This document shows, piece by piece, positions 1 to 32,000 of a DNA stretch of 32,000 nucleotides. The notes beneath the pieces were generated by a model. That model made no database searches, was not told where the DNA came from, and saw nothing but the letters and a program-made list of their open reading frames with translations. This stretch comes from Halogeometricum borinquense DSM 11551. Lineage in GTDB: Archaea > Halobacteriota > Halobacteria > Halobacteriales > Haloferacaceae. How positions within the stretch are numbered: position 1 is the first letter of the stretch; the number at the start of each line of letters is the position of its first letter. The stretch is taken from contig NC_014731.1 in assembly GCF_000172995.2 (NCBI RefSeq), positions 30,001 through 62,000 of the forward strand, in the 5' to 3' direction. The position numbers were made by a program, and so were the translations under genes.

Positions 1-422
1 GCAGTCGGATAAGTAACCAGTCGAAGACAATACGATAGTGGCTCCTACCCCGGAGTCTCGAAGTCTGAACACATCGCTCAGCGGTTGACGTACCACACGG
101 AGTTCTGGACATCGTGAAGTCACGTGGCTCTGGCTACGGACACAGCGTCTGCGGCACCGAACTCACGACAGTTGCGACGACAATCCTAGCACCGAAGGCG
201 TGTTCCGGAAGAGAGGGCACTCAGCACCACCAACAGTGCGACTCTAGAGCGCCAGATTCGCTCTATACTGGAGTTTTCAGCGTGTACTCGCTAATTGAGA
301 GCGCGAAACGAGCAGCAAATCCAAGCTGTTCAAAAGCAGCCCGGTGCTGTCATCCAGATCGGCTCACTAGGTACAGCGATACGAATTTCGTCAAAGTGAC
401 ACAGACGGACGGCTTATCAGCC

Positions 423-1616
423 TTAGACGTTACCGTTGATGATGTCGGCGACCCGCTGACGGTCGAACAGTTGCTCCTCTTCGGGAACATCATGAATCGA
501 TCCCGGCCACTCGCCGTACTCGTCGGGATACAGCTGTTTGGCGAGCGCCTCTGTTGAGAAGAGATCGATAATCGGCCCCATGTATTGGCCGCCAGTCCGG
601 ACGAAGTTCCCGTTTTCGACGGCACGTAGTTGACTCAGCACGTCGTGGTCTTGTGCCGTCTCGACGACCTTCTGGAGCTGGGAGTCATCGATATACGAGA
701 GGTAGCCGATCATCCCGATGTAGTCGGGGTCAACATCGAGGAGTTTCTCGATCCCAACCGGCTTGAACGGAACGTATTCTTCGCCCTGGAACGCATTGTT
801 GACACCCAGCATCCGGAAACTCCGTGTATCGTTCCGTGGCGCGTCGATGTTCGCCGCGAAGAACTTCCCAGACTCGGGGTCGAACCCGAAGTTGAACGCG
901 GCGACTGTCGGTTCGTCGCCTCCCGAGACGGGCACACGGGATTCAATGTCGGCGTAAAACGACTCCTTGAGAGTGACCCACGCCTCGTACTGAGCTTGGC
1001 GCTGGAAAATCTGTGCTGCCTTCTCGAACGCCTCGTAGAGCGTGTAGTACGGATCGCGTCCGCCGAATGGGAACCGAATCAGCGACCCGAGAATCGGGCC
1101 GACGTTCGATTCGATCTCTTCGAGGTCTTCGTCGTCCCACCCTGAGTACTTCTTCAGCATACGCGAGTCCATGAGATGGACGTCAGCGTCAACGTCGTAG
1201 AACACCTCCTTATCGTACTTCGATTCGGCCGATTCACCGAGCGTTCGGACGGCGTCGGCATCGAAATCGACGCCGGGGAGCGCATCGTAGTACTTCAGCG
1301 GGAGCCGGTCGAAGGCGGCGACGGCTTTCGGCTGGATGCCAAATCCCATCGCGATGTCCATCCACGCTCCGGGAATGCTCGCGTACGTTTCCGGGACTTC
1401 CTCGAACGTGTGGCGCCCCGCCGGCTCAATCGCCACCTCGTACGACGTCGGAGTGTCCGTCGGCGAGTTCGTCGCCGTGTCAGCCGCATCTGCCGGTGTT
1501 GGGTCACCACCATCGCTGGTGCATCCTGCGAGTAGACCCCCGCCGAGGATGGTACTGCCGCCCTGTATCATCTCTCTCCGCGTCGGAATCTCGTGAACGT
1601 CAGTCTCTGCTGCCAT
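423..1616 (-). CDS. ABC transporter substrate-binding lipoprotein, iron-siderophore/cobalamin (FhuD/FepB-like periplasmic binding protein) type
   Basis: 397-aa ORF with an ATG start. The N-terminus has a Tat motif (PTRREMI) and a lipobox (LLAGC), followed by an acidic Thr/Asp-rich linker. The body resembles class III periplasmic binding proteins. No permease or ATPase gene lies downstream within the window. Confidence 0.72.
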   Translation of the reverse strand: MAAETDVHEIPTRREMIQGGSTILGGGLLAGCTSDGGDPTPADAADTATNSPTDTPTSYEVAIEPAGRHTFEEVPETYASIPGAWMDIAMGFGIQPKAVAAFDRLPLKYYDALPGVDFDADAVRTLGESAESKYDKEVFYDVDADVHLMDSRMLKKYSGWDDEDLEEIESNVGPILGSLIRFPFGGRDPYYTLYEAFEKAAQIFQRQAQYEAWVTLKESFYADIESRVPVSGGDEPTVAAFNFGFDPESGKFFAANIDAPRNDTRSFRMLGVNNAFQGEEYVPFKPVGIEKLLDVDPDYIGMIGYLSYIDDSQLQKVVETAQDHDVLSQLRAVENGNFVRTGGQYMGPIIDLFSTEALAKQLYPDEYGEWPGSIHDVPEEEQLFDRQRVADIINGNV

Positions 1617-1618
1617 GT

Positions 1619-1636
1619 TTTTAGGCTAGCCTAAAA
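1619..1636. promoter_or_regulatory. Perfect 18-bp palindrome TTTTAGGCTAGCCTAAAA, a putative metal-dependent (DtxR/Idr-like) repressor operator
   Basis: It lies 2 nt upstream of the ATG at 1616 and 1 nt downstream of a TATA-like TTATATA (1638-1644, - strand). The 16-bp core recurs identically at 2946-2961. Confidence 0.6.
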
Positions 1637-1763
1637 GTATATAACTATTTCTACCGGTCGATCAGACGACTACGAAAACGGGTCTCGACTACCCTGGCCT
1701 GTCCGGTCCAGCGGTGGGACTTGTGTCACTGCCACGGTGTCGTCCTCTTGATTCAATCGGGCA

Positions 1764-2699
1764 TCAGTCGGAGATGTTCCTCCCGTCACTCCCCGTCGTC
1801 TCCGCTTGTTCGGCCACGTATTCCTGTAACCGATCGTCGTCGATGACCTCAAGGAGGAGTTCCTCGTCGAGATGAGTAGCGAGCCGTCGGTGTGCACGTT
1901 CTCGACGATTGTCAATCTCTGATCGGTCGAGGTGAGTGGATTTGACGAACTCGATTTCGCGCTGGCGAATCCGTTGGAGTCGCTCCTGCTCGATGTCGTG
2001 GTCGTCAGCTACTCTGTGATCCGCGAATCGCCGGTGCCAGGTTTCTTCGTCGTCCCAGTCGTAATCGAGAGCCGCACGGCGCCGAAGCCAGTCGTAGTGG
2101 GGGGCGGCTTCTTCCCAGTACCCCTCTTCGCAGCGGACATCGGCCAGTAGTTCACGGCCGACGGTCATTCCGTGCCCGGCTGCAACGAGTACCTGCTCGC
2201 CATGTCCAGCGAGGCCCCCGGCCACGTACAGTCCGTCGATAGAAGTCCGTCCGTCGGCGTCGGCGTACTCACGGTCGAACTCTTCGTGAACCTCACCGTG
2301 ATGCTCGTGGGTGTCGAACATCACCTCGTCGCTGTCAAGTCCCCTGAGATACTCGCCATCGTGGGTGGTGGCCGCCACGACTCGCGGAACGAGGACTGAT
2401 CGCTCCTCTTGGGTCCGGACACGGAAGTTACCATCCGTCCGCTCAACAGACTCGACCATGTCCGAGACAAGGTCACAGCCCGCCTCAACGGCGTGGTCGT
2501 GCATGAGTTTGTAGAATGTCTCGATGTCGATACCCGCAGGGAATCCAAGATAGTTCTCCAGAAACGCACAACGGCGAAGTGATGAGTTCCCCCGGTCGAA
2601 GATCACGACATCGAGTCCGTATCGGGCAATACAAACTCCAACGGCGCACCCCGCTGGTCCTCCACCGACGATGACGACGTCGCGGTTGGATGTCGTCAT
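1764..2699 (-). CDS. FAD-dependent oxidoreductase, thioredoxin-reductase-like but without a recognisable NAD(P)H-binding domain; charged C-terminal extension
   Basis: 311 aa. It has an N-terminal GGGPAG dinucleotide-binding motif and a C-terminal FAD motif (IDGLYVAGG). Only about 40 aa separate the two FAD-domain halves, with no second GxGxxG and no CxxC. The ATG directly follows the TAA of the upstream small ORF. Confidence 0.8.
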   Translation of the reverse strand: MTTSNRDVVIVGGGPAGCAVGVCIARYGLDVVIFDRGNSSLRRCAFLENYLGFPAGIDIETFYKLMHDHAVEAGCDLVSDMVESVERTDGNFRVRTQEERSVLVPRVVAATTHDGEYLRGLDSDEVMFDTHEHHGEVHEEFDREYADADGRTSIDGLYVAGGLAGHGEQVLVAAGHGMTVGRELLADVRCEEGYWEEAAPHYDWLRRRAALDYDWDDEETWHRRFADHRVADDHDIEQERLQRIRQREIEFVKSTHLDRSEIDNRRERAHRRLATHLDEELLLEVIDDDRLQEYVAEQAETTGSDGRNISD

Positions 2700-2942
2700 T
2701 TAATTGAAACGGTAAGGTACGGCGTTCTCCGACGTCGATGCAAGCTTAACGAATTGTGTTGGCGGCATCGTGAGTGTGCAGTGGTTTTTCTTGGCGGTGC
2801 TGGTTGGACCCTCATTGGAGGATTCGCCATCGGAAAGCGGGTTGGTACTGCCGACGAGCAGGTCCACCCCCACTGCCGTACTGTCGTCTTTCGCGATGTC
2901 CTGCTGTGTCGGTCCCTCGTGTACCGCGACGCTGCCTGGCAT
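2700..2942 (-). CDS. Small hypothetical protein (80 aa), first cistron of the flavoprotein operon
   Basis: The ATG lies 3 nt downstream of the palindromic operator, and the TATA box sits about 30 nt upstream. Third codon positions are mostly G/C. The stop TAA abuts the ATG of the next gene (TAAATG). No recognisable family. Confidence 0.4.
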   Translation of the reverse strand: MPGSVAVHEGPTQQDIAKDDSTAVGVDLLVGSTNPLSDGESSNEGPTSTAKKNHCTLTMPPTQFVKLASTSENAVPYRFN

Positions 2943-2945
2943 GAC

Positions 2946-2961
2946 TTTAGGCTAGCCTAAA
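2946..2961. promoter_or_regulatory. Perfect 16-bp palindrome TTTAGGCTAGCCTAAA, second copy of the putative operator
   Basis: It lies between a TATA-like TTTAATA (2966-2972, - strand) and the ATG at 2942. This is the same architecture as at 1619-1636. Confidence 0.6.
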
Positions 2962-3173
2962 TAAGTATTAAAGATTTGGTTATTCGACTAATTTACCGAT
3001 ACGCGCTGTGTATTCACCACGTCACCCAGAGCAACGCTCTGAGCGCTTTTTCAAGGCGGAGCGACACGACGCTGTTCGTATCGGTTCATCCGTGTTCGTG
3101 CGGCGGGAGACGGTGGGACCGTAGCTCGGTCAGCACCAGGAAGGACCGTTTGATCTCGAGGGTTCGTATCTAG

Positions 3174-4403
3174 TCATCGGATAGCTGCACCCGCACCTGA
3201 CTCGATTGCATCAACAATCCATCGGGGATGCATAGGGAGGATATCTGCTGGGAGATCATCTGACTCAAAGAAATTGATCTCCAGGACCTCGTCAGTATCG
3301 ACCTCAAGTGTCCCTGCATCGATGGTACACAGAAAGCAGTTCGTAATGAAGTGGACTGCCCTCCCAGACGGATACGAAAACACCTGCTGATGCGGGCGTG
3401 AATAGACGCCCGTTAGTTGCTCAACCGAAATCTGCAGCCCGGTTTCCTCACGCATCTCTCGAATGATCGCCTCGTCAACTGCTTCCCCCCGCTCAACAGT
3501 CCCCGTTGGGAGTGCCCAGCGTTCATTGTCAGCTCGTCTCACTAACAGTACCTCGTCCGTCTCGTTTACCACGACCGCGCCAACACCCGGACGAATTTCA
3601 TCCGGCCACGAGTACTGTGGCGATTCCCAGGCCGCCGTCACGTCGGTAAACAGCTCTGCGAGCGTCCCAATCGTCGCATCAGGCTGGCGGAAATCAGAAT
3701 CTGATGGTGCAGTGTGCTGCTCGTCTGCGACGAGCACTCCCGGGAGGCCAGCCCGATGGGCACCGAGAATATCGGTGGCCGGGTTATCTCCGACGACGAC
3801 TGCCTGCTGGTCGGCAGCTATCTCGTCAAGGGCCATCTCGAACATCAGCGGTTCGGGTTTCCCGATAACCGTTGGAACTGTCTCTACTGTGGCCTCGACC
3901 GCACGAACGATAGCACCGGCACCCGGAGCAGGACCATCGGGTGTCGAGAATGCACCGTCTGAGTTCGTTGCAACGAACTGCGCCCCTTGATCAATGTGTC
4001 TCGCTGCCCGCTGGATATCAAGATATGTTGTCTGCTCATCCGCTCCAACAACAACTACCTCGGGAGCGTCCTCTGTAATATCAATTCCAGCATCGCGGAG
4101 TTCCGAGCGCAACCCCTCGCTTCCGACGACTGCGGTGGTTGAGATATCCTGTTGATCGAGGAAGGCGGCTGTGGCCCATGCCGACGTGATGATTTCCGTC
4201 TCAGTCACCTCGATCCCGAAATCACGAAGGCGCGTTACGATTGTGTCCCGTGTCGGACGAGGGTCGTTAGTGAGAAACCGGATCTGCTTGTCTTGGTCGT
4301 AGAGTCGATTGACAGTGGTAACGGCATTCGAGAGTACCTCGTCACCGGAGGAGAGCACGCCGTCAAGACCGATCAGAAACACGTCGAACTGAGTGGCAAT
4401 CAT
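3174..4403 (-). CDS. HAD-IIA (NagD-like) / Nudix hydrolase fusion protein
   Basis: 409 aa. The N-terminal half carries HAD motifs II-IV (LTND, GKPEP, GDNPATD). The C-terminal half has an exact Nudix box, GTVERGEAVDEAIIREMREETGL. HAD motif I reads GLDGV rather than DxDGV. Confidence 0.85.
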   Translation of the reverse strand: MIATQFDVFLIGLDGVLSSGDEVLSNAVTTVNRLYDQDKQIRFLTNDPRPTRDTIVTRLRDFGIEVTETEIITSAWATAAFLDQQDISTTAVVGSEGLRSELRDAGIDITEDAPEVVVVGADEQTTYLDIQRAARHIDQGAQFVATNSDGAFSTPDGPAPGAGAIVRAVEATVETVPTVIGKPEPLMFEMALDEIAADQQAVVVGDNPATDILGAHRAGLPGVLVADEQHTAPSDSDFRQPDATIGTLAELFTDVTAAWESPQYSWPDEIRPGVGAVVVNETDEVLLVRRADNERWALPTGTVERGEAVDEAIIREMREETGLQISVEQLTGVYSRPHQQVFSYPSGRAVHFITNCFLCTIDAGTLEVDTDEVLEINFFESDDLPADILPMHPRWIVDAIESGAGAAIR

Positions 4404-4429
4404 TGCAATTGTAGAGTGGTACTACTCGG

Positions 4430-5617
4430 TTATTTCTTCCGAGGTGACTCAAATACCCCCTGCTGTGTGGCTACGAGGAGAACCCTCCCACCGATAATAA
4501 ACGCAAGAGCAAGGGCTGCCAGCATTATGAGAGGACCAAACAAATCGGCAAGCACACCGCCGACTATGCGAAACACGATTGCAGCGACACCGCCAGCCAT
4601 CGAGACGACACTCAGGATAGTGGCCCGCCGGTGGTCCCGTGTCCGGTCGTTTATGACCCCACTTTGGAAGGTTTGACTGACCCGCCAGATGGCCTCCATA
4701 CTAATGAACGACGGGACAGCGAGGACAGACAGTATTGGGAGTAGCACGAAGCTGGCAGCCAACAGAATTGGGGCAATGCGGAACCAGCGATGGAGACCGA
4801 TGATACGCTCGATCCGATCAGTAACCGCGCTCGCTCCGGCAGCAACGATATTGAAACTCGCATACAGAACACCGACAGCGATTACCGGAAGCCCGACTTG
4901 GTCGCCAACGACAATTGGTTGGATGAACGTTCGAGTGACCTCAACCAGTCCAAACAGGAGAACGGTATAGCTGACGAAGCCCCTCACACCGGGTTGGGTG
5001 AACACCTGCTTCAGTTCCTGCCGCGTCGTTTCGAGCCGAGTTGATTCTGCCGGAAATGGGCGTTTCATATTTGCGGTCGATGGAAACGAGAGTACGATCG
5101 CTGCGTTTCCACCGAGGAGGAGAGCAGTAAGGAGAAACGGAGCGGTGAGTGATTGGCTGTAAACGATACTTCCAAGAATCGCGGTCGCTGCCGTGGCGGC
5201 TAGTTTAATTGCTTGCCCCCGACCGTGGACGGTCGTGTATGCGTCGACTGCACCACTGTTTGCAAGGGCACTGTAGAGCCACGCATCGGCCGTTCCTGAC
5301 CGGAAAGTTCTCCCGATTGCCCACGTGCCAAGGGCAAGCGCAAATGGAACGATGGTGTGGGACAGCGCGAGTCCCCCAACACCGACGGCTGTCACAAGGG
5401 CGCTGAGGAAGAGACTCCGACGGTACCCGAGTCGGTCTCCAATATAGCCGGTTGGAATTTCTGCGGAAACAAGGACAGCCCAGTATAACGCCCCGAGAAA
5501 GCCAATTTCGGAATAGGAGAGGCCACGGGCTTGGAGCAGTAGAACCCAGACGGGAGCGATGAGTCCTTGGGTTTCAGTGAGTGAATAGAGGTAATATCGC
5601 CAGCGGGGGTCTCGCAT
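4430..5617 (-). CDS. MFS transporter
   Basis: 395 aa, about 12 hydrophobic helices in a typical MFS arrangement. It ends 26 nt before the HAD/Nudix start, so the two are probably co-transcribed. Confidence 0.85.
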   Translation of the reverse strand: MRDPRWRYYLYSLTETQGLIAPVWVLLLQARGLSYSEIGFLGALYWAVLVSAEIPTGYIGDRLGYRRSLFLSALVTAVGVGGLALSHTIVPFALALGTWAIGRTFRSGTADAWLYSALANSGAVDAYTTVHGRGQAIKLAATAATAILGSIVYSQSLTAPFLLTALLLGGNAAIVLSFPSTANMKRPFPAESTRLETTRQELKQVFTQPGVRGFVSYTVLLFGLVEVTRTFIQPIVVGDQVGLPVIAVGVLYASFNIVAAGASAVTDRIERIIGLHRWFRIAPILLAASFVLLPILSVLAVPSFISMEAIWRVSQTFQSGVINDRTRDHRRATILSVVSMAGGVAAIVFRIVGGVLADLFGPLIMLAALALAFIIGGRVLLVATQQGVFESPRKK

Positions 5618-5863
5618 GTGTTATCACGAGGTTCGAGATAGCGTCATATGATTGTCGGGTGATTCCGTTTCAAACGAGGCCGTTCGACAATTACCCACTA
5701 CAAAGCGCTCAATAATCCTCATTTAGACGCTCACGCAAGTGGATTTGAGACCAGACTTGATCACGATTGTCACGACCTCGCTCCGTCAGCGTCACAGCAT
5801 GATCGCCAGTGCAGGCGTAACTAATTAAGAAAGCAGATACCATCAACAGCGAAGTAGTAATCA

Positions 5864-8116
5864 ATGACGCTCGAAGACGACGCACGAGAGTATCACCGGC
5901 GTATTCCACCGGGGAAAGTAGAGATCGCAACGACGAAGCCAACAAACACCCAGCGTGACCTCTCGCTGGCGTACTCGCCGGGAGTCGCGACACCGTGTCG
6001 CGACATCGCCGAGAACCCAGAGCAGGCGTATCGTAACACCGTAAAGGGGAATCTCGTCGGTGTCGTCTCCAACGGTTCGGCCGTTCTGGGCCTCGGTGAC
6101 ATCGGCGCACAGGCTTCCAAGCCCGTGATGGAGGGGAAAGGCGTCCTGTTCAAACGCTTCGCCGACATCGACGTGTTCGACATCGAACTCGACCTCGATG
6201 ACCCCGATACGTTTACGCAGGCCGTCGCGGCGATGGAGCCGACGTTCGGGGGCATCAACCTCGAAGACATCAAAGCGCCCGAATGCTTCGAGATCGAGTC
6301 GGATCTCTCAGAACGAATGGATATTCCAGTGTTCCACGACGACCAGCACGGCACTGCCATCATCTCCGGGGCCGCACTACAGAACGCCGCCGACATTGTC
6401 GGGAAGAATCTCTCAGATCTGCACGTCACTTTCGCGGGTGCGGGCGCGGCAGCGACAGCGACTGCCCGGTTCTACGTCTCGCTCGGCATCCCTCGGGAGA
6501 ACATCACGATGTGCGATATCGACGGGATCCTCTCGGAGGCTCGGGCCGAAGCTGGTGACCTTAACGAGTTCACCGAGCCGTTCGCCTGCGGGGAGGACGA
6601 CGGCGAACTCGAAGACGCGATGGAAGGCGCGGACGTGTTCGTCGGCCTCTCAGTCGGCGGAATCGTTTCCCAAGAGATGGTACGGACGATGGCCGACGAT
6701 CCGATCATCTTCGCGATGGCGAACCCCGACCCCGAGATCACCTACGAGGACGCCAAGGACGCGCGCGACGACACGGTCATCATGGCAACGGGCCGGTCGG
6801 ATTACCCGAACCAAGTGAACAACGTCCTCGGCTTTCCGTTCATCTTCCGCGGAGCGCTCGACGTTCGCGCAACCGAAATCAACGAGGAGATGAAGCTCGC
6901 TGCTGCGGATGCACTCGCAGACCTCGCCCGTGAGGACGTTCCAGATGCCGTCGTCAAGGCCTACGGCGACGAGCCACTCCAGTTCGGTCCCGACTATCTG
7001 ATCCCGAAACCACTGGACCAGCGCGTCCTCTACGAGGTGACACCCGCCGTCGCGCGGGCTGCGATAGAGAGCGGCGCAGCCAGAACGGAACGCGACCTCG
7101 ACGCCTACCGCGAGGAACTCGAAGCGCGCCTCGGCAAGTCCCGCGAGATGATGCGTGTCGTGATGAACAAGGCGCAGTCGGATCCAAAACGAGTCGCACT
7201 CGCCGAGGGAGAAAACGAGAAGACGATTCGTGCAGCGAGTCAACTCGTCGAAGACGGCATCGCTGAACCCGTTCTCATCGGACGGAGAGACCACATTCTA
7301 CAGAAAACTGAAGAGCTAGGGTTGGACTTCGACCCGGTTGTTGTGAACCCACGCGAGGGGGAGTGGACCCACTACGTGGACTACCTGTACGAGCACCGGC
7401 AGCGAAAAGGTCTCACACGGACGGAAGCAAACGAACTCATCCGGCAAGACTCGAACTACTTCGCCAGCGTGATGGTGGAAATGGGCGATGCCGACGCGAT
7501 GCTCACTGGACTGACGAACCACTACCCGTCGGCGCTCCGACCACCACTGCAGGTTATCGGCACGGCCGAGAACGCGAACTACGCGGCCGGTGTCTACATG
7601 CTGACGTTCCGGAATCGAGTCGTCTTCTGTGCGGACACGACCGTCAACCTCGATCCCGACGAGGAAGTACTCGCGGAGGTGACGAAACACACCGCGGAAC
7701 TGGCCAAGCGCTTCAACGTCGAACCGCGGGCGGCGCTCCTATCGTACTCGGACTTCGGGAGCGTCGAGACCGAAGGCGTTCGCAAGCCACGCAACGCGGT
7801 GAACATCCTGCACGACGACCCCGACGTCGACTTTCCGGTCGATGGGGAGATGCAAGCGGACACTGCTCTCGTCGAGGAGATGCTGACAGAAACCTACGAG
7901 TTCGCAGAACTCGACGGTCCGGCGAACGTGCTCGTGTTCCCAAACCTCGAAGCGGGCAACATCGGCTACAAGGTGCTCCAGCGACTCGGCGGTGCCGAGG
8001 CCATCGGCCCGATGCTCGTCGGCATGGACAAGCCCGTCTACGTCCTCCAGCGCGGTGACGAGGTCAAAGACATTGTCAACCTGGCGAGCGTCGCCGTCGT
8101 GGACGCACAAGAATGA
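5864..8116 (+). CDS. maeB: NADP-dependent malic enzyme (malic enzyme domain fused to a phosphate-acetyltransferase-like domain)
   Basis: 750 aa. The N-terminal half is a malic enzyme with its NAD(P)-binding region (FAGAGAA). The C-terminal roughly 320 aa is PTA-like. This is the classical MaeB architecture. Confidence 0.93.
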
Positions 8117-8151
8117 CGCAAATAGAACCAATTGAGCTAACAGTGTTTTAA

Positions 8152-8421
8152 TTACAAATATGAAAACGTATTCTCATCCATATGAATAGCCAGAAATAGA
8201 ATCTGCTGAAATAAACAAATCCCGACCACAATTGTCAAGAGGAGTGTGATAAGTTTGGGGAATGGTCCCATATTTAGAGAAATCACTGGCCGAATGTAGA
8301 GATAGCTGAAAAGGATTCCCACGACAGATAGAGTCGTCTGAAGCGTAGCCACAAGAACAGGATGATTGAACTCCTCTTTGCCGAAGAATTCGTTAAACCT
8401 CGATGCAAGCTCTGATTGCAT
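8152..8421 (-). CDS. Small hypothetical membrane protein (89 aa)
   Basis: ATG start and two to three hydrophobic helices. The gene is AT-rich, atypical for the window. A 6-bp inverted repeat flanks the upstream TATA region (8440-8460). Confidence 0.4.
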   Translation of the reverse strand: MQSELASRFNEFFGKEEFNHPVLVATLQTTLSVVGILFSYLYIRPVISLNMGPFPKLITLLLTIVVGICLFQQILFLAIHMDENTFSYL

Positions 8422-8530
8422 ACTCCCGAATACTACCTAATGTCATGTATATTTTGACATGTTGTTGATAATTCTATTGATGACAAAAGCCGTCCAATAG
8501 GGAAGTTGAGGAGAGTCAAGGGAGGGCTGT

Positions 8531-8929
8531 TTAACTGGACCAGTAATATAGCATTAGTTGACGCGTTCGTTGAGATTGAGTCGGATCGGGAACAGCAAGA
8601 CTCGAATCGATTTGGTCACGTGTCTGAAACGCAACTCGGCCCGTTTCTTCGCTTACTGGCTCGAAGACGAAATATGACCGGTGACCTTCCAGGAGATAGT
8701 CAACGGTGTGGTCTCTCTCAATCGCTCCCGTATACAACTGTTGCCCGATCTCTAACAGTGCAGGCAAATCCAGGGCGAGAAAGTCGCCAACGAACTCGGG
8801 AGCCCAGCCACTCCAGGATATCTCCGCTTCGTTTTCGTATGTGTTGATCCGGATTCCACCAGCAGTGATCTTAATCGCACCACTGCCGGTCGATATCATC
8901 TCGGGGCCGTCAGCAGTTACGATACTCAC
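8531..8929 (-). CDS. Hypothetical acidic protein (132 aa)
   Basis: An acidic, halophile-like ORF. The longest form starts at a GTG (8929), with an alternative ATG at 8899. No recognisable motif. Confidence 0.45.
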   Translation of the reverse strand: MSIVTADGPEMISTGSGAIKITAGGIRINTYENEAEISWSGWAPEFVGDFLALDLPALLEIGQQLYTGAIERDHTVDYLLEGHRSYFVFEPVSEETGRVAFQTRDQIDSSLAVPDPTQSQRTRQLMLYYWSS

Positions 8930-9163
8930 TTGGGAGCGTGAGTGGCGGCGTCCGCTTGTCTGCTTGAGTCCACTGGCCAGTCAATGCTACTCCCGAACGA
9001 AATTGAGACAGCCCTCTAGTATGTTCAAAGACCCGTTTTATCGTCCCCAACATACATATTCGAGGTTTTACAAGTCGTGTCATGGACCAGAGTAAACGCT
9101 GGTCGGGCTATCGTACCAAACCGTTCTCACTCGAGAGTAACATAAGAATCTCGCCCAGTACGC

Positions 9164-9814
9164 ATGCGTAATCGTCTACACGAAATACTTCATCGAGAGC
9201 GACCGTCAAACGATGATCTCCCCCTCCGAGTCGTCGGTATGGACGAGGATGAGGCAGTCGAACTCTTCGAAACGCTTGGGAGTGAGACGACGTATCGCAT
9301 CTACCGGCAACTGCATGAAGAGCCCAAAGTTCCTCGTGAACTCGCCACGGCGCTTGACAGTACGATCCAGAATATCCACTATCATCTCAACAAGTTAGAA
9401 GAAGCAGATCTGATCCAACCAGTTGATACCTGGCATTCGGAAAACGGCGTGGAGATGAAAGTCTATGTCCCAGTTCACGATCCCCTAGTGATAAGCTTTG
9501 GCTCACATGAAGATCAAGACCAGATACAAACGCTGCTCTCACGAGTGTTTGGTCTTCTCGGCGGTGTCTCATTGATCAGTCTGATTGCTGAATTTATCGC
9601 TGCATCTGCGACTAGTTCAGATACCACAGGCAGCGACGTAATAGCGGAGTCATCCAAATCCCCAGCGAGTGGTGAACCTCATACCCTGTTTGACAATCTC
9701 GTAGGGGTGGTCCTCCAGTCAGACCCCGGAGTCGTTCTCTTTCTGCTAGGGGTAACCATTCTCTCGGTATCTACCGCACTCTATCTCGCTCGTCGAGAGC
9801 CATCAGTGCGATAA
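9164..9814 (+). CDS. Membrane-tethered ArsR-like winged-helix transcriptional regulator
   Basis: 216 aa. An HTH segment (RELATALDSTIQNIHYHLNKLEEADLI) is followed by two C-terminal hydrophobic helices. Confidence 0.7.
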   Translation: MRNRLHEILHRERPSNDDLPLRVVGMDEDEAVELFETLGSETTYRIYRQLHEEPKVPRELATALDSTIQNIHYHLNKLEEADLIQPVDTWHSENGVEMKVYVPVHDPLVISFGSHEDQDQIQTLLSRVFGLLGGVSLISLIAEFIAASATSSDTTGSDVIAESSKSPASGEPHTLFDNLVGVVLQSDPGVVLFLLGVTILSVSTALYLARREPSVR

Positions 9815-9874
9815 AATCACTCTTTTATCATGCTGAATACATTTATTTCTGGCCGCCATACTCCAAAGTAGAGC

Positions 9875-10549
9875 ATGAAACGAAGAGCCCTCCTTGGCAG
9901 CCTCGGTGCTGGATCGGCCCTCGGCTTTGCAGGCTGTCTCTCCGACACAGGTACACAGGACGGATCAGATGGCGTGACCGAGACAACTAATCGGACCGCA
10001 TCAGGAACTGAAACAGATATGAATACGTCCAGTACACCTAACACTCCAGCATCTCTTCCGTGTCCCCCACATACGCCGACACACGACGAGGCCGTCTGTT
10101 CGCACACCGTTGATCCCGAAACGGCACAGGTGTATCTAGAACCTCGTCCATCACGAAGCACTCTCGCTGATGGACTGCCGTCAGAGCAGATCTCCCTGAC
10201 GCTTCACAACCAATCCGACACCGAACTCACCTTCAACCCTTACAGCTGGACCATTCGTCGTCACTCACAGAGCGAGTGGCAGCAACTCCAACTCCAACCC
10301 ACCGCAGACGGTACTCTAACACTTTCATCCGGAGAATCTCAGTCTTGGACACTGCAAGAGGTGATCAACTCGGGTCGTGAAGAGACGGACCTTAATCCGG
10401 GCACCTACACTTCCGAAATCGGTGTTCCCAATCCCGAAACAGACGCGTGGATAAGTTGTATCGCAATCATCCGACTTGATCCCTCTACTGCCGATGAAAC
10501 GCCGTCAGGGATGAGTGAGGACGGCAACGATACTGTCAGTTCAGGCTAA
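9875..10549 (+). CDS. Secreted lipoprotein, hypothetical
   Basis: 224 aa. It has a Tat motif (KRRALL) and lipobox (FAGC), a Thr/Ser/Pro-rich linker, then a roughly 120-aa beta-rich domain. Confidence 0.7.
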   Translation: MKRRALLGSLGAGSALGFAGCLSDTGTQDGSDGVTETTNRTASGTETDMNTSSTPNTPASLPCPPHTPTHDEAVCSHTVDPETAQVYLEPRPSRSTLADGLPSEQISLTLHNQSDTELTFNPYSWTIRRHSQSEWQQLQLQPTADGTLTLSSGESQSWTLQEVINSGREETDLNPGTYTSEIGVPNPETDAWISCIAIIRLDPSTADETPSGMSEDGNDTVSSG

Positions 10550-10649
10550 CAACCGAATACTTCCCGTTCTGGAGGTCTGAATTACGAAGTGAGGTACAGA
10601 GATCGAACCTGAGGGGGAGCTTGTATTAGAGACGAGAAAGGGAAACGAG

Positions 10650-11426
10650 TCAGAAGTTGCTGTCGATGTAGGAGTGGACGCTGTTCTCAGCGCAGTTGCT
10701 CACCCACTCGACGATCACTTCCGTACTCCCGTTGTTGCTACACGACACACCGTCCCAACTGTACATGATGCTGATCTCATCATCGGGGGAGGCCGACCGA
10801 GTACTCACATCAGCTGGGTGACTGGAATTGTACAGGTGAAGGAGCTCGTGGAACGCGGTCCCGTCCGCCTTGACCTCCGAGAGTTCTGTGGGGAGGTTGT
10901 TGTTGTCCTCGTGGTGGACGTCAGCGAGGCTGGACTTGTTGTCGCTGTCTCCGGCCGTCCCCTCGTATCCGACTCCGTATGTGTTGCTGTCTTGGCCGTA
11001 GTAGTCGATAATCACGATTGCGGACGGACCATCATAGAAGTCGCTCTCGTTGTTCTGGAGCCAGTCGTCTGCATCGATGAGACGGCCAGCGAGAGAGCCG
11101 CTGCTCGGAAGTGCGCTAGAGGGAACTGTCACACCAGCCGGACCCTGCGCCGTGAACCACGACTCGTAGTCACCACTTCCATCCTCGATGTGGCTCCTCC
11201 AGGCGTCAGAAACCCACGAGAGGATGTCACTCATCCGGTTAAAATCCATGTTGTTCCAGAACGGTTCTGTGCCGACGAACTGTGTTCCGATGTTACCCGA
11301 CTGGAAGACTGCGTCCTGAGAGTTGATGTCAACTCCCTGTGGCACGACCGTCGCTTCCTTGACCTTCCCATCGACTCTAGTGACGTGTATCTCCTGCTCC
11401 TGCGACTTCTCCTGCTGCTGTGACAT
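10650..11426 (-). CDS. Metzincin-like zinc metalloprotease, no signal peptide
   Basis: 258 aa. It has HELLHLYNSSH (HExxHxxxxxH spacing) at aa 193-203 and a Met-turn-like SIMYS 18 aa downstream. The N-terminus is hydrophilic. The ATG lies 2 nt after the upstream stop and is preceded by a GGGGTGA SD-like element. Confidence 0.68.
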   Translation of the reverse strand: MSQQQEKSQEQEIHVTRVDGKVKEATVVPQGVDINSQDAVFQSGNIGTQFVGTEPFWNNMDFNRMSDILSWVSDAWRSHIEDGSGDYESWFTAQGPAGVTVPSSALPSSGSLAGRLIDADDWLQNNESDFYDGPSAIVIIDYYGQDSNTYGVGYEGTAGDSDNKSSLADVHHEDNNNLPTELSEVKADGTAFHELLHLYNSSHPADVSTRSASPDDEISIMYSWDGVSCSNNGSTEVIVEWVSNCAENSVHSYIDSNF

Positions 11427-11428
11427 TA

Positions 11429-12211
11429 TTACTCACCCCCTTTGATGATATCAACGTCTTTCGGCACTGCGACGAGATCGGCTTCCTCGATCTTCGAAGC
11501 GTGCTCGTCTGCGAGTGCGAGAATTGATTCAACTCGTGCCTGAGCGTAGTTGTCCCCGGACGCTAGCGGAAGGACTAGGTAGTCATCATGACCGAATACT
11601 GTCACTTCGCCGTGGTTCCGTGTCTGAACTCTGCGTTCGAGAGGAGTAGCACTCTCATCCGTTGAGTCCGCTACAGATTCGGGCCGACCAGAATCAGCCA
11701 CTTCTTGCCCCACGGACACTTCGAGGTCGATACTGTCAGCACTCACTCGAACACCGCTGCCCTCTGCTTGGACGTGGACAGAACGACCGGCCTGGACTTG
11801 ATCGACCACTGCGTACTGAGCGCCTAACTGTCGGTAGTTCGTGTTGACCGGTAGTCCCCGCTCTGAATTCGTGATCTGCACCGACTTGTCGACGGGGTAG
11901 TAGTCACCCCCAGCAGCTACGACAGTATCGTGTTCCCTGAAGAGTTCCACAGGCGCATTCGTCAGCGTCAGAACACCTCGGCTCTGGTCGAGCGCGTACC
12001 CCGCAGTTCCAGTTCGTGAGATTGTCGGGGCATCGGAAGGAGCCTCGTACTCTTCCTTGATTTCGACGAAGCGAACAGTACCTTGTTCGAACTTGTTGGG
12101 ATCGGCGGCAGCCACCCCGGCTCCGCTACCAAGGCCGAGCGTGAGGACGCCGAGTCCAGCAGTGGACTTTAGTACGCCACGCCGTGTCTGAGTAACTTCG
12201 TTGTCTGGCAT
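11429..12211 (-). CDS. Tat-secreted hypothetical protein
   Basis: 260 aa. The twin-arginine signal (TRRGVLKSTAGLGVLTLGLGSGAGVAAA) has no lipobox Cys. The mature part is acidic. Confidence 0.75.
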   Translation of the reverse strand: MPDNEVTQTRRGVLKSTAGLGVLTLGLGSGAGVAAADPNKFEQGTVRFVEIKEEYEAPSDAPTISRTGTAGYALDQSRGVLTLTNAPVELFREHDTVVAAGGDYYPVDKSVQITNSERGLPVNTNYRQLGAQYAVVDQVQAGRSVHVQAEGSGVRVSADSIDLEVSVGQEVADSGRPESVADSTDESATPLERRVQTRNHGEVTVFGHDDYLVLPLASGDNYAQARVESILALADEHASKIEEADLVAVPKDVDIIKGGE

Positions 12212-12637
12212 TGTTTGATCCGCATTGTCGGCTCGGTCCCGCGGCGAATTTGCTCTAACCGTTCGGAAAATAGTGAGCTTAGGGTTGGCTTACGATGTTT
12301 TCAAGAAAATCCGAAACGAAGCCACACCATTCCTCTTGCTCGATTTAAATCCCAGTAAGTTTCAATTTAGATGACTACTTGCTGAACTGGTCGAGGGGAT
12401 CCCCGAATCAGTTGCCACTCTACAAGATTTGTGAACAGGATTTCCAAGACCTATTTTAGATATGATAAAAACGACAGTTCAAAACGCTCTCGCTGGGGAA
12501 CCTACCCCTCAGCACGACCTCAACAGACTATCAGTAACTGAATATTTCAATAGTCCCTATAATCTATATTACAGCTAATTGTAGGTCGGGGATAGAGTTT
12601 AATATGAATTAGTGGTGACATTAGCACACATTGGAAA

Positions 12638-13429
12638 ATGGTTCCACCAAGCCCTAGTCCGCTTGCTGAGACTCTCCAAGCACGATTAGACTGTTTACGG
12701 ACAATAAATGACGACCCTCAAGAGAAGCGAACGCTCACAGACTCATTAGATATCCCGCGTTCCACCCTCGACGACATCGTCCGAGAGCTGGAAGAAAAGG
12801 GCCTTGTTTCATATAGGGATGGGGAATGGCACACTACTCCCTGGGGACAACTGGCGTGTGAGATGCATTATTCTTACTTGAACAGCATCCGGGACCTCAT
12901 TAAAGCAAAACCAGTTCTGGACATCCTCCCGCCAAACCACTCGCTTAGTGAGTCAGTTATAGTTGATGCCGAAGTGAAACTACCTCATCCGAATGTATCG
13001 GGTTGTCTCATGGGAACGATTTTGGAACGTCTTGAGAAGGCTAATGACATCCGTATAGCGACACCTCAAGTCTTGACAGGGTATTACGAGCAGTTTTACC
13101 AGTATTGCTCTAACGATGAAACATCAGTAGAAATTATTCTTGATCAACAGATCAGAGACTGGTATGAATCCCAAGACTCTGAGAAAGTAAATGAATTATC
13201 CAATTGTCCATCCACTTCTGTGCGCTGGAGAGAGATTCCCTTTGAGTTTGGTCTGGTTCTACTTGACGATGAAGAAGTTATCGTCTCCGTCTTCGCCGAA
13301 CATGGCATTGCTGGCCTCATCATGAATGATTCACGAGATGCAATGGCCTGGGCAAGGGACAGATATGATTCAATTAGACAAGATTCTGAGTCAACGAAGA
13401 ACAGTAATAAAATCTCTGGGGTAACGTAG
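12638..13429 (+). CDS. Winged-helix transcriptional regulator (possibly FilR1/DUF1724-like)
   Basis: 263 aa. The N-terminal wHTH is RTLTDSLDIPRSTLDDIVRELEEKGLV, followed by a roughly 180-aa C-terminal domain. The gene and its flanks are AT-rich. Confidence 0.62.
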   Translation: MVPPSPSPLAETLQARLDCLRTINDDPQEKRTLTDSLDIPRSTLDDIVRELEEKGLVSYRDGEWHTTPWGQLACEMHYSYLNSIRDLIKAKPVLDILPPNHSLSESVIVDAEVKLPHPNVSGCLMGTILERLEKANDIRIATPQVLTGYYEQFYQYCSNDETSVEIILDQQIRDWYESQDSEKVNELSNCPSTSVRWREIPFEFGLVLLDDEEVIVSVFAEHGIAGLIMNDSRDAMAWARDRYDSIRQDSESTKNSNKISGVT

Positions 13430-13930
13430 GCTAAAGTCAGATTTAACCGTATTTAGCAAGCTGGGTTTGGCACCATCAATTTTCTACCACCTGTTCTAAA
13501 CGTTTGGTAGACTAGTTAAACGTGGAATTTGCATTCACCGTATTGCACCGCCCGGCGAACGAATAACAGAACCCCACGACTGGCTGATACAACTTACGGC
13601 TCTCCAACTCCGGTCGCTCCCGAGAGGCATTCTGTTGTCGATACAACTGCCGGTGTCGGATTGCGAGTGGGGTGATAGGCTCTACGTCAACATCAAACCG
13701 AACGCTTCCGTGAGCGAGGTTTGCCGGGAGCGGCCGAGCGATTGATCAGCGTCACGATTCCCGGAACGATTGGATTCGGCACTGAACGCCGACAAGACAC
13801 GCGAAGTCATTTCGCGCTACTATCTCGCAAACGCCATCGAATTCCGTTCGGGCGTGAAGTCGTACGGAAATCAAGGATGTCCGTGATGGCGAGATGCGCT
13901 GCATCTCGAACCACTTGACTCCGGGGCGAC

Positions 13931-14611
13931 TCAGGATTTGGACTGGTGATGAGCGGCAGAGGAAGAAGCGCTGTCGGCCCAGAGGTCGTAGCCGACGACA
14001 AGCGCCATAGCACTCGTTGGCGTAATTAACAGCAAGTCAGCAATAGGCGTGAACTGAACGCCGAGCAGCGAGACACCGAGGTACGCACAAGTGAGCAACG
14101 GTGCGCCGGCGAGTGCGATGCCAAGTCGCATATTGTCGGCCCGGAGGTAGCCAGCACCCCACCCGACAAGTCCGGGGAGTGTAAGCACGAGTCCGATAGC
14201 CTGAGCAAGAAGGCCAAGGACGTAACTCATGATTTCGTCCAGGCCCGCTGTAGTGACTAATAGGCTTCCGAACAAGATGATACTCGTCCCAAAGACGGTG
14301 ACGAGGCCGGACACACTCCGTAAGTTCGACAGCGACGTACCGTCACGCTTGAACAGCGCGCCCAAACCGACAATGACCAGAACATTCGCACTGACGGTCA
14401 AAAAGGGCTGAGCTATCCGTTGCATCCAAATTGCACTAAACAGCGGTGGAGCAAACACGTACGAATCACCCGGCTGTGGTTCGGGCCACACCGCAAGCGG
14501 AACTGCGGCAATGAGCAAACAGAGGGCACTAAGACCGAGAAGCGGACCAGCGGTCCGGTATGAAGGACGCCACATCGTATCACTCACCTCCGATAGCCAC
14601 CACGGTGCCAT
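13931..14611 (-). CDS. Polytopic membrane protein, hypothetical
   Basis: 226 aa with about 6 hydrophobic helices. The longest form overlaps the upstream gene by 32 nt. An alternative ATG at 14575 begins 4 nt after the upstream stop. Confidence 0.62.
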   Translation of the reverse strand: MAPWWLSEVSDTMWRPSYRTAGPLLGLSALCLLIAAVPLAVWPEPQPGDSYVFAPPLFSAIWMQRIAQPFLTVSANVLVIVGLGALFKRDGTSLSNLRSVSGLVTVFGTSIILFGSLLVTTAGLDEIMSYVLGLLAQAIGLVLTLPGLVGWGAGYLRADNMRLGIALAGAPLLTCAYLGVSLLGVQFTPIADLLLITPTSAMALVVGYDLWADSASSSAAHHQSKS

Positions 14612-15797
14612 CTGGCGACACGCTCACAATCCCACCATCGAGGACCGCTAGTGATCCGACCTCCGGTTCGGCTGAATACCGCCATACTGCTTCGCCGAAG
14701 CGCGTTGTAAAGGCGGTGAGGCCATCATCCATCTGAGACGTGAATACGGTGTCGTCAGTTGCGGCAGTGACGGCTCCACCCAGACTAGTTTCTGAACACC
14801 ATCGCGGCTCCGGTTGGCCGTCGTCAATACGATCGAACGCGAACGTCGCGCTGGACGCTTCACCGGGTATCTCGATTGCGTACACGCTTTCGGGTGTGAC
14901 GACCGGCATTTCAAACGACCGTCCACGGTCGATACGCCACTGCTCGGTCCCGTCGGCGAGTGACCGGCCGAGTAGTTCGCCAGATTCGGTCACGTATACC
15001 GTCCCGTCGGCAACGACAGGATACCCACTAGTTTCCTCTGGCTGCCGCCAGCGAACTTCGCTAGTCGCAGCATCCAGTGCTACTGTCTGCTCATCGGTAG
15101 CGACGACGGAGCCGTTGGCCACGGCTAGCCTCGTCCCGTTGGCGTCCGCTGTCCACTGTCGCTCTCCAGTGTCGCTCTCAAATCTTGTTATCCCGTCGGC
15201 TGTCGGGACGAATAGAGCATCGCGAGTCACAACAGGGACACCCGTCCCAGTGCTGTCGGTGTTCCGCCACACAACGGTGCCGTCGTCAATTTCCAGTGCG
15301 ACGACACCGTTGGCTGTCGCGAGAAATGCCCGGCCATTCGAGAGCACCGGTGACGCCGGAGCCTCTCCAATACCGACTACTGACGGAACTGTCGCGGGTG
15401 TGAGACTGCGTCGCCACTGTTCGGTCCCGTCAGAAAGCGACAACGAAACGACGCTCTCCGGAGTCGTCAGAACGACAGTTTCGTCGGCAACTACCACTGG
15501 ACCCGTATCGACGTCCGCATCCGTGACAGAAGACGTGGAAACATGTGCTTTCCACTGGATCGATGGGGCTGTCGCCTCCATCTGAACTGGCGCATAGCTT
15601 GTGTTCGCGGCGTCGAACCGCGGTGACGGCCACGAACTGTCAGGGACCGTCTCAAACCCAGAGCCGACATTTGATCCAACGATATGAGATGGGTCTGGCG
15701 GGTCGCCGTCAGGGCACGACGATGAACAGCCAGCGATGCTGGCAGCCGTTCCGGTCGCAAGCATGCCAAGAAATGTTCGTCTCGACTTGGAGGGCAT
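14580..15797 (-). CDS. PQQ-like (BamB-type) beta-propeller repeat lipoprotein
   Basis: About 405 aa. It has a Tat motif (SRRTFL) and lipobox (IAGC), followed by repeated W/G-containing blades (EQWR, VVWR, RQWT, VRWR, EQWR, AVWR). The ATG at 15797 is preferred over the TTG at 15800. Confidence 0.8.
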   Translation of the reverse strand: MPSKSRRTFLGMLATGTAASIAGCSSSCPDGDPPDPSHIVGSNVGSGFETVPDSSWPSPRFDAANTSYAPVQMEATAPSIQWKAHVSTSSVTDADVDTGPVVVADETVVLTTPESVVSLSLSDGTEQWRRSLTPATVPSVVGIGEAPASPVLSNGRAFLATANGVVALEIDDGTVVWRNTDSTGTGVPVVTRDALFVPTADGITRFESDTGERQWTADANGTRLAVANGSVVATDEQTVALDAATSEVRWRQPEETSGYPVVADGTVYVTESGELLGRSLADGTEQWRIDRGRSFEMPVVTPESVYAIEIPGEASSATFAFDRIDDGQPEPRWCSETSLGGAVTAATDDTVFTSQMDDGLTAFTTRFGEAVWRYSAEPEVGSLAVLDGGIVSVSPDGTVVAIGGE

Positions 15798-16225
15798 CAA
15801 TTGTCGGTTTTGTCAGATTCATAAAAATGTTGGCGGGACTTCGCAGGTGCTGTCCAGATAGATATCACTACCAGTTGTTGCGGGTGTGATATTGTGAACT
15901 CAACGTGAGAAATGGCAGATAGATCTAGGCACGAATCCACTGTGGGGGTTCGATACACTCGCTTCCCCGAAGTTATACATCGCCGCCCGTACACTCATAA
16001 ACCATATTCAGCGATACAGTATATCAAATCTGATTCCCCAAAGTTTCGGAGGATGGGTTATTTTTGCGCTTTTCTAGGGGTTTTCGTGGTTCGGACAGGC
16101 CACATCGGTGTCGCATCAACTACCGTTCTCGGTGAGACACCATCGAATGCGCAAAAACAGCCCAAAATTTGACCACTTGCAGAGTGTCGCCACTCACAAC
16201 AGGCGGTCCGAGCTGGTGTAGAGCT

Positions 16226-16397
16226 CTAGTCAGGCGGGATTAGTGCCGAGCAAACCAACTCGACACACTCACCAGCAGTCAGCACAGGTGCATATCCATC
16301 TCCCACCGACGCCGGCTTTCAGCAGGACGTTGGTGAGCCGACAGATATTGTACAGCAGCACGGCGAACACGAAGTAGAACAGCCGGACGCGAGGGGT
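16226..16397 (-). mobile_element. C-terminal remnant of a DDE transposase (haloarchaeal IS4/ISH3-like), 5'-truncated and frameshifted
   Basis: Hand translation gives TPRVRLFYFVFAVLLYNICRLTNVLLKAGVGG. After a 1-nt shift it continues GDGYAPVLTAGECVELVCSALIPPD* . The FAVLLYN...RL pattern matches haloarchaeal IS transposase C-termini as I remember them. Confidence 0.45.
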
Positions 16398-16467
16398 TCA
16401 CTAGGAAGATCCAGTCATTCCTGCTGCTTCCAGAGTAACTATTCATATAAGTAACAAACGATATTAG

Positions 16468-17480
16468 ATGCGTGTCGCAGCTTTCAGCGATTTCACTGGT
16501 CCAAATAGCATTTCGATTATCGATCGGCCAATACCTGAACCCGATAGACATGAGGCTGTAGTCGAAGTCGAGGCGTGTGCGATCAATCGTCACGACCTCT
16601 GGATTCTCGAAGGAGACTCCGCAGTGATAGATACGGACGACCTGCCATTCGTTAGTGGTCTTGACCTTGCAGGAACTGTCCAGAATATCGGTGAAGACTT
16701 ACTGGTGTCGAGTCCGGTGATCGTGTAGTTCTCTGCCCGAACGTAACGTGCGGAACATGTCGCTACTGTCGGGAGGGTCCGGAAAATCTCTGTGAAAATT
16801 ACTCGCTCTATCACGGAGGACTTGCTGAGGCTGCCCGGGTACAGGCTGACCGTCTCATCCCCCTTCCGGATTCCGTGAGTACGGTTGAAGCGGCCGCTCT
16901 TCCGACAGCCTACATGACCGCGTACCATATGCTTCGCCGACTAGAAATCGGACCGACTGACCTCGTGTTTATTCCCGGTGTGACTGGAGGTGTCGGGGTC
17001 GCCGGTGTGCAACTCGTAGCCTCCCTTGGTGCCCACAGCATCGGGACGTCTTCGTCTCAAGTAAAACTCGACCGCCTCAAATCGCTCGGTCTTGACTACG
17101 CAATCAAAAGCACCGACCCAAACGAGATTGAGGATGCGGTCACAAACATCGGCTCGGTTGACGGTGTACTTAACCACCTCGGAGGAGAGTACACCCAGCT
17201 TGGGTTGGATGTATTGCGGCGTGATGGTCGGATGGCGGTCTGCGGGCGGACAGCTGGTAATAAATCTGTAATCAACATCTCAGATCTATTCCTCGGCCAC
17301 AAACGCATCATCGGGAGTACAATGGGAACACAACGTGATTTGGAGACCCTGATAGGACTGGTTGCAGCCGGTTCTCTCACACCTGAGATTGACGAAACCT
17401 ACTCGCTTGAGGATACTGAAGCGGCGTTCGTGGCGATGCAGGACCGCGAGAGCGTCGGAAAGCTCGTTGTCATCCCCTAG
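16468..17480 (+). pseudogene. Zinc-type alcohol dehydrogenase / quinone oxidoreductase (MDR family), frameshifted
   Basis: ORF 16468-16728 (MRVAAF...NIGED) stops prematurely. The sequence continues in another frame from about 16698 (LTGVESGDRVVLCPNVTCGTCRYCREGPENLC...) into ORF 16875-17480. A single frameshift near 16697-16701 restores a roughly 337-aa MDR protein. Confidence 0.75.
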
Positions 17481-17728
17481 TTCGTTCTAAATAGAGATGA
17501 TTTGACCAGTCGTTCACTTGATCTCAGAGTCCACTAAATAAGCGATCCAGTCTGCTATGACTTTTGACTCACCACGTCGTGATAACGGAATCTAATCACG
17601 CTCTTGAGCCTGTGTTTCTTCTTGTTGCTGCTTGAACACAACTCCGGAGAATGATTTTGATGCGTGCCTTCTGTTCGGCTCTGTTGAAATCCTCAGGAAG
17701 TTACATGTTCGCCGTGTAATTCGATGAG

Positions 17729-17812
17729 ATGAAGGCCCTCCCGAAGTCGCAGATTCTCCGGTTTACTGAGAAGGCGATCCATCTGGCACGGCGAGCTGTC
17801 GCTCGATACTGA
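17729..17812 (+). mobile_element. N-terminal 27-codon remnant of a haloarchaeal IS transposase (IS5-family-like)
   Basis: MKALPKSQILRFTEKAIHLARRAVARY* matches the N-terminus of a haloarchaeal transposase family that continues RYSSKFSKRRYT..., as I remember it. Here the ORF terminates and the homology ends. Confidence 0.4.
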
Positions 17813-17853
17813 GACTATCCAAGGGGTGGTGCGAAAGATCACTTCTCAGTATT

Positions 17854-18030
17854 TTACCTAAGATTGAAAAGAACGAACCCAGAAGCGAGACCGCCTGCAA
17901 CAGCCGGAATAATCGATTCAAGTAGACCTCCGTCAAAGAGAACTAATTCGAAAACACTCGATATTACCACCCAAACCACCACATTAGTCGTTATGAATAC
18001 CCATTGGTCTTCTAAGTCAAATGAGGCCAT
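17854..18030 (-). CDS. Possible small two-helix membrane protein (58 aa)
   Basis: This ORF is below the track cutoff and was found by hand: MASFDLEDQWVFITTNVVVWVVISSVFELVLFDGGLLESIIPAVAGGLASGFVLFNLR. It has two hydrophobic helices, is AT-rich, and has no clear promoter. Confidence 0.25.
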   Translation of the reverse strand: MASFDLEDQWVFITTNVVVWVVISSVFELVLFDGGLLESIIPAVAGGLASGFVLFNLR

Positions 18031-18639
18031 ATCTGCGAATTATGTTCCAGTCTCTAATCCGTACTGGTGTCTTCGCACTCTTCACCAACCGGCTGTTTCA
18101 GTCGATAATGTGTTTGAAGAATAGGATTTCAACAAAGCTAAAAATCCATAATTCAAGAGCACTGAACGTAATGAGAGCTATTCCCAGATTAGTCAGAGGA
18201 CGCTATGTGAAGTACATCCCTTTGAAAAGACAGATAATTTACAATTACGATGGTAATATTGTCACGCTGTAAATTTCCAATTCGCCGAAATGATTCCGGT
18301 CTAACTGGAATCAGTGAACGGATTAGACTCGCCTTTGGTGATAAAAAACAACAGTGTGTTTCCCATCGTGTTCAGGTCTTCGTGTCCGATAGGATATACA
18401 AGATGAAAACCATCCTCCACAGTCTGGGACCAACTGTGATCTAGTAGGCGACTCTACGCTTCGCCCCTCTTCGGTAACCTATCTCAGTTATCCCCTATCA
18501 TATCATATGAATTTCTATCCTGTTGGAAAGTTGCCCCAATAGCCCGAATCAAGGCCGAGAATATTATTTCACTACTTGACAATCAGAAAACATAAATATT
18601 TTTATGTAATCAGACACACATAACAGATGGTGTTTCACA

Positions 18640-18945
18640 ATGCCAACTAACTTAGAAACGGTCCAGTTCACGTTCTCAGACGTCACGGGTCACGAGTACA
18701 CTGACTCGGAAAGTCTCGGCGCTAGTGGACAGGTTATAGCGGCAGAGACGGCTATCAAGAGCTTCGAGATCGGATTTGAGGGCAACGACCGCGAACTCAT
18801 GTCCGAGAAGATTCAGACCGATGCCGACGTGCACGGCGACACAATCAGTGTGAATCTTGAAGCACTCTTCCGCGACGCCAGCGGTCATATCGACGACCCG
18901 TACGGTGGCAATGTCGAGGTACTCGTTATTACCGAAAACGAGTAA
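18640..18945 (+). CDS. Small acidic hypothetical protein (101 aa)
   Basis: ATG start and acidic composition. An AT-rich promoter with the inverted repeat ACATAAA-N4-TTTATGT (18590-18607) lies about 35-50 nt upstream. A T8 run lies 27 nt after the stop. Confidence 0.55.
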   Translation: MPTNLETVQFTFSDVTGHEYTDSESLGASGQVIAAETAIKSFEIGFEGNDRELMSEKIQTDADVHGDTISVNLEALFRDASGHIDDPYGGNVEVLVITENE

Positions 18946-18971
18946 CTCGACTGTCTGACTGATTGGTTCGA

Positions 18972-18979
18972 TTTTTTTT
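18972..18979 (+). terminator. Oligo-T (T8) archaeal-type terminator
   Basis: TTTTTTTT lies downstream of the 18945 stop. Archaeal RNAP terminates at oligo-T tracts. Confidence 0.4.
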
Positions 18980-19017
18980 GCGTTAGCGTATCACAGTTAT
19001 TATCGGCGGCGTGTACG

Positions 19018-19971
19018 TTACTCGCCTGCAAGCTCTTCGGCAGTGGTTGTGAGATCCACTAGCTCATCGACCGCCGGGATTTCTGCTTCAGCATCGGTGA
19101 GAACCTCGATACGCTGCGCAATCTTATCGCGGGCATATTCGACGAGCGGAGCCGAATCCGCTCGGGAGTCCCGATTTGCTTGAAGCGAGTCAGTGACGAG
19201 TGGAAGAAGGGATTGGAGCGTTTCTCGAACAACTGCGTCGTCAACACCGTCCTCGTGAATGAGGGTCCGGACGCTGTGCATTCCGAAACCGACGTGGCGG
19301 CCTTCGTCAGCGCGAATATAACTGATCCCTTCGAGCAGTCCCGGAAGGTGTGGCATTGCATCGGTCGTGTTATGAATCTCAGAGCGACTCTCGCTATACC
19401 GGGCGGTGAAGCCATAGTACGCCGTTTGGGCGAGGACACTTTCAATCACGAGGTGGTAGTGGCAGAATGCTTTCGCACGATTCTCGGGCGTGTCATCGGT
19501 CACTAATCGCTTCATCGCGGTTTCCGTCCGGTCGAACAGTTCGATGTACTGGTCCGAGAAGTACCGCTCGTCAGTCGGACTTGTGGGCTCGTAGCCTCGC
19601 TCCTCGGTGACTGGACGAATGACTTCTCGCCAGTACCGATCGAAAAACTGCGTGTGTTTCGCTTCCTCATAGATCTGGCTGGCGACGAACATTTGGGCGT
19701 CAATGTCGTCAAGAACCAACGCGAGCGGCGCAAGATCTTCTGTAACGGCCTCTTCACCGGCACCGAAGAGCGCAATTTGGGAGCGGAGCAAGTCAAACTG
19801 TTGCTCATCGAGGTCGTCGGTGGTGAGTAGGTTCGTCCGATCTTCCTTAAGGAGTGTTTGAGGGATGTCTTCGGATGGATCCCAATGCCGATACACGGCA
19901 TTCTTGAAGTAACCGTGTGCGAACGAGTCTGGATTAAGCCGATCCTCTCGGCTATCGTCTGCGAGCTTCAT
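19018..19971 (-). CDS. Ribonucleotide reductase R2-like ferritin-fold di-metal protein (R2c/R2lox-like)
   Basis: 317 aa. It has two ExxH motifs (EEAKH at aa 102-106, DEGRH at aa 222-226) plus likely ligand Glu residues at about aa 73-74 and 177. Phe110 occupies the position 4 residues after His106, where class Ia R2 has the radical Tyr. No R1 gene is in the window. Confidence 0.78.
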   Translation of the reverse strand: MKLADDSREDRLNPDSFAHGYFKNAVYRHWDPSEDIPQTLLKEDRTNLLTTDDLDEQQFDLLRSQIALFGAGEEAVTEDLAPLALVLDDIDAQMFVASQIYEEAKHTQFFDRYWREVIRPVTEERGYEPTSPTDERYFSDQYIELFDRTETAMKRLVTDDTPENRAKAFCHYHLVIESVLAQTAYYGFTARYSESRSEIHNTTDAMPHLPGLLEGISYIRADEGRHVGFGMHSVRTLIHEDGVDDAVVRETLQSLLPLVTDSLQANRDSRADSAPLVEYARDKIAQRIEVLTDAEAEIPAVDELVDLTTTAEELAGE

Positions 19972-20388
19972 GCTACAGCCGGACTATGCAGTGCGGAGAA
20001 CAACGGTGAACTGCCTAAGTAAAAAGGTCGCCGCCAAAGAATGCCGGTGTTTGATAGCTGTCGTAATTCATGGTGAACTTGCTATCTATCTTCGTCGGCA
20101 CCGGTAGTACGTTCTGAACTGGGGTTTTCGCTGGGAGTTCCAAACCGATCTCTCACGACGACCGTCCGGGATCGAATGGAACGTGGCAGTGGAACGTCAA
20201 CCTCGAACGAATGACGGGAGTCACGGCTGCAAACGGCTGCGTTTACGCCGGTGAAAGGTGTGGCCCCCGCAGTACGCTGGCACAGATACATGCGTTTGAT
20301 GCGGTGAGTGACGACCGAGGGACTGGCCGTCAACGACTGTTGGACTCCTTCCAGACGATAAATAGCCGCATGAGGTGGTCAGAGCCAG

Positions 20389-21189
20389 TCAGTCTTCCCA
20401 GCGGGATAGCATGACTAGCGCGGCCACGAGTGCAACGAGCGCTGTGCCAACGGTGAATCCGGGAACTTCCGTACTGGCGGTACCAGCATCGGCTGCTTCG
20501 TTGACTTTGTTAGTCGTTGGAGCGCCTACAGCTGTCTCCTCGCTCGCGTCGTCGGTCCGAGTCGGTTCGACGCCCATCTCCGTCATGGTGTTCTCGTCGG
20601 GGCCGGTTTCGCTCGCCGTCGCTGTCACCGCGCCGGCGTTGTCGCTTTCGTCCGCACCACCGGCGGCGTCGATCACGTCGAGTGTCCCCGGGTCAGTTCT
20701 CGGATTGACACTGGATCCGTTATTGTCGTCGAGTCGGTCGATGGTGACACGCAGGCTCGTTTCGCCAGCCTGCTGGCCACGGAGCGTAACCGACCCGAGC
20801 GTCACGTTTGACGCGCCGGGTTCGACGGTCTTGTTCAGGTCGGCCGCCTTCAGTCGGACGGCCGTACCGTCGGCAATACCCTCGACCTCGCCGAGACCGA
20901 ATTCGTCGGCCACCTCCGCATCGACGACTGTCGCGGCGTCGCCGTTCGTCATCTCGACTGTGAGGGCAAATCCGGCGACGCCGTCGGGAGCTTCGGTCAG
21001 CGTGAGGTCAACCGTCGTCTCCTCACCTTCCTCGACACTCGTCCCACCAGCGACGACCGTCGGATCGCTGGCAGCCAGCGCCGGGGCAGCCAATCCCGTG
21101 ACGACGACCGAGAGTGCGAGTCCGGCCGCGAGCCAGCGCGTTGCCGTTCGCACCGTCCCGACATCAGGCATCGTCGCGTCAGATCTCAT
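20389..21189 (-). CDS. Cell-surface cohesin-domain protein with a PGF-CTERM (archaeosortase A) anchor
   Basis: It has a signal-like N-terminus (RWLAAGLALSVVVTGLAAPALAA). Its cohesin-like domain (LTLTEAPDGVAGFALTVEM...) is paralogous to the one in the upstream gene. A Thr/Asp/Glu-rich linker precedes the C-terminal PGFTVGTALVALVAALVMLSRWED. The start is ambiguous: ATG at 21189 (overlaps the upstream stop), ATG at 21171, or GTG at 21273. Confidence 0.8.
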   Translation of the reverse strand: MRSDATMPDVGTVRTATRWLAAGLALSVVVTGLAAPALAASDPTVVAGGTSVEEGEETTVDLTLTEAPDGVAGFALTVEMTNGDAATVVDAEVADEFGLGEVEGIADGTAVRLKAADLNKTVEPGASNVTLGSVTLRGQQAGETSLRVTIDRLDDNNGSSVNPRTDPGTLDVIDAAGGADESDNAGAVTATASETGPDENTMTEMGVEPTRTDDASEETAVGAPTTNKVNEAADAGTASTEVPGFTVGTALVALVAALVMLSRWED

Positions 21190-22906
21190 CGAACAGCGTG
21201 TTGATGTCGTCGAAGTCAACGCGACCGTTGCCGTTGAAGTCGAACGAGTCGGCGTTGGACTGAACGGCGTCACTGTCTCGGTGTTCGAAGAACACCACTA
21301 CATCTTCGAAGTCGGCCTCGCCGTTGCCGTTCATATCCTCGTACAGTCCGTCTCCGTCGGGGTCGGTCGGAAGGTCGTTGTCGCCGATACGGGCGATGTC
21401 GGCGACGGTCACGACGCCGGTGTCGGTCGCGGCGTCGATTGCCGAGCCGTCGGCATCGGAGTCGAGAGCATTCACGGAGAGTGTGACGCCGGTCTCACCC
21501 GCGCTCTGGAGACCGACAGACAGGGTCGCAAGCGATACGTTGGCAGCCCCGCCCTCGACCGCGTCTTCGATGTCCGAGGCTGCCAGCGTCACCGACGAGT
21601 CATCATCAGCAACGGACACCTCAGTCACCCCGCTCGGGAACGCATCTGCCACGGTCGCACTCTCGATAGATGCCACGGCCGCATCGTCAACTGAGACAGT
21701 TACGTCGAAACCGGCGAGACCGTCAGGTGCATCGGATAGTGACAGTTCCGCCGGAACAGTACCGCCGACACCACCGTTCTCAGGGAACGACACCGAGAGG
21801 GTCGGTGATTCGCCGTCGTCACCATCGGAGCCCCCAGAGCCGTCCGTGTTCGGTTCGTAGCTGTCGAACAGACTGAACGCGTCGTCGAAGTTCGTCGTGA
21901 CCGGAATCGACGCGTTCCCGTTCACGTTCGAACTGCCGTCAGTGACCGCGCTTCCGAGTCGAAGGTCGGTGCCGAGTTCGGACGCGAGGCGCTCTAGGTT
22001 TGCCGTCGTGCTGCCCGGCGCGGCGGCGCTCCCGAGTAACACGACTGCACCGTCGTTGGCAGCGAAGTCCGAAAGCGCCGCCACCTCGTCGGCAGTGAAT
22101 TCCGAGACGGGCGTGGTGACGATGATCGCCCGCGCGTCGTCGAGACGCTCGCTGTACGCGGTGTTGACCTGTTCGAGGGTGAGGCCGACACCTTCGAGAT
22201 AGCGCTGGTAGTACGCTGCGTCCTCGCTGGACAGTGCGTAGCCAGCGCCGAATTGGCCGTGTCCGCCGTCGATGAGTACATCTCCGTTCTTATCGGAGAG
22301 AGAGTCGATCAGGTTCGAGAGGAACGTGAAGTTACCGTAACCGCTCGTGTCGGCAGCGAATCCTTCGTCGGCCTCGTAGCTCTCATCGATAAACGGCGAG
22401 CCGACGAGCGCGACGCCAGCGTCGGCATCAACCCCGACGAGCGGAGTGCCGTCCTCGCTCGCAACCGGTACGCGGCCGTCGAGCGAGGCGGAACCGGTCA
22501 CTGCGGCAGCATCGGGGAAGTACAATTCCTGAACCGCACTGTTTCGGATTTCGGCAGCCGTCGAGATATCGCTCTCGTTCCAGAGACCGCGCCCTTCGGT
22601 GCGGGCTGTATGTTCTAAGTCCCAGAACTCGTCGTGACGGGAGAGCGTGGAACCATATACCCGCGCGAGTCCGTCCTCGATCATCTTCGCGTTGTACGTC
22701 GTATCGCGGTTCCCGTCGCCAGTCGCATCGTAGTCAGCGTACGCGAGCACGCGGTCGAACGGATCCCTGACACCCTCGTTCTCATCGAAGTAGATCTCGA
22801 TGGTTTTACCGGAGAGTTCCTCCTCGGCGACCGATGTCGCCTGATTCGCCCAGTTGACGAGGTAGGGGTACTGTACGTCGCTACTGCTGTTGTCCTCACC
22901 GCCACC

Positions 22907-23575
22907 GAAGTACGGGAACGAACTGTCGAACCGCGAGGTGCTGAACTCGAAGTTGCCCTCGCTGTCCACGACCTGCGCGTCGTTGAAGCGGAACGGAGCC
23001 CCCGCCGCGTCGAGGATGTCGTTCGACGCAGTGGTATTATCATAATCCTCGTAATCGGACTTGCCCATCGCGTACACCGCTCCGCCGTCCTCGACGAACG
23101 TCGTGAGCGCGCTGAGTTCGGTGTCGGAGGGTTGCTGAGGCTGGCTGCAGACTACGAGATCGATCCCGGAGAGGTCGGCATCCAGCGAGTCAACGGTGGA
23201 CACGGTGTAGCCGGCACTCTCGGCGTTCGATACGAAGTTCGAGAAGCTGTCGAATCCGTCGAACTGCCCGTTGTCGTACCAGGCGACGGTCGCGTCGCCA
23301 CCGGTCAGGTCGTCCCACACGTTCAGGACGAAATTCGAGGCGTCCGAGTCGAGACTGGCGTCGTTGACGAGAGCGGAACTGACCGCCGCAACGTTGCCGT
23401 CGATTGCCGCGAGCGGAATAGCCGAATCGGGATAGGTAACAGCGTCGCCGTTGCCGTCCTCGTCGTTCACTGCCGAGCCTTCAGGTGCAAGCACCGCGGT
23501 CGTTTCCCCGTCGGTGTACGGTGATCCGTCAGCGGCCAAGAGGGTGGTCGCCGAGTAGAAGTTGAGCGTTGAAAC
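22907..23575 (-). repeat. Intragenic module copy 2, inserted inside the SNase domain
   Basis: VSTLNFYSATTLLAAD...GNGDAVTYPDSAIPLAAIDGNVAAVSSALVNDAS...FVLNVWDD...FRFNDAQVVD...FPYF. A third, more diverged copy lies at about 21866-22459. Confidence 0.7.
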
Positions 23576-23812
23576 CGACCGCACCCCGTCAGTCGTTTCC
23601 TCGTAGGAGAGTCCCTCCCATTCCTCGGGTCGCTCGGCATCCGAAGCACTGGCCGACTCCGGCGTGTCGATGCCGAGGACGCGGATCGACTCTTCCGTGC
23701 CGTCGTCGAACTCCACGTCGAACGTGTCACCGTCGGCAACGGAGATCACATCGACGGTGTACCGCTTGCTCGGATCGAGTTCCGACCCGGAGCTGATCCC
23801 GTCCCGGTCTTC

Positions 23813-24500
23813 GAAGTAGGGGAACTCATCGTTGAACTGGCTCGTCGTCGGGACGTAGTTGACGCCAGTGTTGTTCGTCGCGTCAGTGACCTGCGCGTCG
23901 TTGAAGCGGAAGGAGAGCCCGAGTTCCGAGGCGATCGTGTTGAGGTTGTCAGTCTCGTCGAAGTCGTCGAAGTCGGACTGGTGGTGAAGAAAGACAGCAC
24001 CACCCTCGGCGACGAACGACGAGAGCGCGCTGAGTTCGGCATCAGAGAACGCGTCAGACGGTGACGTGATGACGACTGCACTCGCCCCGCTGAGGTCGGC
24101 CGTCAAGTCACTCGTCGCCTGCACGTCGTACCCGTTCGATTCGGCGTACGTCTCGAACGCACTGAATCGAGCGAGGTTGTAGTACTGACCGTGTCCCTCG
24201 TCCCAGAGTACTGTCCCACCGTCAGCCAAGTCGTCCCAAACGTTCAGGATGAACTCCTCATTGCCGGTCGAAAAGTCTTGGTCGTCGTCGACCAGCATCG
24301 TCCCCGAAGCCGGCGACAGAGCCGTCAACACCGACTAGAGGGATCGACGTTTGGGGATAGCTGACCGCGTCGCCGTTTTCGTCGGCGTCGGTTATCGACG
24401 CCGAGTCCTCCGCCCACACTGCGATCACCGAGTTATCGGTGAGTTGCTCTTGGGAGGCGTCGAGCAACGAGTTCGTCGAGTCGAAAGCCAAGTCCGAGAT
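23813..24500 (-). repeat. Intragenic module copy 1 (about 65-aa leader segment + DUF4350-like domain)
   Basis: ISDLAFDSTNSLLDAS...ENGDAVSYPQTSIPLVGVDGSVAGFG / TMLVDDD...FILNVWDD...FRFNDAQVTD...FPYF aligns along its length with copy 2. Confidence 0.7.
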
Positions 24501-25126
24501 GGTAGTTGCGTTCTGAGTCGTCGTGTCGGATGCCGCACTCGCAGTTCCGCTGATTGAAGCGGCAGCGAGCGTTGCAAGGAAGGTTCGTCGCCTCACGTCT
24601 TTGACCCTCGGCCGTAAAATAATTAAATTAACTAATTAATGTAAATAGACATATAGTGTCAATCATTAATACGGACCGCAACGTTCGACCGAAGAAAGTA
24701 TCTTAAAAACTCGACTGCTCTCAGTAGTACATACCAGACGGTTGAACAGGGTGAAGTAAAAGTATAGGAATAAATTCGAGTCAGCCGAAAACTGAGAATA
24801 CGGACCAGTGTCATCGCCCAGTAGTCAGCGAACGCGCAGCGGTAGTCCGGTGAGAAACCATAGTACTCCTCACAGCAGGAACACCACAGTACGAGAGACT
24901 AAGCGCTGATTCTTGGCGTGCCTGACTGCAGTCCCTAGTTGTGGATCACAACACCGAAAGAGAGAACGAATACACACTATCTATTCGGGACCAAAGACAA
25001 CAAAATACGGGCAGCCTGACGATTTCGATTGCCTGTGTGAACGAGAACAGTGCCGGAAAATCGTCCCGAAGCATTTCCCAGATAAGTGTCAAAGGAAATA
25101 TTTGTGTGGAGGCACTTTTCATCTAT

Positions 25127-25687
25127 ATGAATTGGAACAGTAACCTCAAGACGACGTTCGGAAAGCGCGCAGACGAACCAGTAGTCGTCTCGACGTTCGC
25201 GACGGTCATAACCGGCGTCCTGAGCGCTATCTGGTTTCTCGCAGGGAGTGCTTGGTTCTTCCACGAAAGCACAGTACAGCTCCTAACGTGGACCGGAGCT
25301 GGCGTGGTAGCACTGCTTGGAGTATTGTACATCATTAGTGTCGCTAGCGCTAGCGTGAGTGCGTACATTTTGTGGCGCTTGTTCGCCTCCGAACACAACT
25401 GGAGCTATCTCCGGGGTGGCAGCGTTGGACTTGCGATGGGTGTGCTGTGGCACGTAATAACCGGGTTCGGGTGGTTTATCGTGCTTACCGGTGTGTACAG
25501 TTACCTTTCGATGCACGGAGTCACGACAATCTCGCTGTTCGAACAGGGAACCCTCCTCTACAAAATCACAGCAGGGTGGTTCTCGATAGCGCTCCTCAGC
25601 TTCTGGCTCACGTTCGGACTACCGGTAATTGTTGGAGCCGGGACCGGTCTCGGGTTCACTTACTGCCATAAGAGCACTGCGGAGTGA
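25127..25687 (+). CDS. Hypothetical polytopic membrane protein
   Basis: The track ORF starts at a GTG (24941), but its first 62 codons are AT-rich and non-halophilic. The ATG at 25127 gives a 186-aa protein with about 5 hydrophobic helices. Confidence 0.58.
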   Translation: MNWNSNLKTTFGKRADEPVVVSTFATVITGVLSAIWFLAGSAWFFHESTVQLLTWTGAGVVALLGVLYIISVASASVSAYILWRLFASEHNWSYLRGGSVGLAMGVLWHVITGFGWFIVLTGVYSYLSMHGVTTISLFEQGTLLYKITAGWFSIALLSFWLTFGLPVIVGAGTGLGFTYCHKSTAE

Positions 25688-25730
25688 AACTAGAGAATCC
25701 AATCAACGACGCCCACGGACACGAGAAGCG

Positions 25731-26609
25731 CTACCGACGCCAGTAATCGAGGACAGCACAGGACTCGTCCAGTTCGAAGACGAGCGGCCGATCACCAAGA
25801 TCGATAGTAAGCCGGACCGCTGGTGAGTCACTGGTACAGCAGACGACGTCAGCCACTCTCGCTAGATCGTGCGGTCCGATCTGGGCGTCTGCCAGTCCGA
25901 ATCCGTGGTCTGCGTACAGAGTTTCGACCGCGGGGTGTCCGAGAACTGTATGAGCGACCGGGATCGGATACGACAACCAGCAGGTATCGCACGCGGCAGT
26001 TGCATACGGAACATCGTCGAGAAGGTACGAATCCGGAACAGATTCCCGCGGAAACGAGAGACCAGCAGTACTCCAGCAATGTGGACAGACTCCGTCCTGA
26101 AGGAGTCGCACGTCGCAGGCGTGTTTACGAAGCGAGAGATCGAGAACGTCTTCTATCGTTCGGCCAGTTACCGCCCGGGGTGGAACCGGATAGGCGATTG
26201 CAGCGCCGTGGTCCGGACAGCCGACGTACAGCAGGTGGTCCTGATAGGTTATGACGAGTGACTGCTCGCAGTGTGGGCACTGGTACTCAGTCTGCCGTCG
26301 ATCGACAGTTACTGTCTCACCATCATACGTCCCCGCTCGAATCGCGGACACGATTTCGAGGGCAGCAACTCGCGGCCGGTATTGTCCATCGATCTTACGA
26401 ACGAGTTCGTCTTGCAACGCATCCAGGTGATAGCTAAACCGACTGGTGTCTGCAACGCCGACTCGTTCGCGCAACTGCGAAAACGAAAGCCACCCAGACG
26501 ACCACGCCTCGTCGTACTGGTCCGCAAGCGCGAAGAGGATTTGAACACGTGTCTCATCTGTCAACGCCGCATACGTGTCGTCGTACGAACTGCCACCTAA
26601 ATCCGCCAT
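25731..26609 (-). CDS. Winged-helix (ArsR-like) regulator with a Cys-rich zinc-ribbon-like C-terminal domain
   Basis: The ATG at 26609 (MADLGGSSYDD...) is preferred over the upstream GTG/TTG. The HTH region is TRVQILFALAD...FSQLRERVGVADTSRFSYHLDAL. The C-terminal domain carries CPHC...C and CPHC...CDTC cysteine clusters. Confidence 0.7.
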   Translation of the reverse strand: MADLGGSSYDDTYAALTDETRVQILFALADQYDEAWSSGWLSFSQLRERVGVADTSRFSYHLDALQDELVRKIDGQYRPRVAALEIVSAIRAGTYDGETVTVDRRQTEYQCPHCEQSLVITYQDHLLYVGCPDHGAAIAYPVPPRAVTGRTIEDVLDLSLRKHACDVRLLQDGVCPHCWSTAGLSFPRESVPDSYLLDDVPYATAACDTCWLSYPIPVAHTVLGHPAVETLYADHGFGLADAQIGPHDLARVADVVCCTSDSPAVRLTIDLGDRPLVFELDESCAVLDYWRR

Positions 26610-26719
26610 ACTCCAGATTTCTGATTCTGCATGGTACGTGTTCCGATTTGATATGTCAATTACACAACTTAATAGCCATCCAGATAACACTTACAACCGG
26701 ATAGAGAGAGTCCACGAGT

Positions 26720-27478
26720 ATGTCAGACTCAGTTTCGACACCCACCGCAGACGTTGATAACGGTGCGACTGATCGAACTGGAACTGTCCGCACTGCGACT
26801 GTGCTCGCTGGGATCATTGTCGCTGCGCTAGTGGCAACCGTCGCAGCGACGCTGGCAACAGCCGTTATCGGAAGTAGGTTAGGGGAGACAGCTACCTTCG
26901 TTGTAGGAATCGTCGGAATCGAACTCAGTTTCATCGTCGTCGGAATAACGTATCTCCGATTTCGGTCGTCGTTTCGCCTACCCGTTCGGCCGCCAACTCG
27001 ACAAGAACTCCCATACCTAATCGGTGGCCTGCTGGCAAGTCTCGTCACAGCCTTCCTCTCGCTTGCGATCACTGATGCCATTATCCCAGCTTTCGAGCTC
27101 TCACCCGGCTACACTGAGTATAGTCGGCTCGGCGATCTGACCGGAATAGGGTTCGCGTTCGGTGCGATTCTGTCGTTTACACTAATTGGTCCCACCGAAG
27201 AGTTCTTCTTCCGCGGCGTAATGCAAGGCCGACTCCGCGAAGCGTTCAGCCCCGTGAGCGCCGTCGGAATCGCTGGGGCGGCGTTCGCTCTCTTTCACGT
27301 CTACCCGGTCCTATTGCTCTCTCCACCTCTTGCCACAATCGCCCACATGGCGGCGTACTACACGCTCATGGGGATGATATTCGGTTGGGTGTACTATCGA
27401 ACAGACAATCTCGTCGTTCCTGCCCTCGTTCATGGGATATTCAACGCTGTGCTGTTCACATCTGCACTGTGGATCTGA
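26720..27478 (+). CDS. CPBP family intramembrane glutamic endopeptidase (CAAX protease / Abi-like)
   Basis: 252 aa. It has the motifs EEFFFRG (EExxxR), FALFH and HGIFN on hydrophobic helices. Confidence 0.85.
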   Translation: MSDSVSTPTADVDNGATDRTGTVRTATVLAGIIVAALVATVAATLATAVIGSRLGETATFVVGIVGIELSFIVVGITYLRFRSSFRLPVRPPTRQELPYLIGGLLASLVTAFLSLAITDAIIPAFELSPGYTEYSRLGDLTGIGFAFGAILSFTLIGPTEEFFFRGVMQGRLREAFSPVSAVGIAGAAFALFHVYPVLLLSPPLATIAHMAAYYTLMGMIFGWVYYRTDNLVVPALVHGIFNAVLFTSALWI

Positions 27479-28059
27479 GTCGCTGAGACAGCGGTGGCCG
27501 CTTTCCCGCAGATTCGTACCGACGATATCAAAATAGCAACGGCGTAATTCGCAGTGTAGACCGCCGAAGTTGCTTTTAATTAATACTGGAGCTTCGTTGA
27601 GTAGAGTATATTCGCCAGGATCACAGATAGAATTGTCATTTTAAGAACTAATATTTTGCTTATATACACGTAATCAGCCATATAGAATTAGTGGGAATAC
27701 CGATATACAGTATTTAAAACAAATATCCATATTCTGTCTTCAGATTTGACTAGATTCATTCTAGTATCCATAGAAGAACAGATTCCAGATTCAAAATGAA
27801 CGATATATCAGCCAGTAAGACTAATCTAACAATGGACGAAAGTAGAGCTATCATCTCGCACCCAGACACAGTCTCGTTCCGTTCCTCCGTCTAACCATCC
27901 CGTTGATCCACCTTAGATTGAGCGAGACGGCCGGTAGCGATGAAACGCTCGACAATAAATCACGGATCAGCTCAAGAGAATCTGATAGATCAAGACGGCT
28001 CAGGGATGTCTGTGAGCGAATATCGCCGAGAGAGGAAGGTGTCGCAGTGCGAGTCGCAC

Positions 28060-28287
28060 TCAGTGCGGCCACGGGCGCATCGGCCAGTAGTAGGCGAGAA
28101 GCGCCATACCGAGGAGGAGGAAGCCAGCCACCTTCATAAGCGGGCCAGTCTCCATCTCATCACGGACGAACGAGAGGTAGAGTACGCCGACAGCGGCGAC
28201 GAAGAAGGTGAGTGCGCCGCCGACGACAGGCTCGTTCTGTCCGGCGTAGCCGATCTTCAGCACCACAGTGGTGAGTTCGAGAGACAT
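28060..28287 (-). CDS. Small two-helix membrane protein (75 aa), last cistron of the sugar ABC operon
   Basis: Its ATG directly abuts the TAG of the upstream permease (TAGATG). It has two hydrophobic helices. Confidence 0.55.
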   Translation of the reverse strand: MSLELTTVVLKIGYAGQNEPVVGGALTFFVAAVGVLYLSFVRDEMETGPLMKVAGFLLLGMALLAYYWPMRPWPH

Positions 28288-29184
28288 CTATCCTTTCCCT
28301 CCCGAGAGAGCGATACCTTTCATGAAGGTGCGCTGTGCGAGGAGGTAGGCCACCATGACCGGAAGCGCGGCGATGATGACCGCCGCGAGGAGTTGTCCCC
28401 ATTGGGAACTGTATCGTCCGGTGAGGAGGCCGATACCCACCTGTAGGGGGAACATCGCCGCATCGTTGAGGATGATGAGCGGCCAGAGGAACGAACCCCA
28501 CACGAAGATAAACGTGAACACGCCAAGCGACGAGAGTGCCGGTTTAGCGAGTGGCAGCATTATCCTCGTGTATATCTGGAAGGTGCTACAGCCGTCCATT
28601 CTGGCCGCCTCGATGAGCGAATCAGGTACTCCGAGGAAGAACTGTCGCATCATGAACGTCCCGAACGGGTTAGCGATGTACAGCACCATGATAGCCCAGT
28701 AGGTGTTCGACCAGTTGAGCATCGTCATCTCCAAGTAGAGCGGAACGAGCACCACCTGCGGCGGGATGACGAGCGTCCCGATGACGAGCGTGTAGATAAT
28801 CGACTTCCCTTTGAAGTCGCCCTTCGCCAGCGCGTATCCCGCAAGTGTGTCCAAGAGGAGCGTGAAGAACACGACGCCGACAGCGAGCACGAGGCTGTTG
28901 AGAACCCAGCGGTCGAGGGGGTTCTGTAGCCACATGTTCACGTAGTTGATGAGCGTCGGGTCCGTCGGGATGATCTGCGTAATCGTCGTGAAGATTTTAT
29001 CCTCGGGCTTCAGCGACGTGAGGAACGCCCACACGAACGGGAACACGGCGACTGCGCTCATGAACAGAAGGATCGCGTGTGCGACGACCTTCGCGGCCGT
29101 GTCGTACCACGACCCTTCCCGGTCGATAGACGGTCCGTCGTCGTCGAAATCCAAGTTATCGACGTCAGTACTCAACGTCACCAC
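28288..29184 (-). CDS. Carbohydrate ABC transporter permease (MalG-like)
   Basis: 298 aa, 6 TM helices, with an EAA-type loop (LIEAARMDGCSTFQIYTRIMLPLAKPAL). GTG start, overlapping the upstream permease by 20 nt. Confidence 0.9.
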   Translation of the reverse strand: MVTLSTDVDNLDFDDDGPSIDREGSWYDTAAKVVAHAILLFMSAVAVFPFVWAFLTSLKPEDKIFTTITQIIPTDPTLINYVNMWLQNPLDRWVLNSLVLAVGVVFFTLLLDTLAGYALAKGDFKGKSIIYTLVIGTLVIPPQVVLVPLYLEMTMLNWSNTYWAIMVLYIANPFGTFMMRQFFLGVPDSLIEAARMDGCSTFQIYTRIMLPLAKPALSSLGVFTFIFVWGSFLWPLIILNDAAMFPLQVGIGLLTGRYSSQWGQLLAAVIIAALPVMVAYLLAQRTFMKGIALSGGKG

Positions 29185-30103
29185 CCCACGTACGCTGCTG
29201 CAGGATGCTCAACCCGAACACGATGATGAACAAGACCACTGCGATAGCGCTTGCATACCCCATCTGGAACTCCTGGAAGCCAGTCTGCCAGAAGTAGTAG
29301 ACGATGGAGTACGTCGAACGCGCCGGACCGCCGCGCGTCATCACGAACACCTGCACGTACAGGCGGAACGACATGATGAGCGTCACGGTGACGACGAAGA
29401 ACGTCGTCGGCTTCAGCAGCGGTAACGTGATGTGCCGAAGTCGCTGCCAGCGGTTTGCACCATCGACGATGGCCGCCTCGTAGAAGTCGTCCGGAATGCC
29501 CTTCAGACCGGCGAGGAAGATGACCATGTTGAATCCGATGTGCTTCCAGATGCTCATGATGGCGATGGACGCCAACGCCGTCTTCGAGCTTTGGAGCCAG
29601 TCCAACTGCGGAAGGCCGATCATCCCCAATGCGGCGTTGATGAAGCCGTACTGAGGATTGTAGAGCCACGTCCAGATGAGCGAGACGACGACCCACGAGG
29701 TGACCACCGGAAGGAAGATGGCCGCCGAGTAGAACTTCGTCCCGCGAAGATTCATGTTCAACAGTAAAGCAAGCCCCAACGCGATAGGAACGTCGAACAC
29801 GAGCAAGGCAGCGCTGTATGCCGCCGTGTTGACGACCGCATCCCAGAATACGGGGTCTTGCAACAGTTGGACGTAGTTTTCCAATCCGATGAACGGGTGT
29901 GACGCCGCCAGCGGCTCCCACTGATGGAGGCTGATGTAGAACGCCCCGACAAACGGGATGAGCAGTACCGCGGCGAACAGAAACACCTTGGGGAAGACGA
30001 TGAGATACCACGAAAGGTCCGAATCCGGACTTTCGAGAGCAAACTCCGGAAGGTATCCATTAGCCCGCCGACGGATGCGTTGCCACGCTTGTGACTGTGC
30101 CAT
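29165..30103 (-). CDS. Carbohydrate ABC transporter permease (MalF-like)
   Basis: 312 aa with an EAA loop (FYEAAIVDGANRWQRLRHITLPLLKP). Its ATG lies 2 nt after the binding-protein stop. Confidence 0.9.
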   Translation of the reverse strand: MAQSQAWQRIRRRANGYLPEFALESPDSDLSWYLIVFPKVFLFAAVLLIPFVGAFYISLHQWEPLAASHPFIGLENYVQLLQDPVFWDAVVNTAAYSAALLVFDVPIALGLALLLNMNLRGTKFYSAAIFLPVVTSWVVVSLIWTWLYNPQYGFINAALGMIGLPQLDWLQSSKTALASIAIMSIWKHIGFNMVIFLAGLKGIPDDFYEAAIVDGANRWQRLRHITLPLLKPTTFFVVTVTLIMSFRLYVQVFVMTRGGPARSTYSIVYYFWQTGFQEFQMGYASAIAVVLFIIVFGLSILQQRTWGGDVEY

Positions 30104-30105
30104 GA

Positions 30106-31437
30106 TCAGAGGAGTGCGTTGATCTCTTGAGCCGCCTTGTCGAGTGCCTTCTCAGGGTCTTCACCCTGCCACATCGACTGCGCCTGCGTGTGGACCGTGT
30201 TCCACATCTTCGATACCTCGGGGTGACTCGGGAACGCCTTGGTGTTCTCCATCTCCTGTGCGACGGTTTTCAGTTTGGGGTTCTCCTCAAGGTATTGCTG
30301 GAACGCGTCGGTTTCGTACGCATCTTTCCGGCCGGGGAACCCACCCATCGCCTTCGTGACGTTCTTTTGGACTTCCATCGAGTCGATGTATTCCAGCCAC
30401 TTGAGACCGAGCTCCTTGCTCGCGCCGCCTCGACTCGGAACGCTGTAGAACACACCCGCACTCCACGTGTGGCTTACGTCAACGTTCGGTCCGCTCGGGT
30501 GCGGATTGTACTGCCAGTCAAGTCCGCTTTTGCGCAGGCGCGGGAAGTGCCACGACCCGGCGTAGAACATCGGCGCTTCGCCCGCGAGGAAGTCCTCGAC
30601 AGCCGACGTTCCGCCCGGGTTACGAGCGAGAATCGAATCGTCTTCGACGATTTTTGGCTGGAGGAAGTTCGCCGCTTCGAGGGCGGCGTCGCTGTTGATC
30701 CGTGCCTCCGTGCCGTCTTCGCTGAGGTACCCGCTACCGTTCGAGAGAACGAACGAGTCGAAGCCCTCGCCTGCGGGCATCGAGTAGGCCGTGCCGTGCG
30801 TCTTCGACAACTCGGTAACCCACGTCTCCCACTCGTCCCAGGACGGCCGATAGGTCGGATCGGGAACTTCGAGTCCGGCTTCTTTGAACATCGACCTGTT
30901 GATACAGAGGAGACGGCAGTCGGCGTACCACGGGACAGCCCAGAGCTTACCGTCGTAGCTGGCGTTGTTTCGTGCGGCGGGCACGTAGTCGTCCGCGTTG
31001 AACCCGTTTGCCTCGAGGTCAACTGCGGCACCTTTGGAACCGAAGCGTGAAACCCAAAGCACCGAAAGCGCGAGACTGTCGGGCGCGTTCCCCGCGGGAA
31101 TCGCCGATGTCGCCTTCGAAAGGTAATTCTCGAATGGATAGTACTGCCAATCGACACCGCCGACGTCGAAGTTATTTTTGAACTCTTTGCCTTGCTCTTT
31201 CCGAATCGGGGTCAATCCGGGATCGTTCCACGCCCAAAGCGTCGCCTTTTCCCCGCTCGATCCGCCGGAGTTTGAATCCGTTCCGGAGCTGGTTTCGTCC
31301 CCGCTACCGCCGCCACCGTTGGTGGACGTGTTCGTACTACCATCATCGCCGCCCATACAACCGGCGAGTCCTGCGACACCGGCCGATCCGGTCAGTGAAA
31401 GGATTTTCCGCCGAGAGATACTGCGTCTGTTGCTCAT
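30106..31437 (-). CDS. Sugar ABC transporter substrate-binding lipoprotein (family 1 solute-binding protein)
   Basis: 443 aa. It has a Tat motif (SRRKIL) and lipobox (LAGC), a Gly/Ser/Thr linker, and a body typical of family 1 extracellular solute-binding proteins. Confidence 0.9.
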   Translation of the reverse strand: MSNRRSISRRKILSLTGSAGVAGLAGCMGGDDGSTNTSTNGGGGSGDETSSGTDSNSGGSSGEKATLWAWNDPGLTPIRKEQGKEFKNNFDVGGVDWQYYPFENYLSKATSAIPAGNAPDSLALSVLWVSRFGSKGAAVDLEANGFNADDYVPAARNNASYDGKLWAVPWYADCRLLCINRSMFKEAGLEVPDPTYRPSWDEWETWVTELSKTHGTAYSMPAGEGFDSFVLSNGSGYLSEDGTEARINSDAALEAANFLQPKIVEDDSILARNPGGTSAVEDFLAGEAPMFYAGSWHFPRLRKSGLDWQYNPHPSGPNVDVSHTWSAGVFYSVPSRGGASKELGLKWLEYIDSMEVQKNVTKAMGGFPGRKDAYETDAFQQYLEENPKLKTVAQEMENTKAFPSHPEVSKMWNTVHTQAQSMWQGEDPEKALDKAAQEINALL

Positions 31438-31580
31438 AGTCTGACCTCGAAACCAACACGATGTTAGTTCATAATAAATGTTCGGTATTAGATATCGAAT
31501 GTCACGATAGACTCGTCAGTGGCGCTCCGAAGAGAGACCGGGTGGGAGTGCTGGGCTCGGGAGAGCAGGGGGTGCGCTCT

Positions 31581-32000
31581 CTACGCGCGGATGTCGGCGT
31601 CGGCTTCGGGAGCAGTGGCGATGGTTCTGGTTTTCAGTGATTCCCCGGTGTCGGGGTCGAACAGGTGCATCTTGTCTTCGGGGAAAACGACGTGAAGCGT
31701 AGATCCGGGCTCGACGATGCGGTCGCCACCGACCGTCACGGTGTACTGTTGGTCGCCGATGTCAACGTAGACGTACGTCGTCTCACCCATCGGTTCCGTG
31801 ACAACGACGGGTACTTCGATGGCGTTCGTGTCTCCCGCCGAGGCGAGTTCGATACTCTCCGGGCGGACACCAAGCGTCAACGGTCCCTCACGCACCGAAA
31901 GTTCCTCACTCGTTTCCCGCGAGAGGTCGTAGCGGAACGTTTCGTGGATGAGACTTCCGTCCGCATACTCAACCTCAAAGAAGTTCATCGACGGCGAGCC
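31581..32000 (-). CDS. ABC transporter ATP-binding protein (MalK/UgpC-like), C-terminal regulatory/TOBE part only; the 5' end lies beyond the window
   Basis: The open frame runs to the window edge. The sequence ...NFFEVEY...LTLGVRPESIEL...VVVTEPMGETTYVYV...HLFDPDTGESL is typical of MalK-type C-termini. Confidence 0.85.
   Translation of the reverse strand, partial: GSPSMNFFEVEYADGSLIHETFRYDLSRETSEELSVREGPLTLGVRPESIELASAGDTNAIEVPVVVTEPMGETTYVYVDIGDQQYTVTVGGDRIVEPGSTLHVVFPEDKMHLFDPDTGESLKTRTIATAPEADADIRA

Follow-up and report, generated by a model that had tools for sequence, protein, structure and literature searches.

The metal-dependent DtxR-family repressor MDR1 of Archaeoglobus fulgidus reportedly controls its own ABC transporter operon from operators that lie downstream of the TATA box, where it is said to block recruitment of RNA polymerase while TBP and TFB still bind. 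The mechanism that we propose below for two predicted sites in Halogeometricum borinquense is the one reported for MDR1, although the operator sequence, the organism and the regulated operon all differ. In sequence, these sites are the same as the TroR operator of another organism, Haloferax volcanii (Martinez Pastor et al., NAR 2023/24, PMC10783522). According to the text of that paper, the motif obtained by MEME from TroR ChIP-seq peaks is TTTAGGC-NNN-CCTAAAANAN (TTTAGGC-NNN-CCTAAAA), mutation of both boxes at Phvo_B0047 abolishes iron-dependent repression, and TroR acts as an activator of at least one gene, dpsA; the targets include fhu/phu-type binding proteins, a DUF5059-halocyanin protein and siderophore biosynthesis genes, kinds like those met at the boxes described here. 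The same motif is known as 'DtxR binding motif I' or the ferR signal (Leyn & Rodionov 2015, as cited in the text of PMC11349517). In the actinobacteria the usual operator is 19 bp long and takes two dimers, and one IdeR/DtxR dimer contacts a 14-bp consensus, TTAGGNNNNCCTAA, which comprises repeats 1 and 3 of the 19-mer and constitutes a one-dimer ('half') site (Marcos-Torres et al., NAR 2021, PMC8464063).

The window, by which we mean the whole 32-kb stretch of H. borinquense DNA analysed here, contains two copies of the 16-bp perfect palindrome TTTAGGCTAGCCTAAA, at 1620-1635 and 2946-2961. The first grows to an 18-bp palindrome, TTTTAGGCTAGCCTAAAA, at 1619-1636, whereas the second, flanked by C2945 and T2962, lacks this extension. 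A pattern search of the window returned no third copy of TTTAGGCTAGCCTAAA even with up to three mismatches allowed, the 14-mer core at the same tolerance found the same two window sites and no others, and there were 0 matches to the 16-mer in 100 dinucleotide-preserving shuffles. The initial annotation, which had described the twofold occurrence of the palindrome and its 18-bp form at the first copy, is confirmed in this by the sequence and the search, and the order of TATA-like element, palindrome and ATG that it gave for the minus strand is exactly as written at both sites. Promoter P1 reads TTATATA (1644-1638), C, the 18-mer of operator 1 (1619-1636), AC and the ATG at 1616-1614 that opens a 397-aa ORF (423-1616); promoter P2 reads TTTAATA (2972-2966), CTTA, the 16-mer of operator 2 (2946-2961), GTC and the ATG at 2942-2940 that opens an 80-aa ORF (2700-2942). 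The gap from 16-mer to ATG is 3 nt at both promoters (2 nt if the 18-mer of operator 1 is counted), the TATA-like element of P1 occupies -9 to -3 relative to the 16-mer, and that of P2 stands 2 nt farther from its box. Both are single-box promoters, the best matches to a second, upstream box at either having 7-8 mismatches, which is background; they differ in this from Phvo_B0047 with its tandem boxes, and their 3-nt spacing contrasts with the position ~100 nt upstream of start codons at which the text of the TroR paper places the motif in Hfx. volcanii (PMC10783522).

Both window sites read TTTAGGC-TAG-CCTAAA(A) and fit the TroR ChIP-seq motif. Their cores, TTAGG-CTAG-CCTAA at 1621-1634 and 2947-2960, have arms exactly 4 nt apart, and thus the same arms and spacing as the IdeR/DtxR one-dimer site; over positions 1-14 of the quoted DtxR 19-mer the 14-bp core matches at 13 of 14. 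That the arms are common to the corynebacterial DtxR consensus had been recognised in the initial annotation and holds, but its remark that the spacing is shorter than in DtxR sites is misleading, since 4 nt is the one-dimer spacing (PMC8464063). The classical 19-bp two-dimer DtxR/IdeR box, TTAGGTTAGSCTAACCTAA, was considered and rejected as a description of these sites: the best ungapped match is 14-15/19, two of the four CCTAA-type repeats are present, and the centre of symmetry falls between two bases and not on one. Unlike the actinobacterial operator, then, the window boxes are without an interleaved second repeat pair and have arms lengthened by T/A runs (TTTAGGC...GCCTAAA).

We consider it highly probable that each palindrome is a one-dimer operator of a metal-loaded DtxR-family repressor, and the H. 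borinquense orthologue of TroR is the most likely regulator. The box would lie just past the TATA box, at roughly -4 to -19 counted from the ATG of a leaderless transcript. When iron is sufficient, the bound repressor would stop RNA polymerase from joining TBP and TFB at the promoter; when iron is limiting, the apo-repressor would leave and both units, an orphan siderophore-type binding lipoprotein and an upstream ORF plus flavoprotein, would be transcribed. Repression at sufficient iron is also the logic expected from the Hfx. volcanii operator as the text of the TroR paper describes it, and the fit to the TroR motif lends support to the earlier suggestion of a DtxR-type operator, an iron regulon and a position that would block initiation. 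Because TroR also activates dpsA, the box alone leaves the sign of regulation unfixed. That H. borinquense should encode a TroR orthologue is drawn from the literature, in which 304 haloarchaeal genomes have 1-6 DtxR orthologues each, since the ~35 larger ORFs in the window include no DtxR-family gene (Fe_dep_repress/Fe_dep_repr_C). This multiplicity of paralogues, four of which share an iron response in Halobacterium salinarum, invites the suggestion that the boxes are bound by some other member of the family (Idr- or SirR-like) or respond mainly to manganese. We think this unlikely: according to the text of the TroR paper, the Hfx. volcanii motif came from TroR ChIP-seq peaks, siderophore genes are still iron-regulated in idr and sirR deletion strains, and SirR has a separate motif of its own (PMC10783522).

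An exact 16-mer scan of genome contigs, with one genome per species, returned at least 120 loci, at least 69 of them in Halobacteria; the haloarchaeal share of 69/120 is a sample taken from the matches listed, and the cross-species set, being composed of perfect 16-mers only, may favour one promoter class. Among the haloarchaeal matches listed, an ATG opening an ORF of at least 60 aa is found 2-6 nt past the box at 54 of 69 loci, as compared with 3.5% of positions drawn at random from these loci (binomial P ~5e-65), and the commonest distance between box and ATG is 3 nt, equal to that in the window. A frequency matrix for 55 haloarchaeal promoters with the same box, again among the matches listed, has a TTATAT peak at -9 to -4 before the box, with which the position of the P1 TATA-like element agrees, and a BRE-like AAACCGAA at -21 to -14; tandem boxes ~30-36 bp apart, as at Phvo_B0047, are present in 23 of the 55. 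The haloarchaeal flanking proteins scanned (n=55, from the matches listed) include 23 with Peripla_BP_2, nine with DUF5059 (eight of these together with Copper-bind), four Fe(III)-type SBPs, two flavoproteins and one IucA/IucC-FhuF protein. These classes are those behind 'DtxR binding motif I' that are upregulated in iron-starved Hfx. volcanii cells (PMC11349517 supplement). The non-haloarchaeal 16-mers among the matches listed adjoin Fe_dep_repr_C genes (17 of 69 flanking proteins) and also flank FeoA (16) and TonB-receptor Plug (5), as well as FeoB, SIP, Nramp and cation efflux genes. Nramp and cation-efflux genes are typical manganese targets and speak for a manganese response, but the haloarchaeal targets among the matches listed are overwhelmingly iron and siderophore genes.

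Conservation upstream of orthologues, a check proposed in the initial annotation, supports the operator reading: both boxes persist at the orthologous promoters in four other genomes (loci L121-L125), at the same positions and with 0-2 mismatches. The arms are invariant and stay constant while the flanks of the boxes diverge between orthologues, and the centre varies (TA, CA, TG, GG, TT); operator 1 reads TTTAGGC-CA/TG/..-GCCTAAA before the orthologues. A perfect palindrome with CTAG at its centre might instead act as nucleic acid, whether as a 5'-leader RNA hairpin, a cruciform, or a restriction or recombination site. A hairpin, however, would require compensatory changes in the arms, and the orthologues, which vary in the centre, have none; the box most likely stays outside the transcript, because the TATA element lies directly 5' of it; and neither an Rfam family match nor a tRNA was found. 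The cross-phylum association of the palindrome with DtxR-family genes would also be left unexplained. We therefore regard such a role as extremely improbable and prefer the protein operator.

The gene behind operator 1 (423-1616, minus strand) encodes a 397-aa Tat-lipoprotein, a substrate-binding protein of the iron-siderophore/B12 type with a Peripla_BP_2 match (Pfam PF01497; E 7.5e-11, 42.3 bits vs cutoff 27.5), and its translation has a twin-arginine motif, PTRREM, and a lipobox, LLAGC, at the N-terminus. It is 98% identical to an H. borinquense protein, and its homologues are named iron complex or ferrichrome binding protein; several sources thus agree with the initial annotation that one target is an iron-siderophore-type binding protein, and operator 1 separates the ATG of this gene from the TATA-like element. 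The protein is an 'orphan', in that no permease or ATPase gene is found downstream in relatives.

Beside it, in conserved synteny, is the gene for a 311-aa flavoprotein (1764-2699, minus strand) with a thioredoxin-reductase-type FAD domain. Pfam Pyr_redox_2 covers residues 7-111 only, and the C-terminus bears a helical extension of ~110 aa. The best PDB sequence match is 2cvj, a 180-aa protein, over residues 7-191, and 2cvj is likewise the best fold match of the AlphaFold model (pLDDT 81.7; TM 0.81 on target). Identification as a thioredoxin reductase was rejected, as only the FAD domain aligns, the NAD(P)H-binding domain is absent, and the family alignment has one invariant cysteine, Cys44, and no CxxC. 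The text of the TroR paper makes no mention of the flavoprotein as a TroR target (PMC10783522). Operator 2 is nevertheless kept before the orthologous units of upstream ORF and flavoprotein at L121, L122 and L123, a box stands directly before the flavoprotein gene in Hfx. marisrubri (L125) and Halarchaeum (L103), and in Halomicrobium (L124) a box precedes an operon that contains the flavoprotein. The proposal that the flavoprotein and the small ORF before it belong to an iron regulon is strengthened for the flavoprotein, which is a recurrent box target in the last three of these genomes; the small ORF is no conserved protein.

This 80-codon ORF (2700-2942, minus strand) ends in a TAA that directly abuts the ATG of the flavoprotein ORF, and in L122 and L123 the corresponding position is taken by ORFs of 24 and 25 codons, their TAA likewise adjoining the ATG. 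Its product aligns from Met1 with the N-termini of binding proteins (E 8e-6 to 3e-7), with the twin-arginine RR changed to QQ and the lipobox Cys to Ser; with the binding protein encoded before the flavoprotein gene of Halomicrobium (L124) it gave no significant match. A conserved small protein was rejected: homologues occur in H. borinquense only, dN/dS is 2.7, compared with 0.20 for the flavoprotein, and the nucleotide identity of the ORF, 92%, is equal to that of the promoter. Judged from these comparisons, it is what is left of the 5' end of a decayed Peripla_BP_2 gene, kept open as an upstream ORF, and it is probably translated just to bring ribosomes to the flavoprotein start.

The repeat common to P1 and P2 (26 nt, 88% identity) takes in the start codon and, since the 80-aa ORF is also homologous to the binding-protein N-terminus, the two window promoters are paralogous. 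As promoter 2 is derived from the promoter of a binding-protein gene, the contention that chance recurrence of the 16-mer is negligible overstates the independence of the copies. It could be supposed from the remnant and from the reach of the repeat that the identity of the two copies reflects nothing but shared ancestry, the duplicated promoter having left at the flavoprotein unit a palindrome that has no present role. This is very improbable in our view: the box is identical at 16/16 positions, against 33% identity over the 60 nt upstream and neutral evolution of the remnant, variation is confined to the central dinucleotide, and five further genomes have a box before the flavoprotein unit, two of them (L125 and L103) without any remnant ORF. 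An operator in current use at both units remains the preferred reading.

The unit occurs in varied settings. A 3.6-kb IS-type transposon, which has inverted ends of 17 bp and a target duplication of 8 bp, carries it in Haloarcula sp. CGMCC 1.2071; Haloferax larsenii has it on a plasmid, and its neighbourhoods differ between two H. borinquense strains. No transposon ends flank the unit in the window, where the two copies of that inverted repeat, the only ones present, enclose another element, of 463 bp, at 17.7-18.1 kb. We suggest, quite tentatively, that the series of TroR box, remnant upstream ORF, flavoprotein, TroR box and orphan binding lipoprotein may be a self-contained mobile iron cassette, in which the flavoprotein would be a haloarchaeal ferric-siderophore reductase of a new type. 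If so, the flavoprotein would free iron from whatever its partner binding protein imports, and the cassette would join the iron regulon of its recipient on arrival, since all haloarchaea share the operator.

As the motif, the regulator and the main target classes have already been published, the finding is a confirmation and not a discovery. Its additions are modest, and consist of the fixed geometry of TATA element, box, 3 nt and ATG, the recognition of the box as a probable one-dimer DtxR site, the coupling of remnant upstream ORFs to enzyme genes, and evidence for intergeneric movement of an iron cassette that carries the box. Two transcription units of H. borinquense can now be annotated as predicted iron-repressed members of a TroR/DtxR regulon, and a conserved flavoprotein is added to the candidate genes for iron acquisition in the haloarchaea.

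Two copies of the perfect palindrome TTTAGGCTAGCCTAAA, both read on the - strand, are present in the window, the first (1620-1635) extending to an 18-bp palindrome at 1619-1636 and the second (2946-2961) having no extension beyond 16 bp. Both positions and the longer first copy had been given in the initial annotation and were confirmed by the sequence and by pattern searching, which revealed no third copy in the window with up to three mismatches allowed and located the 14-bp core at the same two positions only; TTTAGGCTAGCCTAAA was matched 0 times across 100 shuffles. The promoter contexts are likewise exactly as described there, with the box between a TATA-like element and the ATG on the - strand: TTATATA-C-(18-mer)-AC-ATG at the promoter of a 397-aa binding protein (P1) and TTTAATA-CTTA-(16-mer)-GTC-ATG at that of an 80-aa upstream ORF and a 311-aa flavoprotein (P2). 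The gap between 16-mer and ATG is 3 nt in both, and both are of a single-box type, in contrast to the tandem boxes of some other haloarchaeal promoters. The gene directly upstream of P2 (3174-4403, - strand) encodes a 409-aa protein in which a HAD-type phosphatase (Hydrolase_6 / Hydrolase_like) is fused to a NUDIX domain, and the window search found no box of its own.

A study of TroR, a DtxR-family iron-sensing repressor of Haloferax (Hfx.) volcanii, gives a motif TTTAGGC-NNN-CCTAAAANAN that is derived from TroR ChIP-seq peaks and present in 32/32 intergenic peaks, and reports that iron-dependent repression of a siderophore promoter is abolished when both of its boxes are mutated and that repression is lost in a troR deletion strain (PMC10783522). 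The window 16-mer (TTTAGGC-TAG-CCTAAA) is an exact fit to this motif. In iron-starved Hfx. volcanii, fhu/phu binding proteins and a permease are increased, each encoded behind a 'DtxR binding motif I', as is the DUF5059/halocyanin protein HVO_1228 with the same motif upstream (PMC11349517); that paper credits the comparative-genomic regulon to Leyn & Rodionov (2015), and the particular window sites may already be catalogued there or in the supplement to the TroR study. Structural work on IdeR places one dimer on repeats 1 and 3 within its 19-bp operator, and the minimal target has been redefined as TTAGGNNNNCCTAA (PMC8464063), with which the window core TTAGG-CTAG-CCTAA is in exact agreement. 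The arm spacing, initially thought shorter than that of DtxR sites, is therefore that of a one-dimer site. The core also matches the 19-mer DtxR operator at 13/14 of positions 1-14, whereas over its whole length the 19-mer is matched at only 14-15/19, the window site lacking two of the four repeats, and a classical two-dimer 19-bp DtxR box was rejected on these grounds.

An exact-match scan for the 16-mer, using one genome from each of 185,579 species, returned at least 120 loci. Halobacteria, a class to which far fewer than 1% of the species in a collection of this kind belong, account for 69/120 of the matches listed. At 54 of these 69 haloarchaeal loci an ATG that opens an ORF of 60 aa or more lies 2-6 nt past the box on one side, a test at which random positions in the same loci succeed in 3.5% of cases (binomial P about 5e-65), and the modal distance from box to ATG across the haloarchaeal loci is 3 nt, the same as in the window. 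Counted from the box, a frequency matrix of 55 such promoters has TTATAT at -9..-4 and, at -21..-14, a BRE-like AAACCGAA; 23/55 possess another nearly complete box ending 18-21 nt upstream, and in these two boxes flank the BRE/TATA. Pfam scanning of the 55 haloarchaeal proteins starting just behind an exact box identified Peripla_BP_2 in 23, DUF5059 in nine (eight with a cupredoxin domain too), Fe(III)-type binding proteins in four, Pyr_redox_2 flavoproteins in two and IucA/IucC-FhuF in one. Among the 51 non-haloarchaeal loci in the matches listed, flanking proteins carry a DtxR-family metal-binding domain (17) or FeoA (16), and others are TonB-receptor plug, FeoB, siderophore-interacting (Mycobacterium), Nramp and cation-efflux proteins. 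Judged from these families of flanking genes, the 16-mer is a DtxR-family operator core in wide use, which in bacteria is often autoregulatory and in haloarchaea marks iron-uptake promoters, and the same core appears to serve autoregulation far outside the archaea. The identical 16-mer precedes siderophore-interacting-protein genes in Mycobacterium spp. (L027, L034) and DtxR-FeoA fusion regulator genes in several bacterial phyla, with loci in Bacteroidota (L002, L026, L114) and Acidobacteriota (L015, L017, L119), the fusion genes often being divergent from TonB-receptor genes.

The flavoprotein gene adjoins siderophore-type binding-protein genes in many haloarchaeal genera. Flavoprotein and binding protein are adjacent in another strain of Halogeometricum (H.) borinquense (L121), on a plasmid of Haloferax larsenii (L122), and in Haloarcula sp. 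CGMCC 1.2071 (L123), Halomicrobium zhouii (L124) and Haloferax marisrubri (L125), and all of these promoters have the box at the equivalent place with 0-2 mismatches, the arms being constant and the central dinucleotide TA, CA, TG, GG or TT. In L125, as in Halarchaeum (L103), only 3-4 nt separate the box from the flavoprotein's own ATG, while in L124 the flavoprotein is gene 2 of a box-controlled binding-protein operon. Boxes at orthologous flavoprotein promoters argue that the flavoprotein is a robust member of the regulon, to which it had been assigned by association. At the Halomicrobium zhouii locus (L124:2745-8891) the flavoprotein gene is embedded in a series of four to five consecutive Peripla_BP_2 paralogues, with one box before the first gene and tandem boxes at 4902 and 4937 before the next binding-protein gene. 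With the spacing corrected, the interpretation as DtxR-family boxes of an iron regulon is thus supported by the TroR motif, the targets in other genomes and the conserved boxes; by sequence fit, promoter context and conservation the window boxes are predicted members of the known TroR/DtxR operator class.

The 397-aa protein (423..1616, - strand) is a Peripla_BP_2 protein with a twin-arginine signal and lipobox (PTRREM...LLAGC); it is 98% identical to an H. borinquense protein, and homologues bear the name of iron-complex or ferrichrome binding protein. The flavoprotein (1764..2699, - strand; 100% identical to an H. borinquense protein) matches Pyr_redox_2 over its first ~110 residues only. 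These two identities assign the window to H. borinquense. Over residues 7-191 its best solved relative is TTHA0370 of T. thermophilus (2cvj), a 180-aa 'thioredoxin reductase related protein' that is also the best fold for the AlphaFold model (pLDDT 81.7; TM 0.81 on target). Of the thioredoxin-reductase fold the family has the FAD domain alone, as does TTHA0370, and adds a predicted C-terminal helical extension of ~110 aa that has no counterpart. Domain comparison and the family alignment revealed neither an NADPH domain nor a CxxC, C44 being the one cysteine invariant in the family. We regard the flavoprotein as a candidate iron-release enzyme.

The 80-aa upstream ORF (2700..2942, - strand), whose TAA directly abuts the flavoprotein ATG, has homologues in H. 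borinquense only. Two strains differ by 17 non-synonymous and 2 synonymous changes (dN/dS 2.7, against 0.20 for the neighbouring flavoprotein), concentrated at codon position 2, and its nucleotide identity between strains (92%) is that of the non-coding promoter. Over some 50 residues, beginning at Met1, it can be aligned with the signal-peptide region of the binding-protein family (E 8e-6 in one comparison and down to 3e-7 in another), the twin arginines being replaced by QQ and the lipobox cysteine by serine. The restricted homologues, the dN/dS and this alignment together identify the ORF as what is left, in decayed form, of the 5' end of a binding-protein gene. Promoter 2 was accordingly inherited from such a gene, a descent that explains why the P1/P2 repeat runs across the start codon. 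The counterpart in L122 and L123 has just 24-25 codons, and in 4/4 genomes (window, L121-L123) the upstream ORF starts 3-4 nt past the box with its TAA immediately before the flavoprotein ATG. We infer that the frame is kept open because a leaderless mRNA must begin translation at its own 5' AUG, the enzyme gene then being reached by termination-reinitiation, a coupling established in Hfx. volcanii. This short-ORF and stop-start arrangement recurs at box-controlled enzyme genes: ORFs of 10-38 codons lie 3-7 nt past an exact box, with stops overlapping or abutting the main start, and precede dat in Hfx. elongans (L099; UGAUG overlap), a dat-like gene in a Haladaptatus MAG (L041; AUGA overlap), iucA in Hfx. 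larsenii (L046; overlap) and a 272-aa gene in Halarchaeum spp. (L088/L106; UAG abutting AUG).

The distance of 2-6 nt from box to ATG in the sampled perfect 16-mers differs from the ~100 nt upstream of start codons stated in the abstract for Hfx. volcanii (PMC10783522). The two may be partly reconciled by an upstream ORF filling the gap where the enzyme gene is farther, the sample consisting of perfect copies only. In haloarchaea the TATA box has its centre about 25-27 nt ahead of the start, and leaderless transcripts are in the majority; given this, transcription from P1 and P2 would start at, or a few nucleotides from, the ATG, and the box would span about -4 to -19. A repressor there would leave TATA/BRE accessible and block polymerase recruitment, as the archaeal DtxR homologue MDR1 reportedly does. 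An iron-bound dimer of TroR, the likely regulator, on each box would silence both units, and iron limitation would release them.

No DtxR-family gene was found among the remaining larger ORFs of the window. An internal repeat (22970-23129 and 23888-24047), whose copies are 918 nt apart and share 24 identical nt followed by 54 nt at 80%, falls within a 1050-aa ORF (21179..24331, - strand) with ABC_transp_aux/DUF4350 and staphylococcal-nuclease domains, and is therefore probably an internal domain duplication.

In L123 (positions 3727-7323; JAYMGY010000012.1) the whole module, comprising box, 25-codon upstream ORF, flavoprotein, box and binding protein, lies together with a split DDE_Tnp_1 transposase between 17-bp terminal inverted repeats GGCTCTGTTGAAATCCT, with the same 8 bp TCTCAAAC on both outer sides. 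The repeats and the flanking TCTCAAAC indicate a 3.6-kb IS-type transposon with the iron module as cargo. A 463-bp stretch of the window without a large ORF (17677-18139) is bounded by GGCTCTGTTGAAATCCT / AGCTTTGTTGAAATCCT with 0 and 2 mismatches, 0.07 matches to this inverted repeat being expected by chance; no target duplication is visible at 17677-18139, and the stretch resembles a non-autonomous, miniature derivative of the L123 IS. It is conceivable, if less likely than not, that box, flavoprotein, box and binding protein together form a mobile iron cassette, pre-wired into the iron regulon of its host and bearing a new kind of siderophore reductase.

Follow-up and report, generated by a model that had tools for sequence, protein, structure and literature searches.

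A signal-less adamalysin-like metzincin coupled to a Tat-signal partner in Halogeometricum borinquense: a candidate case of Tat hitchhiking in Halobacteria

The gene pair and its neighbourhood

The window, by which we mean the whole stretch of 32,000 nucleotides of Halogeometricum borinquense that was analysed, contains two consecutive genes on the minus strand. The upstream gene, C499_07325 (11429..12211, minus strand), encodes a protein of 260 aa that we call the partner, or 'caddie', and the downstream gene, C499_07330 (10650..11426, minus strand), encodes a protein of 258 aa, a predicted adamalysin-like metzincin without a signal. On the coding strand the junction reads GGGGGTGA-G-TAA-TA-ATG: the stop codon of the partner (11431-11429) is separated by a gap of 2 nt from the ATG of the protease (11426-11424). 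The SD-like element GGGGGTGA (11433..11440, minus strand) falls in the final codons of the partner gene (..KGGE*) and 6 nt 5' of the protease ATG, and 7 of its 8 bases are identical to those of GGAGGTGA, the SD consensus in haloarchaea. Elements similar to GGAGGTGA occupy the equivalent place in homologous loci, with junctions that range from -4 to +4 nt. Judged from its sequence, the pair is a translationally coupled operon. The initial annotation had placed the start of the downstream ORF 2 nt past the partner stop and behind an SD-like element, which the junction bears out, and its coordinates for both ORFs, for the zinc motif and for the Met-turn are correct, as are its other statements at the sequence level.

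The protease frame has an in-frame TGA just two codons 5' of the ATG, and because of this a hidden N-terminal signal on the window protease is impossible. A hidden upstream start, a programmed frameshift or a readthrough that would fuse both ORFs is rejected on three grounds: this TGA, the geometry of the junction, which changes from locus to locus (+4, +2, +1, -1 and -4), and the absence among 108 representatives of a protein of about 480 aa fusing both families.

The partner starts with a twin-arginine signal peptide of about 36 residues, MPDNEVTQTRRGVLKSTAGLGVLTLGLGSGAGVAAA|DP (12104..12211, minus strand; RR codons 12184-12179; putative cleavage site), which is composed of TRRGVLK, an uncharged h-region of 20 residues and AAA|D. 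Both earlier claims about this ORF, that it has a twin-arginine signal and that it has no recognisable domain, stand. R10 and R11 are invariant in 9/9 aligned homologues, down to 22% identity, and RR is also found in 3 further partners; the score of the window partner with TIGR01409 is 10 bits, under the cut-off of 16.7. The mature partner, of about 225 aa and devoid of Cys, has no match in Pfam, NCBIfam or PDB, even by profile, and its profile, when compared with PDB and Pfam, revealed no relationship to chaperones, prodomains or inhibitors. In a set of 5.8 billion proteins the partner profile found at least 5 proteins. That the two proteins are paralogues is ruled out, since hhalign aligns the Tat signals alone.

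Regarding the flanks, a divergent wHTH regulator (12638..13429, plus strand) matches the Pfam families HVO_A0261_N (6.7e-13) and FilR1_middle (1.7e-20), and it is separated from the pair by an AT-rich intergenic region (12212..12637) of 42.5% GC, against 55.8% for the window. The AT-rich DNA and the regulator had both been pointed out before, and the GC content and the Pfam matches confirm them. The intergenic region presumably holds promoters and an operator, and we found only weak inverted repeats in it. The FilR1-type regulator probably controls the operon of the pair. In 6 of the 11 loci a homologue of it is found no more than about 3 kb from the pair. The regulator is co-conserved and not a mere flanking gene; this, as well as a recurrent Tat-lipoprotein neighbour, had been missed by the initial annotation.

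In the window this neighbour is a convergent Tat-lipobox lipoprotein (MKRRALLGSLGAGSALGFAGC...; 9875..10549, plus strand) with a weak Ig-like (Big_14) match. A Tat-lipoprotein accompanies the pair in 8/11 loci: homologues of the window lipoprotein adjoin it in Halobiforma (47% identity) and in L007 (29%), and other Tat-lipobox lipoproteins do so in L002, L003, L021, L022 and L024. The lipoprotein is a candidate third component, which may be an anchor, an inhibitor/immunity protein or a substrate. The homologous loci have mobile, accessory surroundings, among them IS elements, an integrase and plasmids. For the window itself a plasmid location was rejected, as there was no megablast match in PLSDB and the record of the partner protein gives a contig of 2.81 Mb, presumably the chromosome. 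An anti-phage defence role or a viral origin was also rejected, the pair having no match in PADLOC or PHROGs.

Motifs, fold and family of the protease

The protease carries the zinc-binding motif H193-E-L-L-H197-L-Y-N-S-S-H203 (10818..10850, minus strand), which is aligned by HMM to HELGHVFNMLH of ADAMTS4, and a Met-turn, S-I-M-Y-S, whose Met221 (10764..10766, minus strand) is 18 residues past the third His. In the family alignment of 101 sequences, H193 is conserved in 91%, E194 in 94%, H197 in 92% and H203 in 86%. Met221 is invariant in the close subfamily and is Met in 71% of the 101 relatives, the rest having mostly Ile, Leu or Val, and the Ser/Thr before it is conserved in 100%. The metzincin signature that had been read in HELLHLYNSSH and SIMYS is thus confirmed in its spacing and in the conservation of HExxH among homologues. 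The Asn noted at the usual Gly of HExxHxxGxxH is also there, although this position varies across the family (Gly in 27%, Asp, Ser or Asn in 44%). After the third His the window protease reads H203-P-A-D, and family members most often have their Asp two residues past this His (53%).

Two cysteines, Cys229 (10742-10740) and Cys245 (10694-10692), delimit the segment 10692..10742 (minus strand), and both are conserved in 101/101 sequences, whether the member is signal-less or Tat-bearing. A disulfide between them is probable, and it would join the loop after the Met-turn to the C-terminal helix. Their invariance in both kinds of members argues for one shared final compartment.

The window protease has no Cys besides these two and no hydrophobic N-terminus. 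It starts with a hydrophilic extension of about 48 aa (11283..11426, minus strand) that, according to the alignments, is particular to its subclade, with homologous extensions in Halopiger and Halobiforma, and that is predicted to fold as a beta-hairpin (residues 12-28) and a helix (34-43), with a pLDDT of about 90 over residues 11-30. Around 100 of the 115 family members begin only 1-4 residues ahead of the first strand of the catalytic domain, 103 of the 115 have no N-terminal hydrophobic stretch apart from the first core strand, and a Sec-type signal was found in none of the 115. The N-terminus had been described as hydrophilic and signal-less, and the in-frame stop two codons upstream agrees with this.

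The AF2 model of the protease, built from 101 sequences, reached a pLDDT of 92.5 and a pTM of 0.90, whereas 7 close homologues alone gave a pLDDT of 35. With this model Foldseek returned 122 matches in PDB at E<=0.001 (best E 1.7e-8, probability 1.00), with a target TM of 0.64-0.70, about 220 aligned columns and an identity of 10-19%, and the best 50 of the 122 were all catalytic domains of snake-venom metalloproteinases/adamalysins, ADAM or ADAMTS enzymes. At the level of sequence the window protease alone has no significant match in Pfam (E<=1, noise aside), NCBIfam or PDB. Among the 101 relatives, those matching Pfam at E<=0.1 did so, weakly, with Reprolysin_5 (40, best 1e-9), Reprolysin_3 (29), Reprolysin_2 (22) and Reprolysin_4 (12). 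The family profile gave weak matches in PDB to ADAMTS4, ADAM10, atrolysin, ulilysin (E 0.011) and fragilysin. The metzincin features are therefore present in the HExxH-x5-H spacing, the Met-turn and the modelled catalytic-domain fold, with the Gly sub-feature relaxed. By its modelled fold the window protease is an adamalysin-like metzincin and a predicted zinc endopeptidase, and the metzincin assignment of the initial annotation is thereby supported. The family, for which profile searches found around 115 representatives at 50% identity, all the named ones from Halobacteria, is a remote sister group of the adamalysins/reprolysins (MEROPS M12B) and falls outside them by the curated thresholds.

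The likeness to M12B consists of the predicted catalytic fold, the HExxHxxxxxH motif and the Met-turn; moreover, the Cys of the window 'S-x-C', where the C-terminal helix begins, is aligned with that of ADAM10 'FSLCS'. Adamalysin-type enzymes normally carry an N-terminal prodomain. However, the window protease has no prodomain in cis, no cysteine switch and no signal peptide; it begins 48 residues before the core, where most relatives have 1-4, and it has two cysteines only, Asn in place of Gly and an Asp that is not directly past the third His (HPAD, not HD). Ulilysin, of the pappalysin family from Methanosarcina acetivorans, and the archaemetzincins are likewise archaeal metzincins, although of other families. 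The prodomain of ulilysin is in cis, archaemetzincin binds zinc at an additional Cys4 site, and pairing with a Tat carrier is not known for either.

Own signals and partners across the family

In the loci with a signal-less protease, a partner homologue with an RR signal was found immediately upstream in 11/11, always at a junction of -4 to +4 nt. About 12 family members bear a Tat signal of their own; 4 of them had readable loci, and the partner was absent in 4/4, two being isolate genomes with flanks of 6 kb and the other two short contigs on which the upstream stretch is below 750 nt. For 11/11 against 0/4, Fisher's test gives p of around 7e-4, a value that ignores phylogeny and is only indicative. 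Thus, in the loci examined, 'own Tat signal' and 'partner present' are mutually exclusive. A rough NJ tree puts each of the 4 Tat-bearing proteases in a different group, and the catalytic domain has switched several times between a signal of its own and a partner with a Tat signal.

The partners and the proteases also diverge together. Their identities to the window pair (partner/protease) are 60/67, 51/61, 45/51, 31/46, 24/33 and 22/24%, in the same rank order for both proteins. Profile searches with an alignment of 10 sequences found Halobiforma alone in genome contigs and nothing in metagenome contigs. A survey of synteny had been proposed earlier as a test of co-conservation, and its outcome is that the genes are co-conserved and coupled in all 11 signal-less loci. 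Taken together, conservation, synteny and fold indicate that the HExxH of the window protease is not a chance match. In 6 Tat-bearing relatives the HExxH is kept and the partner is absent, so the partner is not universally needed for folding or latency.

Export as one complex and its alternatives

We propose, with a probability of around 0.6, that the Tat-signal partner carries the signal-less metzincin out of the cell by hitchhiking, both leaving as one complex, a reading that is drawn from the genes and their distribution. Tat hitchhiking had already been put forward for this pair, and the proposal is now supported, with additional backing from the absence of the partner in 4/4 Tat-bearing loci. 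In haloarchaea most secreted proteins are exported already folded via Tat, and in E. coli HybO/HybC a single subunit with an RR signal leads to the export of the folded complex. In H. borinquense both proteins would be made in about equal amounts and would assemble in the cytoplasm, where the protease would fold and take up zinc. The Tat translocase would export the folded complex by means of the partner's signal, and outside the cell the Cys229-Cys245 pair would oxidise and the protease would be released or activated. Because the enzyme would fold inside the cell, the partner plausibly masks the active site as well and would serve in trans as its prodomain or inhibitor. We infer, in short, the formation of the complex, its co-export, the inhibition, the disulfide and the substrate of the pair.

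The tight coupling and strict co-conservation would also suit a protease/inhibitor (immunity) couple, an alternative named by the initial annotation, taken here without co-export, in which the Tat-exported partner would be an extracytoplasmic inhibitor guarding the surface of the producer, and the protease would leave otherwise or act after lysis. Its model is the serralysin/Inh pair, where the protease lacks an N-terminal signal and the inhibitor has one, and the mobile contexts of the loci (IS elements, integrase, plasmids) are often those of competition factors. Nevertheless, an inhibitor would be equally necessary for the Tat-bearing HExxH members, yet there the partner is absent; the loci show no evident other way out for a protein that is folded and signal-less; and the coupling suggests about equal synthesis, which fits one complex better than separate compartments. 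We regard this explanation as unlikely, and a protease/inhibitor function can be combined with hitchhiking.

It is rather improbable, in our opinion, that the metzincin is a cytoplasmic maturation protease acting on the Tat substrate, which it would trim ahead of export, as the hydrogenase endopeptidases act before the export of HybOC, the partner then being the real secreted effector. A protease without a signal, a strict pairing of proteins that diverge together and a more variable, effector-like partner would agree with it. However, relatives with their own Tat signal occur in at least four branches, which means that the catalytic domain works outside the cell in those lineages, and Cys229 and Cys245 are invariant whether or not a member has its own Tat signal. 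Furthermore, the structural neighbours (the best 50 of 122) are all extracellular enzymes, and the motifs differ in metzincins of the cytoplasm, archaemetzincin among them. The two products might also share an operon without binding each other, as co-regulated members of a pathway (for instance a surface-binding protein and an enzyme) under the FilR1-type regulator, with the protease released by vesicles or lysis or with mis-called starts. Operon membership alone is indeed no proof of interaction. We nevertheless consider this very improbable: in the window a mis-called start is excluded by the in-frame stop two codons upstream, around 100 family members begin right at the core, and the exclusivity between own signal and partner would be left unexplained.

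Hitchhiking by the Tat pathway has a close parallel in Streptomyces melC, a bicistronic operon in which MelC1, encoded upstream, has the Tat signal and the signal-less metalloenzyme MelC2, a tyrosinase encoded downstream, hitchhikes (PMC2758597). The pair of H. borinquense, for which we propose such export, is likewise a two-gene operon with a Tat-signal helper upstream and a signal-less metalloenzyme downstream. Nevertheless, there is no sequence similarity between the two systems, MelC2 is a copper oxidase and here we have a zinc protease, the hosts are archaeal, the partner is about twice the size of MelC1, and the protease family also includes homologues with their own Tat signal. In redox-enzyme hitchhikers such as DmsAB and PaoABC, the RR signal is on only one subunit, and the complex leaves in its folded form (PMC4273604). 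Those are cofactor-containing enzymes whose subunits are obligate catalytic partners, whereas here the cargo is a hydrolase with relatives that work alone.

In the literature we found no description of the protease family or of a hitchhiking protease, and to our knowledge hitchhiking is hardly explored in haloarchaea, nor is it settled how folded secreted proteases stay harmless inside the cell. Tentatively, and with somewhat less than even confidence, we suggest that this may be the first case of Tat hitchhiking by a protease and, in Archaea, by any non-redox enzyme: a dedicated family of carriers, about 225 aa long and of a fold not described before, would deliver the metzincin through the Tat pore and also act in trans as its missing prodomain or inhibitor, the lipoprotein would be a surface anchor or immunity factor, and the whole, with the regulator, would form a mobile four-gene cassette of Halobacteria for a secreted protease.

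If true, the carrier would be an answer to the difficulty that an active protease has to fold in the cytoplasm, and the 'caddie' principle of MelC1/MelC2 would extend to zinc proteases and to Archaea. The locus defines two uncharacterised, co-evolving families, that of the protease and another without a Pfam entry, and it places in Halobacteria a fold of the adamalysin type, whose best-known bearers are snake-venom proteins and animal ADAM enzymes. Moreover, the family offers a natural experiment, with one catalytic domain either bearing its own Tat signal or standing behind a Tat-signal partner, and co-export can be tested in tractable haloarchaea.

The gene pair and the class of the protease

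In the window, which is from Halogeometricum borinquense DSM 11551, the partner (260 aa, window 11429-12211, minus strand) and the protease (258 aa, 10650-11426, minus strand) match C499_07325 and C499_07330, respectively, at 100% identity. Their junction reads GGGGGTGA G TAA TA ATG, that is, an SD-like element in the last codons of the partner, followed by the partner stop, a gap of 2 nt and the protease start, as had been initially annotated. The partner begins with MPDNEVTQTRRGVLKSTAGLGVLTLGLGSGAGVAAADP, which carries a textbook twin-arginine motif, an h-region and an AxA site. The protease begins with MSQQQEKSQEQE, a hydrophilic start, and a TGA lies in its frame two codons before the ATG, therefore a longer N-terminus is impossible and the proposed absence of a signal holds.

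Neither protein matched any Pfam or NCBIfam model or any PDB sequence. In the case of the partner, said to lack a recognisable domain, even profile searches detected no relative in Pfam and PDB. The mature partner contains no cysteine, and its best-conserved block, near the C-terminus, is (V/I)RNHG..(T/E)V(F/Y)GH.D....P..S.D.YAQ.RV. We also considered the partner as a paralogue of the protease, which was rejected by profile-profile alignment. The C-terminal '..KGGE' of the partner (11429-11440, minus strand) is conserved as well, being also found at the L002, L003 and L010 junctions. It is encoded by the SD-like GGAGGTGA of the downstream gene and therefore its conservation may reflect a translational signal rather than protein function.

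Regarding the protease, the annotated zinc motif and Met-turn are H193ELLH197LYNSSH203 and SIM221YS, and both lie where the initial annotation had placed them (10764-10850). A word-indexed search gave 7 close homologues, and HExxHx5H, an Asp three residues on and IMYSWD were invariant in all 7. Among 1.84 billion cluster representatives, a profile search then recovered 108 relatives, with E<=1e-10 for 69. In an alignment of 101 family sequences H193, E194, H197 and H203 were conserved in 91%, 94%, 92% and 86%, and Met221 in 71%, whereas the Ser/Thr two residues ahead of Met221 and both Cys229 and Cys245 reached 100%. The canonical Gly position of the zinc motif is variable (Gly 27%, Asp/Ser/Asn 44%), therefore the Asn pointed out in the initial annotation is a family trait and no oddity.

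The metzincin assignment was borne out at the level of profiles and fold. When the 101 members were scanned singly, 40 matched Pfam Reprolysin_5 (best 1e-9) and fewer matched Reprolysin_3, _2 and _4. In the PDB, the family profile had weak matches (E 0.005-0.02) to ADAMTS4, ADAM10, atrolysin, ulilysin and fragilysin, in which both the zinc motif and the 'SxC' helix at the C-terminus were aligned. The AlphaFold2 model reached a pLDDT of 92.5 and a pTM of 0.90 with 101 sequences, versus a pLDDT of 35 with 7. Foldseek gave 122 PDB matches for this model at E<=0.001; the best 50 of the 122 were all catalytic domains of snake-venom metalloproteinases, ADAMs or ADAMTSs, with target TM-scores of 0.64-0.70 and BaP1 on top (E 1.7e-8). 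From sequence and model, the protease is predicted to work like an adamalysin-type metzincin. However, compared with M12B proper, the window protease has no curated-model match of its own, no prodomain or cysteine switch, no HD dipeptide and just two cysteines. Therefore we classed it as a remote sister family, new among the metzincins.

Signal states and the partner gene

Around 100 of the 115 or so family members are 205-235 aa long and start 1-4 residues from the first core strand ('..I.V.GTE.F..N'), which leaves them without signal and without prodomain. None of the ~115 has a Sec-type signal, and about 12 carry a twin-arginine signal of their own, joined directly to the core at its N-terminus. 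Of these Tat-bearing members, six (P0014, P0033, P0040, P0079, P0087 and P0095) have lost HExxH (e.g. to RPTLK) while keeping the fold-defining residues and both cysteines, and to judge from their sequences they are presumably secreted pseudo-proteases. The window protease has an additional hydrophilic N-terminal extension of ~48 aa (11283-11426, minus strand), which is restricted to the subclade of Halogeometricum, Halopiger and Halobiforma. AlphaFold2 predicts it with high confidence as a beta-hairpin plus helix, although just three sequences contain it. It may serve for docking or as a mini-prosegment.

We read the genomic context of every family member reachable. Eleven independent loci combined a signal-less protease gene with readable upstream DNA: the window, Halobiforma haloterrestris, the plasmids of Halopiger xanaduensis, Halorubrum hochsteinianum and Natronosalvus caseinilyticus, and six metagenomic contigs. 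In all 11 the pair was co-conserved, with a partner homologue bearing an RR signal directly upstream on the same strand at a junction of -4 to +4 nt; in one of them the gene call had missed the partner start and thus hidden the RR. This RR is invariant in a 9-sequence alignment with identities down to 22%, and both proteins show the same rank order of divergence.

Four Tat-bearing loci were read, namely P0014, P0035, P0077 (Halomontanus rarus chromosome) and P0087 (Halorussus litoreus). The partner gene was absent from all four, where the partner HMM matched just the signal peptide of the protease itself, and so was a FilR1-type regulator. The difference (11/11 vs 0/4) gives a Fisher p of ~7e-4, which ignores phylogeny and includes two short contigs among the four. 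In a rough NJ tree each of these four proteases belongs to a different group, therefore the signal state switched repeatedly. Furthermore, Cys229 and Cys245 are invariant in both kinds of protease, which suggests that both kinds end in the same oxidising compartment, where the two residues would probably form a disulfide.

Neighbours and mobility

As initially noted, a wHTH regulator (HVO_A0261_N + FilR1_middle; 12638-13429, plus strand) flanks the pair; its gene is divergent to the pair. Such a regulator accompanies the pair in 6 of the 11 loci (window, L002, L003, L004, L010/11 and L014/15), usually divergently transcribed. A Tat-lipobox lipoprotein adjoins the pair in 8 of the 11. That of the window (RR ... 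AGC, with a weak match to the Ig-like Big_14; 9875-10549, plus strand) is convergent to the pair and has homologues beside it in Halobiforma (L004 8514-9155, minus strand, 47% identity) and L007 (560-1135, minus strand, 29%); those in L002, L003, L021, L022 and L024 are unrelated to it. Its candidate roles are those of anchor, immunity factor or substrate. Directly upstream of its gene, 9164-9814 (plus strand) encodes an ArsR-type HTH (HTH_20) fused to the membrane-associated C-terminal domain HVO_1552_C, a second regulator-like gene in the low-GC stretch.

Several loci lie on plasmids or next to IS elements or an integrase. The cassette has decayed in three genomes, with a frameshifted protease gene in Halobiforma haloterrestris (L004 7731-8489), a frameshifted partner gene on the Halorubrum hochsteinianum plasmid (L022 3187-3980) and a truncated protease remnant without partner in Halomarina sp. 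BND7 (L023 3887-4435); IS200/IS605, IS5, transposases and an integrase are among the neighbours there. Thus, within Halobacteria the cassette is accessory and mobile. It matched no known defence or phage family. The GC content is 44-50% at about 8000-14000 and 17000-19000 versus 55.8% for the whole window, which suggests that the DNA around the cassette is patchy and possibly horizontally acquired. A SAVED-domain protein (L003 5430-6383) and a haloarchaeal antitoxin (Antitox_halo, L002 5912-6082) near the cassette fit the variable, accessory regions observed at other loci.

Proposed hitchhiking and its alternatives

Tat hitchhiking predicts just such a pattern, with the signal carried either by the enzyme or by an upstream partner that is tightly coupled to it. 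Therefore we propose the partner as a Tat 'caddie' for the metzincin, and we infer that the two form a complex and are exported. Latency of adamalysin-type enzymes normally depends on a prodomain, and proteins exported by Tat fold while still in the cytoplasm. Therefore the partner may also serve in trans as prodomain or inhibitor, which is the weaker step because Tat-bearing relatives with HExxH intact do without a partner.

The partner could instead be an extracytoplasmic inhibitor that is not co-exported, or the protease a cytoplasmic maturation enzyme acting on the partner. Both are disfavoured, mainly because an own Tat signal and a partner gene are mutually exclusive across the loci read. 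A rival to the caddie role is that the two genes are merely co-regulated. The closest precedent for the caddie is the Streptomyces melC operon, which likewise has an upstream gene with the Tat signal (MelC1) and a downstream signal-less metalloenzyme (MelC2); MelC1 activates MelC2, which is secreted in complex with it (PMC2758597).

Thus, the initial observation is confirmed, and within the reach of computational analysis its interpretation as a possible Tat hitchhiker pair is supported. Metzincin, Tat signal and hitchhiking are each of a known kind. The combination is new, and our literature searches gave no description of it: in this archaeal family, the protease either has a Tat signal of its own or relies on that of a proposed dedicated carrier, a protein that had not been described before.

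What the first reader, a model, noticed from the sequence alone, without database searches (positions are those of the whole stretch)
20389..24596. Two-gene cohesin/dockerin/PGF-CTERM module predicted to display, and possibly polymerise, a giant nuclease on the archaeal surface
What the sequence shows:
- Gene 1 (21179-24596) has a Tat signal, three DUF4350-like modules, an SNase domain that retains its catalytic residues, one cohesin-like domain and a C-terminal two-repeat dockerin (DMNGNGEADFEDV / DFNGNGRVDFDDI).
- Gene 2 (20389-21189) overlaps or abuts gene 1's stop. It encodes only a signal peptide, a paralogous cohesin, a Thr/acidic linker and a PGF-CTERM tail.

Established knowledge:
- Dockerins bind cohesins in a Ca-dependent way.
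- PGF-CTERM proteins are lipid-anchored to the haloarchaeal envelope by archaeosortase A.
- Non-cellulosomal cohesin/dockerin modules are known in archaea (for example Archaeoglobus fulgidus), but their functions are mostly unknown.

Inference:
- The anchor cohesin docks the nuclease at the cell surface.
- Because the nuclease also carries its own cohesin, it could act as an adaptor or form head-to-tail chains.
- A surface-tethered DNase scaffold could serve eDNA scavenging (a phosphorus/nucleotide source), biofilm-matrix remodelling or defence against incoming DNA.
- I am not aware of a described cohesin-dockerin nuclease display system.
Basis: partly seen in the sequence, partly recalled or inferred. 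Interest (0 to 1): 0.85.

Follow-up and report, generated by a model that had tools for sequence, protein, structure and literature searches.

The report
Cohesin-dockerin surface display of a haloarchaeal nuclease
A salt-loving archaeon encodes a very large secreted DNA-cutting enzyme that ends in cellulosome-type "plug and socket" modules, next to a small membrane-anchored socket protein; the same two-gene design also carries phosphatases in related species, which points to a cell-surface machine for harvesting phosphate from DNA.

Summary

**Source.** The window comes from Halogeometricum borinquense DSM 11551. The public record places it on a 339-kb plasmid.

**Gene 1 (minus strand).** It encodes a Tat signal, three DUF4350/GIFT modules, an SNase with its catalytic residues intact, one cohesin and a two-loop dockerin.

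- In this window the gene is split by one extra G at 24302-24305. Two other assemblies of the same strain lack that G and encode an intact 1138-aa protein.
- The SNase domain is itself interrupted by the second DUF4350 module.

**Gene 2.** It encodes a signal peptide, a cohesin, a disordered Thr/acidic linker and a PGF-CTERM tail.

**Domain evidence.**
- Neither cohesin reaches Pfam's Cohesin model.
- AlphaFold models of both cohesins (domain pLDDT above 90) match solved cohesins almost exclusively (Foldseek E about 1e-9).

**Comparative evidence.**
- The gene pair is conserved in all 9 related nuclease loci examined.
- The same cassette (cargo-cohesin-dockerin followed by an anchored cohesin) accompanies PhoX alkaline phosphatase in 16 haloarchaeal genomes.
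- PhoD and choice-of-anchor-I enzymes carry the same cohesin-dockerin ending.

**Limits and verdict.** Binding was not tested. This is a new variant of a known kind. The closest analogue is the Ruminococcus bromii amylosome (Amy4/Sca2).

The parts
24616..24627 (-). AT-rich TATA-like element about 20-30 nt upstream of the GTG start of gene 1 (putative promoter of a leaderless or short-leader transcript)
   Evidence: Read directly from the sequence. This is an inference; no archaeal promoter tool was available.
24534..24596 (-). Gene 1 start (GTG at 24596-24594) and Tat-type signal peptide MRRRTFLATLAAASISGTASA
   Evidence: ORF list and translation. The twin-arginine RRxFL motif is visible by inspection. 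Intact orthologues are called with the same start.
24302..24305 (-). GGGG homopolymer with one extra G relative to other assemblies; it frameshifts gene 1 in this window
   Evidence: Alignment to L001/L002. It is the only difference in 4312 bp from the same-strain assemblies L086/L087. The record annotates 112-aa and 1039-aa products.
23798..24383 (-). Module 1: beta-rich pre-segment plus DUF4350/ABC_transp_aux/GIFT domain
   Evidence: Pfam PF09822, PF14258 and PF23355, each with multiple stretches. Boundaries come from internal repeat motifs.
23612..23764 (-). SNase N-terminal half (DGDT, R35, DTPE catalytic and Ca-binding residues)
   Evidence: NCBIfam NucI match to residues 183-229 of the 1050-aa ORF. 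Alignment to staphylococcal nuclease 1syb.
22892..23467 (-). Module 2: pre-segment plus DUF4350 domain, nested inside the SNase domain
   Evidence: It lies between the two SNase matches. Coordinates.
22571..22870 (-). SNase C-terminal half (D83, R87 equivalents, GLAxV helix)
   Evidence: Pfam SNase match to residues 491-586 of the 1050-aa ORF, 38 bits. NCBIfam EcnA E 3.2e-22. Alignment.
21848..22462 (-). Module 3: pre-segment plus DUF4350 domain
   Evidence: Pfam stretches. Coordinates.
21395..21808 (-). Cargo-type cohesin of gene 1
   Evidence: AF2 pLDDT 93.3. Nearly all of the top 50 Foldseek PDB hits are cohesins, E about 1e-9. No Pfam Cohesin hit.
21182..21373 (-). DPDGDGxYED motif plus two-repeat dockerin (DMNGNGEADFED-helix, linker, DFNGNGRVDFDD-helix)
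   Evidence: Dockerin_1 scores 15.7-15.9 bits here, below the cut-off, but matches 17 of 17 relatives, best E 3e-8. The profile hits solved dockerins and EF-hands. Helices at model residues 170-179 and 202-211.
21067..21189 (-). Gene 2 start (ATG at 21189, overlapping gene 1 by 11 nt; an alternative ATG at 21171 is used in the public annotation) and signal peptide
   Evidence: Translation. Orthologues overlap or abut in the same way. The 260-aa annotation is ADQ68855.1.
20671..21066 (-). Anchor-type cohesin of gene 2
   Evidence: AF2 residues 44-173 have pLDDT above 90. Nearly all of the top 50 Foldseek PDB hits are cohesins, with 6kge_A at 1.5e-9 and 2xdh at rank 3.
20467..20670 (-). Thr/Asp/Glu-rich disordered linker
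   Evidence: pLDDT about 50, no secondary structure. Composition by inspection.
20392..20466 (-). PGF-CTERM sorting signal (PGF, hydrophobic helix, short charged tail)
   Evidence: TIGR04126 scores 31.8 bits against a cut-off of 24.5. C-terminal helix at residues 251-265 in the model.

Best explanation
The two genes form a cohesin-dockerin surface-display cassette.

**Proposed steps**
1. Gene 1 encodes a roughly 120-kDa nuclease exported by the Tat pathway. It has an SNase catalytic core and three DUF4350/GIFT modules of unknown role.
2. Its C-terminal Ca2+-binding dockerin plugs into the cohesin of the gene-2 protein.
3. The gene-2 protein is held at the cell envelope by a PGF-CTERM tail: lipid-anchored if ArtA processes it, otherwise anchored by its C-terminal helix. 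A long, probably glycosylated linker projects its cohesin outward.
4. The nuclease's own cohesin, which belongs to a separate and old 'cargo-type' clade, offers a second socket. Another dockerin-bearing enzyme or another nuclease copy could attach there.

**Likely biological role:** breakdown of extracellular nucleic acid at the cell surface as part of phosphate scavenging.

**Shown here**
- Domain identities, from sequence and predicted structure.
- Intact catalytic residues.
- The conserved, translationally coupled gene pair.
- The same cassette on phosphatases.

**Inferred**
- Dockerin-cohesin binding and which partner is used.
- ArtA processing.
- Chain formation.
- The physiological role.
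For: **Domains**
- SNase and DUF4350 hits.
- Catalytic residues conserved.
- Cohesin folds for both proteins.
- Relative P0125 passes Pfam Cohesin.
- Dockerin_1 matches 17 of 17 relatives, and the profile hits PDB dockerins.
- PGF-CTERM is above its cut-off.

**Gene pair**
- Overlapping or abutting in all 9 nuclease loci across at least 3 named genera plus MAGs.

**Generality**
- Among 38 haloarchaeal cohesin+dockerin cargo genes recovered, 28 are followed by a cohesin with a C-terminal anchor.
- Of these 28, 25 are the nuclease loci and the PhoX genes: all 9 nuclease loci (two are near-identical H. borinquense contigs) and all 16 PhoX genes.

**Cohesin clades**
- Cohesins fall into four clean clades: nuclease-cargo, nuclease-anchor, PhoX-cargo and PhoX-anchor. 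The two cohesins of a pair are therefore old, separately maintained paralogues.

**Shared dockerins**
- Dockerins on different phosphate-related cargo within one genus are near-identical, for example Halorientalis PhoX and choice-of-anchor-I. This implies shared sockets.

**Precedents**
- R. bromii Amy4 (enzyme + cohesin + dockerin, binds its own cohesin) docks on the sortase-anchored single-cohesin protein Sca2 (PMC4611034).
- Haloferax volcanii uses eDNA mainly as a phosphorus source, and this depends on a surface thermonuclease (PMC3929857).

**Gene intact in the strain:**
Against: - No binding was computed or measured. AlphaFold-Multimer was not available.
- The window's own cohesins miss Pfam Cohesin entirely, and its dockerin is below the Pfam cut-off.
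- The dockerin profile scores EF-hand proteins higher than solved dockerins.
- Dockerin divergence tracks the cargo's own cohesin (r 0.78 and 0.91) more than the anchor cohesin (r 0.70 and 0.64).
- The single-chain model has a high pTM of 0.81. Both this and the previous point fit cis or self binding, although physical linkage confounds the correlation.
- Several orthologous anchors fail the PGF-CTERM model.
- artA is not in the window.
- In the window as given, gene 1 is frameshifted.
- The phosphate theme comes from loci ranked by similarity to this dockerin, so the sampling is biased.
- There are no expression data.
Confidence: 0.6

Rival explanations
1. The cohesin and dockerin of gene 1 bind each other, either in cis (a closed, perhaps stabilised or auto-inhibited C-terminus) or head-to-tail between copies (free or loosely attached polymers). 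The gene-2 cohesin would then serve a different dockerin protein.
For: - The single-chain AF2 model of cohesin plus dockerin has pTM 0.81. That is higher than expected if the two domains were placed independently.
- Dockerin divergence correlates best with the cargo's own cohesin, with partial r of 0.68 and 0.82 after removing catalytic-domain distance.
- Amy4 of R. bromii binds its own cohesin.
Against: - Cohesin and dockerin lie next to each other on one polypeptide, so their co-variation is expected from linkage alone.
- Model coordinates could not be inspected, so the interface is unknown.
- Cis binding does not explain why an anchored cohesin gene follows 25 of 25 nuclease and PhoX cargo genes.
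Confidence: 0.15
2. The modules resemble cohesin and dockerin in fold only and do not pair. The beta-sandwiches would act as spacers or glycan/S-layer binding domains. The Ca-binding tail would be a halophilic EF-hand-like stabiliser or ligand binder. The neighbouring gene would be an unrelated surface protein.
For: - No Pfam Cohesin hit.
- A profile search of PDB sequences found only weak CBM2 matches for the beta domain.
- EF-hand proteins outscore dockerins for the tail.
- A haloarchaeal paper treats dockerin type I domains as substrate-binding modules (PMC10963439).
Against: - Nearly all of the top 50 structural matches are cohesins, most from solved cohesin-dockerin complexes.
- Cohesin-type and dockerin-type modules co-occur in one operon across two unrelated cargo families.
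- Archaeal cohesin-dockerin pairs have been shown to bind, as cited in PMC9012536.
Confidence: 0.12
3. In this strain gene 1 is a pseudogene inactivated by a +1 G frameshift, so the module is a relic here.
For: - The window has GGGG where relatives have GGG.
- The public record annotates two separate products.
Against: - Two independent assemblies of the same strain are identical apart from this base and encode the intact 1138-aa protein.
- The site is a homopolymer, a classic sequencing-error context.
- There are no other disabling changes.
- Orthologues are intact everywhere else.
Confidence: 0.08
4. The display system is real, but its main role is not nutrient scavenging. It could remodel an eDNA-containing biofilm matrix or degrade incoming viral or foreign DNA at the surface.
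For: - Surface nucleases modulate biofilms in bacteria, and eDNA is a haloarchaeal biofilm component (PMC3929857, PMC5118699).
- The locus is on a 339-kb plasmid in DSM 11551.
Against: - The sister cassettes carry PhoX, PhoD and choice-of-anchor-I rather than defence or matrix genes.
- No defence genes flank the pair in the window.
Confidence: 0.15

Closest known systems
Ruminococcus bromii amylosome: Amy4 (GH13 + cohesin + dockerin) and Sca2 (single cohesin, sortase-anchored) (PMC4611034)
   Same: - An enzyme carries both a cohesin and a C-terminal dockerin.
- A separate small protein has one cohesin and a C-terminal sorting signal that ties it to the cell surface.
- Multimerisation through the enzyme's own cohesin is possible.
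   Different: - The cargo here is a nuclease (and phosphatases in sister cassettes), not amylases.
- The organism is an archaeon, and the anchor signal is PGF-CTERM/archaeosortase rather than LPXTG/sortase.
- The two genes are adjacent and overlapping.
- Binding is demonstrated in R. bromii but not here.
Archaeoglobus fulgidus non-cellulosomal cohesin/dockerin proteins (Bayer 1999; Voronov-Goldman 2011; structure 2xdh)
   Same: - Archaeal and non-cellulosomal, with cohesin and dockerin in the same protein.
- 2xdh is among the top structural matches of both cohesins: rank 20 and rank 3.
   Different: - The A. fulgidus proteins have no known enzymatic cargo of this kind.
- No PGF-CTERM anchor partner has been described for them (from my own knowledge and citations; the primary papers were not readable here).
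Clostridial cellulosome anchoring scaffoldins (for example OlpA, OlpC: one type I cohesin + SLH domains; 3ul4, 4dh2)
   Same: - A single type I-like cohesin on a cell-surface anchor receives a dockerin-bearing enzyme directly.
- These cohesins are among the best structural matches.
   Different: - They use SLH anchoring to a bacterial cell wall.
- Their cargo is glycoside hydrolases.
- The dockerin here has an extra conserved DPDGDGxYED motif before the first repeat.
Haloferax volcanii Hvo_1477 surface thermonuclease (PMC3929857)
   Same: - A haloarchaeal SNase-family nuclease held at the cell surface.
- It is needed for growth on eDNA, which is used mainly as a phosphorus source.
   Different: - Hvo_1477 is a 327-aa lipobox lipoprotein with a lamin-tail domain.
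- It has no DUF4350 modules, no cohesin or dockerin, and an uninterrupted SNase domain.
Dockerin/cohesin proteins of ANME and methanogenic archaea (PMC9012536)
   Same: - The same archaeal dockerin family. The pattern search with this dockerin recovered many Methanomicrobia and ANME loci.
- Proteins with a dockerin plus several cohesins exist in both groups.
   Different: - Their cargo is mostly NosD/beta-helix, PKD and protease proteins.
- No nuclease or phosphatase cassette with a PGF-CTERM cohesin was described there.

Membership tests
Cohesin (type I-like; Pfam PF00963) | Nine-stranded beta-sandwich (jelly-roll) fold superimposable on solved cohesins | tested here: met
   Gene-1 domain: AF2 pLDDT 93.3, Foldseek E 1.3e-9, TM (target) 0.75-0.81; nearly all of the top 50 hits are cohesins. 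Gene-2 domain: pLDDT above 90, E 1.5e-9, TM (target) about 0.78.
Cohesin (type I-like; Pfam PF00963) | Sequence match to the Pfam Cohesin model at its gathering score | tested here: not met
   No hit at E<=10 for either window domain. Relative P0125 (44% identical to the gene-2 domain) scores 25.8 bits against 24.1 over the full model, so membership holds only by transitive homology.
Cohesin (type I-like; Pfam PF00963) | Binds a dockerin | not testable with these tools
   No multimer prediction or experiment was available. The only indirect evidence is conserved adjacency.
Dockerin type I (Pfam PF00404) | Two roughly 22-residue repeats, each a Ca-binding loop (D-x-N/D-x-N/D-G-x-x-D-x-x-D) followed by a helix, at the C-terminus of a secreted protein | tested here: met
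   The sequence has DMNGNGEADFED and DFNGNGRVDFDD with ligand positions 1, 3, 5, 9 and 12 conserved across 17 relatives. Modelled helices lie at residues 170-179 and 202-211, with a short helical linker between them.
Dockerin type I (Pfam PF00404) | Sequence match to Dockerin_1 at its gathering score | tested here: inconclusive
   The window scores 15.7-15.9 bits against 22.9. All 17 relatives match at E<=1, best 3e-8. Dockerins of the same archaeal family, on a PhoX and a GH10 cargo, reach 22.9 and 34.5 bits. EF-hand models score similarly.
PGF-CTERM / ArtA substrates (TIGR04126) | C-terminal PGF motif, hydrophobic helix and charged tail, preceded by a Thr-rich linker | tested here: met
   TIGR04126 scores 31.8 bits against 24.5. 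The tail reads ...STEVPGFTVGTALVALVAALVMLSRWED. The linker is disordered.
PGF-CTERM / ArtA substrates (TIGR04126) | Processing and lipid attachment by archaeosortase A | not testable with these tools
   artA is not in the window, and the rest of the genome could not be searched. Several orthologous anchors fail the PGF-CTERM model but keep a C-terminal helix and RRR tail.
Staphylococcal nuclease / thermonuclease (Pfam PF00565) | Match at the gathering score and conserved Ca-binding and catalytic residues (D21, R35, D40, T41, E43, R87) | tested here: met
   SNase scores 38 bits against 21. EcnA E 3.2e-22. The alignment to 1syb shows DGDT, R..DTPE and D..R.LAY.
Staphylococcal nuclease / thermonuclease (Pfam PF00565) | Contiguous single OB-fold domain | tested here: not met
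   The two halves are separated by about 247 residues that contain DUF4350 module 2. This nested arrangement is shared by the whole haloarchaeal family.
Cellulosome/amylosome-type multi-enzyme system | Dockerin-bearing enzymes plus a cell-anchored cohesin protein encoded in the same genome | tested here: met
   Both are encoded in one overlapping gene pair, conserved in 9 loci.
Cellulosome/amylosome-type multi-enzyme system | Scaffoldin with several cohesins that gathers different enzymes; polysaccharide-degrading cargo | tested here: not met
   There is one cohesin per protein here, and the cargo is a nuclease. Multi-cohesin relatives (up to 8 cohesins, some with a C-terminal dockerin) exist elsewhere in the same cohesin family.

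The most novel reading that the evidence does not exclude
Haloarchaea may assemble cellulosome-like 'phosphate-harvesting' complexes on their surface.

- Nuclease, PhoX, PhoD and choice-of-anchor-I enzymes each end in a cohesin-dockerin adaptor.
- These could daisy-chain onto lipid-anchored single-cohesin proteins.
- DNA would then be cut and the products dephosphorylated in one tethered assembly next to the phosphate transporters.

The window's gene pair would be the nuclease arm of such a system.
Probability: 0.35. Interest if true: 0.8.

Novelty: new variant of a known kind. Interest (0 to 1): 0.68.

Why it matters
- Cohesin-dockerin systems are understood almost entirely as polysaccharide-degrading machines of anaerobic bacteria. 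In archaea the modules are known, but their functions are mostly unknown.
- This locus and its sister cassettes give archaeal cohesin-dockerin modules a concrete, testable job: holding a nuclease and phosphatases at the cell surface of extreme halophiles.
- Phosphate often limits growth in hypersaline waters, and extracellular DNA is abundant there.
- The finding links two topics that have been studied separately: archaeosortase/PGF-CTERM anchoring and eDNA metabolism.
- It also supplies salt-adapted cohesin-dockerin pairs that could be useful for protein display in high salt.
- Two annotation problems are flagged. The large DUF4350-SNase family is still often named 'ABC transporter'. The reference record of DSM 11551 splits this gene in two.

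Tried and rejected
- **Pfam on whole proteins and on isolated domains.** No Cohesin hit.
- **Profile of 21 cohesin-like domains against PDB sequences.** Only weak CBM2 matches at E 0.013, so sequence alone could not settle the fold.
- **The search for related loci with the cohesin alignment.** The dockerin alignment was used instead.
- **AF2 job with alignment A2.** The alignment was rebuilt as A4 and A5.
- **phmmer of a spliced SNase against PDB.** Nothing at E<=0.001. At E<=10 it gave the staphylococcal nuclease alignment used for the residue check.
- **Megablast of the locus against the plasmid collection.** No match. The plasmid origin came from the cluster look-up instead.
- **Mirror-tree test of which cohesin co-varies with the dockerin.** Run, but judged inconclusive because of linkage.
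- **Look-up of a non-dockerin nuclease (P0035) as a negative control.** Not on record.
- **Programmed frameshifting.** Rejected because same-strain assemblies simply lack the extra G.
- **Peer et al. 2009.** Could not be read.
- **Literature searches.** No paper held DUF4350 together with nuclease. None of the 12 top-ranked papers in the PhoX/dockerin search mentions dockerin. None of the listed papers combining cohesin/dockerin with haloarchaeal or nuclease terms describes a nuclease display system.

Full report
**What is in the window.**
On the minus strand there are two tightly packed genes.
- Gene 2 (21189..20389) is a clean 266-aa ORF.
A 112-aa ORF (24596..24258) begins with the twin-arginine signal MRRRTFLATLAAASISGTASA. 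A 1050-aa ORF (24331..21179) lies in a different frame.
- Removing one G from the GGGG run at 24302-24305 joins them into an 1138-aa protein.
- That protein has the same length as the Halogeometricum borinquense orthologue P0004 and is 98% identical to it.
- Other H. borinquense assemblies have GGG at this site.

**The frameshift is probably an artefact.**
- The exact gene-2 protein occurs in two further assemblies of strain DSM 11551: AOHT01000022.1 and a Logan assembly of ERR481281. In both, the upstream gene is an intact 1138 aa.
- Over 4312 bp these two contigs differ from the window by that single G and nothing else.
- An exact-sequence look-up shows that the window corresponds to the DSM 11551 record in which the gene is annotated as two proteins, ADQ68857.1 (112 aa) and ADQ68856.1 (1039 aa). 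Gene 2 is Hbor_33310, on a 339-kb plasmid.
- The frameshift is therefore most likely a homopolymer error, or a variant of one culture. It is unlikely to be a fixed pseudogene, and I treat gene 1 as functional.

**Gene 1 anatomy.**
- Pfam finds three stretches of the related ABC_transp_aux/DUF4350/IFT52-GIFT models and an SNase domain at 38 bits against a cut-off of 21.
- NCBIfam nuclease models match two separate regions: residues 183-229 and 488-586 of the 1050-aa ORF.
- The SNase domain is therefore split. The second DUF4350 module is nested in the loop after the DTPE motif (coordinates).
- An alignment to staphylococcal nuclease shows DGDT (D21), R35, D40-T41-P42-E43 and D83/R87 preserved.
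- The family is large in haloarchaea: 307 hits within a capped candidate set. It keeps this nested core but varies at the C-terminus.
- The C-terminal variants include lamin-tail, PKD and pre-peptidase domains, Gly/Arg-rich basic tails, short EF-hand-like helical tails, direct C-terminal membrane anchors, dockerin alone, and cohesin plus dockerin as here.
- That variation suggests the C-terminus decides where the enzyme sits.

**Are the modules really cohesin and dockerin?**

*By sequence, the cohesin call fails.*
- Neither domain hits Pfam Cohesin, even in isolation.
- A 21-sequence profile finds only weak CBM2 matches among PDB sequences.

*By predicted structure, it succeeds.*
- The last 212 residues of gene 1 fold with mean pLDDT 93.3 and pTM 0.81. 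Nearly all of the top 50 Foldseek matches in the PDB are cohesins, with E about 1e-9 and TM normalised to target of 0.75-0.81. They include the Archaeoglobus fulgidus cohesin 2xdh.
- In gene 2, residues 44-173 have pLDDT above 90 and give the same result, with 2xdh at rank 3. The rest of gene 2 is a disordered linker and a C-terminal helix.
- The gene-1 cohesin is 41% identical (E 5e-17) to the gene-2 orthologue P0001, which is itself 94% identical to gene 2.
- Relative P0125 passes Pfam's Cohesin cut-off over the whole model.

*The dockerin.*
- The window's own sequence is below the Dockerin_1 cut-off, at 15.7-15.9 bits against 22.9.
- All 17 relatives scanned match the model, best E 3e-8.
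- The family profile hits solved dockerins (5lxv_B, 2mte, 1daq, 6kgc_B), though EF-hand proteins score higher.
- The model shows loop-helix, short linker, loop-helix with no entering helix. That is the dockerin arrangement (my own knowledge).
- Both loops keep the Ca-ligand positions.
- An invariant DPDGDGxYED motif precedes the first repeat.

*The anchor tail.*
- The PGF-CTERM tail of gene 2 is above the TIGR04126 cut-off.

**Is the pair conserved?**
- Yes. The nuclease-cohesin-dockerin gene is followed by a signal-cohesin-linker-C-terminal-anchor gene. The spacing ranges from an 11-nt overlap to a gap of a few tens of nt.
- This holds in H. borinquense strains, Halostella litorea, Haloarchaeobius baliensis and H. 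iranensis, and several metagenomic contigs. It holds in all 9 loci examined.
- Nuclease variants with a dockerin but no cohesin of their own (P0092, P0062) have no cohesin gene next to them.

**The wider picture.**
- A pattern search of one genome per species with the dockerin alignment gave at least 167 confirmed loci in Halobacteria and Methanomicrobia, including ANME.
- I scanned the 79 retained loci with local HMMs for the cohesin, the dockerin and the nuclease core.
- Among 38 haloarchaeal genes that carry both cohesin and dockerin, 28 are followed by a small cohesin protein ending in a hydrophobic helix and basic tail.
- Clustering the cargo regions gave three main groups: a 16-member group that is PhoX alkaline phosphatase, the nuclease group, and a 3-member PhoD group. 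Singletons included a choice-of-anchor-I protein.
- All 16 PhoX genes have the anchor gene immediately downstream. The PhoD and choice-of-anchor-I genes do not.
- Dockerin-only proteins carry many other cargo types: NosD/beta-helix, subtilase, GH10, malectin and ThuA-GSDH.
- A neighbour-joining tree of the cohesins gives four clean clades: nuclease-cargo, nuclease-anchor, PhoX/PhoD/choice-of-anchor-I-cargo and PhoX-anchor. The cargo and anchor cohesins of one operon are only 24-41% identical. The two sockets are therefore old, separately maintained types, not recent duplicates.
- Within Halorientalis, the dockerins of PhoX and of the choice-of-anchor-I protein are nearly identical. This suggests they share sockets.
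- An exhaustive profile search found 2003 representative proteins with this cohesin type (1260 at E<=1e-10). Many are 220-300-aa single-cohesin anchors. Some are multi-cohesin, scaffoldin-like proteins with up to eight cohesins, and some of those also have a C-terminal dockerin.

**Mechanism.**
The best-supported model has four steps:
1. The nuclease is exported by the Tat pathway.
2. Its dockerin plugs into the cohesin of the gene-2 protein.
3. The gene-2 protein is tethered by its PGF-CTERM tail at the end of a long linker.
4. The nuclease's own cohesin provides a further socket.

Which cohesin the dockerin prefers is not resolved.
- Dockerin divergence tracks the cargo's own cohesin (Mantel r 0.78 for PhoX, 0.91 for the nuclease) more than the anchor cohesin (0.70, 0.64). 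However, cohesin and dockerin are physically linked on one polypeptide, which is enough to explain this.
- The high pTM of the single-chain model hints at a fixed cohesin-dockerin arrangement. I could not inspect the interface.

The phosphate-scavenging role is an inference from two things:
- The cargo set: SNase, PhoX, PhoD.
- Published work showing that Haloferax volcanii uses eDNA mainly as a phosphorus source through the surface thermonuclease Hvo_1477 (PMC3929857).

The sampling is biased, because loci were ranked by similarity to this dockerin.

**Comparison with what is known.**
- Archaeal cohesins and dockerins have been known since 1999 and are abundant in ANME (PMC9012536).
- The closest described architecture is the Ruminococcus bromii amylosome. 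Amy4 carries a catalytic module, a cohesin and a dockerin. It binds its own cohesin and also the sortase-anchored single-cohesin protein Sca2 (PMC4611034).
- Four things are new here: the cargo (a nuclease, with phosphatases in sister cassettes), the archaeosortase-type anchor, the fixed two-gene cassette, and the haloarchaeal setting.
- Among the papers listed by four full-text searches I found no description of such a system.
- I therefore class it as a new variant of a known kind.

**Context in the window.**
- No other cohesin or dockerin is encoded in the 32 kb.
- The neighbours are unrelated. One is a weak R2-like ferritin protein. Another is a DUF7347/DUF7351 protein (a likely regulator, by my reading). 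The rest include a Rce1-like protease, ABC sugar-transporter genes, a HAD-NUDIX fusion and a malic enzyme-PTA fusion.
- artA is not present in the window.

Noticed in passing
window 24302-24305: An extra G in a G-run splits gene 1 into two annotated proteins (ADQ68857.1, 112 aa; ADQ68856.1, 1039 aa) in the DSM 11551 record. Two other assemblies of the same strain lack it and encode an intact 1138-aa protein.
   Followed up: yes
window 22571-23764: The SNase domain is interrupted after its DTPE motif by a complete DUF4350/GIFT module of about 247 residues. This nested-domain arrangement appears to be shared by the whole haloarchaeal DUF4350-SNase family.
   Followed up: partly
L010, L012, L014-L016, L020, L021, L024, L025, L027-L029, L031-L033, L042 (around positions 3400-7000 of each): Sixteen haloarchaeal genomes carry a PhoX alkaline phosphatase ending in cohesin + dockerin. 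In each, a small cohesin protein with a C-terminal anchor follows immediately, the same cassette as in the window.
   Followed up: partly
L037-L039 and L022 (around positions 3800-6200): PhoD phosphatases and a choice-of-anchor-I protein carry the same cohesin-dockerin ending but have no adjacent anchor gene. The Halorientalis choice-of-anchor-I dockerin is almost identical to the PhoX dockerins of that genus.
   Followed up: partly
P0134-P0138 (representative proteins): These are scaffoldin-like proteins with 3 to 8 copies of this cohesin type. P0135-P0138 also end in a dockerin of the same archaeal family, and their sequences look haloarchaeal (acidic).
   Followed up: no
window 21340-21373 and alignment A3: An invariant DPDGDGxYED motif, a possible third Ca-binding loop, directly precedes the first dockerin repeat. 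It is a hallmark of this archaeal dockerin family: the scan, which used this motif and a second dockerin-repeat motif, matched at least 600 stretches.
   Followed up: no
proteins P0004-P0123: The nuclease family has highly variable C-termini. They include lamin-tail, PKD and pre-peptidase C-terminal domains, Gly/Arg-rich basic tails, short two-helix EF-hand-like tails (for example ...DGEIEREEFSAAVSDWARGEYTTAELRQILNAWITGG), direct C-terminal membrane anchors, and dockerin with or without cohesin.
   Followed up: partly
L006 8349-11408: In one metagenomic contig a second nuclease paralogue (P0075) lies immediately downstream of the anchor gene. It has its own C-terminal hydrophobic anchor instead of cohesin-dockerin.
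   Followed up: no
cluster look-up of gene 1: Several public records name the intact 1138-aa orthologue 'ABC transporter'. This looks like a misnomer carried over from the ABC_transp_aux/DUF4350 domain.
   Followed up: no
window 17000-19000, also 8000-9000 and 12000-13500: G+C drops to 0.44-0.50 against 0.55-0.63 elsewhere. The 17-19 kb stretch has only short ORFs. This may be foreign or non-coding DNA on the plasmid.
   Followed up: no
window 3174-4403 and 5864-8116: Two fusion genes were seen: a HAD-hydrolase + NUDIX fusion, and a malic enzyme + phosphate acetyltransferase-like (PTA_PTB) fusion.
   Followed up: no

Follow-up and report, generated by a model that had tools for sequence, protein, structure and literature searches.

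The window that we analysed, a stretch of 32,000 nucleotides from Halogeometricum borinquense DSM 11551, carries on its minus strand an open reading frame (ORF) of 1050 codons (21179-24331) in which one continuous frame holds both pieces of a staphylococcal nuclease (SNase) domain. The gene, its signal peptide and the downstream gene, which overlaps the nuclease gene by 11 nt, are laid out as follows; residue numbers refer to the 1050-codon ORF unless stated otherwise.

24531..24596, minus strand: Tat-type signal peptide with GTG start (MRRRTFLATLAAASISGTASAA; RRxFL motif), in the ORF 24258..24596
24302..24305, minus strand: frameshift site, GGGG on the gene strand versus GGG in two other Halogeometricum borinquense assemblies
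23786..24530, minus strand: module 1 (the "pre" module), composed of a beta-rich leader and an alpha/beta core of the DUF4350/GIFT type
23609..23785, minus strand: SNase N half, aa 183-241, comprising beta1-beta3 and the initial portion of the omega-loop (ERPEEWEGL)
22871..23608, minus strand: nested module 2, aa 242-487 (246 aa), a full-length module of leader and DUF4350/GIFT-type domain
22556..22870, minus strand: SNase C half, aa 488-592, comprising alpha1, beta4-beta5 and alpha2-alpha3
21839..22555, minus strand: module 3 (the "post" module), DUF4350/GIFT-type, more divergent
21377..21805, minus strand: beta-rich domain, aa 843-985, cohesin-like by motif only
21182..21346, minus strand: dockerin-like tail at the C terminus, in which two calcium-loop motifs (DxNGNGxxDxxD) occur
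20392..21189, minus strand: downstream gene of 266 aa, with a signal peptide, a beta-rich domain, a Thr/Pro-rich linker and a PGF-CTERM anchor

The frameshift was located by DNA alignment with the two other assemblies (L001 and L002). It divides the gene into the ORFs 24258-24596 and 21179-24331, and the coordinates of module 1 extend across it. Removing one G gives a protein of 1138 aa, 98% identical to P0001, an intact ortholog of the same length whose start is identical to the signal peptide of the window; the closest relative is from Halogeometricum borinquense. In this reconstructed protein, the module HMM matched module 1 at aa 31-270. Either the gene was inactivated very recently or a homopolymer was misread in sequencing, and because of the frameshift the copy in the window may be non-functional. 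ORFs on the plus strand of the region (22634-23524 and others) were treated as antisense shadows of a high-GC gene, since the minus-strand protein has full-length homologs with E = 0. Compared to typical members of the SNase family, the domain found here sits between further DUF4350/GIFT modules, in a protein of more than 1100 aa.

A sequence-only reading of this DNA had proposed that the SNase domain is interrupted by a nested insertion. This was confirmed, as both pieces align collinearly with the unbroken SNase domains of close relatives. The Pfam SNase profile (PF00565) matched aa 491-586 only, covering profile positions 19-107 of 107 (38.0 bits, cut-off 21), while in the uninterrupted relative P0077 positions 2-107 were matched. 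NCBIfam nuclease models recognized aa 183-229 and, separately, aa 488-586. Similarly, phmmer against the PDB paired aa ~194-227 with SNase residues 13-46 and aa ~507-589 with residues 69-146, and by comparison of the family profile with the PDB, the C half begins at SNase residue 52-53. The domain is thus non-contiguous, with 246 aa lying between the equivalents of residues ~46 and ~52. Chance similarity of the N piece was ruled out by the NCBIfam matches, the alignment with uninterrupted homologs and the conservation of the catalytic residues. An assembly chimera was ruled out as well, dozens of independent assemblies showing the same architecture.

To map the insertion point, we aligned the protein with 46 uninterrupted haloarchaeal homologs. 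These close relatives read GIDTPE-x9-ERxxEWEG[IL]-(1-10 aa)-YLxxW, whereas the window reads ...EWEGL-[246 aa]-YPYLVNW. The insert therefore lies in the omega-loop, 16 residues past the TPE motif and after the conserved ERxxEWEG element, at the C-terminal end of the loop and just ahead of helix alpha1. The break had been predicted to fall in the omega-loop, which held, and just after TPE, which did not. The coordinates proposed initially (N elements at 23654-23764, C half at 22574-22870, insert at 22871-23614) were found to be right to within 1-2 codons; we place the N half at 23609-23785, the C half at 22556-22870 and the insert at 22871-23608. The omega-loop of the Staphylococcus aureus nuclease is about 10 residues shorter than that of the uninterrupted haloarchaeal relatives, which bear the ERxxEWEG element.

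In SNase, Asp21, Asp40 and Thr41 are the Ca2+ ligands, and Arg35, Glu43 and Arg87 are catalytic. The retention of these residues, claimed from the sequence at the outset, was borne out, and their equivalents are distributed over both halves. The N half carries D200 (D21; nt 23732-23734), R217 (R35), D222 (D40), T223 (T41) and E225 (E43; nt 23657-23659), and the C half carries R527 (R87; nt 22751-22753) and Y559 (Y115). We compared 120 homologs, all haloarchaeal, of which 46 are uninterrupted, 58 have one insert and 16 have two. The equivalents of D21, R35, D40, E43, R87 and Y115 were invariant, and the T41 position held T or S everywhere except for an Ala in a single uninterrupted protein. Loss of catalytic residues upon proper alignment was thus not seen in any of the 74 split homologs. 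The K84 and Y85 equivalents were not conserved, but this variation is not linked to the split, since uninterrupted forms vary equally.

The insert had been described as a full copy of the leader plus DUF4350-like module, and the comparison of the modules agrees with this. Modules 1 and 2 share 44% identity (E 3e-40), and the leader part of module 2 matches the leader specified by the upstream ORF at 42% identity (E 1e-16). Module 3 is 35% identical to module 1 and 22% to module 2. Testing the module families (DUF4350/GIFT-type; PF14258, PF09822 and PF23355), we obtained scores above the Pfam gathering cut-offs for DUF4350 (55.0 versus 30.4), ABC_transp_aux (59.8 versus 34.7) and IFT52_GIFT (44.6 versus 27.2), with three, three and two stretches matched, respectively; module 1 and the nested module also exceeded the cut-offs for these families. 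Within proteins, the median identity of the nested module was 56% to the N-terminal module and 33% to the C-terminal one, and 86 of 90 nested modules had the nested module of another protein as their nearest neighbour. By sequence, the nested and N-terminal modules of a protein are paralogs, and the nested modules of different proteins are orthologs. We know of no member of the DUF4350, ABC_transp_aux (GldG) or IFT52 GIFT families nested in a nuclease, and among the papers searched, none of those mentioning "DUF4350" was about nucleases. Sequence searches of the PDB (phmmer with the segment, hmmsearch with the family profile) found SNase variants alone and no entry for the DUF4350 module.

Modelled alone with AlphaFold2 (AF2), the insert was compact, with alternating strand-helix units (pLDDT 90.1, pTM 0.89). 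Foldseek matched this model to the N-terminal region of IMPa (TMq 0.45-0.50, E 3e-4) and to the N-terminal GIFT domain of IFT52 (prob 0.99), and further to cyanophycinase, the catalase C-terminal domain, GH42 beta-galactosidase, flavodoxin and class-I-amidotransferase-like domains. The predicted fold is thus a flavodoxin-like/class-I-glutamine-amidotransferase-like alpha/beta fold. The N-terminal domain of IMPa bears a ligand-binding exosite (PMC10550946), and the match of this Pseudomonas aeruginosa region to the nested module is only moderate.

Orthologs with and without the insert, which the sequence-only reading had suggested looking for, were both found, together with forms carrying two inserts. 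Of the 120 best database homologs, 74 have the same split, far more than chance would produce. With M for a module and n and c for the SNase halves, the architectures among these 120 were MnMcM (58), MncM (37) and MnMMcM (16). Across 230 domain pairs, the N-to-C gap was strictly trimodal (0-20, 240-300 and 480-560 aa). A library clustered at 50% identity contributed 10 further split representatives. Nine have a strongly acidic composition (pI 4.0-4.3), and RR signals were present in 8/8 with a complete N terminus; the tenth, P0165, is a fragment truncated at its N terminus and has a pI of 5.4. In a poorly resolved neighbour-joining tree of the spliced SNase domain (~150 aa), built to see whether the insert had been gained once, split and uninterrupted forms were interleaved. 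Because the number of such domains at this position varies among relatives from zero to two, we regard this as a real and tidy, if not revolutionary, natural case of domain-in-domain insertion.

We also modelled the segment spanning aa 178-604, which holds both SNase halves and the insert (mean pLDDT 85.9, pTM 0.60). The strands of the N half (segment residues 14-23, 26-30 and 36-41) had a pLDDT of ~96 and the C half of ~95, and linkers of low confidence flank the insert (segment residues 56-75 and 301-310). A pTM of 0.60 for this two-domain segment leaves the placement of the insert relative to the active site undefined. Foldseek against the PDB, a local and sequential comparison, aligned the C half only to SNase (prob 1.0, rmsd ~1.8 A, 95 columns), which says nothing on the packing of the N half against it. 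From the model, we infer that the two halves would close into one domain, the five-stranded OB-fold barrel with three helices. Tudor-SN structures, as well as PDB entries of Delta+PHS, loop-insertion and loop-transfer variants of SNase, were among the Foldseek matches to the two-domain model.

Concerning localization, inspection by eye of MRRRTFLATLAAASISGTASA found an S/T-R-R-x-F-L motif, a hydrophobic stretch and an Ala-x-Ala site, which suggests that the nuclease is exported by the Tat pathway. At the other end of the protein, the two-loop DxNGNG motif of the tail is conserved in many homologs, some homologs have a Pfam Dockerin_1 domain, and the tail gave weak PDB matches to the CelS/Endoglucanase SS dockerins (E 0.05) and to EF-hand proteins. 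Pfam searches at E<=1 of aa 828-1050 and of the downstream protein gave no match to any family, Dockerin_1 and Cohesin included, nor did NCBIfam find a cohesin or dockerin match in the C-terminal 223 aa. The terms dockerin and cohesin are therefore used here descriptively, on the basis of the loop motif and the weak PDB matches.

The beta-rich domain of the nuclease is 41% identical over 118 aa (E 4e-20) to the downstream protein, which matched TIGR04126 (PGF_CTERM) at residues 239-264 of 266 with 31.8 bits (cut-off 24.5). PGF-CTERM proteins are substrates of the archaeosortase ArtA. The downstream gene is also called in L001 and L002, and homologous downstream genes are present at Halostella and Haloarchaeobius loci and at L006. 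Its product is the probable surface receptor of the nuclease. Taken together, the Tat signal, the dockerin-like tail and the PGF-CTERM-anchored partner suggest a surface-tethered extracellular nuclease.

Overall, we consider it likely that the locus encodes the catalytic core of a large, Tat-exported and anchored multi-module haloarchaeal nuclease in which a single SNase domain is split by a nested module. In this protein, beta1-beta3 bring the Ca2+ ligands and the Arg35 and Glu43 equivalents, after which the chain enters the omega-loop with its family-specific ERxxEWEG element. At the end of this loop, a duplicate of the N-terminal module is spliced in, and the chain then returns to the remainder of the SNase domain, where the Arg87 equivalent lies. 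On either side of the insert, a flexible linker of about a dozen residues may let it loop out while the halves pack into the OB-fold, so that Ca2+-dependent nuclease activity is most likely kept and an accessory, binding-type domain would be held right beside the active-site cleft. The dockerin-like tail would probably tether the enzyme to the surface by binding the related beta-domain of its co-transcribed, PGF-CTERM-anchored neighbour. There, by analogy with Hvo_1477, the nuclease may degrade extracellular nucleic acids for nutrient scavenging or turnover of the biofilm matrix.

Several other explanations were weighed against this one. The most serious, which we still hold to be the less probable, is that the locus of the window is a pseudogene, its signal peptide cut off from the body and its nested architecture a relic of intact relatives. 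The extra G relative to two other assemblies is in keeping with this, and the upstream frame indeed stops at 24258, after 112 codons. However, nothing else disrupts the gene over 3.4 kb, the frame stays open for the other 1050 codons, and the codon differences from the intact ortholog (L001) are mostly silent (85 synonymous versus 20 non-synonymous). An error in homopolymer length would account for the extra G equally well and, whichever the cause, the nested architecture is conserved and intact elsewhere.

The two other alternatives concern the split domain itself. After the insertion, the SNase domain might have become vestigial, a non-cleaving scaffold or nucleic-acid-binding hub like the SN5 domain of Tudor-SN, the sole structurally characterised split SN domain, which is catalytically dead (PMC2441809). 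The variation of the K84 and Y85 equivalents across the family would fit such a loss, but it is equal in uninterrupted forms, and all 74 split proteins keep D21, D40, R35, E43 and R87, with T or S at position 41, as do the 46 uninterrupted ones; we therefore find a vestigial domain improbable. Even less credible to us is an origin of the pieces as remnants of two SNase domains in a tandem M-SNase-M-SNase ancestor, the first having lost its C half and the second its N half. The ends of the nested module do match the boundaries of module 1 exactly, as a tandem duplication of module plus SNase would give, and the family includes proteins with repeated modules and n and c pieces ("ncncnc" and "nccM" architectures). 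Yet no M-n-c-M-n-c or M-n-M-n-c intermediate was found among 258 proteins, and the gap distribution lacks intermediate sizes. Furthermore, the functional outcome would be unchanged, because one N half still complements one C half.

Returning to a single SNase domain interrupted by a nested module, a bolder extension, which we put forward with considerable doubt, is that the omega-loop serves as a "port" for one or two GIFT-type binding modules placed at the mouth of the active site in roles related to catalysis. The modules could clamp or select the substrate, for example extracellular DNA that is embedded in the matrix or associated with proteins or glycans. Alternatively, they could form a ligand- or Ca2+-responsive switch gating Glu43 and the loop. 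Were this so, the protein would represent a natural allosteric domain-insertion enzyme, and its relatives with zero, one or two modules would form a natural series in which the tolerance of SNase to insertions can be studied without further engineering.

SNase is among the most studied models of protein folding and stability, and its omega-loop, which has repeatedly been deleted and re-engineered, is known to tolerate deletion. Engineered variants (the Delta+PHS deletion of 44-49, insertion and transfer mutants) indicate that loop 44-52 is dispensable and tolerates change. While these laboratory-made variants involve a few residues, the haloarchaeal proteins naturally carry one or two whole domains. 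With S. aureus Nuc, Bacillus subtilis YokF/YncB and Hvo_1477, the protein shares the Ca2+-binding and catalytic residues as well as the fold of the C half (Foldseek prob 1.0). Typical thermonucleases are extracellular and several are surface attached, like the location proposed here, but their omega-loop is not interrupted by a folded domain of 246 aa, or of ~500 aa as in some of the relatives. Hvo_1477 of Haloferax volcanii is a surface thermonuclease required for growth on extracellular DNA (PMC3929857).

The closest precedent for the architecture is SN5 of Tudor-SN (SND1/p100), in which the chain likewise exits the SN fold, forms a separate globular domain and re-enters (the "extended Tudor domain"). 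We found no other nested SNase-fold domain described in the literature. The analogy is one of architecture only. Tudor-SN is eukaryotic and intracellular, with a ~90-aa Tudor barrel as its insert, and the putative active site of SN5 is mostly hydrophobic, the catalytic residues having been lost (PMC2441809). In our protein, the insert is of the DUF4350/GIFT type and the catalytic set is intact, which sets it apart from a Tudor domain within an SN domain devoid of catalytic residues. The position seems to differ as well: judging from the residue numbers (Leu669 versus Ala772/Gln777/Val778/Gln780; PMC2441809), the Tudor insert appears to lie in the region of beta2-beta3, after the D21 equivalent and before that of R35, unlike the insert found here, which follows E43 in the omega-loop.

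These findings indicate that, in the course of evolution, the SNase omega-loop has received one or two entire folded domains while every catalytic residue was kept. Since close relatives lack the insert, the family offers a natural 0/1/2 series in which to study whether a small OB-fold endures large insertions beside its active site or makes use of them. They also point to an annotation problem, as domain callers give only a truncated SNase match. Split proteins are named "DUF4350 domain-containing", "ABC transporter" or "thermonuclease family" in databases. To our knowledge, Hvo_1477, a simple thermonuclease, has so far been the only one implicated in the processing of extracellular DNA by haloarchaea. 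The nuclease and its PGF-CTERM-anchored partner form a conserved haloarchaeal gene pair, which may help these organisms process the abundant extracellular DNA of hypersaline habitats.

The staphylococcal nuclease (SNase) domain really lies in two pieces within one reading frame, since the Pfam, NCBIfam, phmmer/PDB and family-profile matches fall in this way on a 1050-codon ORF (amino acid i begins at nt 24331-3(i-1)). The Pfam SNase match was truncated, with aa 491-586 covering profile positions 19-107 of 107, and the NCBIfam nuclease models gave two separate matches, at aa 183-229 and aa 488-586. By phmmer against the PDB, aa ~194-227 corresponded to residues 13-46 of staphylococcal nuclease and aa ~507-589 to residues 69-146, and the C-terminal match of the family profile began at SNase residue 52-53. 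Pfam also placed three stretches of the DUF4350/ABC_transp_aux/IFT52-GIFT type in this ORF. The coordinates that the sequence-only reading had given for the SNase pieces and the insert were correct within a codon or two. The features of the gene are as follows.

24258..24596, minus strand: 112-codon upstream ORF, encoding a twin-arginine signal (MRRRTFLATLAAASISGTASA) and the module 1 leader
21179..24331, minus strand: large ORF of 1050 codons, holding both SNase pieces
22871-23608, minus strand: nested module 2 (aa 242-487, 246 aa)
~23430-23460, minus strand: D-x-DGNGDAV-x-YP motif in the nested-module leader (aa 291-301), with an equivalent stretch in module 1
aa 843-985, minus strand: beta-rich domain after module 3
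C-terminal tail, minus strand: two DxNGNG loops, with weak likeness to dockerins and EF-hands (E 0.05)

Removing one G from the GGGG at 24302-24305 (gene strand) fuses the two ORFs into a protein of 1138 aa, which is 98% identical to a 1138-aa protein of Halogeometricum borinquense. Two other H. borinquense assemblies have GGG at this site, compared to GGGG in the window. Outside the frameshift, 109 of 3417 nt differed between the window gene and its counterpart. Because these remaining differences comprise 85 synonymous and only 20 non-synonymous codon changes, the frameshift is either recent or a homopolymer sequencing error.

We mapped the break against the 46 uninterrupted SNase domains found among the 120 best database homologs. 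These read GIDTPE-x9-ERxxEWEG[IL]-(1-10 aa)-YLxxW, and the window sequence reads GIDTPESASASDAERPEEWEGL-[246 aa]-YPYLVNW. This comparison puts the insert 16 residues past the Glu43 equivalent, after ERxxEWEG and directly ahead of helix alpha1. By this alignment, the insert site is the C-terminal end of the omega-loop, already lengthened in this family by the conserved ERxxEWEG. The break had been placed just after the TPE motif in the omega-loop; the loop was right, and the exact position needed to be shifted slightly. The ERxxEWEG motif (window 23609-23656, aa 226-241) is invariant in the family, split or not, and absent from the S. aureus nuclease; in split homologs the insertion always comes after it. 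It is well known that the SNase omega-loop has been deleted or swapped in laboratory variants, and PDB entries of such variants were among our Foldseek matches.

Orthologs with and without the insert, which had been proposed as a check, both exist (46 uninterrupted, 58 with a single and 16 with a double insert). With M for a DUF4350/GIFT-type module and n and c for the SNase halves, the domain orders were the following.

M-n-M-c-M: 58 of 120 homologs
M-n-c-M: 37 of 120 homologs
M-n-M-M-c-M: 16 of 120 homologs
Other arrangements: 9 of 120 homologs

We aligned the spliced SNase domains of these uninterrupted, single-insert and double-insert proteins with the S. aureus nuclease. The equivalents of D21, R35, D40, E43, R87 and Y115 were invariant in all three groups. 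The T41 equivalent was mostly T; five split proteins have S here, and one uninterrupted protein has A. The corresponding window residues are D200, R217, D222, T223, E225, R527 and Y559. This 120-protein alignment excludes a loss of catalytic residues. Their invariance in split and uninterrupted forms argues strongly that a single active site is still built from both SNase halves.

For aa 178-604, an AlphaFold2 (AF2) run with a 57-sequence alignment gave a mean pLDDT of 85.9 and a pTM of 0.60, a model that does not define how the insert is oriented toward the active site. The strands of the N half scored 96, 96 and 95 and the C half ~95. Such high pLDDT in the N half, a 30-residue beta-meander, is as expected if it were packed into the barrel. 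The sole weak stretches (segment residues 56-75 and 301-310) were the two linkers flanking the insert, and ~12 flexible residues per side would permit closure for any geometry of the insert termini. In the sequential local alignment of Foldseek, the C half alone matched many SNase structures (95 columns, rmsd ~1.8 A, prob 1.0). Because this alignment spans only the C half, we infer from the model that the SNase halves would close into one fold.

The insert is, as the sequence-only reading had it, a full copy of the leader and DUF4350-like module. It shares 44% identity with the protein's own N-terminal module (E 3e-40) and 22% with the third module, and its beta-rich leader is 42% identical to the product of the upstream ORF (E 1e-16). 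Modeled alone by AF2 (56 homologs in the alignment), it forms a single compact domain (pLDDT 90.1, pTM 0.89). Its best fold matches in the PDB were the metallopeptidase IMPa of P. aeruginosa, in its N-terminal region (TMq 0.45-0.50, E 3e-4), and class-I-amidotransferase/flavodoxin-like domains, including the IFT52 GIFT domain. The IMPa N-terminal domain has a ligand-binding exosite (PMC10550946), which is only a hint that modules of the DUF4350/GIFT type may bind something. The D-x-DGNGDAV-x-YP motif is conserved in the leaders of modules 1 and 2 and in the nested modules of homologs, and resembles a calcium-binding loop; it could matter to a Ca2+-dependent enzyme.

Loop length was strictly trimodal among 230 n/c pairs (0-20 aa, n=147; about 240-300 aa, n=67; 480-560 aa, n=16), with no intermediate lengths. 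Within a protein, nested modules are closest to the N-terminal module, with a median identity of 56%, compared to 33% for the C-terminal module. Since the nearest neighbor of a nested module was the nested module of another protein in 86 of 90 cases, these modules are old and inherited, not repeatedly re-created. A tree of the small SNase domain, too weak for counting events, interleaved split and uninterrupted forms. Searched exhaustively, a 50%-identity library yielded 10 more split representatives, some of them of the order SP-n-M-c-M, lacking the N-terminal module. They are haloarchaeal in character, since nine are very acidic (pI 4.0-4.3) and all eight with a complete N terminus carry RR signal peptides; the tenth (P0165, pI 5.4) is an N-terminally truncated fragment. 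The variants P0123 and P0131 have the order signal-n-M-c-M, with one module nested inside the SNase domain and none ahead of it, so the nested position is independent of an N-terminal copy.

The gene is flanked by the following.

20392-21189, minus strand: downstream gene (266 aa), overlapping the nuclease gene end by 11 nt
25731-26690, minus strand: DUF7347/DUF7351 protein, divergent upstream neighbor, with weak sub-threshold HTH and zinc-ribbon matches
19018-19971, minus strand: R2-like ligand-binding-oxidase/ribonucleotide-reductase-small-chain-like ORF, below family cut-offs, conserved downstream in two other H. borinquense assemblies (L001, L002)

The downstream product has a signal peptide, a beta-rich domain, a Thr/Pro-rich linker and a PGF-CTERM anchor. 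Its beta-rich domain is 41% identical to nuclease aa ~878-995 (E 4e-20), and the whole protein is probably a surface receptor for the dockerin-like nuclease tail. Pfam gave no match for this tail with its DxNGNG loops. Partner-gene homologs follow the nuclease in Halostella (L003, 7449-8258), Haloarchaeobius (L004, 7431-8186) and a metagenome contig (L006, 11412-12188). On the latter, two split-SNase paralogs in tandem flank the anchor gene (8001-15432): P0004 (1135 aa), which has a dockerin-like tail, and P0072 (1027 aa), with a membrane anchor of its own at the C terminus. Among homologs P0001-P0120, the C termini are interchangeable (dockerin-like double loop, RG-rich basic tails, PGF-like membrane anchors, lamin-tail and PPC domains) and are different means of localizing one nuclease core. 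The signal, the PGF-CTERM partner genes and these varied C termini all point to an enzyme located on the cell surface or outside the cell.

In Halostella, Haloarchaeobius, Halorubellus and L006, the nuclease locus has an acyl-CoA dehydrogenase upstream and an aldehyde dehydrogenase downstream (4/4), and most of the compared loci L003-L006 have a RIO1 kinase and a copper-binding protein downstream. This same syntenic locus holds single-insert genes (Halostella, Haloarchaeobius) and a double-insert gene (Halorubellus). The Halogeometricum context (window and L001) differs, with an ABC transporter, an Rce1-like protein and the DUF7347/DUF7351 regulator. Scanning GTDB species representatives and PLSDB for exact patterns turned up no copy. 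Together with the differing context, this suggests that the gene was relocated or belongs to strain-variable accessory DNA. The DUF7347/DUF7351 protein is a possible local regulator, as it also adjoins the nuclease gene in L001. In base composition the window looks mosaic, with a GC content of 0.44-0.50 at 8001-10000, 12001-14000, 17001-19000 and 27001-28000 and of 0.55-0.63 elsewhere.

Overall, the nested SNase insertion noticed from the sequence is confirmed as an observation and supported in its interpretation, with a refined break position. Across many haloarchaeal lineages, one SNase domain has its omega-loop split by a duplicated accessory module and fully keeps its catalytic set. The halves would fold together into an active Ca2+-dependent nuclease, exported by Tat in the folded state and held at the surface by its tail and the PGF-CTERM partner. 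By analogy with Hvo_1477, a simple surface thermonuclease that a haloarchaeon needs to grow on DNA (PMC3929857), it may break down extracellular nucleic acid. The nested module may be a passive passenger, a binder of substrate or matrix beside the cleft, or a loop regulator, a direct role being possible because it adjoins Glu43.

Our literature search found no description of a haloarchaeal nested nuclease; it did find mentions of DUF4350, none of them on nucleases, and database labels of the homologs are inconsistent. In the eukaryotic Tudor-SN (SND1/p100), a Tudor domain interrupts the SN5 domain, whose catalytic residues have been lost (PMC2441809). Judging by the residue numbers in that paper, this insertion apparently lies earlier in the fold than the haloarchaeal one. 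The haloarchaeal case is a domain insertion in the SNase fold and not a new principle. Even so, nature has run a neat experiment here on a textbook protein, and the case points to a conserved system of surface nucleases in haloarchaea.
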